A DNA stretch of 24,994 bases, from assembly GCA_036005065.1 (NCBI GenBank), contig DASYQW010000119.1, forward strand, positions 1 through 24,994, read 5' to 3'. Positions 1 to 24,994 of the stretch are shown in pieces. The notes under the pieces are model-generated. The model was not told where the DNA came from. It worked only from the letters and a program-made list of their open reading frames with translations, and did not search any database. Every line of letters begins with the position of its first letter. Positions within the stretch are counted from its first letter, which is position 1. Source of the stretch: Candidatus Methylomirabilota bacterium (lineage in GTDB: Bacteria; Methylomirabilota; Methylomirabilia; Rokubacteriales; DASRDR01). The position numbers were made by a program, and so were the translations under genes.

Positions 1-143
1 CGCGCCAGGATGTGGCGAATCGTCGTCTGGCGGAGGAGGGCGTCGTAGATGGCCAGGTTGTGGACACCCGGGATCCCGAAGACGTGGCGGACTCCCTCGG
101 CGGCCAGCGCGTCCACGACCCATTCGCCGCCGGTCCGATCCAT
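1..143 (-). CDS. Thiamine-pyrophosphate-dependent enzyme (acetolactate synthase large-subunit-like), N-terminal 47 aa only; the rest lies beyond the window edge
   Basis: Not in the ORF track (truncated by the window edge). Minus-strand ATG at 143..141 gives MDRTGGEWVVDALAAEGVRHVFGIPGVHNLAIYDALLRQTTIRHILAR, the conserved TPP_enzyme_N motif (GV.HVFG.PG...L.DAL). The ATG lies 3 nt after the Mrp stop codon. Confidence 0.55.
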   Translation of the reverse strand, partial: MDRTGGEWVVDALAAEGVRHVFGIPGVHNLAIYDALLRQTTIRHILA

Positions 144-146
144 GAC

Positions 147-1034
147 CTACGCCCGCAGGACTGCGCTCGCGAGGCGGGCCGCCACCTCCCGGAGCGCCCG
201 GCCCGTCGGACTCTCGCCGTGCTCGAGGACGAACGGCCGGCCCCGGTCCGCCGCCCCGGCCAGTCGAGGATCGAACGGGATCTGGCCGAGGAAGGGAATC
301 CCGCAGTGCAGGGCCAGGCGCTCGCCGCCCGGGCCGTCGAAGAGGGCGCCGAGGCTGCCGCACTGGAGGCAGACGTAGCCGGCCATGTTCTCCACCAGGC
401 CGAGCAGCGGCGTGCCCGCCTCGCGCGCCAGGGCGATCGATCGGCGGACGACCAGGTGGGAGACCTCCGACGGAATGGTGACGACCACGGCGCCCGTGAG
501 GTCGGGCAGCAGGCCGGCCAGCGTCGGCAGCCGGTCGACGCCGGGCGGGAGATCGAGCAGCAGGACGTCCAGGGCGCCCCATGCCGTGTCGGTCAGGAAC
601 TCGCGCAGGGCGTTGGCCTCCATCGTCCCGCGCCAGGTGTGGGCGTCGGTCTGGGTGGGCGCGTTCCACACGACGGGCGTGTCGTCGGACGGGAGCAGGA
701 GGTCCATCGAGAGGACCCGGATCCCCTCGGCGGACCGCGCCGGCTCGACGCCCGCCTCGGTGACCCGGAGCGTCTGACCGCGCACGCCGAGCATCTTGGC
801 GATCGAGGGCCCATTCAGATCCGCGTCCAGCACGCCGACGGCGTACCCCTCGGCGGCCAGCGCCGCCCCGAGGTTCGCGGTCACCGAGCTCTTGCCGACG
901 CCGCCCTTGCCCGAGACGACGGCCACCGTGCGCCGGATGGCCGCCAGCCGGGCGCGGAGCCGGGCGTGTTGCTCGGCGATCTGGCCGACGATGTTCGAGC
1001 CGCCGTCCCCCTGGATGTCCCGATACCGCTTCAC
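147..1034 (-). CDS. apbC: Mrp/ApbC/NBP35-family Fe-S cluster carrier ATPase
   Basis: 295-aa ORF. Deviant Walker A motif VAVVSGKGGVGKSSVTANLGAAL, the ParA/MinD-like Mrp core, and a C-terminal CLQCG CxxC motif for the bridging Fe-S cluster. The start ATG overlaps the upstream stop (ATGA at 1031-1034). Confidence 0.85.
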   Translation of the reverse strand: MKRYRDIQGDGGSNIVGQIAEQHARLRARLAAIRRTVAVVSGKGGVGKSSVTANLGAALAAEGYAVGVLDADLNGPSIAKMLGVRGQTLRVTEAGVEPARSAEGIRVLSMDLLLPSDDTPVVWNAPTQTDAHTWRGTMEANALREFLTDTAWGALDVLLLDLPPGVDRLPTLAGLLPDLTGAVVVTIPSEVSHLVVRRSIALAREAGTPLLGLVENMAGYVCLQCGSLGALFDGPGGERLALHCGIPFLGQIPFDPRLAGAADRGRPFVLEHGESPTGRALREVAARLASAVLRA

Positions 1035-2035
1035 GGCGCCAGGCCCTCGTCGGAGGTGTCGAGCGGCGCCGCCGACGGGTCCTCGAGGTATGTCCGGAAG
1101 CGCTGCATCAGCTCATGGCCGAGGAAGTCGCCGGATCGGCCCGCCCGCTCGGTCTCGAAGTACCGGCGGATCCGGTCCAGCCGCTCCTGCGCCTCGGGGT
1201 TGAGGCTGACGATGCGGAGCCGCTCCTTGGCGGCGTCGAAGGCGTCGAAGGTGAGCTCGGCGAAGCCGAGCTCCCGGATGCGCTTCACGGCCTTCATCAT
1301 CGCCTGGTTACGGAACCGGGTGAGGAGCGGGGAGGTGATCACACGCGCGCCCAGGCGCCGGGCGCGCCGTTCGGCCGCCTTCCGGATGCCCTCGCGCACG
1401 AACTCGGGCGCGGTCTGGAGCCGCTCCCAGGCGTCGGGCGCCCACTCGACCGGCTCTTCCCGGCCGGCAACCCACACCCGCCGGAAGACTTCCGCGGTGA
1501 CGGCCGACTCGCCGCGTCGCCGGGCCTCGGCCTCCACGTCGCGCTTGAAGAGCAGCATGACGAAGTCCGCCATCATCGGCGGCGTCCTGCCGAGCCGTGC
1601 CAGCAGGAGGGTGTCGGCCTCGGGCGTCCACGGCAGGGGCTCGGCCGGCACCTCCGCCTCGGCCAACCCCTCCGCCTCCCGGATGAGTGCGGGGGTGATG
1701 CGGGAGGCGCCTTGCTCGAGGGCGAGCTCCTCGCAGATCCGCCGGGTGATGGGTCGCATGAACTCCGGGATCGAGGCCAGGAGCGCGTCGGCCTCGGACG
1801 TCCACGGCAGGGCGGGCGGGGCGGCCGTCCCGGGGATCGCGTAGCCGCCGGAGGCGGCCAGTCCCATCATCTCCTGCTTGTAGCGCGTCATCAGCTCGGG
1901 CGTGATGACCGGAATCCCCTCGGCGCGGGCACGCCGCTCGGCCAGCCGCCGCACCATGCCGCGCAGGAAGACCGGCGCACGCTGGAGGCGCTCCTCGGCC
2001 TCGGGGGTCCAGCGGACCTCGCCGGGCGGCCTCAC
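1031..2035 (-). CDS. Protein made of 4-5 tandem PCP_red-like repeats (protochlorophyllide reductase BchB C-terminal-like domain, PF08369-like)
   Basis: Taken from the 499-aa ORF 1031..2530. The N-terminal 165 aa of that ORF is a low-complexity Arg/Pro/Gly run overlapping the 2032..2460 gene in another frame. The real start is probably GTG at 2035..2033, overlapping the upstream TGA (GTGA). Repeats found: WTPEAEERLQRAPVFLRGMVRRLAERRARAEGIPVITPELM, LPWTSEADALLASIPEFMRPITRRICEELALEQGASRITPALI, LPWTPEADTLLLARLGRTPPMMADFVMLLFKRDVEAEARRRGESAVTAEV, WAPDAWERLQTAPEFVREGIRKAAERRARRLGARVITSPLL, LNPEAQERLDRIRRYFE. Confidence 0.7.
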   Translation of the reverse strand: MRPPGEVRWTPEAEERLQRAPVFLRGMVRRLAERRARAEGIPVITPELMTRYKQEMMGLAASGGYAIPGTAAPPALPWTSEADALLASIPEFMRPITRRICEELALEQGASRITPALIREAEGLAEAEVPAEPLPWTPEADTLLLARLGRTPPMMADFVMLLFKRDVEAEARRRGESAVTAEVFRRVWVAGREEPVEWAPDAWERLQTAPEFVREGIRKAAERRARRLGARVITSPLLTRFRNQAMMKAVKRIRELGFAELTFDAFDAAKERLRIVSLNPEAQERLDRIRRYFETERAGRSGDFLGHELMQRFRTYLEDPSAAPLDTSDEGLAP

Positions 2036-2460
2036 GGTGGAAGGTTCCAGCCCGCCCGCGCCACCATCACCGCCGTCGCGAGCGCGATCAGGGCGAAGAC
2101 GGTGGCACCGAGGGACATGGACACCTCGCCTCCCCCGGGCAACGGCACCGTCGGCACGCTCGGGGCACGCGCGACCCGCGCCACGCCGACGACCCGGACC
2201 AGGAGAAACACCGCCAGGAGGCGGGTGAACCAGAGGTAGCCCCATCCGTGCGGCCCGCGGGCGATGAGCCAGGGGAAGAGCACCACGAAGAGGAGGCCGA
2301 GCGTGAAGGCGAAGACGAGGAGCCAGCCCGGCCCCGGCCCGGTCGTGCCACGTGCCCCGACGCCGACCAGGACGAGGTACACGGCGCCGACGAGGTAGAT
2401 CACGCCGTAGATCCGGTACGCGAGGGCCGCCTGACGAAACTTCGCCTCGCGCATCGCCAC
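2032..2460 (-). CDS. Small integral membrane protein (about 4 TM helices), function unknown
   Basis: 142-aa ORF in a different frame from the overlapping 499-aa ORF. Contains four long hydrophobic stretches (IYGVIYLVGAVYLVLVGVGA, WLLVFAFTLGLLFVVLFPWLIA, YLWFTRLLAVFLLVRVVGVA, LGATVFALIALATAVMVA). Lies 6 nt after the radical-SAM stop and is coupled to the downstream gene. Confidence 0.6.
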   Translation of the reverse strand: MAMREAKFRQAALAYRIYGVIYLVGAVYLVLVGVGARGTTGPGPGWLLVFAFTLGLLFVVLFPWLIARGPHGWGYLWFTRLLAVFLLVRVVGVARVARAPSVPTVPLPGGGEVSMSLGATVFALIALATAVMVARAGWNLPP

Positions 2461-2466
2461 GCGGCC

Positions 2467-3831
2467 TCAGCCGGCCGGCGGGGCCGGCGCGGGGCGCGGG
2501 GTAAACGATCGGCCCGGGGTGACTCCCCACTGGGCCCGCACCTCGGTCATGAGGGCCGGCGTGACACGCCCCTGCCCCTGGCGCCGGGCGTACGCCTCGA
2601 CTGCCTGGACGACCATGGCCCGGGCGAAGGCGGGGATGGCGTCGAGACGCGCCCGGGCGGCCGGCTCCCAGGCGAGCGTGAACCGCGCCTCGAGGCCGAA
2701 CGTCTGGGCGGCGGGCAGGCGGAGAATCTCACCACCGTGCCGACCCGGCTGGTACGCGCAGGCCGGATCCTCGGCCAGGTAGTCGCCGGATGTCGCGTAG
2801 GCCCGGCACCGGCAGCCGCCGCAGATCACCTGGAACTCGCACGCTCCGCAGCGGCCGCCCAGCCGCGGCTCCCGGAGGTCCTGGAACACCCGGCCCCGCG
2901 CCCACAGCTCGGCGAAGCTCACCTGACGCAGGTTCCCGGCGCTGACGGGCATGTACGGACAGGGCGTGACGTCCCCCTCGGGGGTGATCCGGCAGTAGTA
3001 CTTGCCGGCCGGGCAGGACCCGTGCGCGTAGTTGGCGAGGAGCGGCGAGCGCGGGTCGAGTTCCCAGAGGATGCGGCGGAAGTGCGGGGCGCATTTGGCC
3101 CGGATGAGAAGGTCGCCGGCCCGGCCCGCCGGCACGCTCCACGGATCCTCCGCGCCCTCGACGGGGGAGGGCCGCGGCGTCGGCCCGGCGCCCACCCCCT
3201 GGACGCGCGCCAGGTAGCCGAGGATCGTCTCGTACTGGGCGGCGGTGATGTCGGTCAGCTGCTCGCCCCGACCCGTGCGGACGAGGAAGAAGAAGTTGAG
3301 GACACGCGCCTGAAGTTCCCGGGCCAGGTCGATCATGGCGGGGATCTCGCCCAGGTTCCAGTCGGTCACGCTCATGTGAATCGAGAAGTCGAGCCCCTCG
3401 GCCCGGAGCGCCTGGGTCGCTCGGACGGCGCCCTGCCAGGCGCCGGGCTGGTGCCGGAAGCGATCGTGCCGCGCGGGATCGATCGAGTCGAGGCTGAGCG
3501 ATGCCCCCTGCACCCCGTGCTCGCGGAGGCGCCGCGCCTGCTTCTCGCGCAGGAGCACGCCGTTGGTGCCGAGGACGACCGTGAATCCGTGGTCGCGCCC
3601 CCGGGCGGCGAGCTCGAAGATGTCCGGCCGGAGCAGCGGCTCGCCCCCGGTGAGGATCAGGAACACATCGGGGTTGACGCGGGCGATGTCGGTCATCACC
3701 CGGCGGCACTCCTCGGTCGAGAGCTCGCCGGACGCGCTCGCGCCCGGCGCCGCGCTCATGTAGCAGTGGGCGCAGAAGAGGTTGCAGCGCTGAGTGAGGT
3801 TCCAGGAAACGGCGTATGCCTTGTACGTCAT
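2467..3831 (-). CDS. Radical SAM/SPASM enzyme of the AhbD/NirJ (heme-modifying, PqqE-like) type with a C-terminal PCP_red-like domain fused
   Basis: 454-aa ORF. CxxxCxxC at aa 16-23 (CNLFCAHC). Motifs LSTEE, LILTGGEPLLRPD and VVLGTNG are typical of AhbD/NirJ-type radical SAM enzymes. A Cys-rich SPASM region follows (CPAGKYYC...CPYM...CGACEFQVICGGCRCRAY). The C-terminal ~70 aa, LAWEPAARARLDAIPAFARAMVVQAVEAYARRQGQGRVTPALM, is a PCP_red-type repeat. There is a GGAGG Shine-Dalgarno 5 nt upstream of the ATG. Confidence 0.85.
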   Translation of the reverse strand: MTYKAYAVSWNLTQRCNLFCAHCYMSAAPGASASGELSTEECRRVMTDIARVNPDVFLILTGGEPLLRPDIFELAARGRDHGFTVVLGTNGVLLREKQARRLREHGVQGASLSLDSIDPARHDRFRHQPGAWQGAVRATQALRAEGLDFSIHMSVTDWNLGEIPAMIDLARELQARVLNFFFLVRTGRGEQLTDITAAQYETILGYLARVQGVGAGPTPRPSPVEGAEDPWSVPAGRAGDLLIRAKCAPHFRRILWELDPRSPLLANYAHGSCPAGKYYCRITPEGDVTPCPYMPVSAGNLRQVSFAELWARGRVFQDLREPRLGGRCGACEFQVICGGCRCRAYATSGDYLAEDPACAYQPGRHGGEILRLPAAQTFGLEARFTLAWEPAARARLDAIPAFARAMVVQAVEAYARRQGQGRVTPALMTEVRAQWGVTPGRSFTPRPAPAPPAG

Positions 3832-3840
3832 TCGATCCTC

Positions 3841-3932
3841 CCCTCTCCCCCTGTGGGGGGGAGAGGGTTAGGGTGAGGGGTCCGGCGACGCGGCGAGACC
3901 CTCACCCCACCCTCTCCCTAGGAGGGAGAGGG
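3841..3932 (-). promoter_or_regulatory. Three consecutive GC-rich stem-loops in the 86-nt spacer between the Usp/PCP_red gene and the radical SAM gene; the first stem of the mRNA spans the Usp gene stop codon
   Basis: Plus-strand stem-loops: (1) 3841-3851 ccctctccccc with 3857-3867 gggggagaggg, a perfect 11-bp stem with loop tgtgg. (2) 3871-3882 gggtgaggggtc with 3897-3907 gaccctcaccc, about 11 bp with one bulge. (3) 3910-3919 ccctctccct with 3923-3932 agggagaggg, 9-10 bp; this arm covers the TAG at 3918-3920. All share a CCCTCTCCC/GGGAGAGGG core. There is no U-tract on the minus strand, so this is not a canonical intrinsic terminator. Confidence 0.4.
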
Positions 3933-5834
3933 AGTCTCGGGCTTTTTGTCGCGGATGTAGCCGGCGATGACCTCGTTCATCGTGTTGCGCGCGTGCCCGA
4001 TCCCCTCCTCGCACATCGCGAGATCGACGACCCCCACCTGCTTCGCGCGCGCGACCCGCTCGATCTCCTCTCGGGTCATGTCCCGCATGAACCCGGCCGG
4101 GACGCGGTTGAGGCGGGCCACCGCGTCTTCCGTCCAGGTGAACTCGCCGGACGGCGCCGCCACCTCTCGGAGGCTGGCCGGCTCGAACCGGGTGTTGGCG
4201 ATGAGGGTCTCCCAGCCGGCGCCCAGCTTGTCCCGGCCCACCGTCTCCTCGATCAGGGGGAAGGCCAGCTCCTTGGTGATCACCGGGATCCGGCGCGAGC
4301 GGGCGTACTTCTCGATTCGGGCCTTGGCCCGCCGGCGGAGGTAGGCGTCGGTGACCTCGCGAAGCCCCTCGCGGGCGTCGTTGGCCCACCGGACCGAGAC
4401 GCCGGGCATCACCTCTTCCTCGGCGATGCCGCCCTCGGCGGTGGCGATCGCCTCGACGACCTGCCGGTCGATGAGCGAGAACGCCTCCGGGCCGGCGCCG
4501 CAGACCGGGCACTTCACCACCGGGTTCGGGCCCTTGACCGCGTAACCGCAGATGGAACAGATGGCCGACACCGGCGCCTCCTCGGCCCGTAGCTTGGCGA
4601 CCGCCAGGTCCTCGGCCATGATCTGCATCTTCTCGGCCAGGCGGCTCGGCATGAAGATCGCCATCGCCTCGTCGATGACCTTGGAGGTGATGACCGTATG
4701 CCCCTGCTCGATGGCGTAGCGCAGGAGCGCCGTCCGGGCGACCCCGGCCACCTGGGCCGGGACCCGCTTCATGCGAGCCTCGGCCTCCTCCGTCCAGGAG
4801 ATGATCTCCTCGGCCTTCACGTCGAGCGGCGGGTAGAACCTCCCGCCGGTGAGGAGGACGTTGCAGGGGGCGAGCCGCAGGAGGTTCTCCGTGTTGGAGC
4901 CGAGGTCGGCCTCGTTCTCGTCCGAGTGGACCCCGACCCGCCCCAGGATCAGGAGCCAGGGGTGCTCCTTCCGGCAAAACTGGAGGAGCTTCTCGAAGCA
5001 CTTCCCGTCGAGCAGCGTGATCGCCAGGTCCACCTCCGCGTCCCGGGCCAGCTTCCGCCCGATCTCGAGGTGCGACTGGTAGATCTTGGCCAGCCCGGTG
5101 TCGATGATCTCCTCGTGGAGCTGCTCCTGCTCCTTGAAGCGGAACACCTTCGAGGCTTTCTCGGAAAGGACGCCGACGATGCCGTTGAACATCGCGTAGT
5201 GGAGATAGGGATCGTAGACGGCGACGGCGTGGAGCGCCCGGCCGAGCCTCTTGGCCAGGGCCACGCCGATCTGGAGTCCCCGGAATGACTGGGGACTCCC
5301 GTCGAGTCCGACCACGATGGCGCCCTGCTGGGCTTCCAGGGGATCGGGGTTGCGAACGACGAGCGTGTCGATCGGCACCCGCCGGACGAAGCGCTCCGTC
5401 ACCGAGCCGAGCTGGCTGTCCCTGACGGCGCCCAGCCCCAGCGCGCCGATCACCACCAGATCGTAGTCCCCGGCCCGGACGTCCTCGATGAGGGCCTTGT
5501 AATGCTTGCCGTCCATCATCCGCCGCTCGAACGGGAGCCCGGCCGCCTCCGCCTTCTTGCCTATCACGTCGAGGTACGAGTCGGAGATGAGCTGCAGGCC
5601 CATCGCGATCAGCGAATCGTGGATCTTCCGCTGGCGCTCGAGCTCCGTCTCATCCTTGTACTCGTCCGGCAGCGTGTACTCCATCTGCTTGAACCGGTAG
5701 TCGTGGAGCCGGGCCGCGTAGACGTGGCAGCCGACCAGCTCGGACCCGAACGCCTTCCCGAGCTCGACGGCCAGGTCGATGGCGCGGTTCGAGTAGTCCG
5801 AGTTGTCGACCGGCACGTAGATCTTCCGGAACAT
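3918..5834 (-). CDS. Multidomain protein: tandem universal stress protein (UspA) domains, PCP_red-like repeat, rubredoxin-like zinc ribbon, then two more PCP_red-like repeats
   Basis: 638-aa ORF. The N-terminal ~300 aa carry two Usp-like alpha/beta halves (IYVPVDNSDYSNRAIDLA...VVIGALG; IVVGLDGSPQSFRGLQIGVALA...HPWLLILGRVG). Then ISWTEEAEARMKRVPAQVAGVARTALLRYAIEQGHTVITSKVI, a PCP_red repeat. Then CSICGYAVKGPNPVVKCPVCG, a CxxC...CxxC zinc ribbon. Then VRWANDAREGLREVTDAYLRRRAKARIEKYARSRRIPVITKEL and FTWTEDAVARLNRVPAGFMRDMTREEIERVARAKQVGVVDL. GGAGG Shine-Dalgarno 5 nt upstream. Confidence 0.8.
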   Translation of the reverse strand: MFRKIYVPVDNSDYSNRAIDLAVELGKAFGSELVGCHVYAARLHDYRFKQMEYTLPDEYKDETELERQRKIHDSLIAMGLQLISDSYLDVIGKKAEAAGLPFERRMMDGKHYKALIEDVRAGDYDLVVIGALGLGAVRDSQLGSVTERFVRRVPIDTLVVRNPDPLEAQQGAIVVGLDGSPQSFRGLQIGVALAKRLGRALHAVAVYDPYLHYAMFNGIVGVLSEKASKVFRFKEQEQLHEEIIDTGLAKIYQSHLEIGRKLARDAEVDLAITLLDGKCFEKLLQFCRKEHPWLLILGRVGVHSDENEADLGSNTENLLRLAPCNVLLTGGRFYPPLDVKAEEIISWTEEAEARMKRVPAQVAGVARTALLRYAIEQGHTVITSKVIDEAMAIFMPSRLAEKMQIMAEDLAVAKLRAEEAPVSAICSICGYAVKGPNPVVKCPVCGAGPEAFSLIDRQVVEAIATAEGGIAEEEVMPGVSVRWANDAREGLREVTDAYLRRRAKARIEKYARSRRIPVITKELAFPLIEETVGRDKLGAGWETLIANTRFEPASLREVAAPSGEFTWTEDAVARLNRVPAGFMRDMTREEIERVARAKQVGVVDLAMCEEGIGHARNTMNEVIAGYIRDKKPETPSPS

Positions 5835-5950
5835 GAGCGCCTCCGGTGTCAGGCCGACAACCGTCGCATCCCGGAGCCGCGGTCGTCGGCGTTACGCACG
5901 AAATCGGCCTTCACCCCACCCTCGGCCTACCGGGTCCGCACCGGTGGAGC

Positions 5951-6322
5951 TCAGCATCCGAAGCGGGCGTCGGTCGGGTCGACGAAATTGTCGAGACTCA
6001 GCCAGAGGCTCTTGCTGTACCGGAAAAACCAGAGCGGGAAGAGGACGGCGAACGTGCCCCAGATCGCGAGCTGCTGCCCGACGGTGAGGCCGAGCCAGGC
6101 GCCCAGCCCGAAGTAACCGAGGAGGGCGATCACCACCGTCGCGCCGTAGTTCAGGTAGATGGCCCCCACGAAGTAGCCCGGCTCGCGCTCGAAGACGAGC
6201 CCGCAGCCAGGGCAGCGCGACCGCATGCGAAACCATCCCTCGAACATGCCGCCGGCGCCACAGCGAGGGCACTGCAGACGGAGGCCCCGACCCAGCAGCC
6301 GCCGTGACCGTGCGAGGTCCAT
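5951..6322 (-). CDS. DUF983-family zinc-ribbon membrane protein (commonly encoded next to cytochrome oxidase genes)
   Basis: 123 aa. An N-terminal CPRCG...CPGCG zinc ribbon is followed by two TM helices (YFVGAIYLNYGATVVIALLGYFGLGAWL; LAIWGTFAVLFPLWFF). This is the typical DUF983 layout. Confidence 0.7.
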   Translation of the reverse strand: MDLARSRRLLGRGLRLQCPRCGAGGMFEGWFRMRSRCPGCGLVFEREPGYFVGAIYLNYGATVVIALLGYFGLGAWLGLTVGQQLAIWGTFAVLFPLWFFRYSKSLWLSLDNFVDPTDARFGC

Positions 6323-6347
6323 CTGCCCACCTCTGGCTGGGGCACAG

Positions 6348-6683
6348 TCAGTGTTTCGCCGGGGCTTCGACCTTCGCCGACTCGGCCGTCTTGTGGTCCA
6401 CGGCGCGACTGTCAGGCATGATGATCAGCACGAGCAGCGTCCCGATGGCGAGCGGGGTCAGAGCGATGTAGGCCAGGGTCCGGGTCTCGAAGCGGAGATG
6501 CATGAAGTACATCGCCACCAGGGCCGCCTTCGAGAGCGCGAGCGCGACCAAGAGCACCCACTTGGTGGGCGGCGGCAGGAAATAGGCGCCGACCTCCAGC
6601 ACCGTCAGTACCGCGAGCCAGTAGAAGACGGCCATGTAGTTCGGGCTCTTGTGGGCGTGTGCCTCAGCCATCGCGTCCCCCAT
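6348..6683 (-). CDS. ctaF: Cytochrome c oxidase subunit IV (prokaryotic COX4_pro/CtaF type)
   Basis: 111 aa. NYMAVFYWLAVLTVLEV...ALSKAALVAMYFMHL matches the bacterial subunit IV consensus (KA.LV..YFMHL). The start is either the first ATG or the ATG 4 codons later (MAEAHAH). Confidence 0.7.
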   Translation of the reverse strand: MGDAMAEAHAHKSPNYMAVFYWLAVLTVLEVGAYFLPPPTKWVLLVALALSKAALVAMYFMHLRFETRTLAYIALTPLAIGTLLVLIIMPDSRAVDHKTAESAKVEAPAKH

Positions 6684-6692
6684 CCCCGGATC

Positions 6693-7310
6693 TCAGAGCA
6701 GGTAGATGAGCGTGAACACCATGATCCACACGAGGTCCACGAAATGCCAGTAGAGTCCGACGATCTCGGTGATCATGTAGTTGTAGCGCTGGTCCTGGAA
6801 GCGGGAGATCGCCGCCCGGACCACCGCCAGGTAGATCACGCCGCCGGTCACGTGGAGCCCGTGGAAGCCCGTGATGATGTAGAAGCTGGCCCCGAAGAGC
6901 GCGGCTCCCCAGGGATTCCCGAAGACTCGCATCCCCTGTTCGATCAGGTGCGTCCACTCGTACCCCTGCATTCCGAGGAAGAGCAGCCCCCCGCCCATGG
7001 TCCATAGCAGGCGGCTCCGCGCCCGCCGCATGTCCCCGCGCTGGATCCACTCGAGCGCCTTGACCATCGTGACGCTCGAGCAGATCAGGATGAAGGTCAT
7101 GACGGCCGGAATGTTGATCCCGAAGTGGACGGCGGGCGGCGGCCAATCCGCGCTGGAAGCCCGGACCGCCCCGTAGGAGGCCAGCAGCACGCCGAACCCC
7201 ACGGCGTCTCCCGCCAGGAAGATCCACATTCCGAGCTTCCCCCAGCTCTCGGGGGTGAGCGGCGACTCGGCCGGCTCGACGGCCGGGTGAGGCAGCGCGG
7301 CTTCAGTCAC
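6693..7310 (-). CDS. ctaE: Cytochrome c oxidase subunit III (5-TM short form)
   Basis: 205 aa. Carries WGKLGMWIFLAGDAVGFG, FYIITGFHGLHVTGGVIYL and LYWHFVDLVWIMVF, the hallmarks of heme-copper oxidase subunit III. GTG start at 7310 with an AAGGAGA Shine-Dalgarno 7 nt upstream. Confidence 0.85.
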   Translation of the reverse strand: MTEAALPHPAVEPAESPLTPESWGKLGMWIFLAGDAVGFGVLLASYGAVRASSADWPPPAVHFGINIPAVMTFILICSSVTMVKALEWIQRGDMRRARSRLLWTMGGGLLFLGMQGYEWTHLIEQGMRVFGNPWGAALFGASFYIITGFHGLHVTGGVIYLAVVRAAISRFQDQRYNYMITEIVGLYWHFVDLVWIMVFTLIYLL

Positions 7311-7345
7311 GGTCTGGTCTCCTTGTAGGCGTCATCCGGCGACCC

Positions 7346-8032
7346 TCACACGAGATAGACGAGGATGTAGAGAATCGGCCACAGAGCCACCACGAAGTGC
7401 CAGTACATCGCGCAGGTCGCCAGGCTCACGTACTCCCGTGGCGTGTAGCGGCCGCGCGCCGCCCACGCCAGGACGATCAGGAGCCAGGTCAGGGCCCCCA
7501 GGACGTGCGCGCCGTGGGTTCCGATCAGCGTGTAGAACGTGCCGCCGTAGATTCCCGAAGACGCGGTCAGGCCGAACCCGACCAGGCGGATCCACTCGGC
7601 GCCCTGCACCGCCAGGAACAGCGCGCCGAGGCCGGCGGTTCGGGCGAGGCCGCGGACCAGGCCGCGCTGGTCGCCCTGGCGGACGGCGCGGAGCGCGCGA
7701 GCCAGCGTATAGCTCGAGCCGATCAGGACCAGCGTGTTGACGGCCGTGACCCCCACCGGAAGTCGCGGCTGACCGGGAGGCGGCCACACGCTGGCGCCGA
7801 GGCGCAGGACCAGGAAAGCGGCCACCAGCCCGCCGAACAGGACCGTCTCTCCCGTGAGCAGCATCAGCATCCCGAGGCGGGCGTTCGAGTACGGGGGATA
7901 CGCCTCCGGCCCGGATCCGCCGTCGTCCCCGTTCCCGCGGGGCGGCGGGACCGGCGGCTGCCAGTCGCGGCCCAGCTCGCGGCTCGGGGGCCCGCCGACA
8001 CGCCGCTGGAGGTCGGGCTCGATGATCGGCAT
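7346..8032 (-). CDS. Second cytochrome c oxidase subunit III-family protein (paralog with a Pro/Gly-rich N-terminal extension)
   Basis: 228 aa. Carries GMLMLLTGETVLFGGLVAAF, FYTLIGTHGAHVLGALTWL and AMYWHFVVALWPILYILVYL, the same family signature as ctaE but divergent. The N-terminal ~50 aa are a proline-rich low-complexity run. Confidence 0.75.
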   Translation of the reverse strand: MPIIEPDLQRRVGGPPSRELGRDWQPPVPPPRGNGDDGGSGPEAYPPYSNARLGMLMLLTGETVLFGGLVAAFLVLRLGASVWPPPGQPRLPVGVTAVNTLVLIGSSYTLARALRAVRQGDQRGLVRGLARTAGLGALFLAVQGAEWIRLVGFGLTASSGIYGGTFYTLIGTHGAHVLGALTWLLIVLAWAARGRYTPREYVSLATCAMYWHFVVALWPILYILVYLV

Positions 8033-8039
8033 CGGTCTC

Positions 8040-8177
8040 TCAGTTGCGCACCCAGATCACGACGATGGAGACGATCACGAGGAACACGATCAAGGCGACG
8101 AGCAGCCGCGCGGTCCGGCGGTTCCGCTCGGCCAGAGTCGGCTCCGTCGCCTGCCCGCGGTCGATCAGCGCGGGCAT
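8040..8177 (-). CDS. 45-aa single-TM protein (not in the ORF track); possible small oxidase-associated subunit
   Basis: Hand-translated: ATG 8177..8175 to TGA 8042..8040 gives MPALIDRGQATEPTLAERNRRTARLLVALIVFLVIVSIVVIWVRN, a charged N-terminus followed by one clean TM helix. The stop lies 7 nt before the ctaE-like start, so it is coupled into the operon. It may be a chance ORF. Confidence 0.35.
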   Translation of the reverse strand: MPALIDRGQATEPTLAERNRRTARLLVALIVFLVIVSIVVIWVRN

Positions 8178-8213
8178 CGCTCACCCCGTTGGCCCGGCCG
8201 AGCACGCAGAGCG

Positions 8214-8376
8214 GCGACGGGGATCGGCACGGCCCTGAACTCACGGCCGGGCCGAGACCCGAGCAGCCCTAGGACGCAGGCCGGAGCCGGCCCGAGGCGT
8301 ATGCCGCATACGTTGAGGGCTGGCGACGGCCGAGGACGACGGGCTGCGACGGGTATCGGCACGGCCGTCAGCTCAC
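8214..8376. repeat. 31-nt imperfect direct repeat (27/31 identical) flanking a 132-nt spacer that contains a small palindrome; the second copy overlaps the ctaB stop codon
   Basis: 8214-8244 gcgacggggatcggcacggccctgaactcac versus 8346-8376 gcgacgggtatcggcacggccgtcagctcac. A palindrome, cgtatg-ccg-catacg, lies at 8298-8312. The repeat also shows in the spurious ORF translations as a repeated AVPIPVAA / RRATGIGTA. Confidence 0.6.
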
Positions 8377-9282
8377 CTTGTCGAGCGCCATCAGCACCAG
8401 CAGTATCGGCAAATACAGCACGGAGGCCAGGAGCAGCCGCCGGGCCGCCGGCGGCGAGGGCGCGACCGCCTGCGCCATGCCACAGGCCAGGAAGAGCCCT
8501 CCCAGGGTCAGAGCGCCGAAGAAGTACACCGCGCCCGCGAGCCCGATCAGCGTCGGCAGGAGCCCCACCGCGAGGAGGGCGAGACACCCCGCCACGATCT
8601 GGCGCTCGGTGCTCGCGCCGTCGGGGTCGACGACGGGCAGGACGCGGATGCCGGCCCGCGCGTAGTCCTCACGGTAGAGCCGGGCGATGGCCAGCGTGTG
8701 CGGGAGCTGCCACAGGAACAGGATCGCGAACAGCACCGCCGCGCCCGGCCCCAGGTCGCCGCGCGCCGCCACCCAGCCCGTCACGGGGGGCAGGGCGCCC
8801 GGGACAGCGCCGATCACCATGCACAGCGGCGTGACGCGCTTGAGCGGCGTGTAGGCGAAGAGGTAGAGGCCCACCGTCGCTACCGTCACCAGGACGCTGG
8901 CAGGCCCGACAGTCAGGGCAAGGTAGGCGAGTCCCGCCGCCGTCGTCAGCGTCCCGAAGACGAGCGCCTCCCCCGGCTGCAGGCGACCGTCGGGCAGGGG
9001 TCGGCCACGCGTGCGCTGCATCCGCGAATCGACGTCCCGCTCGAGGAACTGATTGAGCGCCAGCGTGCCGGCCGCCGCCAGTGCGGTCCCGAGCAGCGTG
9101 TGGGCGAGGCGGACGTAGTCCTGGCCGCCGACCGAGCCCAGGTAATAGCCGACGAACGTCGTCACCAGGACCATGAGGACGACCCGGGGCTTCGTCAACG
9201 TCACGAAGTCGGCGAGTCGCCGGCGGGCGCCGGCGAGAGCCACGGCCGGCGCCCCCGGCAGCGTCCCCGTCCGCGAGATCAT
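8368..9282 (-). CDS. ctaB: Protoheme IX farnesyltransferase (heme O synthase)
   Basis: Taken from the 451-aa ORF 8368..9723. The first ~147 aa of that ORF are Arg/Gly/Ala low-complexity and overlap ctaA in another frame. The real start is ATG 9282..9280 (MISRTG...), overlapping the ctaA TGA (ATGA). UbiA-family motifs are present: LTKPRVV, NQFLERDVDSRMQRTRGRPLP, YTPLKRVTPL. Confidence 0.85.
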   Translation of the reverse strand: MISRTGTLPGAPAVALAGARRRLADFVTLTKPRVVLMVLVTTFVGYYLGSVGGQDYVRLAHTLLGTALAAAGTLALNQFLERDVDSRMQRTRGRPLPDGRLQPGEALVFGTLTTAAGLAYLALTVGPASVLVTVATVGLYLFAYTPLKRVTPLCMVIGAVPGALPPVTGWVAARGDLGPGAAVLFAILFLWQLPHTLAIARLYREDYARAGIRVLPVVDPDGASTERQIVAGCLALLAVGLLPTLIGLAGAVYFFGALTLGGLFLACGMAQAVAPSPPAARRLLLASVLYLPILLVLMALDKVS

Positions 9283-10223
9283 GCCGCCACCCCCTGCGCG
9301 CCCGGCCCCGCCGGCAGCTGCGCCCGGGCCTCGGCCGCTTCGGCCCCGCCGAGCCGCCCGAGCGTGAGCACGAGCATGACCGCCCCGCCGAGGAGCAGAG
9401 CGGCGGTGGCCCGGTGGGCGACCGGCAGCACCAGGCCGCCGAGGACACCGCCGGGCACGGCGAACCCCGTGAAGCGCGCGACGTAGGCGCCGAGCCCGAG
9501 CCCGAGCTGAAGCGCGAGGAGGCTCAGCAGGGTCCCGGCCGGCCAGGCGAGCGCCGCCCGCGCCCGGTGCCGAGCGAGCACGCGTAGCGCGAGGAGCGCC
9601 ACGGCGAGCGTCGCCACGACGGCGCCGCCCAGGTGCCAGTCGATCCGGCCGGCGTGCGTCGTCAGGGCACCCAGCACGATCTGGAGATAGAGCGCGGCGG
9701 TCGCCGCCACCGCGAGCCCCCACAAGCGGCGGGCCTCGGCCGCCGGGAGGGGCGCCACCGGCGCTCGCCAGGCCGGGGCGGTGAAGACGGCGAGCGCCAC
9801 CGTCAGGGCGAAGAAGGCCTGAGCCAGGCAGCCGTGGACGATCGCCAGCGTATCCCGCAGGAGGAGCACCCGCAGCCCGCCGAGCAGCCCCTGCCCGCCC
9901 ACCAGGACGACGGCCGCCAGCCCGAGCAGCCGGAGCCGGCCCTGCCGGTCGCCGAACCAGAGCACGGTCGCCAGGCCGAGCGTCAGGAACCCGACCAGTG
10001 CCCCCAGGAGACGATGACTGTGCTCGTAGAGGACGCCCCCGACCATCTGCGACCAGGGATAGAGAAACATGTTGTGGCCGAACGTGGTCGGCCAGTCGGG
10101 AACCGCCAGCGCGGCCCCGGTGTTCGTCACGAGCCCGCCGGCCACGATCAGCACGAGCGTCGCGCCGACGGTGACGAGCGCCAGGCGGTGCGCCCAGCGC
10201 ATGGGCGCCGACGCCGTCGTCAC
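9279..10223 (-). CDS. ctaA: Heme A synthase (CtaA/COX15 family)
   Basis: 314 aa, about 8 TM helices. Conserved His residues sit in the TM helices (YEHSHRLLG, IVHGCLAQAFF, TTHAG). GAAGGA Shine-Dalgarno upstream. Its position between ctaD and ctaB supports the call. Confidence 0.8.
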   Translation of the reverse strand: MTTASAPMRWAHRLALVTVGATLVLIVAGGLVTNTGAALAVPDWPTTFGHNMFLYPWSQMVGGVLYEHSHRLLGALVGFLTLGLATVLWFGDRQGRLRLLGLAAVVLVGGQGLLGGLRVLLLRDTLAIVHGCLAQAFFALTVALAVFTAPAWRAPVAPLPAAEARRLWGLAVAATAALYLQIVLGALTTHAGRIDWHLGGAVVATLAVALLALRVLARHRARAALAWPAGTLLSLLALQLGLGLGAYVARFTGFAVPGGVLGGLVLPVAHRATAALLLGGAVMLVLTLGRLGGAEAAEARAQLPAGPGAQGVAA

Positions 10224-10244
10224 GGCAATTCCTTCACGGAACTC

Positions 10245-12002
10245 TCAGTGCGCGCGCGAGGACGCGCCCGCTGTGGTGAGCCGTCGCGTCTGGGGCAGGT
10301 AGTCCTCGGGTACCTCCGGCGAGCTGTACTCGTAGGGCCCGCGGTAGACGACGGGCAGGGCAGCGCCCCAGTTCCCGTGGGGTGGAGGCGACGGCGCCGT
10401 CCACTCCAGCGTGTTGGCGCTCCAGGGATTCAGGGGCGCCTTCGGCCCTTTGAAGAGGCTCCAGAGGAAATTGATCACGAACGGGATCTGGCCCAGGCCG
10501 AGCAGGAAGGCGCTGACGCTGATGAAGATGTTCCAGGGCTCGGTCCACGTCAGGAACTCGTACTGCATCGGGTTGTAGATCCGGCGCATCATGCCGCCCA
10601 CCCCGAGGATGTGCATCGGGAAGAAGACGAAGTTGAAGAACACGAACGTCGGCCAGAAATGGAGCTTCCCGAGCGTGTCGTTCATCATCCGGCCGAACAT
10701 CTTCGGGAACCAGTAGTAGATGCCGGCGAACGCCCCGAAGATGGAGCCGCCGAAGACCACGTAGTGGATGTGGGCCACGATGAAGTAGGTGTCCTGGATG
10801 AAGATGTCCACCGGCGTGGAGGCCATGAAGATCCCGCTGAGCCCCCCGATCACGAACATCGACACGAAGGCCAGCCCGTTCAGCATGGGAACGGTGAACC
10901 GGATGTTCCCGCCCCACAGGGTCCCCAGCCAGTTGAACGTCTTGATGGCCGAGGGGACGGCGATGACCATCGTCGTGATCATGAAGGAGGTCCCGAGGGC
11001 CGGGTTCATGCCGCTCACGAACATGTGGTGGCCGTACACGACCCAGGAGAGGAAGGCGATGCCGATGATGGAGAAGGCCATCGCGCGGTAGCCGAAGATC
11101 GGCTTCCGGGCGAAGACCGAGAGCACGTCGGAGGCGATCCCCATCGCCGGCAGGATCAGGATGTAGACCTCCGGATGACCGAAGAACCAGAAGAGATGCT
11201 GCCAGAGCAGGGGCTCCCCGCCCCCGGCGGGATTGAACCAGTTGGTTCCGAAGACGCGGTCGAAGAGCAGCATGGCGACAGCCGACGTCAGGACCGGGAG
11301 GGCGAGCAGGAGGAGGATGGCCGTGATGAACATCGCCCAGATGACCAGCGGCATCCGGAACATCGTCATGCCGGGCGCGCGCATGTTCACGATCGTCGTG
11401 ATGTAGTTGATGGAGCCCATCATGGAGGAGACGCCGAGGACGAACAGGCTGATGCACCAGAGGTTCTGGCCCCAGTTGACGCCGGAGTACTGGGGGATGG
11501 CCGAGAGCGGGGCGTACGAGGTCCACCCGGCGGCGGCGTGCCCGCCCTCCACGAAGAAGCCGGCCAGCATCAGGAGCCCGGCCAGGGCCCCCGCCCAGAA
11601 GGAGAGCATGTTCAGCCGGGGGAACGCCATGTCCCGCGCCCCGACCATCAGGGGGATCAGGAAGTTCCCGAACGCCCCCGCCAGGATCGGCATGATCACG
11701 AAGAAGATCATGATGGTGGCGTGCATCGTGAACATCATGTTGTAGACGGCGGGCGAGATGACCCCCTCGCTGTCGGGCCAGATGAGCCGCCCGACCAGGG
11801 GCACCGGGGTCTCCGGCCACGCCAGCTGCCACCGGAGGAAGAGCGCCAGCAGGCCGCCGATGACCATCATGAAGAGGCCCAGGAAGAGGAACTGGCGGGC
11901 GATCATCTTGTGGTCGGTCGAGAAGATGTAGGTCCGCACGAAGCCCAGCTCGTGGGCATGCACGTCGTGCGCGCTGGCCGTCGCGGCTGCTGGATGCGCC
12001 AT
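10245..12002 (-). CDS. ctaD: Cytochrome c oxidase (aa3-type heme-copper oxidase) subunit I
   Basis: 585 aa. Carries WFFGHPEVYILILP, GMDVDTRAYF-like regions, HHMF and YVVAHFHYV-type motifs (IVAHIHYVVFGGSIFG). The subunit I signature is unmistakable. Confidence 0.95.
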   Translation of the reverse strand: MAHPAAATASAHDVHAHELGFVRTYIFSTDHKMIARQFLFLGLFMMVIGGLLALFLRWQLAWPETPVPLVGRLIWPDSEGVISPAVYNMMFTMHATIMIFFVIMPILAGAFGNFLIPLMVGARDMAFPRLNMLSFWAGALAGLLMLAGFFVEGGHAAAGWTSYAPLSAIPQYSGVNWGQNLWCISLFVLGVSSMMGSINYITTIVNMRAPGMTMFRMPLVIWAMFITAILLLLALPVLTSAVAMLLFDRVFGTNWFNPAGGGEPLLWQHLFWFFGHPEVYILILPAMGIASDVLSVFARKPIFGYRAMAFSIIGIAFLSWVVYGHHMFVSGMNPALGTSFMITTMVIAVPSAIKTFNWLGTLWGGNIRFTVPMLNGLAFVSMFVIGGLSGIFMASTPVDIFIQDTYFIVAHIHYVVFGGSIFGAFAGIYYWFPKMFGRMMNDTLGKLHFWPTFVFFNFVFFPMHILGVGGMMRRIYNPMQYEFLTWTEPWNIFISVSAFLLGLGQIPFVINFLWSLFKGPKAPLNPWSANTLEWTAPSPPPHGNWGAALPVVYRGPYEYSSPEVPEDYLPQTRRLTTAGASSRAH

Positions 12003-12082
12003 CGTCCTTTATCCCCCTCGAACGGTTGCCCGCGCGAGTGCGCCAGAGTCGGCGGTTTCGGGCGAATCGGGTGGAGGCCGCA

Positions 12083-12739
12083 CTAGGAGGGCCACTTCTC
12101 CTTGAGCCACTGCTGGTACTCTTCCGCGGTGTGGACGAACAGGAAGCCCTTCATCCCCGAGTGCCCGAACCCGCAGAGCTCGGCACACGGGATCTCGTAT
12201 TTGCCGGGCTTCGTCACCTCGACCCACTGGTGGATCACGCGGCCCGGCACGGCGTCCTGCTTGAACCGGGCCTGGGGGATGAACACGCTGTGGATCACGT
12301 CCCGCGAGGTCAGGTGCAGGATGACCGGCTTGCCGACCGGGACGTGGACCTCGTTATCGAAGGTCTGGTCGTCCTCGGTCTCGAACTTCCCGTCGGGCCC
12401 CGGGTAGGTCACCTCCCAGTTGAACTGCTTGGCCGTGATCCGGATGTGGATGTCGGACTCGGGAAGCCGGCTCTTGATCCGGGTCCAGCCGGGAACCGAG
12501 AGGAAGGTGAGGATCACCAGGATGAGCGCGGGGACGATCGTCCAGACGATCTCGAGGGTGGCGTTCCCGTGGGTGTAGGTCGCCCGCCGTCCCTCCCGGT
12601 GGCGGTAGGCCACCAGGAAGATGATCATGGCGCCCGCCACCAGGATGAACGTCACGCCGGTGATGTAGTAGATGAGGTAGAAGAGCCAGTCGATTTCGGC
12701 TCCATAGGTGGAGATGTTCTCCGGCAGCCACCTCATCAT
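12083..12739 (-). CDS. ctaC: Cytochrome c oxidase subunit II (CuA centre, no fused cytochrome c domain)
   Basis: 218 aa. Two N-terminal TM helices, then a cupredoxin fold with HSVFIPQ...CAELCGFGHSGM, which gives the CuA ligands H, C, C, H, M. The protein ends right after the CuA domain, so this is aa3-type rather than caa3-type. Confidence 0.9.
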   Translation of the reverse strand: MMRWLPENISTYGAEIDWLFYLIYYITGVTFILVAGAMIIFLVAYRHREGRRATYTHGNATLEIVWTIVPALILVILTFLSVPGWTRIKSRLPESDIHIRITAKQFNWEVTYPGPDGKFETEDDQTFDNEVHVPVGKPVILHLTSRDVIHSVFIPQARFKQDAVPGRVIHQWVEVTKPGKYEIPCAELCGFGHSGMKGFLFVHTAEEYQQWLKEKWPS

Positions 12740-12824
12740 GACGGTCTACCCCTCGGGCGGAGCCTTGTCCGACGTTTCACAATCTCGTGACTTCGCTGAA
12801 AAAATGGCACTTTAGGCGCCTCTC

Positions 12825-12852
12825 ATTATCGTCGGGGGCCGCACGGTGTCAA
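12825..12852 (-). promoter_or_regulatory. Candidate sigma70-type internal promoter for ctaC-ctaD..., TTGACA-16 nt-GATAAT on the minus strand
   Basis: Minus strand: TTGACA at 12852..12847, a 16-nt spacer, then GATAAT at 12830..12825. The predicted start site near 12818 would leave a ~79-nt leader before the ctaC ATG at 12739. This is one of very few AT-rich hexamer pairs in the window. Confidence 0.4.
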
Positions 12853-12863
12853 GGGCGAATCTT

Positions 12864-12887
12864 CGGAGGGGGCCGGCGCCCCCTCCG
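12864..12887 (-). terminator. GC-rich 9-bp stem-loop immediately after the cupredoxin stop codon; possible partial terminator or RNA-stability hairpin before the internal promoter
   Basis: Plus-strand 12864-12872 cggaggggg pairs with 12879-12887 ccccctccg, with loop ccggcg. On the minus-strand RNA it is followed by gaagauucgcc, a poor U-tract, so it is at best a weak intrinsic terminator. Confidence 0.25.
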
Positions 12888-12902
12888 CTCACCCCCTCGG
12901 AG

Positions 12903-13607
12903 CTATTTCTTGGCCGGGAGCTCGAAGCTGACCTTCGCCTCCTGCCCCGCCTTGACCTCGACGTCCTTCGACTGCTTGCCGAGGACGGGGTGCCAGACCT
13001 CGACCTTGTGCTTGCCGGGCGGCACGTTCTCGAGCTTGAAGCTGCCCTTCTCGTCCGTCACGGCCGCCGGGCTCTCGGTCACGTAGATCCAGCCATGCAT
13101 CCAGCTATGGACATCGCACGCGACCTTGACGGCCTCGGGCTTCTCGATCTTCTCGGTCATCACCTTCTTGAACTTCGGCTGGGCCTTGTTGATGGGCGAG
13201 TTGGCGGTCGAGAAGGTGTGGATGTTGTGGAGGATCCCGTCCGAGTTGAGGATGTCGACCTCCCCGGGCCCCATGACGAGCACCTCGGGACGGAACTCGC
13301 AGCCCTTCTGGTCGAGCGTGGCCTTCTTCGCCGCCTTGGGCCCCTTGACGTCGGTGACCGCCACGACGGCTTCGGCCAGTCCGTTGCCTGGCCCCACCGC
13401 CACATCCGCGATCTTCTTCTGGTCACCGCATACCTGGTTGTCCTTGTTGACCTTCACCACCTTGGGGGCCGGCGGCGTCCCGGTGACCTTGACCTCGCCG
13501 GTGATGGTCCCACCCCCCTGGGCCCCGGCCGGCGGGTTCCACCCGAGCAGGGCGGCCGCCGCCAGGAGTCCGACGACGAGCAGCGTGGCGATGACGCGGA
13601 TTTGCAT
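12903..13607 (-). CDS. Secreted type-1 copper (cupredoxin, plastocyanin/amicyanin-like) protein flanked by Ig-like/carboxypeptidase-regulatory-like beta-sandwich segments
   Basis: Taken from the 258-aa ORF. Likely start is ATG 13607 (MQIRVIATLLVVGLLAAAALLGWNPPAGAQ is a signal peptide) with a GGAAGGAG Shine-Dalgarno upstream. Cupredoxin ligand pattern: GEVDILNSDGILHNIHTF (compare plastocyanin PHNIVF) and CDVHSWMHGW (C-x2-H-x2-M as in amicyanin CTPHPFM). The C-terminal GSFKLENVPPGKHKVEVWHP is CarboxypepD_reg-like. Confidence 0.7.
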   Translation of the reverse strand: MQIRVIATLLVVGLLAAAALLGWNPPAGAQGGGTITGEVKVTGTPPAPKVVKVNKDNQVCGDQKKIADVAVGPGNGLAEAVVAVTDVKGPKAAKKATLDQKGCEFRPEVLVMGPGEVDILNSDGILHNIHTFSTANSPINKAQPKFKKVMTEKIEKPEAVKVACDVHSWMHGWIYVTESPAAVTDEKGSFKLENVPPGKHKVEVWHPVLGKQSKDVEVKAGQEAKVSFELPAKK

Positions 13608-13662
13608 GGGAACTCCTTCCTCCTCCGTGAACGATCGGTTGAGCCCCGGCCGCGGCTGGCCC

Positions 13663-15918
13663 CTACGCCTCGCGGCCACGCCGGCGCCCGGCCCACCGCA
13701 CGAGTCCGAGCTCGGCCGCGACGGTGACCAGGGCCGCGATGGGCGGGATCACGAACTGCCGCTTGGACGGCGGTGCCTCTAACCGCACATAGTACCACGA
13801 GGAAACCGCGGCCTTCGCCCCCTCGTCTCCCTCGGAGCCATCCCAGACCCAGAACGCGATGGGAAAGAAGTCGTGCGCGGGAAAGATGAAATCGGCCTTG
13901 TCGGGCGTCTCCCGGGGCCGGCGGATGACGACCCGGTACTGCCCGGCGTCGTAGACCGCCTGCCCCCTGGCCTGGATCGACTCCCCGTTCTGCGGCGAGA
14001 TCTTCCCGGCCCCGACCGCGGTGGCCTCGCCGACCCCGGTCCCCGCTTGCCAGGTCAGGAGGTAGACCGAGTTGTTGCTGTCCCCCATGAGGAAGTACGG
14101 GCGCTCGCCCGAGTCGCCGCCCCCGGTCGGGAACTGGAGCGCGACCATGTCCGGCTTCGGGGCCCCCTTCTTGGGGTCGGAGTCGGTGGGGTCGTCCCAG
14201 GTCAGGTGAAAGGCGATCTCGCGTGCCGTGTAGACCGCGCGGACCGTGATCATGTCCACCGTCGGGTTGAAGTTCCGCGGGTCGACGATCACCTGGCCGA
14301 CCATCGGGAAGTTCGTCCCCGGCATCTTCCGCCAGAACTCCGCGTTGGGGTCCGAGGGCACCTCCCCGCTCGCCGCGCGGATCTGGAGGAAGCTGGCCCA
14401 GTTGGGTCGCTCCTCCCCGAGGGAGCGGACATAGTTGGCGAGGTGCCAGACGTCTTCGGGCTTCTCGACCGAATCGGCGAACGTCGGCATCGGGGTGCCC
14501 ATCAGCCCTGTCGAGAGTCGCGTCGCCACGTCCTTCCGCCCGGGCCCGCCGCGGAAGGTCCAGGGCTTGTGCAGGTTCGCCGGGCGGACGGGGGTCCCCC
14601 AGTCGTCCTTCAGGTCGGACCCGGGCGCCGGATCGCCCCGGCCCGCCGGGCCGTGGCACTTGTTGCACTCGATCGCCTCGAACATCTCCTTGCCGCGCTT
14701 GATCGACGCCTCCGAGGAGGACACCTCGCCCGGGAGCTTGGCGAGCTCCGGCTTGGCGCCCTTGAACCCCTCGGCGAACGTCTTGACGTAGGCGACCAGG
14801 GCCCAGCGGTCCTTCTCGGGCAGGACCTTCCAGGCCGGCATCGATGTGCCGGGCATCCCGCCGGTGATCACCTGGAAAAGGTCCTGATCGGTCGGGAGCT
14901 GACCGGATGGCGTGCTCCGGATCTTGAACTTGCCCGCGGTGAAGTCGCGCGGCTTGGGGAGCAGGCGCTCGGCCGCCGGCCCGTCCCCCTTGCCGGACGC
15001 TCCGTGACAGAGCGCGCACTTGGCCTCGTAGAGCGGCTTGCCACGGCCGGGGTCCCCGGCCTGCGCGCCGGCGTCTGAGGGTTGGAGGGCGGCCACACCC
15101 CGCGAGACGAGCGATGCCAGCCGGTCCCACCGGGGAATCCCCGGCCGCGCGGCGCCCTCGCGGGCCAGCATGACGCGCGGCGGGTAGCCCGTCGTCTCGT
15201 AGAGGTAGTAGATCACCTGCCAGATCTGCTCCTCGGTGAGCTTGTCCTCCCAGGCGGGCATCGCCGAGTTCCACGGCGTCGATTCTCTGGGCAGGCCGGG
15301 GCCGCCCTTGGCGATCCGCCAGAAGAGGAAGCCCTCGGAGAGCTGGGCGATCGTCCCGGGGTCGGTGAAGTCCGCCGGTTGCGGGTTGAAGCCGTGGGCG
15401 AAGTGCCCCTTTCCGTCCAGGTTGTCGCCGTGGCAGTAGACGCAGTTCTGGATGTAGACGGCGCCGCCGGCGGCCAGGTGCGCGTCGCGGCTGGCCGCGT
15501 TCTGCCCGATGGCCTTGCGGACCGGCGTCTGGGGATCCTGGAGATCGATGTTCTTGCCCCGGAACGCGATGGTGGCCGGGGGCGCCGGGTGAATCGCGCG
15601 GAGCTCGACGGGCGCCTCGGCCTTGGCGGCGGCCTGGGAGTAGGCGTAGTAGCCCGCGAGCAGAGGGAACAGCACCCCCAGCGCCAGCCGCACCGGACGC
15701 CGGCGGGGCTCGCTCAGCGTCGTCCACATCGGTCCCAGGAACCCCCGCCAGGACGCGGAATCCGAGGACACGTAGACCAGCACGGCCAGGAGCGTGATGG
15801 CCATGTAGAGCGAGAGGAGGCTGAACGGCATCGGCGGCTGGATGCCGTACCGGAAGACGAGGAACGCGACGACGAGGACGAGGACCGCCTGGAGGAACTT
15901 GCCCCGGGGCTGGGCCAT
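13663..15918 (-). CDS. Membrane-anchored triheme c-type cytochrome with a C-terminal EB_dh/DOMON-like heme-binding domain
   Basis: 751 aa. Three N-terminal TM helices. Three CxxCH motifs (CVYCH, CALCH, CNKCH), each in a class-I cytochrome c-like module. The C-terminal ~200 aa (TVRAVYTAREIAFHLTWDD...FPIAFWVWDGSEGD...) resemble the ethylbenzene-dehydrogenase gamma-like heme b domain. A final TM helix follows. Confidence 0.8.
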   Translation of the reverse strand: MAQPRGKFLQAVLVLVVAFLVFRYGIQPPMPFSLLSLYMAITLLAVLVYVSSDSASWRGFLGPMWTTLSEPRRRPVRLALGVLFPLLAGYYAYSQAAAKAEAPVELRAIHPAPPATIAFRGKNIDLQDPQTPVRKAIGQNAASRDAHLAAGGAVYIQNCVYCHGDNLDGKGHFAHGFNPQPADFTDPGTIAQLSEGFLFWRIAKGGPGLPRESTPWNSAMPAWEDKLTEEQIWQVIYYLYETTGYPPRVMLAREGAARPGIPRWDRLASLVSRGVAALQPSDAGAQAGDPGRGKPLYEAKCALCHGASGKGDGPAAERLLPKPRDFTAGKFKIRSTPSGQLPTDQDLFQVITGGMPGTSMPAWKVLPEKDRWALVAYVKTFAEGFKGAKPELAKLPGEVSSSEASIKRGKEMFEAIECNKCHGPAGRGDPAPGSDLKDDWGTPVRPANLHKPWTFRGGPGRKDVATRLSTGLMGTPMPTFADSVEKPEDVWHLANYVRSLGEERPNWASFLQIRAASGEVPSDPNAEFWRKMPGTNFPMVGQVIVDPRNFNPTVDMITVRAVYTAREIAFHLTWDDPTDSDPKKGAPKPDMVALQFPTGGGDSGERPYFLMGDSNNSVYLLTWQAGTGVGEATAVGAGKISPQNGESIQARGQAVYDAGQYRVVIRRPRETPDKADFIFPAHDFFPIAFWVWDGSEGDEGAKAAVSSWYYVRLEAPPSKRQFVIPPIAALVTVAAELGLVRWAGRRRGREA

Positions 15919-15926
15919 GACGCGAC

Positions 15927-16787
15927 CTAGGACTTTTTCGGGGCGGCCGCCGGAGGCGCCGGCGCCGGACTGGCACCGCCCGGGGCGCCGCCCTTGAGCG
16001 TCGCGAGGAACGCGATCAGATCGATGTACTCGCGCGCGGTGAGCGTCTGACCGAAGGTCGGCGGCATCACACCCGCCGGGTATCCGGACACGACGCCCTT
16101 GGAAGCCGGGTTCAGCACCTTGCCCATGATGTAGTCGAGCGTCTGGCTTCCGGCGATGTTCGAGAGATCCGGCCCGACCTTTCCGCCGGCCACGGGCCCC
16201 GCGCTATGGCAGGCGATGCAGGTGCCCTTCCCCGCGAAGACGGCCTGGCCGGCCTTGGGATCCCCGGGCAATTCGATCGCGGCGGCCCCCTGGGCGCCGC
16301 CGGTCCCCGCCCCGGCCGTGGCCGGGATGTCCTCGAGCTTGACGTCCACGGTCCCCCCCTGGCCCTCGAGAAAGGCCGCGGTGGCCCACAGCTCGCTCCG
16401 GTTGAGCGCGATGGGCGGCCGGTCGACTTTCGGCATGATGTTGGGGAAGCCCTCCACGACATAGGCGCCGGGGGAGACGAGGGACTCGACGATGTACGCC
16501 TTCGCGTTCATCCCCGGCTTGCGCGTCGCCGCCCGCGCGCCGACCCCCGCCAGATCGGGTCCTCGCCCGGCCCGTCCAATCCCGTGGCAGGTCGTGCACT
16601 GGCCCTTCCCCTGGAAGATCTTCTCTCCGGCGGCGACGAGCTGTTGCGGGGTGACAGTGCCGCCCTCGAGCGAGAGCTCCTCGGGGGGCTTCGACTCGAG
16701 CTGAGGAATCGAGTTGGCGTACCAGGTGTAGGCCCCCATCACCACCAGCGCGAAGGCGCTCACCTTGAGGGTGACCGGGACCCGCAC
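15927..16787 (-). CDS. Membrane-anchored diheme c-type cytochrome (class I)
   Basis: 286 aa. N-terminal TM anchor (VSAFALVVMGAYTWY). Two CxxCH motifs (CTTCH, CIACH), each followed by a distal Met region (NIMP; VMPP). Pro/Ala-rich C-terminal tail. Confidence 0.85.
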   Translation of the reverse strand: MRVPVTLKVSAFALVVMGAYTWYANSIPQLESKPPEELSLEGGTVTPQQLVAAGEKIFQGKGQCTTCHGIGRAGRGPDLAGVGARAATRKPGMNAKAYIVESLVSPGAYVVEGFPNIMPKVDRPPIALNRSELWATAAFLEGQGGTVDVKLEDIPATAGAGTGGAQGAAAIELPGDPKAGQAVFAGKGTCIACHSAGPVAGGKVGPDLSNIAGSQTLDYIMGKVLNPASKGVVSGYPAGVMPPTFGQTLTAREYIDLIAFLATLKGGAPGGASPAPAPPAAAPKKS

Positions 16788-16790
16788 GGC

Positions 16791-18731
16791 TCAACGCCCT
16801 CGACGGTCGGCACCGCCCGTGACCCCGCCGCTGATCGGCAGCGGCTGGGGCGCCCCGCCCGGCACCCCGTGGGCGGCGTGCCCCGCCTCGGCCCCCCGGG
16901 CGCCGAGCCCGCCCAGCCAGAAGATGAACATCACCATGGCGAAGAACAGGATCGTCGTGACCGAGATGACGTTGGCCGCGTAGCCGAGGGCCGGCGTCAC
17001 CGCGTCGGGGGAGGTATCTTGTAAAACCCCGTAGATGTGCCAGTGCTGCCGGATCCCCGAGCGCGCGAAGCCCATCAGGCCCATGAGCCAGGTGAAGGAC
17101 ACCGCCAGCAGGATCAGCACGTACTGGGAGCGCGGGGCGATCGTCCCCCAGCGGATGACGCCGGTAGACCGGGCGCCCTTGAACATCGGGATGTCGATCG
17201 CCATCACGATCACGATGGTGAGCAGGACCACCGCCACCTGGAGCGGCGAGAATCGCCGGATGCGCGTGATCGGCTCGACGAAGTAGCCCCAGACCCCGAG
17301 GGCCACCACGATGGTGGCGGCCACCCCGAACGTCACCCACTGGGCGGCCATCCCGACCCGGGTCCAGGACCGGATCGAGAGCTTGTTGGCGCGCCGGTAG
17401 AGGAGGTAGGACAGGAAGGTCGTCAGGATCAGGAGGTTCACCGCCGTGTTCTTGGCCGACATGACGCCGAATACGCCCAGCACCTTGTGGTGCGTCCCGC
17501 CCATCCGCCGCACCTCCTCCACCGAGACGATGAGGGTGTGCGGCGTCGCCCACACCATGAAGCCGACCGCGATGATGAAGAGCATGTACTTGATGTAGGG
17601 CCGGTAGCGCTCGGACCCGGGGATCCGCTCCATTCCGAGCCAGAGGTAGTAGTTGGAGCCGAGAAAGAGCACCCCGATGATGATGGCCTGGACGATCCAG
17701 AGCCAGGACATGAAGCCGCCCATCATGGTGATGCCCATCGTCTGGTTGAAGCCGTAGATCTCGAATCCGAGCCAGTAGCCGGCGAAGGGCAGCACCATGA
17801 GCGCCGACACCGCGACGAAGTTCCCGATGTATCCCATCCAGTCGTACTGCGCCCGCTCCTCCTCGGTCTGCGCCCCCAGGAACCGAAACGCCGCATAGGC
17901 GGCGGCCACGGTGCCTCCGAAGACGATGTTGGCGATCAGGCGGTGGATGTTGACCGGCATCCAGGTGTAGTTGTTGATCGCCTGCCAGAGCGTGCCCGTG
18001 AACTTCCCCGCCTCGTCCACCCCGCGCGGCGAGACCATGAAGGTCACCCAGGAGTTCGAGACGACGAGGATGGCCGTTCCCAGCAGGTTCGACAGGACCC
18101 CCAGCGAGAGATGAAGCCCCTTCCGCGGACCCGAGAGCCAGTCCCAGCCGTAGTACCAGAGGTAGACGGCGAAGGTCTCGAGGAAGAAGAGGGCGACGTA
18201 GAGCCACATGGTCGGCGCGAAGATCGCGCTCAGGTAGGTCCAGAGCCTCGGGTAGAGGGTGATCAGGAGGAAGAGGAGCCCTCCGCCGAGCAAGGCCGTC
18301 GTCGAAAAGGCCGCGAAGGTCAGCTTGACGAACTCGTGGGCCAGCCAGTCGTAGCGCCGGCCTTCCGGGTTGTCGGCGCCGATCTTCCAGCCCATGAACT
18401 CGATGATCACGGCGAAGATCGGGACGCCGAGGATGAACGCGGCGAAGTTCAGGTGGATCTGGGCGACGACCCAGACGATCAGGCGGGACCCGAAGTACGG
18501 GAAGGCGCGGTAGGCGGCCTCCTTCTGCTCCTGGGCGAGCGCCGGCGGCGCGGCAAGACACAGGGCGACGGCGCTGGCCGCGAGCAGGAGGGGCAAGAGG
18601 TGAGCGCCGGACGGGCGGTGGCGCCTCAGGCAGGCGTCGGGCTTTCGCACACTTGTCCCGCTGGGAACTCCCGGAAATCGGGCCTGAGAGGCGGGATGCC
18701 TCGACCCCGCCCCGCTTGTTCCGAGGATCAC
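16791..18731 (-). CDS. Cytochrome bd-like protein (CydA/cytochrome bd subunit I superfamily, about 14 TM) with no CydB partner; start codon uncertain
   Basis: 646-aa ORF. RLIVWVVAQIHLNFAAFILGVPIFAVIIEFMGW aligns with the CydA helix 1 His (heme b595 ligand). FFLETFAVYLWYYGWDWL aligns with CydA FFLESTFVGLFFFGWDRL, including Glu99. Further conserved His/Met lie in later helices. Alternative start: GTG 18650, which gives a signal-peptide-like N-terminus (RRHRPSGAHLLPLLLAASAVALCLAAPPALA-QE). The ATG at 18731 sits only ~7 nt from the predicted transcription start of the upstream promoter. Confidence 0.7.
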   Translation of the reverse strand: MILGTSGAGSRHPASQARFPGVPSGTSVRKPDACLRRHRPSGAHLLPLLLAASAVALCLAAPPALAQEQKEAAYRAFPYFGSRLIVWVVAQIHLNFAAFILGVPIFAVIIEFMGWKIGADNPEGRRYDWLAHEFVKLTFAAFSTTALLGGGLLFLLITLYPRLWTYLSAIFAPTMWLYVALFFLETFAVYLWYYGWDWLSGPRKGLHLSLGVLSNLLGTAILVVSNSWVTFMVSPRGVDEAGKFTGTLWQAINNYTWMPVNIHRLIANIVFGGTVAAAYAAFRFLGAQTEEERAQYDWMGYIGNFVAVSALMVLPFAGYWLGFEIYGFNQTMGITMMGGFMSWLWIVQAIIIGVLFLGSNYYLWLGMERIPGSERYRPYIKYMLFIIAVGFMVWATPHTLIVSVEEVRRMGGTHHKVLGVFGVMSAKNTAVNLLILTTFLSYLLYRRANKLSIRSWTRVGMAAQWVTFGVAATIVVALGVWGYFVEPITRIRRFSPLQVAVVLLTIVIVMAIDIPMFKGARSTGVIRWGTIAPRSQYVLILLAVSFTWLMGLMGFARSGIRQHWHIYGVLQDTSPDAVTPALGYAANVISVTTILFFAMVMFIFWLGGLGARGAEAGHAAHGVPGGAPQPLPISGGVTGGADRRGR

Positions 18732-18744
18732 AAGCCGCGATTCT

Positions 18745-18774
18745 TTTGTAGTGGAACCCGCCGCCTCGTGTCAA
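18745..18774 (-). promoter_or_regulatory. Candidate sigma70-type promoter for the minus-strand respiratory operon (TTGACA-N17/18-TACAAA)
   Basis: Minus strand: TTGACA at 18774..18769, a 17-18 nt spacer, then CTACAAA at 18751..18745. It lies in the 190-nt divergent intergenic region. Confidence 0.3.
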
Positions 18775-18824
18775 GGGGAAAAGCCCTACGGGAGCTCCTC
18801 GCGTCGGCGAATCGTGGCCAAGCC

Positions 18825-18854
18825 TTGACGGCCTCGGGTCTCTGGGCATAGAGT
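18825..18854 (+). promoter_or_regulatory. Candidate sigma70-type promoter for the nfeD-flotillin operon (TTGACG-N17/18-CATAGAGT)
   Basis: TTGACG at 18825-18830 and a TAGAGT-like -10 at 18849-18854. A strong Shine-Dalgarno, AAGGGAGGAG, follows downstream at 18887-18896. Confidence 0.3.
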
Positions 18855-18922
18855 CCCGCCACAGAGCCCTCGGGGGCTCACGCGCGAAGGGAGGAGCGGC
18901 CCTGATACTCGTCTTCCTGGCG

Positions 18923-19417
18923 TTGGCGGTGGTCGGTCTCCTCTTTCTCGCCGTCTCGGTGCTCGTCGGCCACGACCTCGACCTGCACGCCGACATCGAC
19001 GCCGGCGGGCATGGCTACTTGAGCCCTCGCATCGTCGGGGTGTTCCTCACCGGCTTCGGGGCCGTCGGCGCCGTGGCGAGCCTCTACCTCCCCGCCCGCG
19101 AGGGAAGGGCGCTGATCGCCTCCTTCCTCGGTGTCCTGAGCGGGATCGTGCTGAGCGGTATCTACCTGGTCGCGATGCGGCTCATCCATTCCCAGGAGGC
19201 CAGCTCGCTCGTCGGCGACCAGGATCTGGTGGGCATCGAGGGCCGGGTGACGGTGGCGATCCCGGCTGACGGGGTCGGCGAGGTGACCTGCCCGATCGGC
19301 GGGCAGACGACGCGGCGCATGGCCCGCACTTTCGGGAGCCGGGCGATTGCCGAGGGCGCCGTCGTGCGAATCAAGGACGTCTACGGGGCGACGGTGGTCG
19401 TCGAGCCGGTGCCCTGA
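18923..19417 (+). CDS. nfeD: NfeD-like membrane protein (short form, 2-3 TM plus C-terminal OB-fold), partner of an SPFH/flotillin protein
   Basis: 164 aa. N-terminal TM helices (VVGLLFLAVSVLVG; IVGVFLTGFGAVGAVASLYL; IASFLGVLSGIVLSGIYLV) and a C-terminal beta-rich segment (GIEGRVTVAIPADGVGEVT...GAVVRIKDVYGATVVVEP) typical of the NfeD OB-fold. The track start is a TTG at 18923. The AAGGGAGGAG Shine-Dalgarno at 18887-96 suggests the true start may be the in-frame CTG/ATA at 18902-18907. The gene lies immediately upstream of the flotillin gene. Confidence 0.7.
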   Translation: MAVVGLLFLAVSVLVGHDLDLHADIDAGGHGYLSPRIVGVFLTGFGAVGAVASLYLPAREGRALIASFLGVLSGIVLSGIYLVAMRLIHSQEASSLVGDQDLVGIEGRVTVAIPADGVGEVTCPIGGQTTRRMARTFGSRAIAEGAVVRIKDVYGATVVVEPVP

Positions 19418-19440
19418 GGCATGAGGCAAGGAGGCCGGCG

Positions 19441-21051
19441 ATGACCGAGTTGCTCGGGCTGTCGAGTCTGTTCGGGCTGGGGGGGACCCTGGGCCCGGTG
19501 CTGATCGTCCTCATCGCGCTCGTCGTCCTGATCGTCCTGATGACGGCGACGCGAAACTACATCAAGGTGCCGCCCAACAAGGTGGCAGTCTTCTACGGGC
19601 GGAAGCACCGGACGCCCGACGGGCGCACGATCGGCTTCCGGCTGGTGACGGGCGGCGCCCGGCTCCGGTGGCCCATCCTCGAGGCCGTCACCTACATGGA
19701 CCTGATGGTGTTCCCCATCGACCTCGACGTGAAGGACGTGCCCAACAAGGACGGCGTCCTGGTCAGCGTCCAGGGGGTGGCCAACGTCAAGATCCGCAAC
19801 GACGAGCAGTCGCTCATCGCGGCCGCCGAGCGCTTCCTCGGGCTCGCCCACAGCGACATCAAGGAGATCGCCTACAAGAACCTGGAAGGGCACCTCCGCT
19901 CGATCGTCGGCCGGCTCACGGTCGAGGAGATCGTCCGGGACCGCCAGAAGTTCAACCAGGAGGTGCTGACGGAGGCGACCTCCGACCTGGCCAAGATCGG
20001 CCTCGGGGTCGACGTCCTGACCGTCCAGAAGATCGAGGACAAGGAGGGCTACATCCAGGCCCTCGGCAAGAAGCGGACGGCCGAGGTCAAGCGCGACGCG
20101 CAGATCGGCGAGGCGTCCGCCGCCCGCGAGGCGACGATCAGCTCGACCACCGCGATTCGCGAGGGCAAGGAGCGCGAGAACGAGAACCTGGCCCTCATCG
20201 CGCAAGCCGAGAAGGAGCGCGACGTCAAGAAGGCGCAGTACGCGGCCGAGGTCCAGGGCCAGCAGGCGCGCGCCCAACAGGCCGGCCCGCTGGCCGAGGC
20301 CAAGGCCCGCCAGGAAGTCGTCGAGCAGGAGGTGCTGATCGAGCTGGCGCGCACCAAGAAGCAGACGGAGGTGGCCGAGGCCGAGGCGGTCCGACGCCAG
20401 CAGCAACTCCTGGCCGAGGTCGTCAAGCCGGCCGATGCCGAGCGGCAGAAGACGATCCTGGCGGCCGAGGCCCAGAAGCAGAAGGAGATCCTGGAGGCCG
20501 AGGGCCGGAAGACGGCGATCGTCGCGATCGCCGACGCCGAGCGCCAGCGTCACGCGCTGGAAGGCCTCGGAGAGGCCGACGCCCTCAAGGCCAAGCTGGT
20601 GGCGGAGGCCGAAGGCATCAAGGCCAAGCTCCTGGCCGAGGCCGAGGGCATCCAGGCCAAGCTCCTGGCCGAGGCCAACGGAGTGAAGGCGAAGCTCCTG
20701 GCCGAGGCCGAGGGCGCCCTCAAGAAGGCCGAAGCGTTCGCCAAGCTCGACGAGTCCTCGAAGACGTTGCTCGTACTGGAGCGCTTCCCCGAGGTCATCA
20801 AGGCGTTCGCGCCGGTGGCCGGGGCGGTGGCGGCTCCGCTCGGAAACATCGACCGGCTCGTCATGGTCGACAGCGGGGGGCACGGGGACGGCGGCAGTAC
20901 CCTGACGCGGCTCGCCAGCACGGTCCCGACGACGCTGTTCGGCCTGCTCCAGACCTCCAAGGCGCTCGGCATCGATCTCACGGGACTGCTCGGGAAGGCC
21001 GGAGTGCGGGAGGAGGGTGACGGCCGGACGGTGATCAAGGACAAGAGCTAG
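19441..21051 (+). CDS. floT: Flotillin-like SPFH/band-7 protein (FloT/YuaG type)
   Basis: 536 aa. N-terminal hairpin TM (LGPVLIVLIALVVLIVLM), an SPFH domain, then a long Glu/Ala/Lys/Gln-rich coiled-coil flotillin region with KAKLLAEAEGI repeats. GGAGG Shine-Dalgarno 6 nt upstream. Confidence 0.9.
   Translation: MTELLGLSSLFGLGGTLGPVLIVLIALVVLIVLMTATRNYIKVPPNKVAVFYGRKHRTPDGRTIGFRLVTGGARLRWPILEAVTYMDLMVFPIDLDVKDVPNKDGVLVSVQGVANVKIRNDEQSLIAAAERFLGLAHSDIKEIAYKNLEGHLRSIVGRLTVEEIVRDRQKFNQEVLTEATSDLAKIGLGVDVLTVQKIEDKEGYIQALGKKRTAEVKRDAQIGEASAAREATISSTTAIREGKERENENLALIAQAEKERDVKKAQYAAEVQGQQARAQQAGPLAEAKARQEVVEQEVLIELARTKKQTEVAEAEAVRRQQQLLAEVVKPADAERQKTILAAEAQKQKEILEAEGRKTAIVAIADAERQRHALEGLGEADALKAKLVAEAEGIKAKLLAEAEGIQAKLLAEANGVKAKLLAEAEGALKKAEAFAKLDESSKTLLVLERFPEVIKAFAPVAGAVAAPLGNIDRLVMVDSGGHGDGGSTLTRLASTVPTTLFGLLQTSKALGIDLTGLLGKAGVREEGDGRTVIKDKS
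20586..20717 (+). repeat. Four in-frame 33-nt tandem repeats inside the flotillin gene encoding KAKL(V/L)AEAEGI(K/Q)
   Basis: aaggccaagctggtggcggaggccgaaggcatc / aaggccaagctcctggccgaggccgagggcatc / caggccaagctcctggccgaggccaacggagtg / aaggcgaagctcctggccgaggccgagggcgcc. Confidence 0.8.
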
Positions 21052-21062
21052 GGACCGGCTGG

Positions 21063-21563
21063 ATGGCGACCCCGGTCTACCGATCACAGACGCCGTTCAC
21101 CGACAAGGGCAGCGCGACGCTGGTCGTCACCTGCGGCAGCAACGCGTTCGCGCCCTATGTGCGGGAGTTCCTCGAGCGCCACCTCGCGCTGCCCGAGGGG
21201 ACCTACGACTCCCTCGCGGTGCCGGGAGGACCGCAGTTCCTGCTGCTGACCGAGTACCTGCCGAAGTTCGCCTGGGCGGGCCACCGCTGGGTGAAGTTCC
21301 TGGTGGAGCATCACCGGCTCAGGCGCGCAGTTCTCGTGGGCCACGAGGACTGCGCCTGGCACGACGACGAGCGGATGATCCCGGCGCTCCTCCATCGGCT
21401 CGCGGCCGGCCCGGCGGGGCCAGACTCAGGGAAAGATCGCCAGCTCGAGGGCCTCCGGCAGATGGCCCGGGCCCTCCACGAGCTGCTGCCGTCGCTCGCG
21501 GTGGAGGCCTACTTCGCCGGGAAGGAGCCGGACGGCCGGGTTGGCTTCCTCCGCGTCGACTGA
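21063..21563 (+). CDS. Hypothetical protein with a beta-carbonic-anhydrase-like Cys...HxxC arrangement (function unknown)
   Basis: 166 aa. LVVTCGSNAF (Cys24) ... AVPGGPQFLLL ... VLVGHEDCAW (His94-x2-Cys97). The order and spacing resemble the Zn ligands of beta-CA (CxDxR...PGELFV.RN...HxxCG), but the Asp/Arg dyad is absent. Starts 11 nt after the flotillin stop. Confidence 0.55.
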   Translation: MATPVYRSQTPFTDKGSATLVVTCGSNAFAPYVREFLERHLALPEGTYDSLAVPGGPQFLLLTEYLPKFAWAGHRWVKFLVEHHRLRRAVLVGHEDCAWHDDERMIPALLHRLAAGPAGPDSGKDRQLEGLRQMARALHELLPSLAVEAYFAGKEPDGRVGFLRVD

Positions 21564-21668
21564 CGCGGGTCCGCTCGGCCCTGGGGCGACTTGCCGGGGG
21601 GCTCCGCCCTCTGCTACCATCGCCGGCACAGGCACGCGTCCGGTACTCGCCTCTCCCGCGCGAGCCAC

Positions 21669-22532
21669 GTGACGGCCGAGATCGTCGTCCAGAGCCTCGT
21701 CTCCGGCCTCCTGATGGGCTTCGTCTACGCCCTGATCGCGGCGGGCCTCTCCCTGATCTTCGGCCTCATGGAGATCGTGAACTTCGCCCACGGCGAGTTC
21801 CTCATGCTCGCCATGTTCGCCACCTTCTGGGCGTGGACCCTGGGGCACCTCGACCCGCTGGTCGCGCTGCCGGGCTCGACCGCGCTCCTCTTCCTCCTGG
21901 GCGTCGTCGTCTACAAGGGCGTCATCAGCCGGATCCTGGCCGCCCCGATGCTGGCCCAGGTGTTCGCCACCTTCGGGCTGGCCGTCTTTCTGCGCAGCGC
22001 CGCCCAGTTCCTCTGGACGCCCGACTTCCGGCTCGTCCAGAACCCGTGGGTGAGCGGGCGGCTCTCCCTGTTCGGGATCTTCGTGGGCACCCCGCAGCTC
22101 ACGGCGGCGCTGGCCGCCCTGGCCGCGTTCGGGCTCCTCTACTGGTTCATCACGCGGACCGAGACCGGGTTGGCCCTCCAGGCGACGGCCCAGGACCGGC
22201 AGGCGGCCGCCCTCATGGGGATCGACACCGAGCGGATGTTCGCGCTGGGCTGGGGCATCGGGGCGGCCTGCGTGGGCGTCTCGGGCGCGCTCCTGGTCAA
22301 CTTCTTCTATGTCTTCCCGGACGTGGGGAGCGTCTTCGCGCTCCTCGCCTACGTGACGGTGGCCCTGGGCGGCTTCGGCAACGTCCCGGCCACCCTGGCG
22401 GCCGGCGTGCTGGTCGGGCTGGTGGAGGTCCTGGTCGGCCTCTGGGCGCCGGCCTTCAAGTACGTCGGGGTCTTCGGCCTGTACCTGGCGGTGGTGGTCT
22501 GGCGGCCCCAGGGCCTGTTCGGGAAATTTTGA
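21669..22532 (+). CDS. livH: Branched-chain amino acid ABC transporter permease LivH
   Basis: Taken from ORF 21591..22532. The first 26 aa of the track ORF (His/Arg-rich) look non-coding. The likely start is GTG 21669 (VTAEIVVQSLVSGLLMGFVYALIAAGLSLIFG is a typical LivH N-terminus). The stop TGA 22530-32 overlaps the livM ATG. Confidence 0.8.
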   Translation: MTAEIVVQSLVSGLLMGFVYALIAAGLSLIFGLMEIVNFAHGEFLMLAMFATFWAWTLGHLDPLVALPGSTALLFLLGVVVYKGVISRILAAPMLAQVFATFGLAVFLRSAAQFLWTPDFRLVQNPWVSGRLSLFGIFVGTPQLTAALAALAAFGLLYWFITRTETGLALQATAQDRQAAALMGIDTERMFALGWGIGAACVGVSGALLVNFFYVFPDVGSVFALLAYVTVALGGFGNVPATLAAGVLVGLVEVLVGLWAPAFKYVGVFGLYLAVVVWRPQGLFGKF

Positions 22533-23539
22533 TGCGTGCGCGCCGGCTCCGGGTTGCGCTCGGGGTCGCGCTCGGCCTGGCGCTGCTCGCCTACCCCGCC
22601 GTCTTCACCCGCCCCTACCCGCGCGACATCATGATCAAGATCTTCCTCTACGCGCTGCTCGCCCAGGCGTGGAACCTGCTCGGGGGCTACTGCGGCCAGA
22701 TCTCGCTCGGCAACGCGGTCTTCTTCGGGATCGGCGCCTACACCTCCTCGGCGCTCCTCATGCGGTGGGAGCTCTCGCCGTGGCTGGGGATGCTGGCCGG
22801 CATGGGCCTGGCCGTCCTGGTCTCCCAGGCCATCGGCTTCCCCTGCTTCCGGCTCCGCGGCCACTACTTCGCGATCGCCACCATCGCCATCGGCGAGATC
22901 GTGCAGACCATCATGATCAACTGGGACGCCCTCGGGGGCGCCCGGGGGCTGTCGCTCCCGATCAAGCCGGAGACCTTCGTCAACTTCCAGTTCCACCGGG
23001 CCAAGTGGCCGTACTACTACATCGCGCTCGGACTCTTCGCGTGCGTGTTCGCGCTGACCGCGCTGGTCGAGCGCTCCCGCCCGGGCTACTACTTCCGCGC
23101 GATCCGCGAGGACGCGGACGCCGCATCCAGCCTCGGGATCCCGCTCGCCCGCTACAAGCTGGCAGCCATCGCCCTGTCGGCGGCCTTCACCGCGCTGGGC
23201 GGCTCGTTCTACGCCCAGTACGTCCTGTTCATCGACCCCGAGTCGGTCTTCCCGCTGTCGCTGTCGATCTTGATCTGCCTGGTCGCCGTCCTCGGCGGGG
23301 TGGGAACGCTGTGGGGGCCCTTCCTGGGCGCGGTCATCCTGATCCCGCTCTCCGAGGCCACCCGCGTCTACTTCGGCGGCACCGGCAAGGCCGTCGACCT
23401 CATGATCTATGGCGCCCTCATCGTCCTGGTCGCCGTCTTCCAGCCGGCCGGGCTGGCGGGGCTCCTCGGCCGCCTGGGGCGCGGAGGGCGGAGGCCGTCG
23501 GCGCCGCTGCCGGCCGCGGCGCGGGCGGGCACCGGATGA
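22532..23539 (+). CDS. livM: Branched-chain amino acid ABC transporter permease LivM
   Basis: Embedded in the 568-aa ORF 21833..23539. ATG at 22532 (MRARRLRVALGVALGLALLAYP...) overlaps the livH stop (TGATG). Carries the LivM-type motif NLLGGYCGQISLGNAVFFGIGAY. The stop overlaps the livG ATG (ATGA at 23536-39). Confidence 0.85.
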   Translation: MRARRLRVALGVALGLALLAYPAVFTRPYPRDIMIKIFLYALLAQAWNLLGGYCGQISLGNAVFFGIGAYTSSALLMRWELSPWLGMLAGMGLAVLVSQAIGFPCFRLRGHYFAIATIAIGEIVQTIMINWDALGGARGLSLPIKPETFVNFQFHRAKWPYYYIALGLFACVFALTALVERSRPGYYFRAIREDADAASSLGIPLARYKLAAIALSAAFTALGGSFYAQYVLFIDPESVFPLSLSILICLVAVLGGVGTLWGPFLGAVILIPLSEATRVYFGGTGKAVDLMIYGALIVLVAVFQPAGLAGLLGRLGRGGRRPSAPLPAAARAGTG

Positions 23540-24258
23540 GCCTCCTGGAGGTCCGGGGCGTGACCAAGCGGTTCGGCGGCGTCATCGCCAACGCCGACGT
23601 CTCGTTCAGCGTGGGCCCCGGCGAGATCGTCGGCGTCATCGGGCCGAACGGCGCCGGCAAGTCCACGCTCTTCGACGTCATCACCGGGTTCTACCGGCCC
23701 GATGCGGGCGAGATCCGCCTCGAGGGCACGCCGATCACCGGGCTCCGCCCGGACCAGATCAACCGGCGGGGCGTCGGCCGCACCTTCCAGAAGCTCCGGC
23801 CGTTCGCGGGCATGACCGCGCTGGAGAACGTCACCGTCGGCGCGCTCCTCCACGACCCCGACCCCCGGTCAGCCCGCGACGCCGCCCGCCGGTGCCTCGC
23901 GCTGGTGGGGCTCACGGACAAGGCCGAGGCCTTCGGCCGGGAGCTCTCCACCGGGCAGCGGAAGCGGCTCGAGATGGCGCGCGCGATGGCCACCCGCCCG
24001 CGCCTCCTCCTCCTCGACGAGGTGACGGGCGGCGTCGATCAGCGCTCGATCCCCGCGCTCGTCGAGCTCATCGGCCGCCTGCGCGACGAGGGGGTCACCC
24101 TGGTGGTCATCGAGCACAACATGCGGGTCATCATGAGCGCGGCCACCCGCATCGTCGCGCTCCACCTCGGCCAGAAGATCGCCGACGGGGCGCCGGCCGA
24201 GGTCGTCCGGAACCGGGCGCTCATCGAGGCCTACCTCGGCGCCGCCTACGCGTCGTGA
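23536..24258 (+). CDS. livG: Branched-chain amino acid ABC transporter ATP-binding protein LivG
   Basis: Within ORF 22669..24258, starting at ATG 23536 (MSLLEVRGVTKRFGG...). Walker A GPNGAGKST, ABC signature LSTGQRKRLEMARA, Walker B LLLLDEV. Confidence 0.9.
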   Translation: MSLLEVRGVTKRFGGVIANADVSFSVGPGEIVGVIGPNGAGKSTLFDVITGFYRPDAGEIRLEGTPITGLRPDQINRRGVGRTFQKLRPFAGMTALENVTVGALLHDPDPRSARDAARRCLALVGLTDKAEAFGRELSTGQRKRLEMARAMATRPRLLLLDEVTGGVDQRSIPALVELIGRLRDEGVTLVVIEHNMRVIMSAATRIVALHLGQKIADGAPAEVVRNRALIEAYLGAAYAS

Positions 24259-24281
24259 GCACTGGACCGGACGCCGGCCCG

Positions 24282-24989
24282 ATGCTCCGCGTCGAGGGTC
24301 TGAGCGTCGCCTATGGGGACTTCCAGGTCCTCTGGGACGTCTCGCTCCGCGTCGACGAGGGCGAGATCGTCGCGCTCCTCGGCCCCAACGGCGCCGGCAA
24401 GTCGACCATTCTCAACACGGTCTCCGGGCTGGTCGCGCCGCGGGACGGGCGGATCGAGTTCCGCGGCCGCCCGCTCGATCGCCTGCCCGCCCACCGGCGG
24501 GTCGCCGAGGGGCTGGCCCACGTCCTGGAGCGGCGGCGACTCTTCCCCTACCTCACCGTCCGTCAGAACCTGCTCCTCGGCGCCTATTCCGGCGAGGCCC
24601 GCCGGCATCGCCCCGCGACGCTCGACTGGGTCGAGTCCCTGTTCCCGATCCTACGCCCCCGCCAGGACCAGCTGGCGCACACCCTCTCCGGCGGCGAGCA
24701 GCAGATGGTGGCCATCGCCCGGGGGCTGATGTCGCGGCCGCGCTTCCTGATGGTGGACGAGCCCACCCTGGGTCTGGCGCCGCGTGTCGTGGCCGAGATC
24801 CTGGAGGTCCTGCGCCAGATCAACCGGACCGACGGCATCACCGTGCTGTTCATCGAGCAGAACGTCCAGCTCGCGCTCTCGCTCGCCCACCGGGGGTACA
24901 TCTTGGAGTCCGGCCACGTCCTGCTCGACGGCGCGGCCGCGGCCCTCCTCGCCTCCGACGAGGTGAAGAAGGTCTTCCTCGGGTTGTGA
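24282..24989 (+). CDS. livF: Branched-chain amino acid ABC transporter ATP-binding protein LivF
   Basis: Within ORF 23409..24989, starting at ATG 24282 (MLRVEGLSVAYGDFQVLWDVSL...). Walker A GPNGAGKST, signature LSGGEQQMVAIARGL, Walker B FLMVDEP. Ends ...KKVFLGL. Confidence 0.9.
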   Translation: MLRVEGLSVAYGDFQVLWDVSLRVDEGEIVALLGPNGAGKSTILNTVSGLVAPRDGRIEFRGRPLDRLPAHRRVAEGLAHVLERRRLFPYLTVRQNLLLGAYSGEARRHRPATLDWVESLFPILRPRQDQLAHTLSGGEQQMVAIARGLMSRPRFLMVDEPTLGLAPRVVAEILEVLRQINRTDGITVLFIEQNVQLALSLAHRGYILESGHVLLDGAAAALLASDEVKKVFLGL

Positions 24990-24994
24990 GCCGG

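Follow-up and report, generated by a model that had tools for sequence, protein, structure and literature searches.

At the 3′ end of a respiratory-oxidase operon on a Methylomirabilota (Rokubacteria) contig from a soil bacterium lie five genes, all on the minus strand, which encode a Usp-Usp-PCP_red protein (UspF), a radical SAM/SPASM enzyme, a predicted four-transmembrane (4-TM) protein, a stand-alone protein with four PCP_red domains (4x PCP_red) and an Mrp-type ATPase (Table 1; the window is the whole stretch analysed, 24,994 nt). UspF is the signature gene of this module. The upstream order given in a first-pass annotation was confirmed: a bd-like oxidase, two cytochromes c, CoxII, CoxI, CtaA, CtaB, two CoxIII, CoxIV and DUF983. 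The genes from CoxII to DUF983 represent an A-type heme-copper oxidase together with heme O/A synthesis genes, and the bd-like oxidase, judged by its context, looks like the OR-N type (family described in bioRxiv 10.1101/2021.01.16.426971).

Table 1. Positions of the genes, domains and other features in the window.
Feature	Position	Strand	Basis
Mrp/NBP35/ApbC-type P-loop ATPase, 295 aa	147..1034	-	PF10609 255 bits
Stand-alone 4x PCP_red protein, 334 aa	1031..2035	-	Pfam PCP_red (3e-42)
Its PCP_red copies	1868-2017, 1664-1810, 1475-1636 (degenerate), 1301-1450	-	Pfam/HMM
Predicted 4-TM protein, 142 aa	2032..2460	-	below threshold for every family (Pfam, NCBIfam)
Radical SAM/SPASM enzyme, AhbD/NirJ2 clade, 454 aa	2467..3831	-	Pfam, NCBIfam
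Its C-terminal PCP_red, aa 386-435	2527-2676	-	Pfam
GC-rich long hairpin, no U-tract, directly 3′ of UspF stop	3859..3918	-	MFE -54.2 kcal/mol, z = -2.8
UspF, 638 aa: tandem Usp, PCP_red, rubredoxin-like domain, two further PCP_red	3918..5834	-	Pfam
UspF PCP_red copy 3, aa 565-615	3990..4142	-	HMM
UspF PCP_red copy 2, aa 481-530	4245..4394	-	HMM
UspF rubredoxin-like CxxC-x12-CxxC domain, aa 426-452	4479..4559	-	RUBY_RBDX 31.4 bits, cutoff 26.5
UspF PCP_red copy 1, aa 345-393	4656..4802	-	Pfam
UspF Usp domain 2, about aa 170-330; G-x2-G-x10-G-S motif	4845..5327	-	Pfam, AF2
UspF Usp domain 1, aa 1-161; G-x2-G-x9-G-S nucleotide-binding motif	5352..5834	-	Pfam, AF2, translation
DUF983, CoxIV, CoxIII x2, 45-aa small ORF, CtaB, CtaA, CoxI, CoxII	5951..12739	-	upstream context
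CarboxypepD_reg-domain protein, EB_dh-domain multi-heme cytochrome c, dihaem cytochrome c, cytochrome bd subunit-I-like protein	12903..18731	-	further upstream

Co-transcription of the module with the cox genes is plausible, because both lie on the same strand, only 116 nt apart, and no terminator-like site was found in this gap. Of the GTGA and ATGA overlaps said to couple the module genes, two GTGA junctions are present (4-TM/4x PCP_red and 4x PCP_red/Mrp), but there is no ATGA overlap, and the proposed coupling does not extend to the other junctions, where spacers of 6 nt (radical SAM/4-TM) and 86 nt (UspF/radical SAM) intervene. Nor are the three PCP_red genes consecutive, as had been stated, since the 4-TM gene separates two of them. 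The 86-nt spacer contains a hairpin with a 24-bp stem, the 13-nt core of which is repeated at 5911-5923; it may stabilise or attenuate the transcript, or be a REP-like element.

Domain architecture of the module proteins

Pfam supported the domain calls of the first-pass annotation, i.e. PCP_red in three proteins, radical SAM/SPASM, tandem Usp and an Mrp-type ATPase. The repeats are indeed PCP_red, the BchB C-terminal domain, as is evident from Pfam and from PDB sequence matches to BchB C-termini, and the same matches rule out a TPR or HEAT identity. A PDB search with the 334-aa protein returned only BchB C-termini and the stand-alone PCP_red NMR structures 2KRU and 2L09. The count, given before as at least ten copies, is eight (three in UspF, one in the radical SAM enzyme and four in the stand-alone protein). 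Copy 3 of the 334-aa protein has degenerated and contains an insertion (an HMM from the other seven copies recovers it at an i-Evalue of 1e-6), and the C-terminal 90 aa, rejected as a fifth copy, are unassigned. Copies 2 and 3 share a 35-nt stretch (1604-1638 and 1778-1812) with 91% identity, which points to a recent internal duplication in this gene.

With the BchB/ChlB C-terminus (3AEK, 2KRU, 2L09) the module domains share a length of roughly 45 aa and the W-T-x-E-A...P-x-F-V-R signature. In contrast to BchB/ChlB, they are detached from the nitrogenase-like catalytic domain in the window proteins, reach four copies in one protein there and as many as six in other members of the family, and occur in non-phototrophs joined to domains of the Usp, rubredoxin-like or radical SAM type. 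To our knowledge, PCP_red has an established function only as part of two tetrapyrrole enzymes, DPOR and COR; our literature search found no tetrapyrrole-binding tests of PCP_red outside these two.

UspF gave Pfam matches to two Usp domains (E 1e-38), PCP_red (E 8e-24) and the rubredoxin-like RUBY_RBDX, and a Foldseek search with its AF2 model (pLDDT 81.7) matched the tandem Usp proteins TTHA0350 and Rv2623. Both Usp domains share their fold and their ATP-binding glycine motifs with TTHA0350, Rv2623 and UspE, and these motifs are invariant across 99 sequences. Unlike the known tandem Usp proteins, UspF has in each Usp domain a helical insert that bears family-invariant histidines (H44, H72, H212 and H240), and it continues into the PCP_red and rubredoxin-like domains. 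R47, F48 and E52 are likewise invariant in the insert of domain 1, together with H44 and H72, as are F216, Q236 and H303 in domain 2. Within the family the C-terminal part is variable: the number of PCP_red copies ranges from 0 to 6 per protein, the rubredoxin-like domain occurs in 11 of 34 diverse members, and in one member a nitrogenase-like Oxidored_nitro domain has been added by fusion, as in BchB.

The radical SAM enzyme shows the motif CNLFCAHC, a cysteine-rich SPASM region and Pfam matches to Radical_SAM (7e-25), SPASM (6e-10) and PCP_red (2e-11). The best-scoring NCBIfam families are NirJ2 (304.7 bits) and AhbD (299.6 bits), whereas NirJ/AhbC reach at most 200 bits and peptide maturases at most 150 bits, so that the AhbD/NirJ2 clade is ahead of the best peptide maturases by about 150 bits. 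The homologues of Nitrospira and Proteobacteria behave in the same way (together with the window enzyme, about 300-327 bits for NirJ2 and AhbD, about 150-200 for NirJ/AhbC and at most 150 for peptide maturases), and several orthologues are named 'AdoMet-dependent heme synthase' by JGI. With AhbD/NirJ2 the module enzyme shares the CX3CX2C core, and its SPASM domain likewise has cysteines enough for two auxiliary clusters. It differs, however, in an insertion between core and SPASM domain and in its PCP_red, before which the matches end at the last position of the models (326 and 339 positions). Since the scores of about 300 bits remain under both equivalog cutoffs (500 each), the enzyme forms a separate subfamily, and its substrate could differ from that of AhbD/NirJ2. 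Its AF2 model (pLDDT 66) is too poor to place the PCP_red domain relative to the active site; among solved structures, PqqE, SkfB and anSME are closest to the enzyme.

The Mrp protein (Pfam ParA/NUBPL, 7e-76) has the P-loop ATPase fold, deviant Walker A (GKGGVGKS) and CxxC (CLQC) of the Mrp/NBP35/ApbC carriers, including MrpORP. It differs from ApbC and MrpORP in scoring under both equivalog cutoffs (MrpORP 255 bits, cutoff 450; ApbC 185 bits, cutoff 348), in having no further Pfam domain beyond the ATPase core, and in its consistent pairing with a PCP_red protein.

Distribution and gene neighbourhoods

UspF belongs to a large, unnamed family of 349 clusters at 50% identity, with relatives confirmed in the genomes of at least 551 GTDB species. 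When oxidase linkage was judged in 90 loci, 72 had, no more than 10 kb away, aa3-type cox/ctaA/ctaB genes or a cluster for a bd-like oxidase and cytochrome c; these include loci of Rokubacteria, Poribacteria, Latescibacterota, Proteobacteria and other lineages. The linkage to heme A and oxidase genes thus recurs across many phylum-level lineages and is not specific to the contig on which it had first been noticed. A bd-like/cytochrome c cluster lies next to UspF in Latescibacterota, Calditrichia, Rhodothermales, Methylomirabilis, Proteobacteria and Nitrospinota.

Gene presence was scored in 88 loci. The genes that recur together encode UspF, the radical SAM-PCP_red enzyme (53 loci), Mrp (69) and a small PCP_red protein (49), besides CtaB (56), CoxIII (61) and CoxI (49). 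As a conserved unit, the five-gene module of the earlier annotation did not hold: 4x PCP_red is confined to the closest Rokubacteria, with full-length relatives (score at least 150 bits) only in L004, L005, L006 and L021 of the 88 loci and a shorter 260-aa relative at the same position in L030 (81 bits), and the 4-TM protein is Rokubacteria-specific, its homologues at 22 loci all being from Methylomirabilota (20 close Rokubacteria and two more distant). An hhalign comparison showed the 4-TM protein to be unrelated to the CopD-like TM protein that other phyla have in these loci (probability 0.3%). In some phyla, small conserved ORFs without Pfam match lie near UspF.

Some loci depart from the common arrangement. 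At L087, UspF accompanies an oxidase cluster, but no radical SAM gene is close by; at L089, the radical SAM gene lies away from UspF and oxidases among housekeeping genes; and in Nitrospira, the UspF/radical SAM pair is not adjacent to an oxidase. Occurrence of UspF beside oxidases without the enzyme would suit a purely regulatory link, in which the radical SAM protein is an ordinary anaerobic heme synthase and UspF a hypoxia-type universal stress protein, whose PCP_red senses tetrapyrrole or redox status and tunes oxidase expression or assembly without carrying substrate. The N-terminal 330 aa of UspF agree with this, as they form a tandem Usp of the classical ATP-binding kind, to which the hypoxia-induced Rv2623 also belongs; so does the increase under low oxygen of Usp proteins flanking respiratory clusters in Nitrospira marina, albeit not identified there as UspF (PMC8115632). 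We nevertheless consider it unlikely: the PCP_red copy number varies, including zero, Pfam finds no DNA-binding or signalling output domain in the UspF family, and PCP_red is also present on the enzyme and on the small Mrp-paired protein, so its role looks less like that of a sensor than that of a handling or docking domain common to these proteins.

Several neighbours are oxidase assembly factors (SCO1/SenC, DUF420/CtaM), and copper-related genes are common (SCO1, a CopD-like TM protein and, in L001, a cation-efflux protein). These, the almost invariable pairing of Mrp with a PCP_red protein, the fact that many SPASM enzymes are peptide maturases, and the identity of the nearest solved structures could be taken to mean that PCP_red docks a NifH/MinD-like Mrp ATPase and that the module has no tetrapyrrole role, but delivers Fe-S or copper to oxidase subunits or modifies a peptide or oxidase subunit through the SPASM enzyme. 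This is very unlikely, considering the lead of the AhbD/NirJ2 clade over peptide maturases, the restriction of PCP_red's established roles to DPOR and COR, and the genes adjacent in Proteobacteria. There, a HemY-family porphyrinogen oxidase gene directly flanks the radical SAM gene at three of four loci, on the same strand in L085 and L086 (TIGR00562, 226 and 244 bits; cutoff 97.85) and on the opposite strand in L088, where the assignment is an Amino_oxidase Pfam call only. The HemY-family neighbour is found only in Proteobacteria; CgoX is carried by Nitrospirota (PMC10740692). No recurring ferrochelatase, ChdC, HemN or Ahb genes were found in the neighbourhoods.

A possible role in heme supply to terminal oxidases

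Relatives of the module stand beside terminal-oxidase genes across species, which suggests that it supplies or handles oxidase heme. From what was observed, namely which domains the proteins contain, the families they belong to and the synteny kept between lineages, we infer a substrate, a carrier role, an Mrp target and a direction of hand-off. Our preferred reading, to which we assign somewhat less than even odds (about 0.45), is cytoplasmic heme supply or handling for terminal-oxidase biogenesis by an AhbD-type heme b synthase and PCP_red partners. The radical SAM/SPASM enzyme would act as an oxygen-independent decarboxylase on an iron tetrapyrrole, most likely converting coproheme into heme b, and its fused PCP_red would cap or hold the tetrapyrrole, as in BchB of DPOR. 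UspF and the other PCP_red proteins would be nucleotide-regulated tetrapyrrole-binding partners, which may pass substrate or product towards CtaB/CtaA and the apo-oxidases. Where present, the rubredoxin domain may shuttle an electron needed or released by the radical SAM reaction, and the dedicated Mrp ATPase might mature or repair the three [4Fe-4S] clusters of the enzyme.

In contrast to AhbD, the module enzyme has its gene next to those for UspF and Mrp in oxidase operons, and not with ahbABC. This link to oxidase operons instead of general heme biosynthesis genes, the position of the enzyme in its own subfamily under both cutoffs, and a literature in which the cofactor content of OR-N is uncharacterised would also accord with the making or installing of a special oxidase heme. 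The enzyme, with UspF, Mrp and sometimes HemY, would then perform a new side-chain modification, whose product would go to the OR-N bd-like oxidase, the aa3 oxidase or both. Proteobacteria, which normally use the protoporphyrin pathway, hold an extra HemY together with radical SAM and UspF in OR-N operons. Yet we regard a special heme as quite unlikely: there is no direct evidence for a new product, and some radical SAM copies reside among housekeeping genes. Moreover, the module accompanies two unrelated oxidase types; a precursor common to both, namely heme b, would account for this more readily than a special cofactor. For the enzyme, ordinary oxygen-independent heme b synthesis of the AhbD type is the simplest reading, rather than a new heme modification.

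The first-pass annotation knew of no characterised system of such composition, and our literature searches likewise found no description of the module, nor an oxidase assembly scheme with PCP_red, Usp or radical SAM proteins. CtaA, CtaB, CtaM/DUF420, SCO1/SenC and CtaG/CopD-like proteins share gene neighbourhoods with the module and presumably a common process; unlike the module, all known oxidase biogenesis factors are devoid of PCP_red, Usp and radical SAM domains.

Organisation of the module within an oxidase gene run

Third-position GC delineates a single long minus-strand gene run in the window (G+C 70%), leading from 18731 to 147, in which an oxidase-like cluster, the cox and cta genes and the five module genes follow one another. 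The module genes have GC3 values of 0.91-0.94, i.e. a strong coding signal, and their conservation is deep. The first-pass annotation had the module coupled by short gene overlaps. GTGA overlaps do link the TM protein to the stand-alone PCP_red protein and the latter to Mrp, whereas spacers occupy the other two junctions (6 nt at radical SAM/TM, 86 nt at UspF/radical SAM). Scanning for promoters and terminators gave no candidate site in the gap that separates the module from the cox genes, and an Rfam scan returned nothing relevant.

The bd-like gene at the start of the run shows a weak Cyt_bd_oxida_I match (39 bits, cutoff 26.2), and two cytochrome c genes come next, one of them with an EB_dh domain. 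Nitrospira-type bd-like (OR-N) oxidases have been defined by a CydA-like subunit without quinol site whose operon also encodes cytochromes c or other alternative electron donors (bioRxiv 10.1101/2021.01.16.426971). The cluster at 13663-18731 (-) resembles an oxidase of this type.

Several smaller elements accompany the run. The 86-nt spacer folds into a very stable hairpin (stem ~24 bp, -54 kcal/mol, z = -2.8) that lacks a U-tract. Its core is seen twice (both positions are tabulated), and a REP-like nature or a role in mRNA processing is possible. A 39-aa ORF takes the place of the unannotated 45-aa single-TM ORF in a relative.

Positions of the genes and minor features in the window and in compared loci (L-numbers) from other genomes
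Feature	Sequence	Position	Strand	Remark
Cytochrome bd subunit-I-like protein	window	16791-18731	-	Pfam
Dihaem cytochrome c	window	15927-16787	-	Pfam
Multihaem cytochrome c with EB_dh domain	window	13663-15918	-	Pfam
CarboxypepD_reg-domain protein	window	12903-13679	-	Pfam
CoxII, CoxI, CtaA, CtaB, CoxIII (two), CoxIV, DUF983	window		-	Pfam; then the five module genes
CtaB-CoxIII spacer	window	8195-8376		two direct 50-nt repeats, 82% identical, 132 nt apart; just upstream of 45-aa ORF
45-aa single-TM ORF (MPALIDRGQ...VIWVRN)	window	8040-8177	-	7 nt upstream of first CoxIII gene
Second copy of 13-nt hairpin core GAGGGTGGGGTGA	window	5911-5923	-	DUF983-UspF spacer
UspF (Usp-Usp-PCP_red)	window	3918-5834	-	638 aa
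Hairpin	window	3859-3918	-	directly 3' of UspF stop codon
Radical SAM-PCP_red enzyme	window	2467-3831	-	454 aa
4-TM protein	window	2032-2460	-	142 aa
Stand-alone 4x PCP_red protein	window	1031-2035	-	334 aa
Paired 35-nt stretches in its PCP_red copies 2 and 3	window	1604-1638; 1778-1812		91% identical
Mrp	window	147-1034	-	295 aa
SPFH/flotillin gene	window	19441-21051	+	strand opposite module
Four tandem 33-nt repeats within it	window	20565-20729		11 aa each, Ala/Glu-rich
Cation_efflux (CDF) gene	L001	13632-14366		between small TM gene and Mrp
UspF/radical SAM/CopD-like trio with preceding MpqE and slr0320-like genes	L084	7225-9807		Nitrospira sp. Kam-Ns4a
Three small ORFs	L052	7971-9872		Latescibacterota
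Three small ORFs	L072	7889-9909		Rhodothermales
Three small ORFs	L061	7702-9763		Krumholzibacteriia
Two small ORFs	L036	8905-9959		Calditrichia
HmuY-domain gene, a few genes after UspF-Mrp-small PCP_red	L091	14600-15251		no oxidase genes

Gene neighbourhood of UspF in other genomes

Scanning one genome per GTDB species confirmed UspF relatives at no fewer than 551 matching stretches, and 80 loci with 10-kb flanks were kept (Rokubacteria, more distant Methylomirabilota, Poribacteria, Latescibacterota, Tectomicrobia, TA06, Calditrichia, Rhodothermales, Krumholzibacteriia, Planctomycetota and Deferribacteres). Exact-protein look-ups contributed 11 extra loci, adding Nitrospira, Alpha-, Beta- and other Proteobacteria, and Nitrospinota. 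Since L089, which was retrieved via its radical SAM protein, is devoid of UspF, the set holds 90 UspF loci. Neighbours were scored at 88 loci by local search with the window proteins and clustering of neighbour ORFs; two loci fetched after the search set was built (L087 and L088) are undercounted in the resulting numbers. Mrp leads with 69/88 loci, followed by CoxIII (61/88), CtaB (56/88), radical SAM-PCP_red (53/88), CtaA (52/88), CoxI (49/88), a small (~176-aa) PCP_red protein usually placed just after Mrp (49/88), SCO1/SenC (38/88) and a CopD-like small membrane protein (21/88).

The proximity to oxidase genes seen in the window extends to other genomes: with L087 and L088 corrected, cox/cta or bd-like/cytochrome c genes lie within 10 kb in 72 of the 88 scored loci. 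Such genes are also present in L090 (Nitrospinota) and absent in L091. Many of the loci without this linkage are short contigs, and those with good flanks are L001, L027, L029 (Planctomycetota), L081 (Deferribacteres), L084 (Nitrospira) and L091. A bd-like/cytochrome c(EB_dh) cluster adjoins UspF in L030, L035, L036, L046, L047, L052, L072, L073, L079, L085-L088 and L090, and in Rokubacterial loci it is found just past the cox genes, as in the window. The annotation of the proteobacterial loci L087 and L088 lists an OR-N cluster, cytochromes c and SCO1, and for L088 also a radical SAM and an Amino_oxidase gene; the SCO1/SenC copper chaperone of these two loci hints at a copper site. Two oxidase assembly factors are recurrent neighbours: SCO1, whose gene immediately precedes UspF in Poribacteria and Proteobacteria, and DUF420/CtaM.

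A scan of 138 further neighbour ORFs, drawn from 16 diverse loci, showed recurrence of DUF420 alone; neither ferrochelatase nor any other heme pathway gene recurred near UspF. The window contains no heme biosynthesis gene indicating a coproheme-producing pathway. In Proteobacteria the gene order is two-component system, bd-like oxidase, cytochromes c, SCO1, UspF, radical SAM-PCP_red and an FAD oxidase of 462-474 aa. Two of these FAD oxidases pass the HemY-family model TIGR00562 (cutoff 97.85) with 244 and 226 bits. For the third, encoded on the opposite strand in L088, the only call is Pfam Amino_oxidase.

Module proteins and a candidate role in heme supply

PCP_red is the C-terminal part of the B/Z subunits of DPOR/COR, where it is said to cap the bound pigment. 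A Pfam profile search bore out the domains that had been named by eye (PCP_red, Usp, Radical_SAM, SPASM and Mrp-type ATPase), with PF08369 scores of 83.9, 44.2 and 142.8 bits in the three PCP_red proteins (gathering threshold 32.5). In the PDB, the 334-aa protein matches BchB C-termini and the stand-alone PCP_red structures 2KRU and 2L09 only. Unlike the catalytic subunits BchB/ChlB/BchZ, which have Oxidored_nitro N-terminal to PCP_red, the window proteins are free of Oxidored_nitro (Pfam). They score 55-101 bits with BchB equivalog models (cutoffs 490-912), matching just the last ~50 model positions. Through this module PCP_red, so far known only as a lid domain of enzymes in chlorophyll biosynthesis, proves to have a large second life in non-phototrophs. 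The first-pass count of at least ten repeat copies came down to eight (3+1+4 in UspF, the radical SAM enzyme and the 334-aa protein), because an HMM built from seven clear copies adds just a single copy, a degenerate one (residues 134-187 of the 334-aa protein, i-Evalue 1e-6); neither the C-terminal 90 aa of that protein nor any other part gave a convincing match. The near-identical stretch in its copies 2 and 3 points to recent duplication within the stand-alone protein.

AhbD, a radical SAM/SPASM enzyme, forms heme b from coproheme without oxygen. The 454-aa enzyme of the window (Radical_SAM 88.5 bits, SPASM 39.6 bits, one PCP_red) scores best in NCBIfam with NirJ2 (TIGR04055, 304.7 bits) and AhbD (TIGR04545, 299.6 bits), ahead of an unnamed sister family (253 bits), of NirJ, AhbC and NirJ1 (157-200 bits) and of peptide or cofactor maturases (150 bits or less). 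The ranking is the same in orthologues from Nitrospira (NirJ2/AhbD 327/316 bits) and a proteobacterium (304/300 bits), and all of these proteins stay below the AhbD and NirJ2 equivalog cutoffs (500 bits each). Owing to this ranking and the sub-cutoff scores, we place the enzyme in the tetrapyrrole side-chain clade, nearest to the coproheme decarboxylases, as a distinct subfamily. It has the motifs expected of a putative AhbD-type enzyme, namely CX3CX2C (C16-x3-C20-x2-C23) and a SPASM region predicted to hold two auxiliary [4Fe-4S] clusters; the motif and C273, C280, C291, C328, C331, C337, C340 and C342 of the SPASM region are invariant in 64 orthologues. Several orthologues bear the name 'AdoMet-dependent heme synthase' in IMG. 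The PDB contains no AhbD or NirJ structure, PqqE, SkfB and anSME being nearest by sequence and fold. As the model of the enzyme is of low confidence (pLDDT 66), its domain packing is not readable, and its Foldseek matches are generic SPASM enzymes only.

The enzyme clade, the fusion to PCP_red, the proteobacterial HemY neighbour and the persistent proximity of CtaB/CtaA and heme-rich oxidase genes suggest, as far as sequences can tell, that the enzyme is an oxygen-independent heme b synthase and forms part of oxidase biogenesis. The PCP_red proteins would be its partners in handling tetrapyrroles, and Mrp would service its clusters. AhbD has been found alone in organisms with a coproporphyrin-dependent pathway (PMC13564367), and CgoX of that pathway is present in Nitrospirota (PMC10740692). 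The tetrapyrrole system proposed in the first-pass annotation comes close to this reading, but ordinary heme b synthesis is favoured over a new modification. A special heme, made by the enzyme for the active site of an OR-N or aa3 oxidase, is rather unlikely.

The 295-aa ATPase has the hallmarks of Mrp/NBP35/ApbC proteins (PF10609 255.4 bits, deviant Walker A GKGGVGKS, C-L-Q-C) and falls short of the ApbC (184.5 bits, cutoff 348) and MrpORP (254.9 bits, cutoff 450) equivalogs. PCP_red could alternatively serve as docking site for a NifH-like Mrp, tetrapyrroles not being involved. We regard this as quite improbable.

UspF comprises two Usp domains (PF00582, 133 bits in 2 stretches), three PCP_red copies and a rubredoxin-like CxxC-x12-CxxC. 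Two G-x2-G-x9/10-G-S/T motifs and the modelled tandem fold qualify it as a predicted ATP-binding tandem Usp; the glycines of these putative ATP-binding motifs, G130/G133/G143 and G298/G301/G312, are invariant in 99 UspF-family sequences. In the AF2 model (pLDDT 81.7), which matches the tandem Usps TTHA0350 (ATP complex; Foldseek E 2e-16) and Rv2623, the Usp inserts form helical hairpins. Further invariant residues lie in the helical inserts of domain 1 (H44, R47, F48, E52, H72) and domain 2 (H212, F216, Q236, H240), in addition to H303. The histidines among them (H44, H72, H212, H240 and H303), invariant in the same 99 sequences, are candidates for a metal or heme site at the pseudo-dimer interface. 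An exhaustive search gave 349 clusters at E <= 1e-30 (50%-identity representatives). Usp and PCP_red occur together in 34/34 diverse members sampled, the rubredoxin-like domain in 11/34 and a fused nitrogenase-like Oxidored_nitro domain in 1/34, and PCP_red copies per protein range from 0 to 6. A purely regulatory UspF, akin to hypoxia-type Usp proteins, seems unlikely. Induced Usp proteins are mentioned in the low-oxygen proteome of N. marina, where they are not identified as UspF (PMC8115632).

Beyond heme b synthesis, UspF, the radical SAM enzyme, Mrp and the small PCP_red protein might constitute an unrecognised oxidase cofactor-maturation machine, which we likewise hold to be unlikely. 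Its product would be a non-standard heme for the O2-reducing site, or it would act as an ATP-gated heme synthesis-and-insertion relay made of DPOR-derived tetrapyrrole-capping domains. Such a machine may be widely distributed, with OR-N bd-like and A-type heme-copper enzymes as clients. The module parts belong to known families, and their architecture and conserved placement appear undescribed: full-text literature on PCP_red/PF08369 held nothing relevant to this module, the paper defining OR-N oxidases and the Manganitrophus terminal-oxidase paper mention neither radical SAM nor Usp partners, and no paper was found on clusters combining Usp, radical SAM and heme A/oxidase genes. Heme delivery and insertion into membrane oxidases, and heme synthesis in cells that still respire scarce oxygen, are poorly understood, and the module offers testable candidate genes for them as well as for the cofactors of the widespread OR-N oxidases. 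Hundreds of species carry these genes; among them are nitrifiers (Nitrospira, Nitrospinota), Poribacteria living as sponge symbionts, Rokubacteria that abound in soil, and some Proteobacteria.

Lineage-specific variation of the module

The five genes, initially regarded as one module, do not form a conserved unit in the loci scored, as the 4x PCP_red and 4-TM proteins are lineage-restricted. The recurring set therefore consists of UspF, radical SAM-PCP_red, Mrp and the small PCP_red protein. Even UspF and the enzyme are separable: in L087, UspF adjoins an oxidase cluster but the radical SAM enzyme is missing, and in L089 the enzyme stands amid housekeeping genes without UspF. The 142-aa 4-TM protein, which has no family above threshold in Pfam or NCBIfam, is restricted to Methylomirabilota, nearly all of them close Rokubacteria. 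Its descent from the CopD/HemJ-like protein of Poribacteria/Nitrospira was rejected on a profile-profile probability of 0.3%. Scored presence of the stand-alone 4x PCP_red protein is limited to L004, L005, L006 and L021, which are among the closest Rokubacterial loci; L030 has a shorter relative (260 aa) at its position, and in the remaining Rokubacteria it is absent or a cation-efflux protein is found instead. The latter replacement is seen in L001, whose UspF is 81% identical.

In Latescibacterota, Rhodothermales and Krumholzibacteriia, the radical SAM gene and UspF are separated by three conserved ORFs of ~260, 220 and 125 aa without Pfam match; the Calditrichia locus has the ~125-aa ORF and a different one of ~200 aa, also without Pfam match. 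These small ORFs are further uncharacterised, lineage-specific members of the module. A further fusion is P0253, a 1147-aa family member in which Oxidored_nitro and PCP_red are joined to the Usp-Usp-PCP_red architecture and which could be an evolutionary bridge to BchB-type enzymes. In the Nitrospira locus L084, the trio follows an MpqE methyl-plastoquinone methyltransferase (400 bits, cutoff 335) and an slr0320-like B12-binding radical SAM protein. In L091, the protein encoded a few genes past UspF-Mrp-small PCP_red has a heme-binding HmuY domain.

Follow-up and report, generated by a model that had tools for sequence, protein, structure and literature searches.

What does a radical SAM/SPASM enzyme with a C-terminal PCP_red domain contribute to a locus that encodes a terminal oxidase and the enzymes of haem o and haem a synthesis? 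The question is raised by a stretch of 24,994 nucleotides (the window) from contig DASYQW010000119.1 of a Candidatus Methylomirabilota bacterium (GCA_036005065.1). The first-pass annotation of this DNA had assigned the protein to the haem-modifying AhbC/AhbD/NirJ clade, considered it out of its haem context, and proposed that it catalyzes a different reaction on a tetrapyrrole held by PCP_red. [quoted passage not shown]

The gene (2467..3831, minus strand) starts with ATG and encodes a protein of 454 aa, a candidate AhbD-like haem synthase. Pfam recognizes three domains: Radical_SAM (PF04055, residues 11-170, 88.5 bits, cut-off 29.5), SPASM (PF13186, residues 273-331, 39.6 bits, cut-off 21.5), and PCP_red (PF08369, residues 388-432, 44.2 bits, cut-off 32.5); neither a methyltransferase nor a cobalamin domain was found by Pfam. 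The CX3CX2C radical-SAM cluster motif reads CNLFCAHC (C16/C20/C23; 3763..3786, minus strand), as noticed before, and is invariant in the alignment of orthologues as well as in that of fused and canonical proteins. Since it begins at residue 16, there is no N-terminal peptide-recognition domain. The blocks ELSTEE (36-41), GGEPLLRPD (62-70), and LGTNG (87-91) are present as well, but they do not have the diagnostic value for the AhbC/AhbD/NirJ clade that was ascribed to them: GGEP and TNG blocks also align in PqqE and BlsE and are general to radical SAM proteins, so that the AhbD/NirJ2 assignment rests on HMM scores.

The SPASM region (2758..3093, minus strand) had been described as harboring seven cysteines. 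Ten conserved cysteines are counted in the C-terminal half, and eight of them (C247-x25-C273-x17-C291-x36-C328-x2-C331-x5-C337-x2-C340-x17-C358) agree exactly in spacing with the full AhbD motif of the methanogen and sulfate-reducer type, CX20-33CX17CX36-37CX2CX5CX2CX17-35C (PMC10452713). These eight are invariant in 62 aligned fused and canonical sequences; the extra pair comprises C280 and C342. A variable Gly/Ala/Pro-rich insert (about residues 212-240; 3112..3198, minus strand; pLDDT 53-79) separates the radical-SAM core from the SPASM region, appears as gap-rich columns in the orthologue alignment, and cuts the AhbD and NirJ2 HMM matches into two stretches. An AlphaFold2 model of the whole protein reached a mean pLDDT of 90.5 and a pTM of 0.87 when distant fused and canonical relatives were included in the input alignment, and a pLDDT of 57 with close orthologues alone (37 sequences, at least 70% identity).

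The highest-scoring NCBIfam models are NirJ2 (TIGR04055, 304.7 bits) and AhbD (TIGR04545, 299.6 bits), both below the equivalog cut-off of 500 bits. Among the 25 matches listed of 74, the maturase models follow with 148 bits for mycofactocin, 124 for PqqE, and at most 100 for sactipeptide/subtilosin, and no HemN or HemW model occurs among these 25. The same residue is conserved in the fused clade and in canonical AhbD/NirJ2-like sequences at 57 positions, many of them polar (e.g. H22, R68, D115, H122, D123, R126, N159, R188, R253, R320, and R343), and at 80% no position is conserved to differing residues in the two groups. Some residues of the fused clade nevertheless tend to differ in the canonical relatives (N11 vs E, Y24 vs R, R281 vs F, P292 vs G). 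Placement combined the HMM scores with a neighbor-joining tree of database representatives, which carries no support values and includes no verified AhbD, AhbC, or NirJ references; in this tree the fused proteins form a clade of their own, apart from the sequences nearest to the AhbD/NirJ2 models, and P0180, the sole representative over the cut-off (NirJ2, 533 bits), falls in another clade. Judged by its sequence, the core of the 454-aa protein is AhbD/NirJ2-like and not that of a peptide maturase, which bears out the earlier preference for a haem-modifying clade.

The PCP_red tail (residues 388-432; 2536..2670, minus strand) consists of three helices, modeled at residues 390-397, 401-417, and 425-435 with pLDDT values of 83-97, and matches the solved stand-alone PCP_red protein 2L09. 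W388, R395, L396, P400, F402, R404, and E412 are invariant in the orthologues. The suggestion that this extension corresponds to a repeat in both flanking genes proved correct: PCP_red passes the Pfam cut-off in the tail and on both sides, with four copies in the downstream gene (142.8 bits) and three in the upstream Usp protein (83.9 bits). A disordered tail without homology to PCP_red is at odds with this match and with the confidently modeled helices. A conserved metal-ligating His or Cys is absent from every PCP_red copy in the alignments. The literature searched contained no documented function for PCP_red and no documentation of tetrapyrrole binding by it; on what the C-terminus of BchB does, on radical-SAM genes located in cta operons, and on haem synthesis in Rokubacteria, it yielded nothing relevant or a passing remark.

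The fusion had been called unusual, whereas it defines a conserved clade. Of the 150 best clusters at 50% identity, 41 contain PCP_red, these 41 group together (neighbor-joining tree, no support values), and the fused protein has 567 matches in species-representative genomes. Members carry one to four PCP_red copies and are hosted by Methylomirabilota, Nitrospirota, and Tectomicrobia, in addition to MAGs labeled Nitrospinota, Planctomycetota, and Nitrosomonadales. The hosts Rokubacteria, Nitrospirota, and Entotheonella are mostly aerobes or microaerophiles. A curated AhbD label was not found among the names of the cluster members, which read either 'radical SAM protein' or 'AdoMet-dependent heme synthase', the latter used by JGI for some orthologues.

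The gene lies at the downstream end of a long co-directional array on the minus strand. A sigma-70-like promoter match (TTGACA-16-GATAAT, 11/12; 12825..12852), a match to the consensus only, is located upstream of cox2 and is the sole such match found by consensus scan on this strand down to position 147. It is followed by COX2 (12083-12739) and COX1 (10245-12002), together spanning 10245..12739, by ctaA (haem a synthase of the COX15-CtaA family, 9279-10223), and by ctaB (haem o synthase of the UbiA family; listed ORF 8368-9723, start probably near 9280), all assigned by Pfam. Two COX3 paralogues (7346-8032 and 6693-7310) and COX4 (6348-6683), identified by Pfam and synteny, occupy 6348..8032, and a small DUF983 membrane/zinc-ribbon protein (PF06170, 39.5 bits; 5951..6322) is encoded between cox4 and the Usp gene.

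The Usp gene (3918..5834, minus strand) encodes a protein of 638 aa, composed according to Pfam of two Usp domains, one PCP_red, a rubredoxin-like domain, and two further PCP_red copies. In the gap between it and the radical-SAM gene (3832..3917, minus strand), a hairpin with a stem of 24 bp (-54.2 kcal/mol, z -2.8) precedes a ribosome-binding site, GGAGG; an Rfam search of the window detected no RNA element. Downstream, on the same strand, follow a hydrophobic predicted membrane protein of 142 aa without a Pfam family at cut-off (2032..2460), a protein of 334 aa with PF08369 in four stretches (1031..2035), and a P-loop Fe-S cluster carrier ATPase of the Mrp/ApbC/NUBPL type with 295 aa (PF10609, 255.4 bits; 147..1034). 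The listed 499-aa ORF at 1031-2530 merges the first two of these genes. The four-repeat protein shows homology to residues 471-518 of BchB as well as to 2KRU, and its gene has a GTG start and GTGA overlaps at both ends. The ATPase scores 254.9 bits with the MrpORP and 184.5 bits with the ApbC model of NCBIfam, each under the equivalog cut-off.

To what extent this arrangement is kept was assessed in loci reaching 10 kb of flank, with 82, 64, 58, or 43 loci entering a count. The co-directional order cox2-cox1-ctaA-ctaB-cox3-cox3-cox4-DUF983-Usp/PCP_red-rSAM-TM-(PCPx4)-Mrp is found in most Methylomirabilota loci. The most conserved partner is the Usp-PCP_red-rubredoxin gene, located at most 5 kb upstream in 48/58 loci with enough flank and adjacent also in the distant loci L085-L089; in L083, the Usp gene as called and the start of the radical-SAM gene share 4 nt (10004 vs 10001). 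The Mrp-type ATPase gene lies downstream in 47/64 loci, the gene for the 142-aa membrane protein is kept about 1.3 kb downstream of the start of the enzyme gene in 43/64, CtaB is encoded within 10 kb upstream in 31/43 loci with enough flank, DUF983 is syntenic in 37/82, and the four-repeat gene is present in 15/82. The conserved module comprises the Usp-PCP_red-rubredoxin protein, the AhbD-like enzyme, the small membrane protein, the Mrp-type Fe-S carrier and, as an optional member, the PCP_red-repeat protein.

At 40-50% identity, this module is also kept in MAGs labeled Nitrospinota and Nitrosomonadales and on metagenome contigs, and such distant copies adjoin DUF420, CopD, cox, or bd-like oxidase genes. 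In two loci of a single sub-clade (L086 and L087), a gene for a HemY-family oxidase comes next, within 4 nt (TIGR00562, 246 and 231 bits, cut-off 97.85); enzymes of the HemY type use copro- or protoporphyrinogen as substrate. Genes for AhbA, AhbB, AhbC, or Nir proteins were found neither in the window nor in the annotated fetched loci, and neighbor clustering detected no hem genes in the loci of the Entotheonella and Nitrospirota types. No description of a PCP_red-tailed AhbD-like gene in a cox-ctaAB arrangement, which is conserved over several phyla, was found in the literature searched.

The absence of ahbA/B/C and nir genes from the window, as first reported, is therefore real, but the enzyme is not out of a haem context, since ctaA, ctaB, and the operon of a complete aa3-type oxidase, left unmentioned in the first-pass annotation, are located immediately upstream on the same strand. 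The different reaction deduced from the missing neighbors is not supported for the same reason, and likewise because HemY is encoded next to two distant members and because AhbD is known to stand alone: it occurs without AhbA/B/C in organisms using the coproporphyrin pathway (PMC13564367), where it is presumed to be an anaerobic substitute for ChdC (PMC13564367, PMC10114771). The HemY-family gene that comes directly next in these two members points to haem synthesis proper.

A coproheme decarboxylase would work here as established for AhbD: the [4Fe-4S] cluster of the CX3CX2C motif would split SAM reductively, the resulting 5'-deoxyadenosyl radical would take a hydrogen from a propionate, CO2 would be released, and the surplus electron would exit via the two auxiliary [4Fe-4S] clusters. 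From the common orientation of the genes, we infer that one transcript probably covers the enzyme gene, ctaB, ctaA, and the genes of the aa3-type oxidase; haem b would accordingly be made at the site of haem o/a synthesis and oxidase assembly. The remaining module proteins can be given putative roles. The Usp-PCP_red-rubredoxin protein could act as a redox partner that senses nucleotides, the Mrp-type ATPase could load the three Fe-S clusters or repair them, and the small membrane protein may anchor a complex. PCP_red, common to three proteins of the module, might serve in tetrapyrrole hand-over or partner docking.

Some observations sit less easily with a decarboxylase. One would not expect presumed aerobes to express an O2-labile enzyme with three clusters alongside an aa3 oxidase. 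The AhbD/NirJ2 scores stay below cut-off, the fused proteins form a separate clade with clade-specific residue preferences, and HemY adjacency is seen in two loci only.

A role specific to the oxidases would likewise fit the tight link, which is to oxidase biogenesis genes and not to those of haem synthesis in general; such a role is considered unlikely but is the strongest of the rival readings. The enzyme would then perform a new radical reaction on haem b, o, or a, or deliver haem in the manner of HemW, with the PCP_red proteins as haem carriers and without a part in bulk haem b synthesis. The strict operon link to cox, ctaA, and ctaB instead of hem genes in Methylomirabilota, the DUF420, CopD-like, and bd-like oxidase genes beside the module in other phyla, the sub-cut-off scores, and the distinct clade with its own residue preferences are in line with this role, for which HemW, a haem chaperone of the radical-SAM type, offers a precedent (PMC10114771). 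HemW belongs, however, to the unrelated HemN-like family, which is not represented among the 25 NCBIfam matches listed. Every cluster ligand of AhbD is kept together with the 57 shared core positions, two members have a HemY-family gene directly next to them and, as ctaA and ctaB both lie in the window, the known steps of haem o/a synthesis are all accounted for.

The initial proposal of another decarboxylation, a methylation, or a cross-link on a PCP_red-held tetrapyrrole, apart from normal haem b synthesis, appears improbable. Its attraction lies in the previously known position of PCP_red at the C-terminus of BchB, a subunit of a tetrapyrrole reductase, and the lack of ahbA/B/C and nir genes and the sub-threshold AhbD/NirJ2 scores could be read in its favor. 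An AhbD without these partners is, however, normal in coproporphyrin-pathway organisms (PMC13564367), and the genomic context is that of the route from haem b through haem o to haem a, with HemY in addition. The protein possesses no methyltransferase or cobalamin domain, the PCP_red copies offer no conserved His or Cys as metal ligand, and the literature searched documents no binding of a tetrapyrrole by PCP_red.

A peptide-modifying maturase of the SPASM type (a RiPP or protein cross-linking enzyme), acting e.g. on a small peptide or an oxidase subunit, was rejected as highly improbable: such enzymes typically have a SPASM domain and the solved fold neighbors of the model are mostly the peptide/protein maturases PqqE, SkfB, SuiB, and anSME, but the maturase HMMs reach at most half of the AhbD/NirJ2 scores, a recognition domain is lacking, and no conserved small ORF was seen beside the gene. 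Genes packed by 4-nt overlaps or short gaps, and an upstream gap of 86 nt filled by the hairpin, leave no room for a precursor gene. Fold similarity does not discriminate here, as SuiB was also the first structural match of a published AhbD model (PMC10452713).

To our knowledge, archaea and sulfate reducers are the only organisms in which oxygen-independent decarboxylation of coproheme has been characterized; in Gram-positives it is no more than presumed. If the decarboxylase reading is true, the fused clade carries this step into Rokubacteria/Methylomirabilota, Nitrospirota, and Tectomicrobia, phyla that are widespread in soil and water and mostly uncultured, and there it physically adjoins the genes for haem a synthesis and terminal oxidases. 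As public annotation is mostly 'radical SAM protein', such a result would better the annotation in hundreds of genomes. The sharing of PCP_red by three proteins around a tetrapyrrole enzyme makes hypotheses on tetrapyrrole hand-over and partner docking testable. A bolder and rather doubtful extension would regard PCP_red as an unrecognized haem-handling or docking domain and the module as a membrane-associated haem synthase complex that, in phyla of aerobic chemolithotrophs, hands coproheme or haem b directly to terminal oxidases and to the synthases of haem o and a; more radically, the enzyme may perform an oxygen-independent, oxidase-specific haem modification.

Among known systems, HemW resembles the protein as a radical-SAM-fold protein tied to haem delivery to respiratory complexes (PMC10114771), but is HemN-like and, unlike the 454-aa protein, devoid of a SPASM domain. 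NifB-NifX fusions offer an architectural analogy with no sequence relationship: their C-terminal domain, which is likewise known in the form of separate proteins, serves in trafficking of the cofactor produced (PMC13474568), and in the fused AhbD-like clade, too, a small C-terminal domain recurs in stand-alone or multi-copy form in the same cluster, by which analogy PCP_red may act as a carrier. The C-terminal domain of BchB/ChlB and the NMR-solved stand-alone proteins 2KRU and 2L09, about 60 residues long, are homologous to the tail and to the repeats of the neighboring genes; here, by contrast, the genomes are those of non-phototrophs, and PCP_red is carried by a radical-SAM enzyme, by a Usp-rubredoxin protein, and by a repeat protein. 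AhbD itself (TIGR04545; Methanosarcina barkeri and Desulfovibrio vulgaris) shares the CX3CX2C core, the lack of a peptide-recognition domain, and the spacing of the eight SPASM cysteines, which predicts two auxiliary [4Fe-4S] clusters. The 454-aa protein differs from it by the variable insert of about 30 residues, the C-terminal PCP_red, the additional C280 and C342, a score of 299.6 bits against 500, and its location in a cox-ctaAB operon of presumed aerobes with no ahbA/B/C nearby. The NirJ2-type AhbD homologues and the stand-alone AhbD proteins of coproporphyrin-pathway organisms likewise occur without the rest of the siroheme route: NirJ2 is the top model (304.7 bits) and HemY-family adjacency is seen in two fused members, while the fused clade is separate from P0180 and is hosted by Methylomirabilota, Nitrospirota, and similar phyla instead of Gram-positives.

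The radical-SAM gene lies at 2467-3831 on the reverse strand of the window, which has a G+C content of about 70% and its closest relatives among MAGs of Candidatus Rokubacteria/Methylomirabilota (protein identity up to 87%). It starts with ATG, preceded by a GGAGG, and encodes 454 aa, in which all motifs quoted in the first-pass annotation were found. Three domains exceed the Pfam cut-offs: Radical_SAM (residues 11-170, 88.5 bits), SPASM (residues 273-331, 39.6 bits), and PCP_red (residues 388-432, 44.2 bits). Instead of the seven cysteines initially counted in the SPASM region, this half harbors ten conserved ones. Eight of these are arranged as C247-x25-C273-x17-C291-x36-C328-x2-C331-x5-C337-x2-C340-x17-C358, in agreement with the full AhbD motif CX20-33CX17CX36-37CX2CX5CX2CX17-35C of the Methanosarcina barkeri and sulfate-reducer enzymes, where eight Cys hold two auxiliary [4Fe-4S] clusters (PMC10452713). 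Together with the three radical-SAM cysteines, they are invariant in an alignment of 62 relatives, comprising fused proteins (with PCP_red) and canonical AhbD/NirJ2-like proteins of ordinary length.

The reading of the C-terminal extension as PCP_red rather than a disordered stretch is corroborated by strong orthologue conservation (invariant W388, A392, R395, L396, P400, F402, A403, R404, M406, V407, E412, and A415), by a predicted fold of three helices (390-397, 401-417, and 425-435; pLDDT 83-97), and by a match to the solved stand-alone PCP_red protein 2L09. Confidence is also high for the linker that joins the final SPASM Cys to the tail; in the C-terminal part, only the last ~17 residues score low. 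Sister PCP_red repeats of the neighboring gene match BchB residues 471-518 and 2KRU. No documented function for the PCP_red domain was found in the searchable literature. A ‘BchB C-terminal helix’, which might fall within the PCP_red segment, is described over the protochlorophyllide cavity (PMC4071322). Every PCP_red copy in the window lacks a conserved His/Cys able to ligate haem iron.

All genes from cox2 to an Mrp/ApbC-type Fe-S carrier ATPase form one row on the reverse strand: cox2 (12739-12083), cox1 (12002-10245), ctaA (10223-9279), ctaB (UbiA domain, to 8368), two cox3 genes (8032-7346 and 7310-6693), cox4 (6683-6348), a DUF983 gene (6322-5951), a gene encoding Usp x2 - PCP_red - rubredoxin-like - PCP_red x2 (5834-3918), the radical-SAM gene, directly followed by one for a 142-aa membrane protein (2460-2032), a PCP_red x4 gene (2035-1031, GTG start at 2035), and finally the ATPase gene (1034-147). 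From the radical-SAM gene onward, the genes are joined by a 6-nt gap and then by two GTGA overlaps. By consensus match only, the sole sigma-70-like promoter on this strand lies 5' of cox2, and a consensus scan found no convincing terminator within the row. The listed ctaB ORF (451 aa; 8368-9723, reverse strand) carries ~150 extra N-terminal residues overlapping the ctaA ORF; since its UbiA domain begins at residue 185, the true start is probably near 9280, at the end of ctaA. The longest ORF at 1031-2530 (reverse strand, 499 aa) runs into the radical-SAM gene and joins up the membrane protein and PCP_red x4 genes, which are in different frames; its G+C-rich N-terminal part is spurious.

Further features of this region are the tandem COX3 paralogues (6693-8032) and the DUF983 gene (5951-6322) within the cox operon, all on the reverse strand; the slot after cox4 is taken by DUF420 and CarboxypepD_reg-like genes in two related loci (L002 and L083). 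The 86 nt that separate the stop codon of the Usp-PCP_red gene from the start of the radical-SAM gene (3832-3917, reverse strand) are filled by a hairpin (24 bp, -54.2 kcal/mol, z -2.8). Its arm GAGGGTGGGGTGAGGG is found again, with a single mismatch, between the DUF983 and Usp genes (5908-5923, reverse strand). The hairpin may be a REP-like element or an intercistronic stability or attenuation element, and is missing from L083, where the called Usp gene and the radical-SAM start overlap by 4 nt (10004 versus 10001). Located 5' of the cox operon, a reverse-strand cluster (13663-18731) comprises genes for a 646-aa protein resembling cytochrome bd subunit I, for a dihaem cytochrome c, and for a protein that combines three cytochrome c domains with an EB_dh (haem b-binding) domain. 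The radical-SAM module has this cluster as a companion in L002, L025, L037, L087, and L088 too.

The arrangement around the radical-SAM gene is conserved. Among loci with enough flank, 48 of 58 have the Usp-PCP_red gene at most 5 kb upstream, and 31 of 43 have ctaB at most 10 kb upstream; Mrp and the small membrane protein are located downstream in 47/64 and 43/64 loci, respectively. Distant fused members (identity 40-50%) keep the module: a contig with a near-identical copy of an NCBI-labelled Nitrospinota protein shows the order cytochrome c - DUF420 - Mrp - PCP_red protein - Usp/PCP_red - enzyme, the latter with three PCP_red copies, and another lineage a divergent cox operon followed by enzyme, Usp/PCP_red, Mrp, PCP_red protein, CopD, and a bd-like oxidase. 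Nitrospirota loci harbor a CopD/UPF0093-like membrane protein after the enzyme and a DUF420 protein nearby, and retain a translationally coupled PCPx4-Mrp pair even when it is detached from the enzyme. Most partners are absent from Entotheonella-type loci, one of which (L001) encodes, after the enzyme, a small protein that matches PCP_red weakly. Confined to the sub-clade of L086 and L087, a HemY-family copro/protoporphyrinogen oxidase gene (7845-9284 and 11308-12711; TIGR00562 scores of 246 and 231 bits, cut-off 97.85) directly follows the fused enzyme, with a 3-nt gap in one case and a 4-nt overlap in the other. In L086, the next genes encode a DAHP synthase and a Peripla_BP_2 periplasmic binding protein (iron/haem/B12 type). 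A CDF-family cation-efflux transporter gene between the small membrane protein and Mrp genes (L083, 11728-12462; L084, 2974-3708) hints at a connection with the handling of metal, possibly iron.

The fusion, initially called unusual, characterizes one clade. A pattern scan that covered a single genome for each GTDB species detected at least 567 encoded relatives. The best 80 of these show 62-85% identity, with alignments covering the tail, and belong to Methylomirabilota (Rokubacteria, Methylomirabilia), Tectomicrobia/Entotheonella, Nitrospirota, and a small number of differently labelled bins. HMMER, run exhaustively against 1.84 billion cluster representatives, yielded 1,020 proteins at E <=1e-30; among the best 150, 41 carry one to four PCP_red copies after SPASM. 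In a neighbor-joining tree of 100 full-length cores, computed without support values, every fused protein falls into one clade, which includes two sequences without detected PCP_red and stands apart from the canonical-length AhbD-like and NirJ2 groups. Named members of distant fused clusters come from MAGs labelled Planctomycetota, Nitrospinota, and Nitrosomonadales. The PCP_red copy number is larger in other lineages, e.g. three in the enzymes of L085 (10001-11842, 613 aa) and L086 (5751-7841, 696 aa); by eye, a Nitrospirota Usp protein (L059, 2600-5218, 872-aa ORF) has additional PCP_red-like repeats and CxxC zinc-ribbon-like motifs.

The ranking of NCBIfam models places the core in the haem-modifying AhbD/NirJ2 group by sequence: NirJ2 (304.7 bits) and AhbD, haem b synthase (299.6), precede TIGR04053 (253.5), NirJ (199.6), AhbC (174.5), mycofactocin maturase (148.4), PqqE (124.4), and the sactipeptide/subtilosin maturases (100 or less). 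Both leading scores are well under the equivalog cut-offs of 500 bits, in part because a variable insert of ~30 residues (about 212-240) divides the match in two. Most relatives in the databases likewise stay under the cut-offs; when eight representatives of canonical length were scanned, P0180 alone passed that of NirJ2, and none passed that of AhbD. The nearest solved protein by sequence is PqqE; to our knowledge, AhbD has no solved structure. The AhbD-like label is not new, since some orthologues are auto-annotated as ‘AdoMet-dependent heme synthase’. No description of the monophyletic PCP_red-tailed clade, its conserved partner module, or its location within cox-ctaAB operons in Methylomirabilota and their relatives was found in the searchable literature.

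The fused and canonical groups have 57 conserved positions in common, including many polar ones, and no position is fixed to different residues between them; AhbD chemistry on coproheme is therefore the best-supported mechanism. Softer clade preferences exist (e.g. Y24 versus R, R281 versus F). An oxidase-specific role, i.e. a new haem modification or a chaperone function, would fit the consistent link to oxidase biogenesis genes and the separation from canonical AhbD, and is considered unlikely. The enzyme had been regarded as out of its haem context, yet ctaB and ctaA lie just upstream and the window is rich in haem context. CtaB uses haem b as substrate, and its product feeds CtaA. The different tetrapyrrole reaction previously deduced from the absence of ahbA/B/C is quite improbable, and its absence-based deduction does not hold: organisms that use the coproporphyrin-dependent pathway are documented to have AhbD while lacking the other siroheme-route enzymes, as a presumed oxygen-independent substitute for ChdC (PMC13564367, PMC10114771). 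A peptide maturase is barely credible given the leading AhbD/NirJ2 scores, the lack of an N-terminal peptide-recognition domain, and neighboring genes that leave no space for a precursor gene.

Under AhbD chemistry as known from the literature, SAM would be cleaved reductively, hydrogen abstracted at the ring A and B propionates of coproheme, and CO2 lost from these, with AuxI and AuxII as the exit route for the electron. The Usp protein, with its rubredoxin-like Fe(Cys)4 site, could plausibly act as electron partner; a Mrp-type carrier of its own would suit an enzyme whose three clusters are O2-sensitive and whose host is presumably aerobic, and the membrane protein could tether the system close to CtaB and CtaA. 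PCP_red, in turn, might pass the tetrapyrrole between proteins, a hand-over likened to the NifX domain fused to NifB, or provide a docking site, either holding together the three proteins that bear it or attaching to the P-loop ATPase, by analogy with BchB, which works with BchL.

Follow-up and report, generated by a model that had tools for sequence, protein, structure and literature searches.

Gene content of the locus

The window, that is, the whole stretch of 24,994 nucleotides of a Candidatus Methylomirabilota bacterium analyzed here (contig DASYQW010000119.1), contains on its minus strand a complete gene (3918..5834) coding for a protein of 638 amino acids. The ORF has an ATG start, with a GGAGG Shine-Dalgarno sequence 6 nt 5' of it, and terminates in a TAG stop codon; it is confirmed to be a genuine, intact gene. 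From the N- to the C-terminus, its product displays two Usp domains, a PCP_red repeat, a Cys4 knuckle, and two further PCP_red repeats, and is referred to below as the Usp-PCP_red protein. TM-like segments are absent throughout its 638 residues, from which it is predicted to be soluble and cytoplasmic. AlphaFold models of the protein have pLDDT values of 84.5 and 85; the C-terminal part with the PCP_red repeats and the Cys4 knuckle was modeled separately from the whole protein, because Foldseek searches with the whole model returned Usp matches only.

Downstream on the same strand lies a conserved partner gene for an AhbD/NirJ2-like radical SAM (rSAM)/SPASM protein with a C-terminal PCP_red domain (2467..3831, minus). 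It is followed by genes for a small membrane protein with about four TM segments and no Pfam match, which is conserved in the rokubacterial loci (2032..2460, minus), a protein whose only domains are four PCP_red repeats, with a GTG start that overlaps the preceding gene's stop codon (1031..2035, minus), and an Mrp/NBP35-type Fe-S carrier ATPase (147..1034, minus). Upstream and co-directional is an aa3-type oxidase block coding for CoxII, CoxI, CtaA, CtaB, two CoxIII proteins, CoxIV, and a DUF983 protein (5951..12739, minus). Further upstream is a bd-like block (12903..18731, minus), with genes for a bd-like CydA homologue (16791-18731), a dihaem cytochrome c (15927-16787), a trihaem cytochrome c plus EB_dh protein (13663-15918), and a CarboxypepD_reg protein (12903-13679), all on the minus strand. 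The gene set conserved with Usp-PCP_red, namely the AhbD/NirJ2-like rSAM-PCP_red, Mrp/NBP35, and PCP_red-only proteins, hence adjoins haem-oxidase operons: aa3 with CtaA and CtaB, the haem O/A synthases, and bd-like CydA with c-type cytochromes and an EB_dh domain of the haem-b type. Both the conserved set and the terminal-oxidase operons had been missed in the preliminary description of this DNA.

A tandem Usp module with duplicated histidine-bearing inserts

Pfam recovers the Usp domain (PF00582) in two stretches with an E-value of 1.2e-38 (133.3 bits, the cut-off being 24). Usp domain 1 (residues 1-161; 5352..5834, minus) contains D10 and S12 and the ATP motif G130-x2-G-x9-G-S (nt 5403-5447), while domain 2 (residues ~172-335; 4830..5321, minus) contains D178-G-S and G298-x2-G-x-H303-x8-G-S (nt 4896-4943). 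On the question raised earlier of whether the halves keep the signature G-x2-G-x9-G(S/T), the first half matches it exactly (130-144), and the second keeps the glycines but has a spacer of x10 rather than x9 (298-313). Both halves have invariant glycine motifs and DxS/DGS elements. Taken together, sequence and model point to a tandem Usp module of the ATP type, which is predicted to bind nucleotide. In structural comparisons, the best match of the N-terminal half is TTHA0350, a tandem Usp with bound ATP (PDB 3AB8; Foldseek E 5e-17, target TM-score 0.85). As in the tandem Usps TTHA0350, Rv2623, and UspE, there are two Usp alpha/beta domains per chain and the G-x2-G-x9-G-S signature; in contrast to them, the protein has about 70 extra residues distributed over two inserts and a 300-residue PCP_red/Cys4 extension, and the identity is only ~20%.

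The inserts, which the preliminary description overlooked, constitute a distinctive element of the module. Helical insert 1 (residues ~37-98; 5541..5726, minus) is family-specific and contains H37, H44, R47, F48, E52, R69, and H72, all with a conservation of 95% or more. Helical insert 2 (residues ~205-268; 5031..5222, minus) contains D208, P209, H212, F216, Q236, H240, and D245. The two align without gaps and have the common pattern H-x3-F-x6-L-x12-Q-x3-H, such that each Usp half bears one copy of a duplicated insert with two near-invariant histidines. Across 166 sequences, H37, H44, H72, H212, H240, and H303 are at least 98% conserved. A PDB profile search with the histidine-bearing insert returned noise only, without any relative.

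PCP_red repeats and a rubrerythrin-type Cys4 knuckle

The domain make-up first proposed from the letters, two Usp halves, three PCP_red repeats and a zinc knuckle, is upheld by Pfam, which assigns the C-terminal half to three PCP_red stretches and RUBY_RBDX and not to an unrelated family. The PCP_red assignment (PF08369, 7.9e-24, three stretches, above the cut-off) holds both by profile score and by structural agreement with the PCP_red domains already solved. With borders set by a custom-built PCP_red HMM, repeat 1 comprises residues 344-395 (4650..4805, minus; conserved W347 and G378-H379), repeat 2 residues 480-532 (4239..4397, minus; conserved Y-x-R-R-R-A-K-A-R-I-E-K), and repeat 3 residues 564-616 (3987..4145, minus; conserved R-V-P-x-G-F-M-R); the three copies have diverged, each with invariant residues of its own. 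The domain is otherwise found in BchB/ChlB, Asr4154 (2L09), and 2KRU, from which the present protein differs in its three diverged copies and in their fusion to Usp rather than to a nitrogenase-like subunit. Consistent with this, the DPOR BchB/ChlB model TIGR01278 scores only 55 bits against its threshold of 490 and matches over model positions 458-509 alone.

Between repeats 1 and 2 lies the Cys4 knuckle of the rubrerythrin type (CSICG-x11-CPVC, C426/C429/C442/C445; 4500..4559, minus), which is recognized by the Pfam model RUBY_RBDX (PF21349) at 1.3e-07 and 31.4 bits against a cut-off of 26.5; residues 426-452 correspond to model positions 3-29, so that 27 residues cover 27 model positions. 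The spacing had been given as CxxC-x14-CxxC and is corrected here to C426-x2-C429-x12-C442-x2-C445. The CxxCG...CPxC knuckles and their spacing are those of the rubredoxin-like domain of rubrerythrin, but the di-iron four-helix-bundle domain of that protein is lacking; the knuckle region alone matches the rubrerythrin and nigerythrin models, at scores far below their thresholds (NF045767, 16.8 bits against 200; NF045783, 21.4 against 340). In the 81 loci examined, the paired CxxC motifs are kept in 80, the lone exception ending at a contig edge, and the order PCP_red-Cys4-PCP_red-PCP_red is retained wherever the ORF is complete. A stand-alone ferredoxin was considered as a substitute for the knuckle in loci L090 and L091 and was ruled out, as the orthologues there carry the knuckle themselves.

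A widespread family and a genuine fusion

The protein is the Methylomirabilota/Rokubacteria orthologue of a large uncharacterized family. Clustering at 50% identity divides this family into 349 clusters (E<1e-30) carrying one to six PCP_red repeats; many of its members are without the Cys4 knuckle, and 27 representatives are Usp-only, without PCP_red. Its 120 best database relatives share the trio of Pfam domains and have lengths of 583-685 residues. A scan for relatives with a nine-sequence alignment, using one genome per species, confirmed at least 572 related stretches, and genomes of hundreds of species, belonging to 10 phyla or more, have the full-length architecture. The search for orthologous fusions elsewhere, suggested at the outset, is thereby answered in the affirmative. 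The earlier remark that the architecture had not been described fares less uniformly: no paper on it was found in our literature search, but it is common in sequence databases and already domain-annotated there. That search, which covered the PCP_red family, its solved structures, and Usp proteins in relation to haem, oxidases, or radical SAM, found no functional paper on the family.

These data also bear on whether the fusion could be an artefact, a frameshift or an assembly join having turned two genes, one for Usp and one for PCP_red, into one. The alignment runs unbroken over the Usp/PCP_red junction in database clusters that number in the thousands and in no fewer than 10 phyla, and the end-to-end architecture shared by the 120 best relatives and the stretches of the species-genome scan refutes the artefact, to which we assign a practically negligible probability. 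Support for it was not found in the material examined, save that the orthologue of L054 has an in-frame TGA before PCP_red-3, which indicates that errors of such a kind do occur in MAGs.

Conserved gene neighborhoods

Across 81 loci, the recurrent neighbors are Mrp (64), CoxIII (51), rSAM (47), CoxIV (43), CtaB (40), CoxI (39), and CtaA (34); the sample is phylogenetically clumped, with ~27 Poribacteria, ~20 Rokubacteria, and 13 Acidobacteriota. Mrp, the commonest neighbor, is often immediately adjacent, at 30-110 bp in nine loci (L023, L024, L028, L035, L053, L059, L063, L077, and L080). The association with the downstream radical SAM gene, to which the preliminary description had linked the protein, is borne out: the 47 loci, which span several phyla, have the AhbD/NirJ2-like rSAM-SPASM-PCP_red gene at a distance of no more than 8 kb, and it is co-operonic with Usp-PCP_red in distant lineages. 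Fusions of Usp with rSAM of the Rosetta-stone type were searched for and none was found, the only hit being a weak PNPOx_N-like N-terminus in P0174. In the de novo clustering of neighboring ORFs, which was noisy on account of antisense shadow ORFs in high-GC DNA, only the plus-strand clusters were used.

The linkage to oxidases takes several forms. In 26 of 91 loci, including 13 of 13 acidobacterial ones, a bd-like gene, a cytochrome c, and a cytochrome c-EB_dh gene lie directly upstream, and in several loci the cytochrome c-EB_dh match stops 18-77 bp before the Usp gene. Two further lineages have a single operon in the order bd-like, cytochrome c, cytochrome c, cytochrome c/EB_dh, rSAM-PCP_red, Usp-PCP_red, Mrp, and a PCP_red protein. 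In L089-91, the downstream PCP_red-only proteins bear an N-terminal Cys4 ribbon as well. Minimal members of the family, with two Usp domains and one PCP_red, adjoin Cyt_bd_oxida_I together with an ABC-ATPase-PCP_red fusion, cytochromes c, ResB/CcsA, and HemA. Some of these minimal members are near oxidase or cytochrome genes with no rSAM on the contig.

The partner radical SAM protein (2467-3831) has the radical-SAM core and a full SPASM domain. Its top NCBIfam scores, 304.7 bits for NirJ2 and 299.6 for AhbD (TIGR04545), fall below the equivalog cut-offs of 500. It is thus like AhbD and NirJ in its core, its SPASM domain, and its best-scoring models, but differs from them in its C-terminal PCP_red, its sub-cut-off scores, and its setting in terminal-oxidase operons instead of ahbABC. 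AhbD is the O2-independent coprohaem decarboxylase that converts coprohaem to haem (PMC13564367).

Potential role in haem-cofactor maturation

The gene set, with its haem-type radical SAM, Fe-S carrier, and oxidase operons, suggests that the Usp-PCP_red protein probably helps make or load haem cofactors. With moderate confidence, we propose that it acts as a nucleotide-dependent accessory of haem-cofactor maturation for the adjoining oxidases, in the capacity of an adaptor, chaperone, or regulator subunit. The PCP_red modules would dock it to the PCP_red-tagged rSAM and further partners, or may themselves hold a tetrapyrrole. The Cys4 site would be a structural or redox metal center, its sequence fitting Zn and Fe alike, and the Usp module could gate the process by the energy or cofactor state through ATP and perhaps the histidine sites. 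Several points count against this reading, among them the phylogenetic clumping of the 81 loci. The partner rSAM stays below the equivalog thresholds for AhbD and NirJ2, and in Poribacteria it is 3.7-6 kb off or beyond the flank. Usp proteins are frequently generic regulators, and the PCP_red fold is similar to generic helical lids. In BchB, the substrate-contacting helix (398-420) is outside PCP_red, which lies C-terminal to it. To our knowledge, no function has been established for PCP_red in any protein; the DPOR papers give no role for the C-terminal domain of BchB, and our literature search found no paper assigning tetrapyrrole binding to PCP_red.

One could go further and view Usp-PCP_red, the PCP_red-tagged rSAM, Mrp, and the PCP_red-only proteins as a dedicated, hitherto unrecognized maturation machine. 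It would produce or insert haem, perhaps in a modified form, for the bd-like (OR-N-type) oxidases linked to cytochrome c and, in certain lineages, for aa3. The histidine pairs of the inserts would then be haem or metal ligands, and PCP_red a general docking or hand-off module of tetrapyrrole enzymes, in common with DPOR. We offer this extension tentatively and consider it somewhat unlikely. HemW, a cytoplasmic haem chaperone or handler, would be comparable in the proposed role, the hand-over of haem or a precursor to respiratory enzymes, and in the haem-oxidase gene context. This likeness is a functional analogy only: HemW has no sequence or fold relationship to the Usp-PCP_red protein, for which haem binding is but a proposal.

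Two other explanations emphasize single modules of the protein. One is that it is purely an energy-state regulator, with Usp sensing ATP or another nucleotide and PCP_red anchoring it, on the cytoplasmic side, at respiratory complexes or at the factors that assemble them. It would thereby tune the activity or assembly of the oxidase without touching its cofactor. TeaD and the Usp domain of KdpD act on neighboring systems in such a regulatory manner. The invariant glycine and DxS/DGS elements, the ATP-bound tandem Usp as the top structural match, the Usp-only representatives, and the minimal members beside oxidase or cytochrome genes on contigs without rSAM are all compatible with it. However, it leaves unexplained why PCP_red is also borne, in these neighborhoods, by a haem-type rSAM, by BchB, and by an ABC ATPase, the tight linkage to Mrp, and the family-specific histidine sites, and we regard it as unlikely. 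The other holds that the protein is a redox or Fe-S partner of the rSAM, in which the Cys4 knuckle would be a rubredoxin-like Fe center giving electrons to the rSAM or taking them from it, or in which the protein, together with Mrp, would load the three [4Fe-4S] clusters of the rSAM, PCP_red again serving for docking. The above-cut-off match to the rubrerythrin rubredoxin-like domain, the strict conservation of the knuckle across phyla, the frequent direct adjacency of Mrp, and the Cys4 ribbon on the PCP_red-only proteins of L089-91 would fit this. Yet, as so many members are without it, the knuckle cannot be the core function; Zn and Fe are indistinguishable by sequence, and the invariant Usp histidines are left without a role. 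We therefore judge this explanation distinctly unlikely.

If true, the haem-maturation reading would provide a first function for PCP_red, whose structure has been determined twice in structural genomics work and which every DPOR BchB contains, and would set apart a distinctive subclass of universal stress proteins rich in histidine. An AhbD-like radical-SAM enzyme would gain accessory factors, and the bd-like (OR-N-type) oxidases, known from Nitrospirota, Acidobacteriota, Rokubacteria, and others, would become more accessible to experiment. Abundant lineages of soil, of sediment, and of sponge symbionts widely carry the gene set.

A palindrome over the stop codon

The last codons of the Usp-PCP_red gene, its TAG stop, and the spacer to the rSAM gene are covered by a nested GGGAGAGGG/GGGTGAGGG palindrome (3832..3935, minus), in agreement with the earlier claim that the stop codon is within an RNA stem. 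The 126-nt fold is very stable (MFE -75.4 kcal/mol, z = -4.8). Of the relatives checked, only L002, the closest one, shares the palindrome of the window; the 12 others (L001, L003, L007-L010, L013, L016, L021, L054, L058, and L069) lack it. An Rfam scan matched it to no family, and a terminator scan was negative, there being no U-tract. The stem had been taken as a sign of regulated read-through into the rSAM gene, for which the stability of a hairpin right over the stop codon might speak. Against it stand the confinement of the palindrome, among the loci checked, to the window and L002, the lack of a U-tract, terminator, or Rfam family and, above all, the frame: the rSAM start is offset by 2, and a ribosome reading past the TAG would meet an in-frame TGA after 29 codons. 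Since the rSAM gene is in another reading frame, translational read-through is refuted, and we hold the mechanism to be very improbable. The 3' arm of the palindrome holds the Shine-Dalgarno sequence of the rSAM gene, which translational coupling, as opposed to read-through, could exploit, with translation of the upstream gene potentially unmasking it.

A tandem Usp–PCP_red protein with family-specific inserts

The Usp–PCP_red fusion protein is encoded by a single ORF of 638 aa (3918-5834, minus strand), starting with an ATG at 5834 that is preceded by a Shine-Dalgarno GGAGG 6 nt 5' of it, and no TM-like segments were found in the protein. The architecture proposed in the preliminary description, namely tandem Usp halves joined to three PCP_red-type repeats, is borne out by Pfam, with Usp (1.2e-38) matching in two stretches and PCP_red (7.9e-24) in three; a purpose-built HMM places the repeats at residues 344-395, 480-532 and 564-616. 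The Cys4 knuckle described there is likewise present, RUBY_RBDX (rubrerythrin rubredoxin-like) matching residues 426-452 with 31.4 bits (cut-off 26.5), but a scripted motif search reads it as C426-x2-C429-x12-C442-x2-C445, that is, with a spacing of x12 rather than x14. The same kind of search finds the canonical ATP motif G-x2-G-x9-G-S exactly in Usp half 1, but G-x2-G-x10-G-S in half 2. In NCBIfam, the match to the BchB models is confined to their final ~50 positions and that to the rubrerythrin and nigerythrin models to the knuckle, all far below the equivalog cut-offs. The domains are all known, and their combination is already domain-annotated in databases; a literature search found no paper on the Usp–PCP_red family, the His-rich Usp subclass or any PCP_red function, nor one linking the family to bd-like and aa3 oxidase operons.

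AlphaFold models of the full-length protein and of its C-terminal part are both confident (pLDDT 84.5 and 85, respectively). The N-terminal half is a tandem Usp with ATP-bound TTHA0350 as its top structural match (target TM-score 0.85), and the repeat profile matches the stand-alone PCP_red NMR structures 2L09 and 2KRU as well as BchB/ChlB residues ~473-522. Each repeat has a signature of its own that is invariant across phyla: repeat 1 shows G-H379, repeat 2 Y-x-RRRAKARIEK and repeat 3 RVPxGFMR. In contrast to ordinary Usps, each Usp half bears a family-specific helical insert. These house six histidines (H37, H44, H72, H212, H240 and H303) that are at least 98% conserved across 166 family sequences, along with companions that are at least 95% conserved in the same set (R47, F48, E52, L55-P56, R69, D208-P209, F216, Q236 and I244-D245). 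One insert can be aligned gap-free with the other, and H-x3-F-x6-L-x12-Q-x3-H is common to both. In a profile search of the PDB the insert yielded no relatives. These features point to a specific, putative ligand or metal site absent from ordinary Usps.

Phyletic spread and reality of the fusion

The best 120 database relatives range from 583 to 685 aa, contain the same three Pfam families and are listed by their sources as universal stress proteins from Methylomirabilota/Rokubacteria. A 50%-identity representative library yielded 349 clusters at E<1e-30; among the best 150 representatives, a tandem Usp of ~335 aa is followed by one to six PCP_red domains, with the Cys4 knuckle present or absent, 27 of those scored for architecture being Usp-only. 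In a survey covering one genome per species, at least 572 related stretches were confirmed, and full-length versions, among the matches listed, come from Methylomirabilota, Poribacteria, Latescibacterota, Tectomicrobia/Entotheonella, Acidobacteriota, Rhodothermales, Calditrichia, Planctomycetota, TA06 and Krumholzibacteriia. Seeding a search from a myxobacterial sequence brings in further members from Alpha-, Beta- and Gammaproteobacteria and from Magnetococcales. The CxxC...CxxC knuckle is kept in 80 of 81 loci examined (the exception is truncated by the contig end), and the order PCP-Cys4-PCP-PCP is kept in those with a complete ORF. Orthologous fusions thus exist in many phyla, and an artefactual join, which the preliminary description had entertained, is ruled out by the recurrence of the same architecture in the best 120 relatives and across phyla.

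Two individual members deserve mention. A Methylomirabilota orthologue (L054) has an in-frame TGA at ~4580-4590, where its relatives have Arg, just before PCP_red-3; the frame is intact afterwards, and the TGA reflects either a sequencing error in the MAG or a nonsense mutation of recent origin. Another family protein (P0174) is extended N-terminally, and the extension weakly resembles PNPOx_N (residues ~134-184, E 6e-05, below cut-off); several haem-binding and haem-degrading proteins share the PNPOx_N-type split-barrel fold.

Association with haem-oxidase operons

Across phyla, Usp–PCP_red forms a gene set with a PCP_red-bearing radical-SAM enzyme (rSAM–PCP_red), Mrp and PCP_red-only proteins, and this set is attached to haem-oxidase operons. 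In the window, all genes from 18731 down to 147 lie on the minus strand, and no terminator-like sites were found in the spacers of this run. It begins with an operon (13663-18731) whose first gene encodes a bd-like CydA homologue that matches Pfam Cyt_bd_oxida_I, has ~12-14 hydrophobic segments and lacks a CxxCH motif; a dihaem cytochrome c comes next, and then a trihaem cytochrome c fused to an EB_dh haem-b domain. CarboxypepD_reg, CoxII, CoxI, CtaA, CtaB, two CoxIII, CoxIV and DUF983 genes follow, and then the fusion gene, an AhbD/NirJ2-like rSAM–SPASM–PCP_red (2467-3831), a small membrane protein, a four-PCP_red protein and Mrp/NBP35, the last four with 6-nt gaps or overlaps.

In a synteny sample of 81 related loci with 8-kb flanks, tblastn detected Mrp in 64, CoxIII in 51, rSAM in 47, CoxIV in 43, CtaB in 40, CoxI in 39 and CtaA in 34. 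In a second pass, the bd-like gene, cytochrome c and cytochrome c–EB_dh lay directly upstream of Usp–PCP_red in 26 of 91 loci, including all 13 acidobacterial ones as well as Rhodothermales, Calditrichia, Latescibacterota and Methylomirabilis, and in several loci the cytochrome c–EB_dh match ends 18-77 bp before the Usp gene. Two further lineages carry a single operon that runs bd-like, cytochrome c, cytochrome c, cytochrome c/EB_dh, rSAM–PCP_red, small ORFs, Usp–PCP_red–Cys4, Mrp and a Cys4-ribbon+PCP_red protein. Minimal members (two Usp and one PCP_red) adjoin a Cyt_bd_oxida_I gene with an ABC-ATPase–PCP_red fusion, cytochromes c, ResB/CcsA and HemA, or ResB with a radical-SAM gene. The absence of haem-c motifs from the bd-like protein and the cytochromes c flanking it would fit the OR-N class of uncharacterised bd-type oxidases defined by Murali et al. 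(bioRxiv 10.1101/2021.01.16.426971); a radical-SAM or Usp partner comes up neither in that study nor in a comparison of Nitrospirales (PMC12342949).

Several neighbours are noteworthy in themselves. The four-PCP_red protein (1031-2035, minus strand; 334 aa) has no other domain and starts at a GTG that overlaps the stop codon of the membrane-protein gene before it; in the related locus L001 a Cation_efflux (CDF) gene takes its place. The ABC-transporter ATPase with a C-terminal PCP_red (L083 8183-9163, L084 5388-6368) lies directly 3' of the minimal Usp–PCP_red gene and downstream of Cyt_bd_oxida_I. Proteins of 156-160 aa encoded directly after Mrp (L089 11807-12277; L090 and L091 11847-12326), in which a Cys4 ribbon (CVxC...CPAC) at the N-terminus is combined with a PCP_red at the C-terminus, are a second, independent pairing of these domains. 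Directly upstream of Usp–PCP_red, two unrelated lineages share a small conserved protein of 112-134 aa (L089 8577-8915, L090 8591-8995) with no Pfam match and the C-terminus ...Y(V/I)xxR(L/M)xYI(Y/Q)DR(M/L)xxIY. In 27 of 91 loci (including L001, L002, L004, L009, L019 and L087), the CarboxypepD_reg protein (12903-13679, minus strand), with an N-terminal hydrophobic segment, is encoded beside Usp–PCP_red or the oxidase block. Within that block, two separate CoxIII paralogues occur (6693-7310 and 7346-8032), and the longest CtaB ORF (451 aa) overlaps that of CtaA by ~445 nt (8368-9723 and 9279-10223, minus strand); its true start is probably much further downstream, since the UbiA domain begins only at residue 185. 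The plus-strand genes at 19441-24989, which encode flotillin/Band-7 (SPFH) and, after it, components of a branched-chain amino-acid ABC transporter, appear unrelated to the fusion.

A possible role in haem-cofactor maturation

We propose, as the most likely reading, that the fusion protein acts as a nucleotide-dependent accessory in maturing the haem cofactors of the adjoining oxidases. The neighbouring rSAM probably belongs to the AhbD/NirJ2 group, though it scores below the equivalog cut-offs; AhbD is an O2-independent coprohaem decarboxylase (PMC13564367). PCP_red is carried by three unrelated enzyme types in tetrapyrrole/haem contexts (BchB, rSAM and ABC ATPase) and also stands alone, a distribution in favour of one common function in docking or hand-off. 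That PCP_red binds a tetrapyrrole is putative, because the protochlorophyllide-contacting helix of BchB (398-420; PMC12022308) falls outside it.

One rival reading is that the protein is a pure ATP-sensing regulator of the oxidases. Another is that it serves as a redox or Fe-S partner of rSAM, working with Mrp. For the Cys4 knuckle, a structural Zn and a rubredoxin-like Fe centre are both conceivable; many family members do without it, which rules it out as the core function. The boldest reading, in which the system is a dedicated haem-maturation machine serving OR-N-type oxidases and the Usp inserts bind haem or metal, we consider rather unlikely.

A lineage-specific palindrome in the spacer

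The spacer between the fusion and rSAM genes is a very stable nested palindrome of GGGAGAGGG and GGGTGAGGG units, formed by six copies of GGGWGAGGG at 3841-3932, against 1.6 expected by chance; no further copy of the motif lies in the window. A stop codon buried in this stem had been taken as a hint of regulated read-through into rSAM. That proposal is rejected: rSAM starts in a different frame from the fusion (offset 2), read-through past its TAG meets a TGA 29 codons on, and the palindrome is common to the window and its closest relative (L002) only, being absent from twelve other relatives checked. No U-tract was found at the palindrome, nor does it have an Rfam family; a REP-like insertion specific to its lineage is the most fitting reading. 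The Shine-Dalgarno of rSAM lies inside its 3' arm, and translational coupling of the two genes is therefore conceivable from the sequence.
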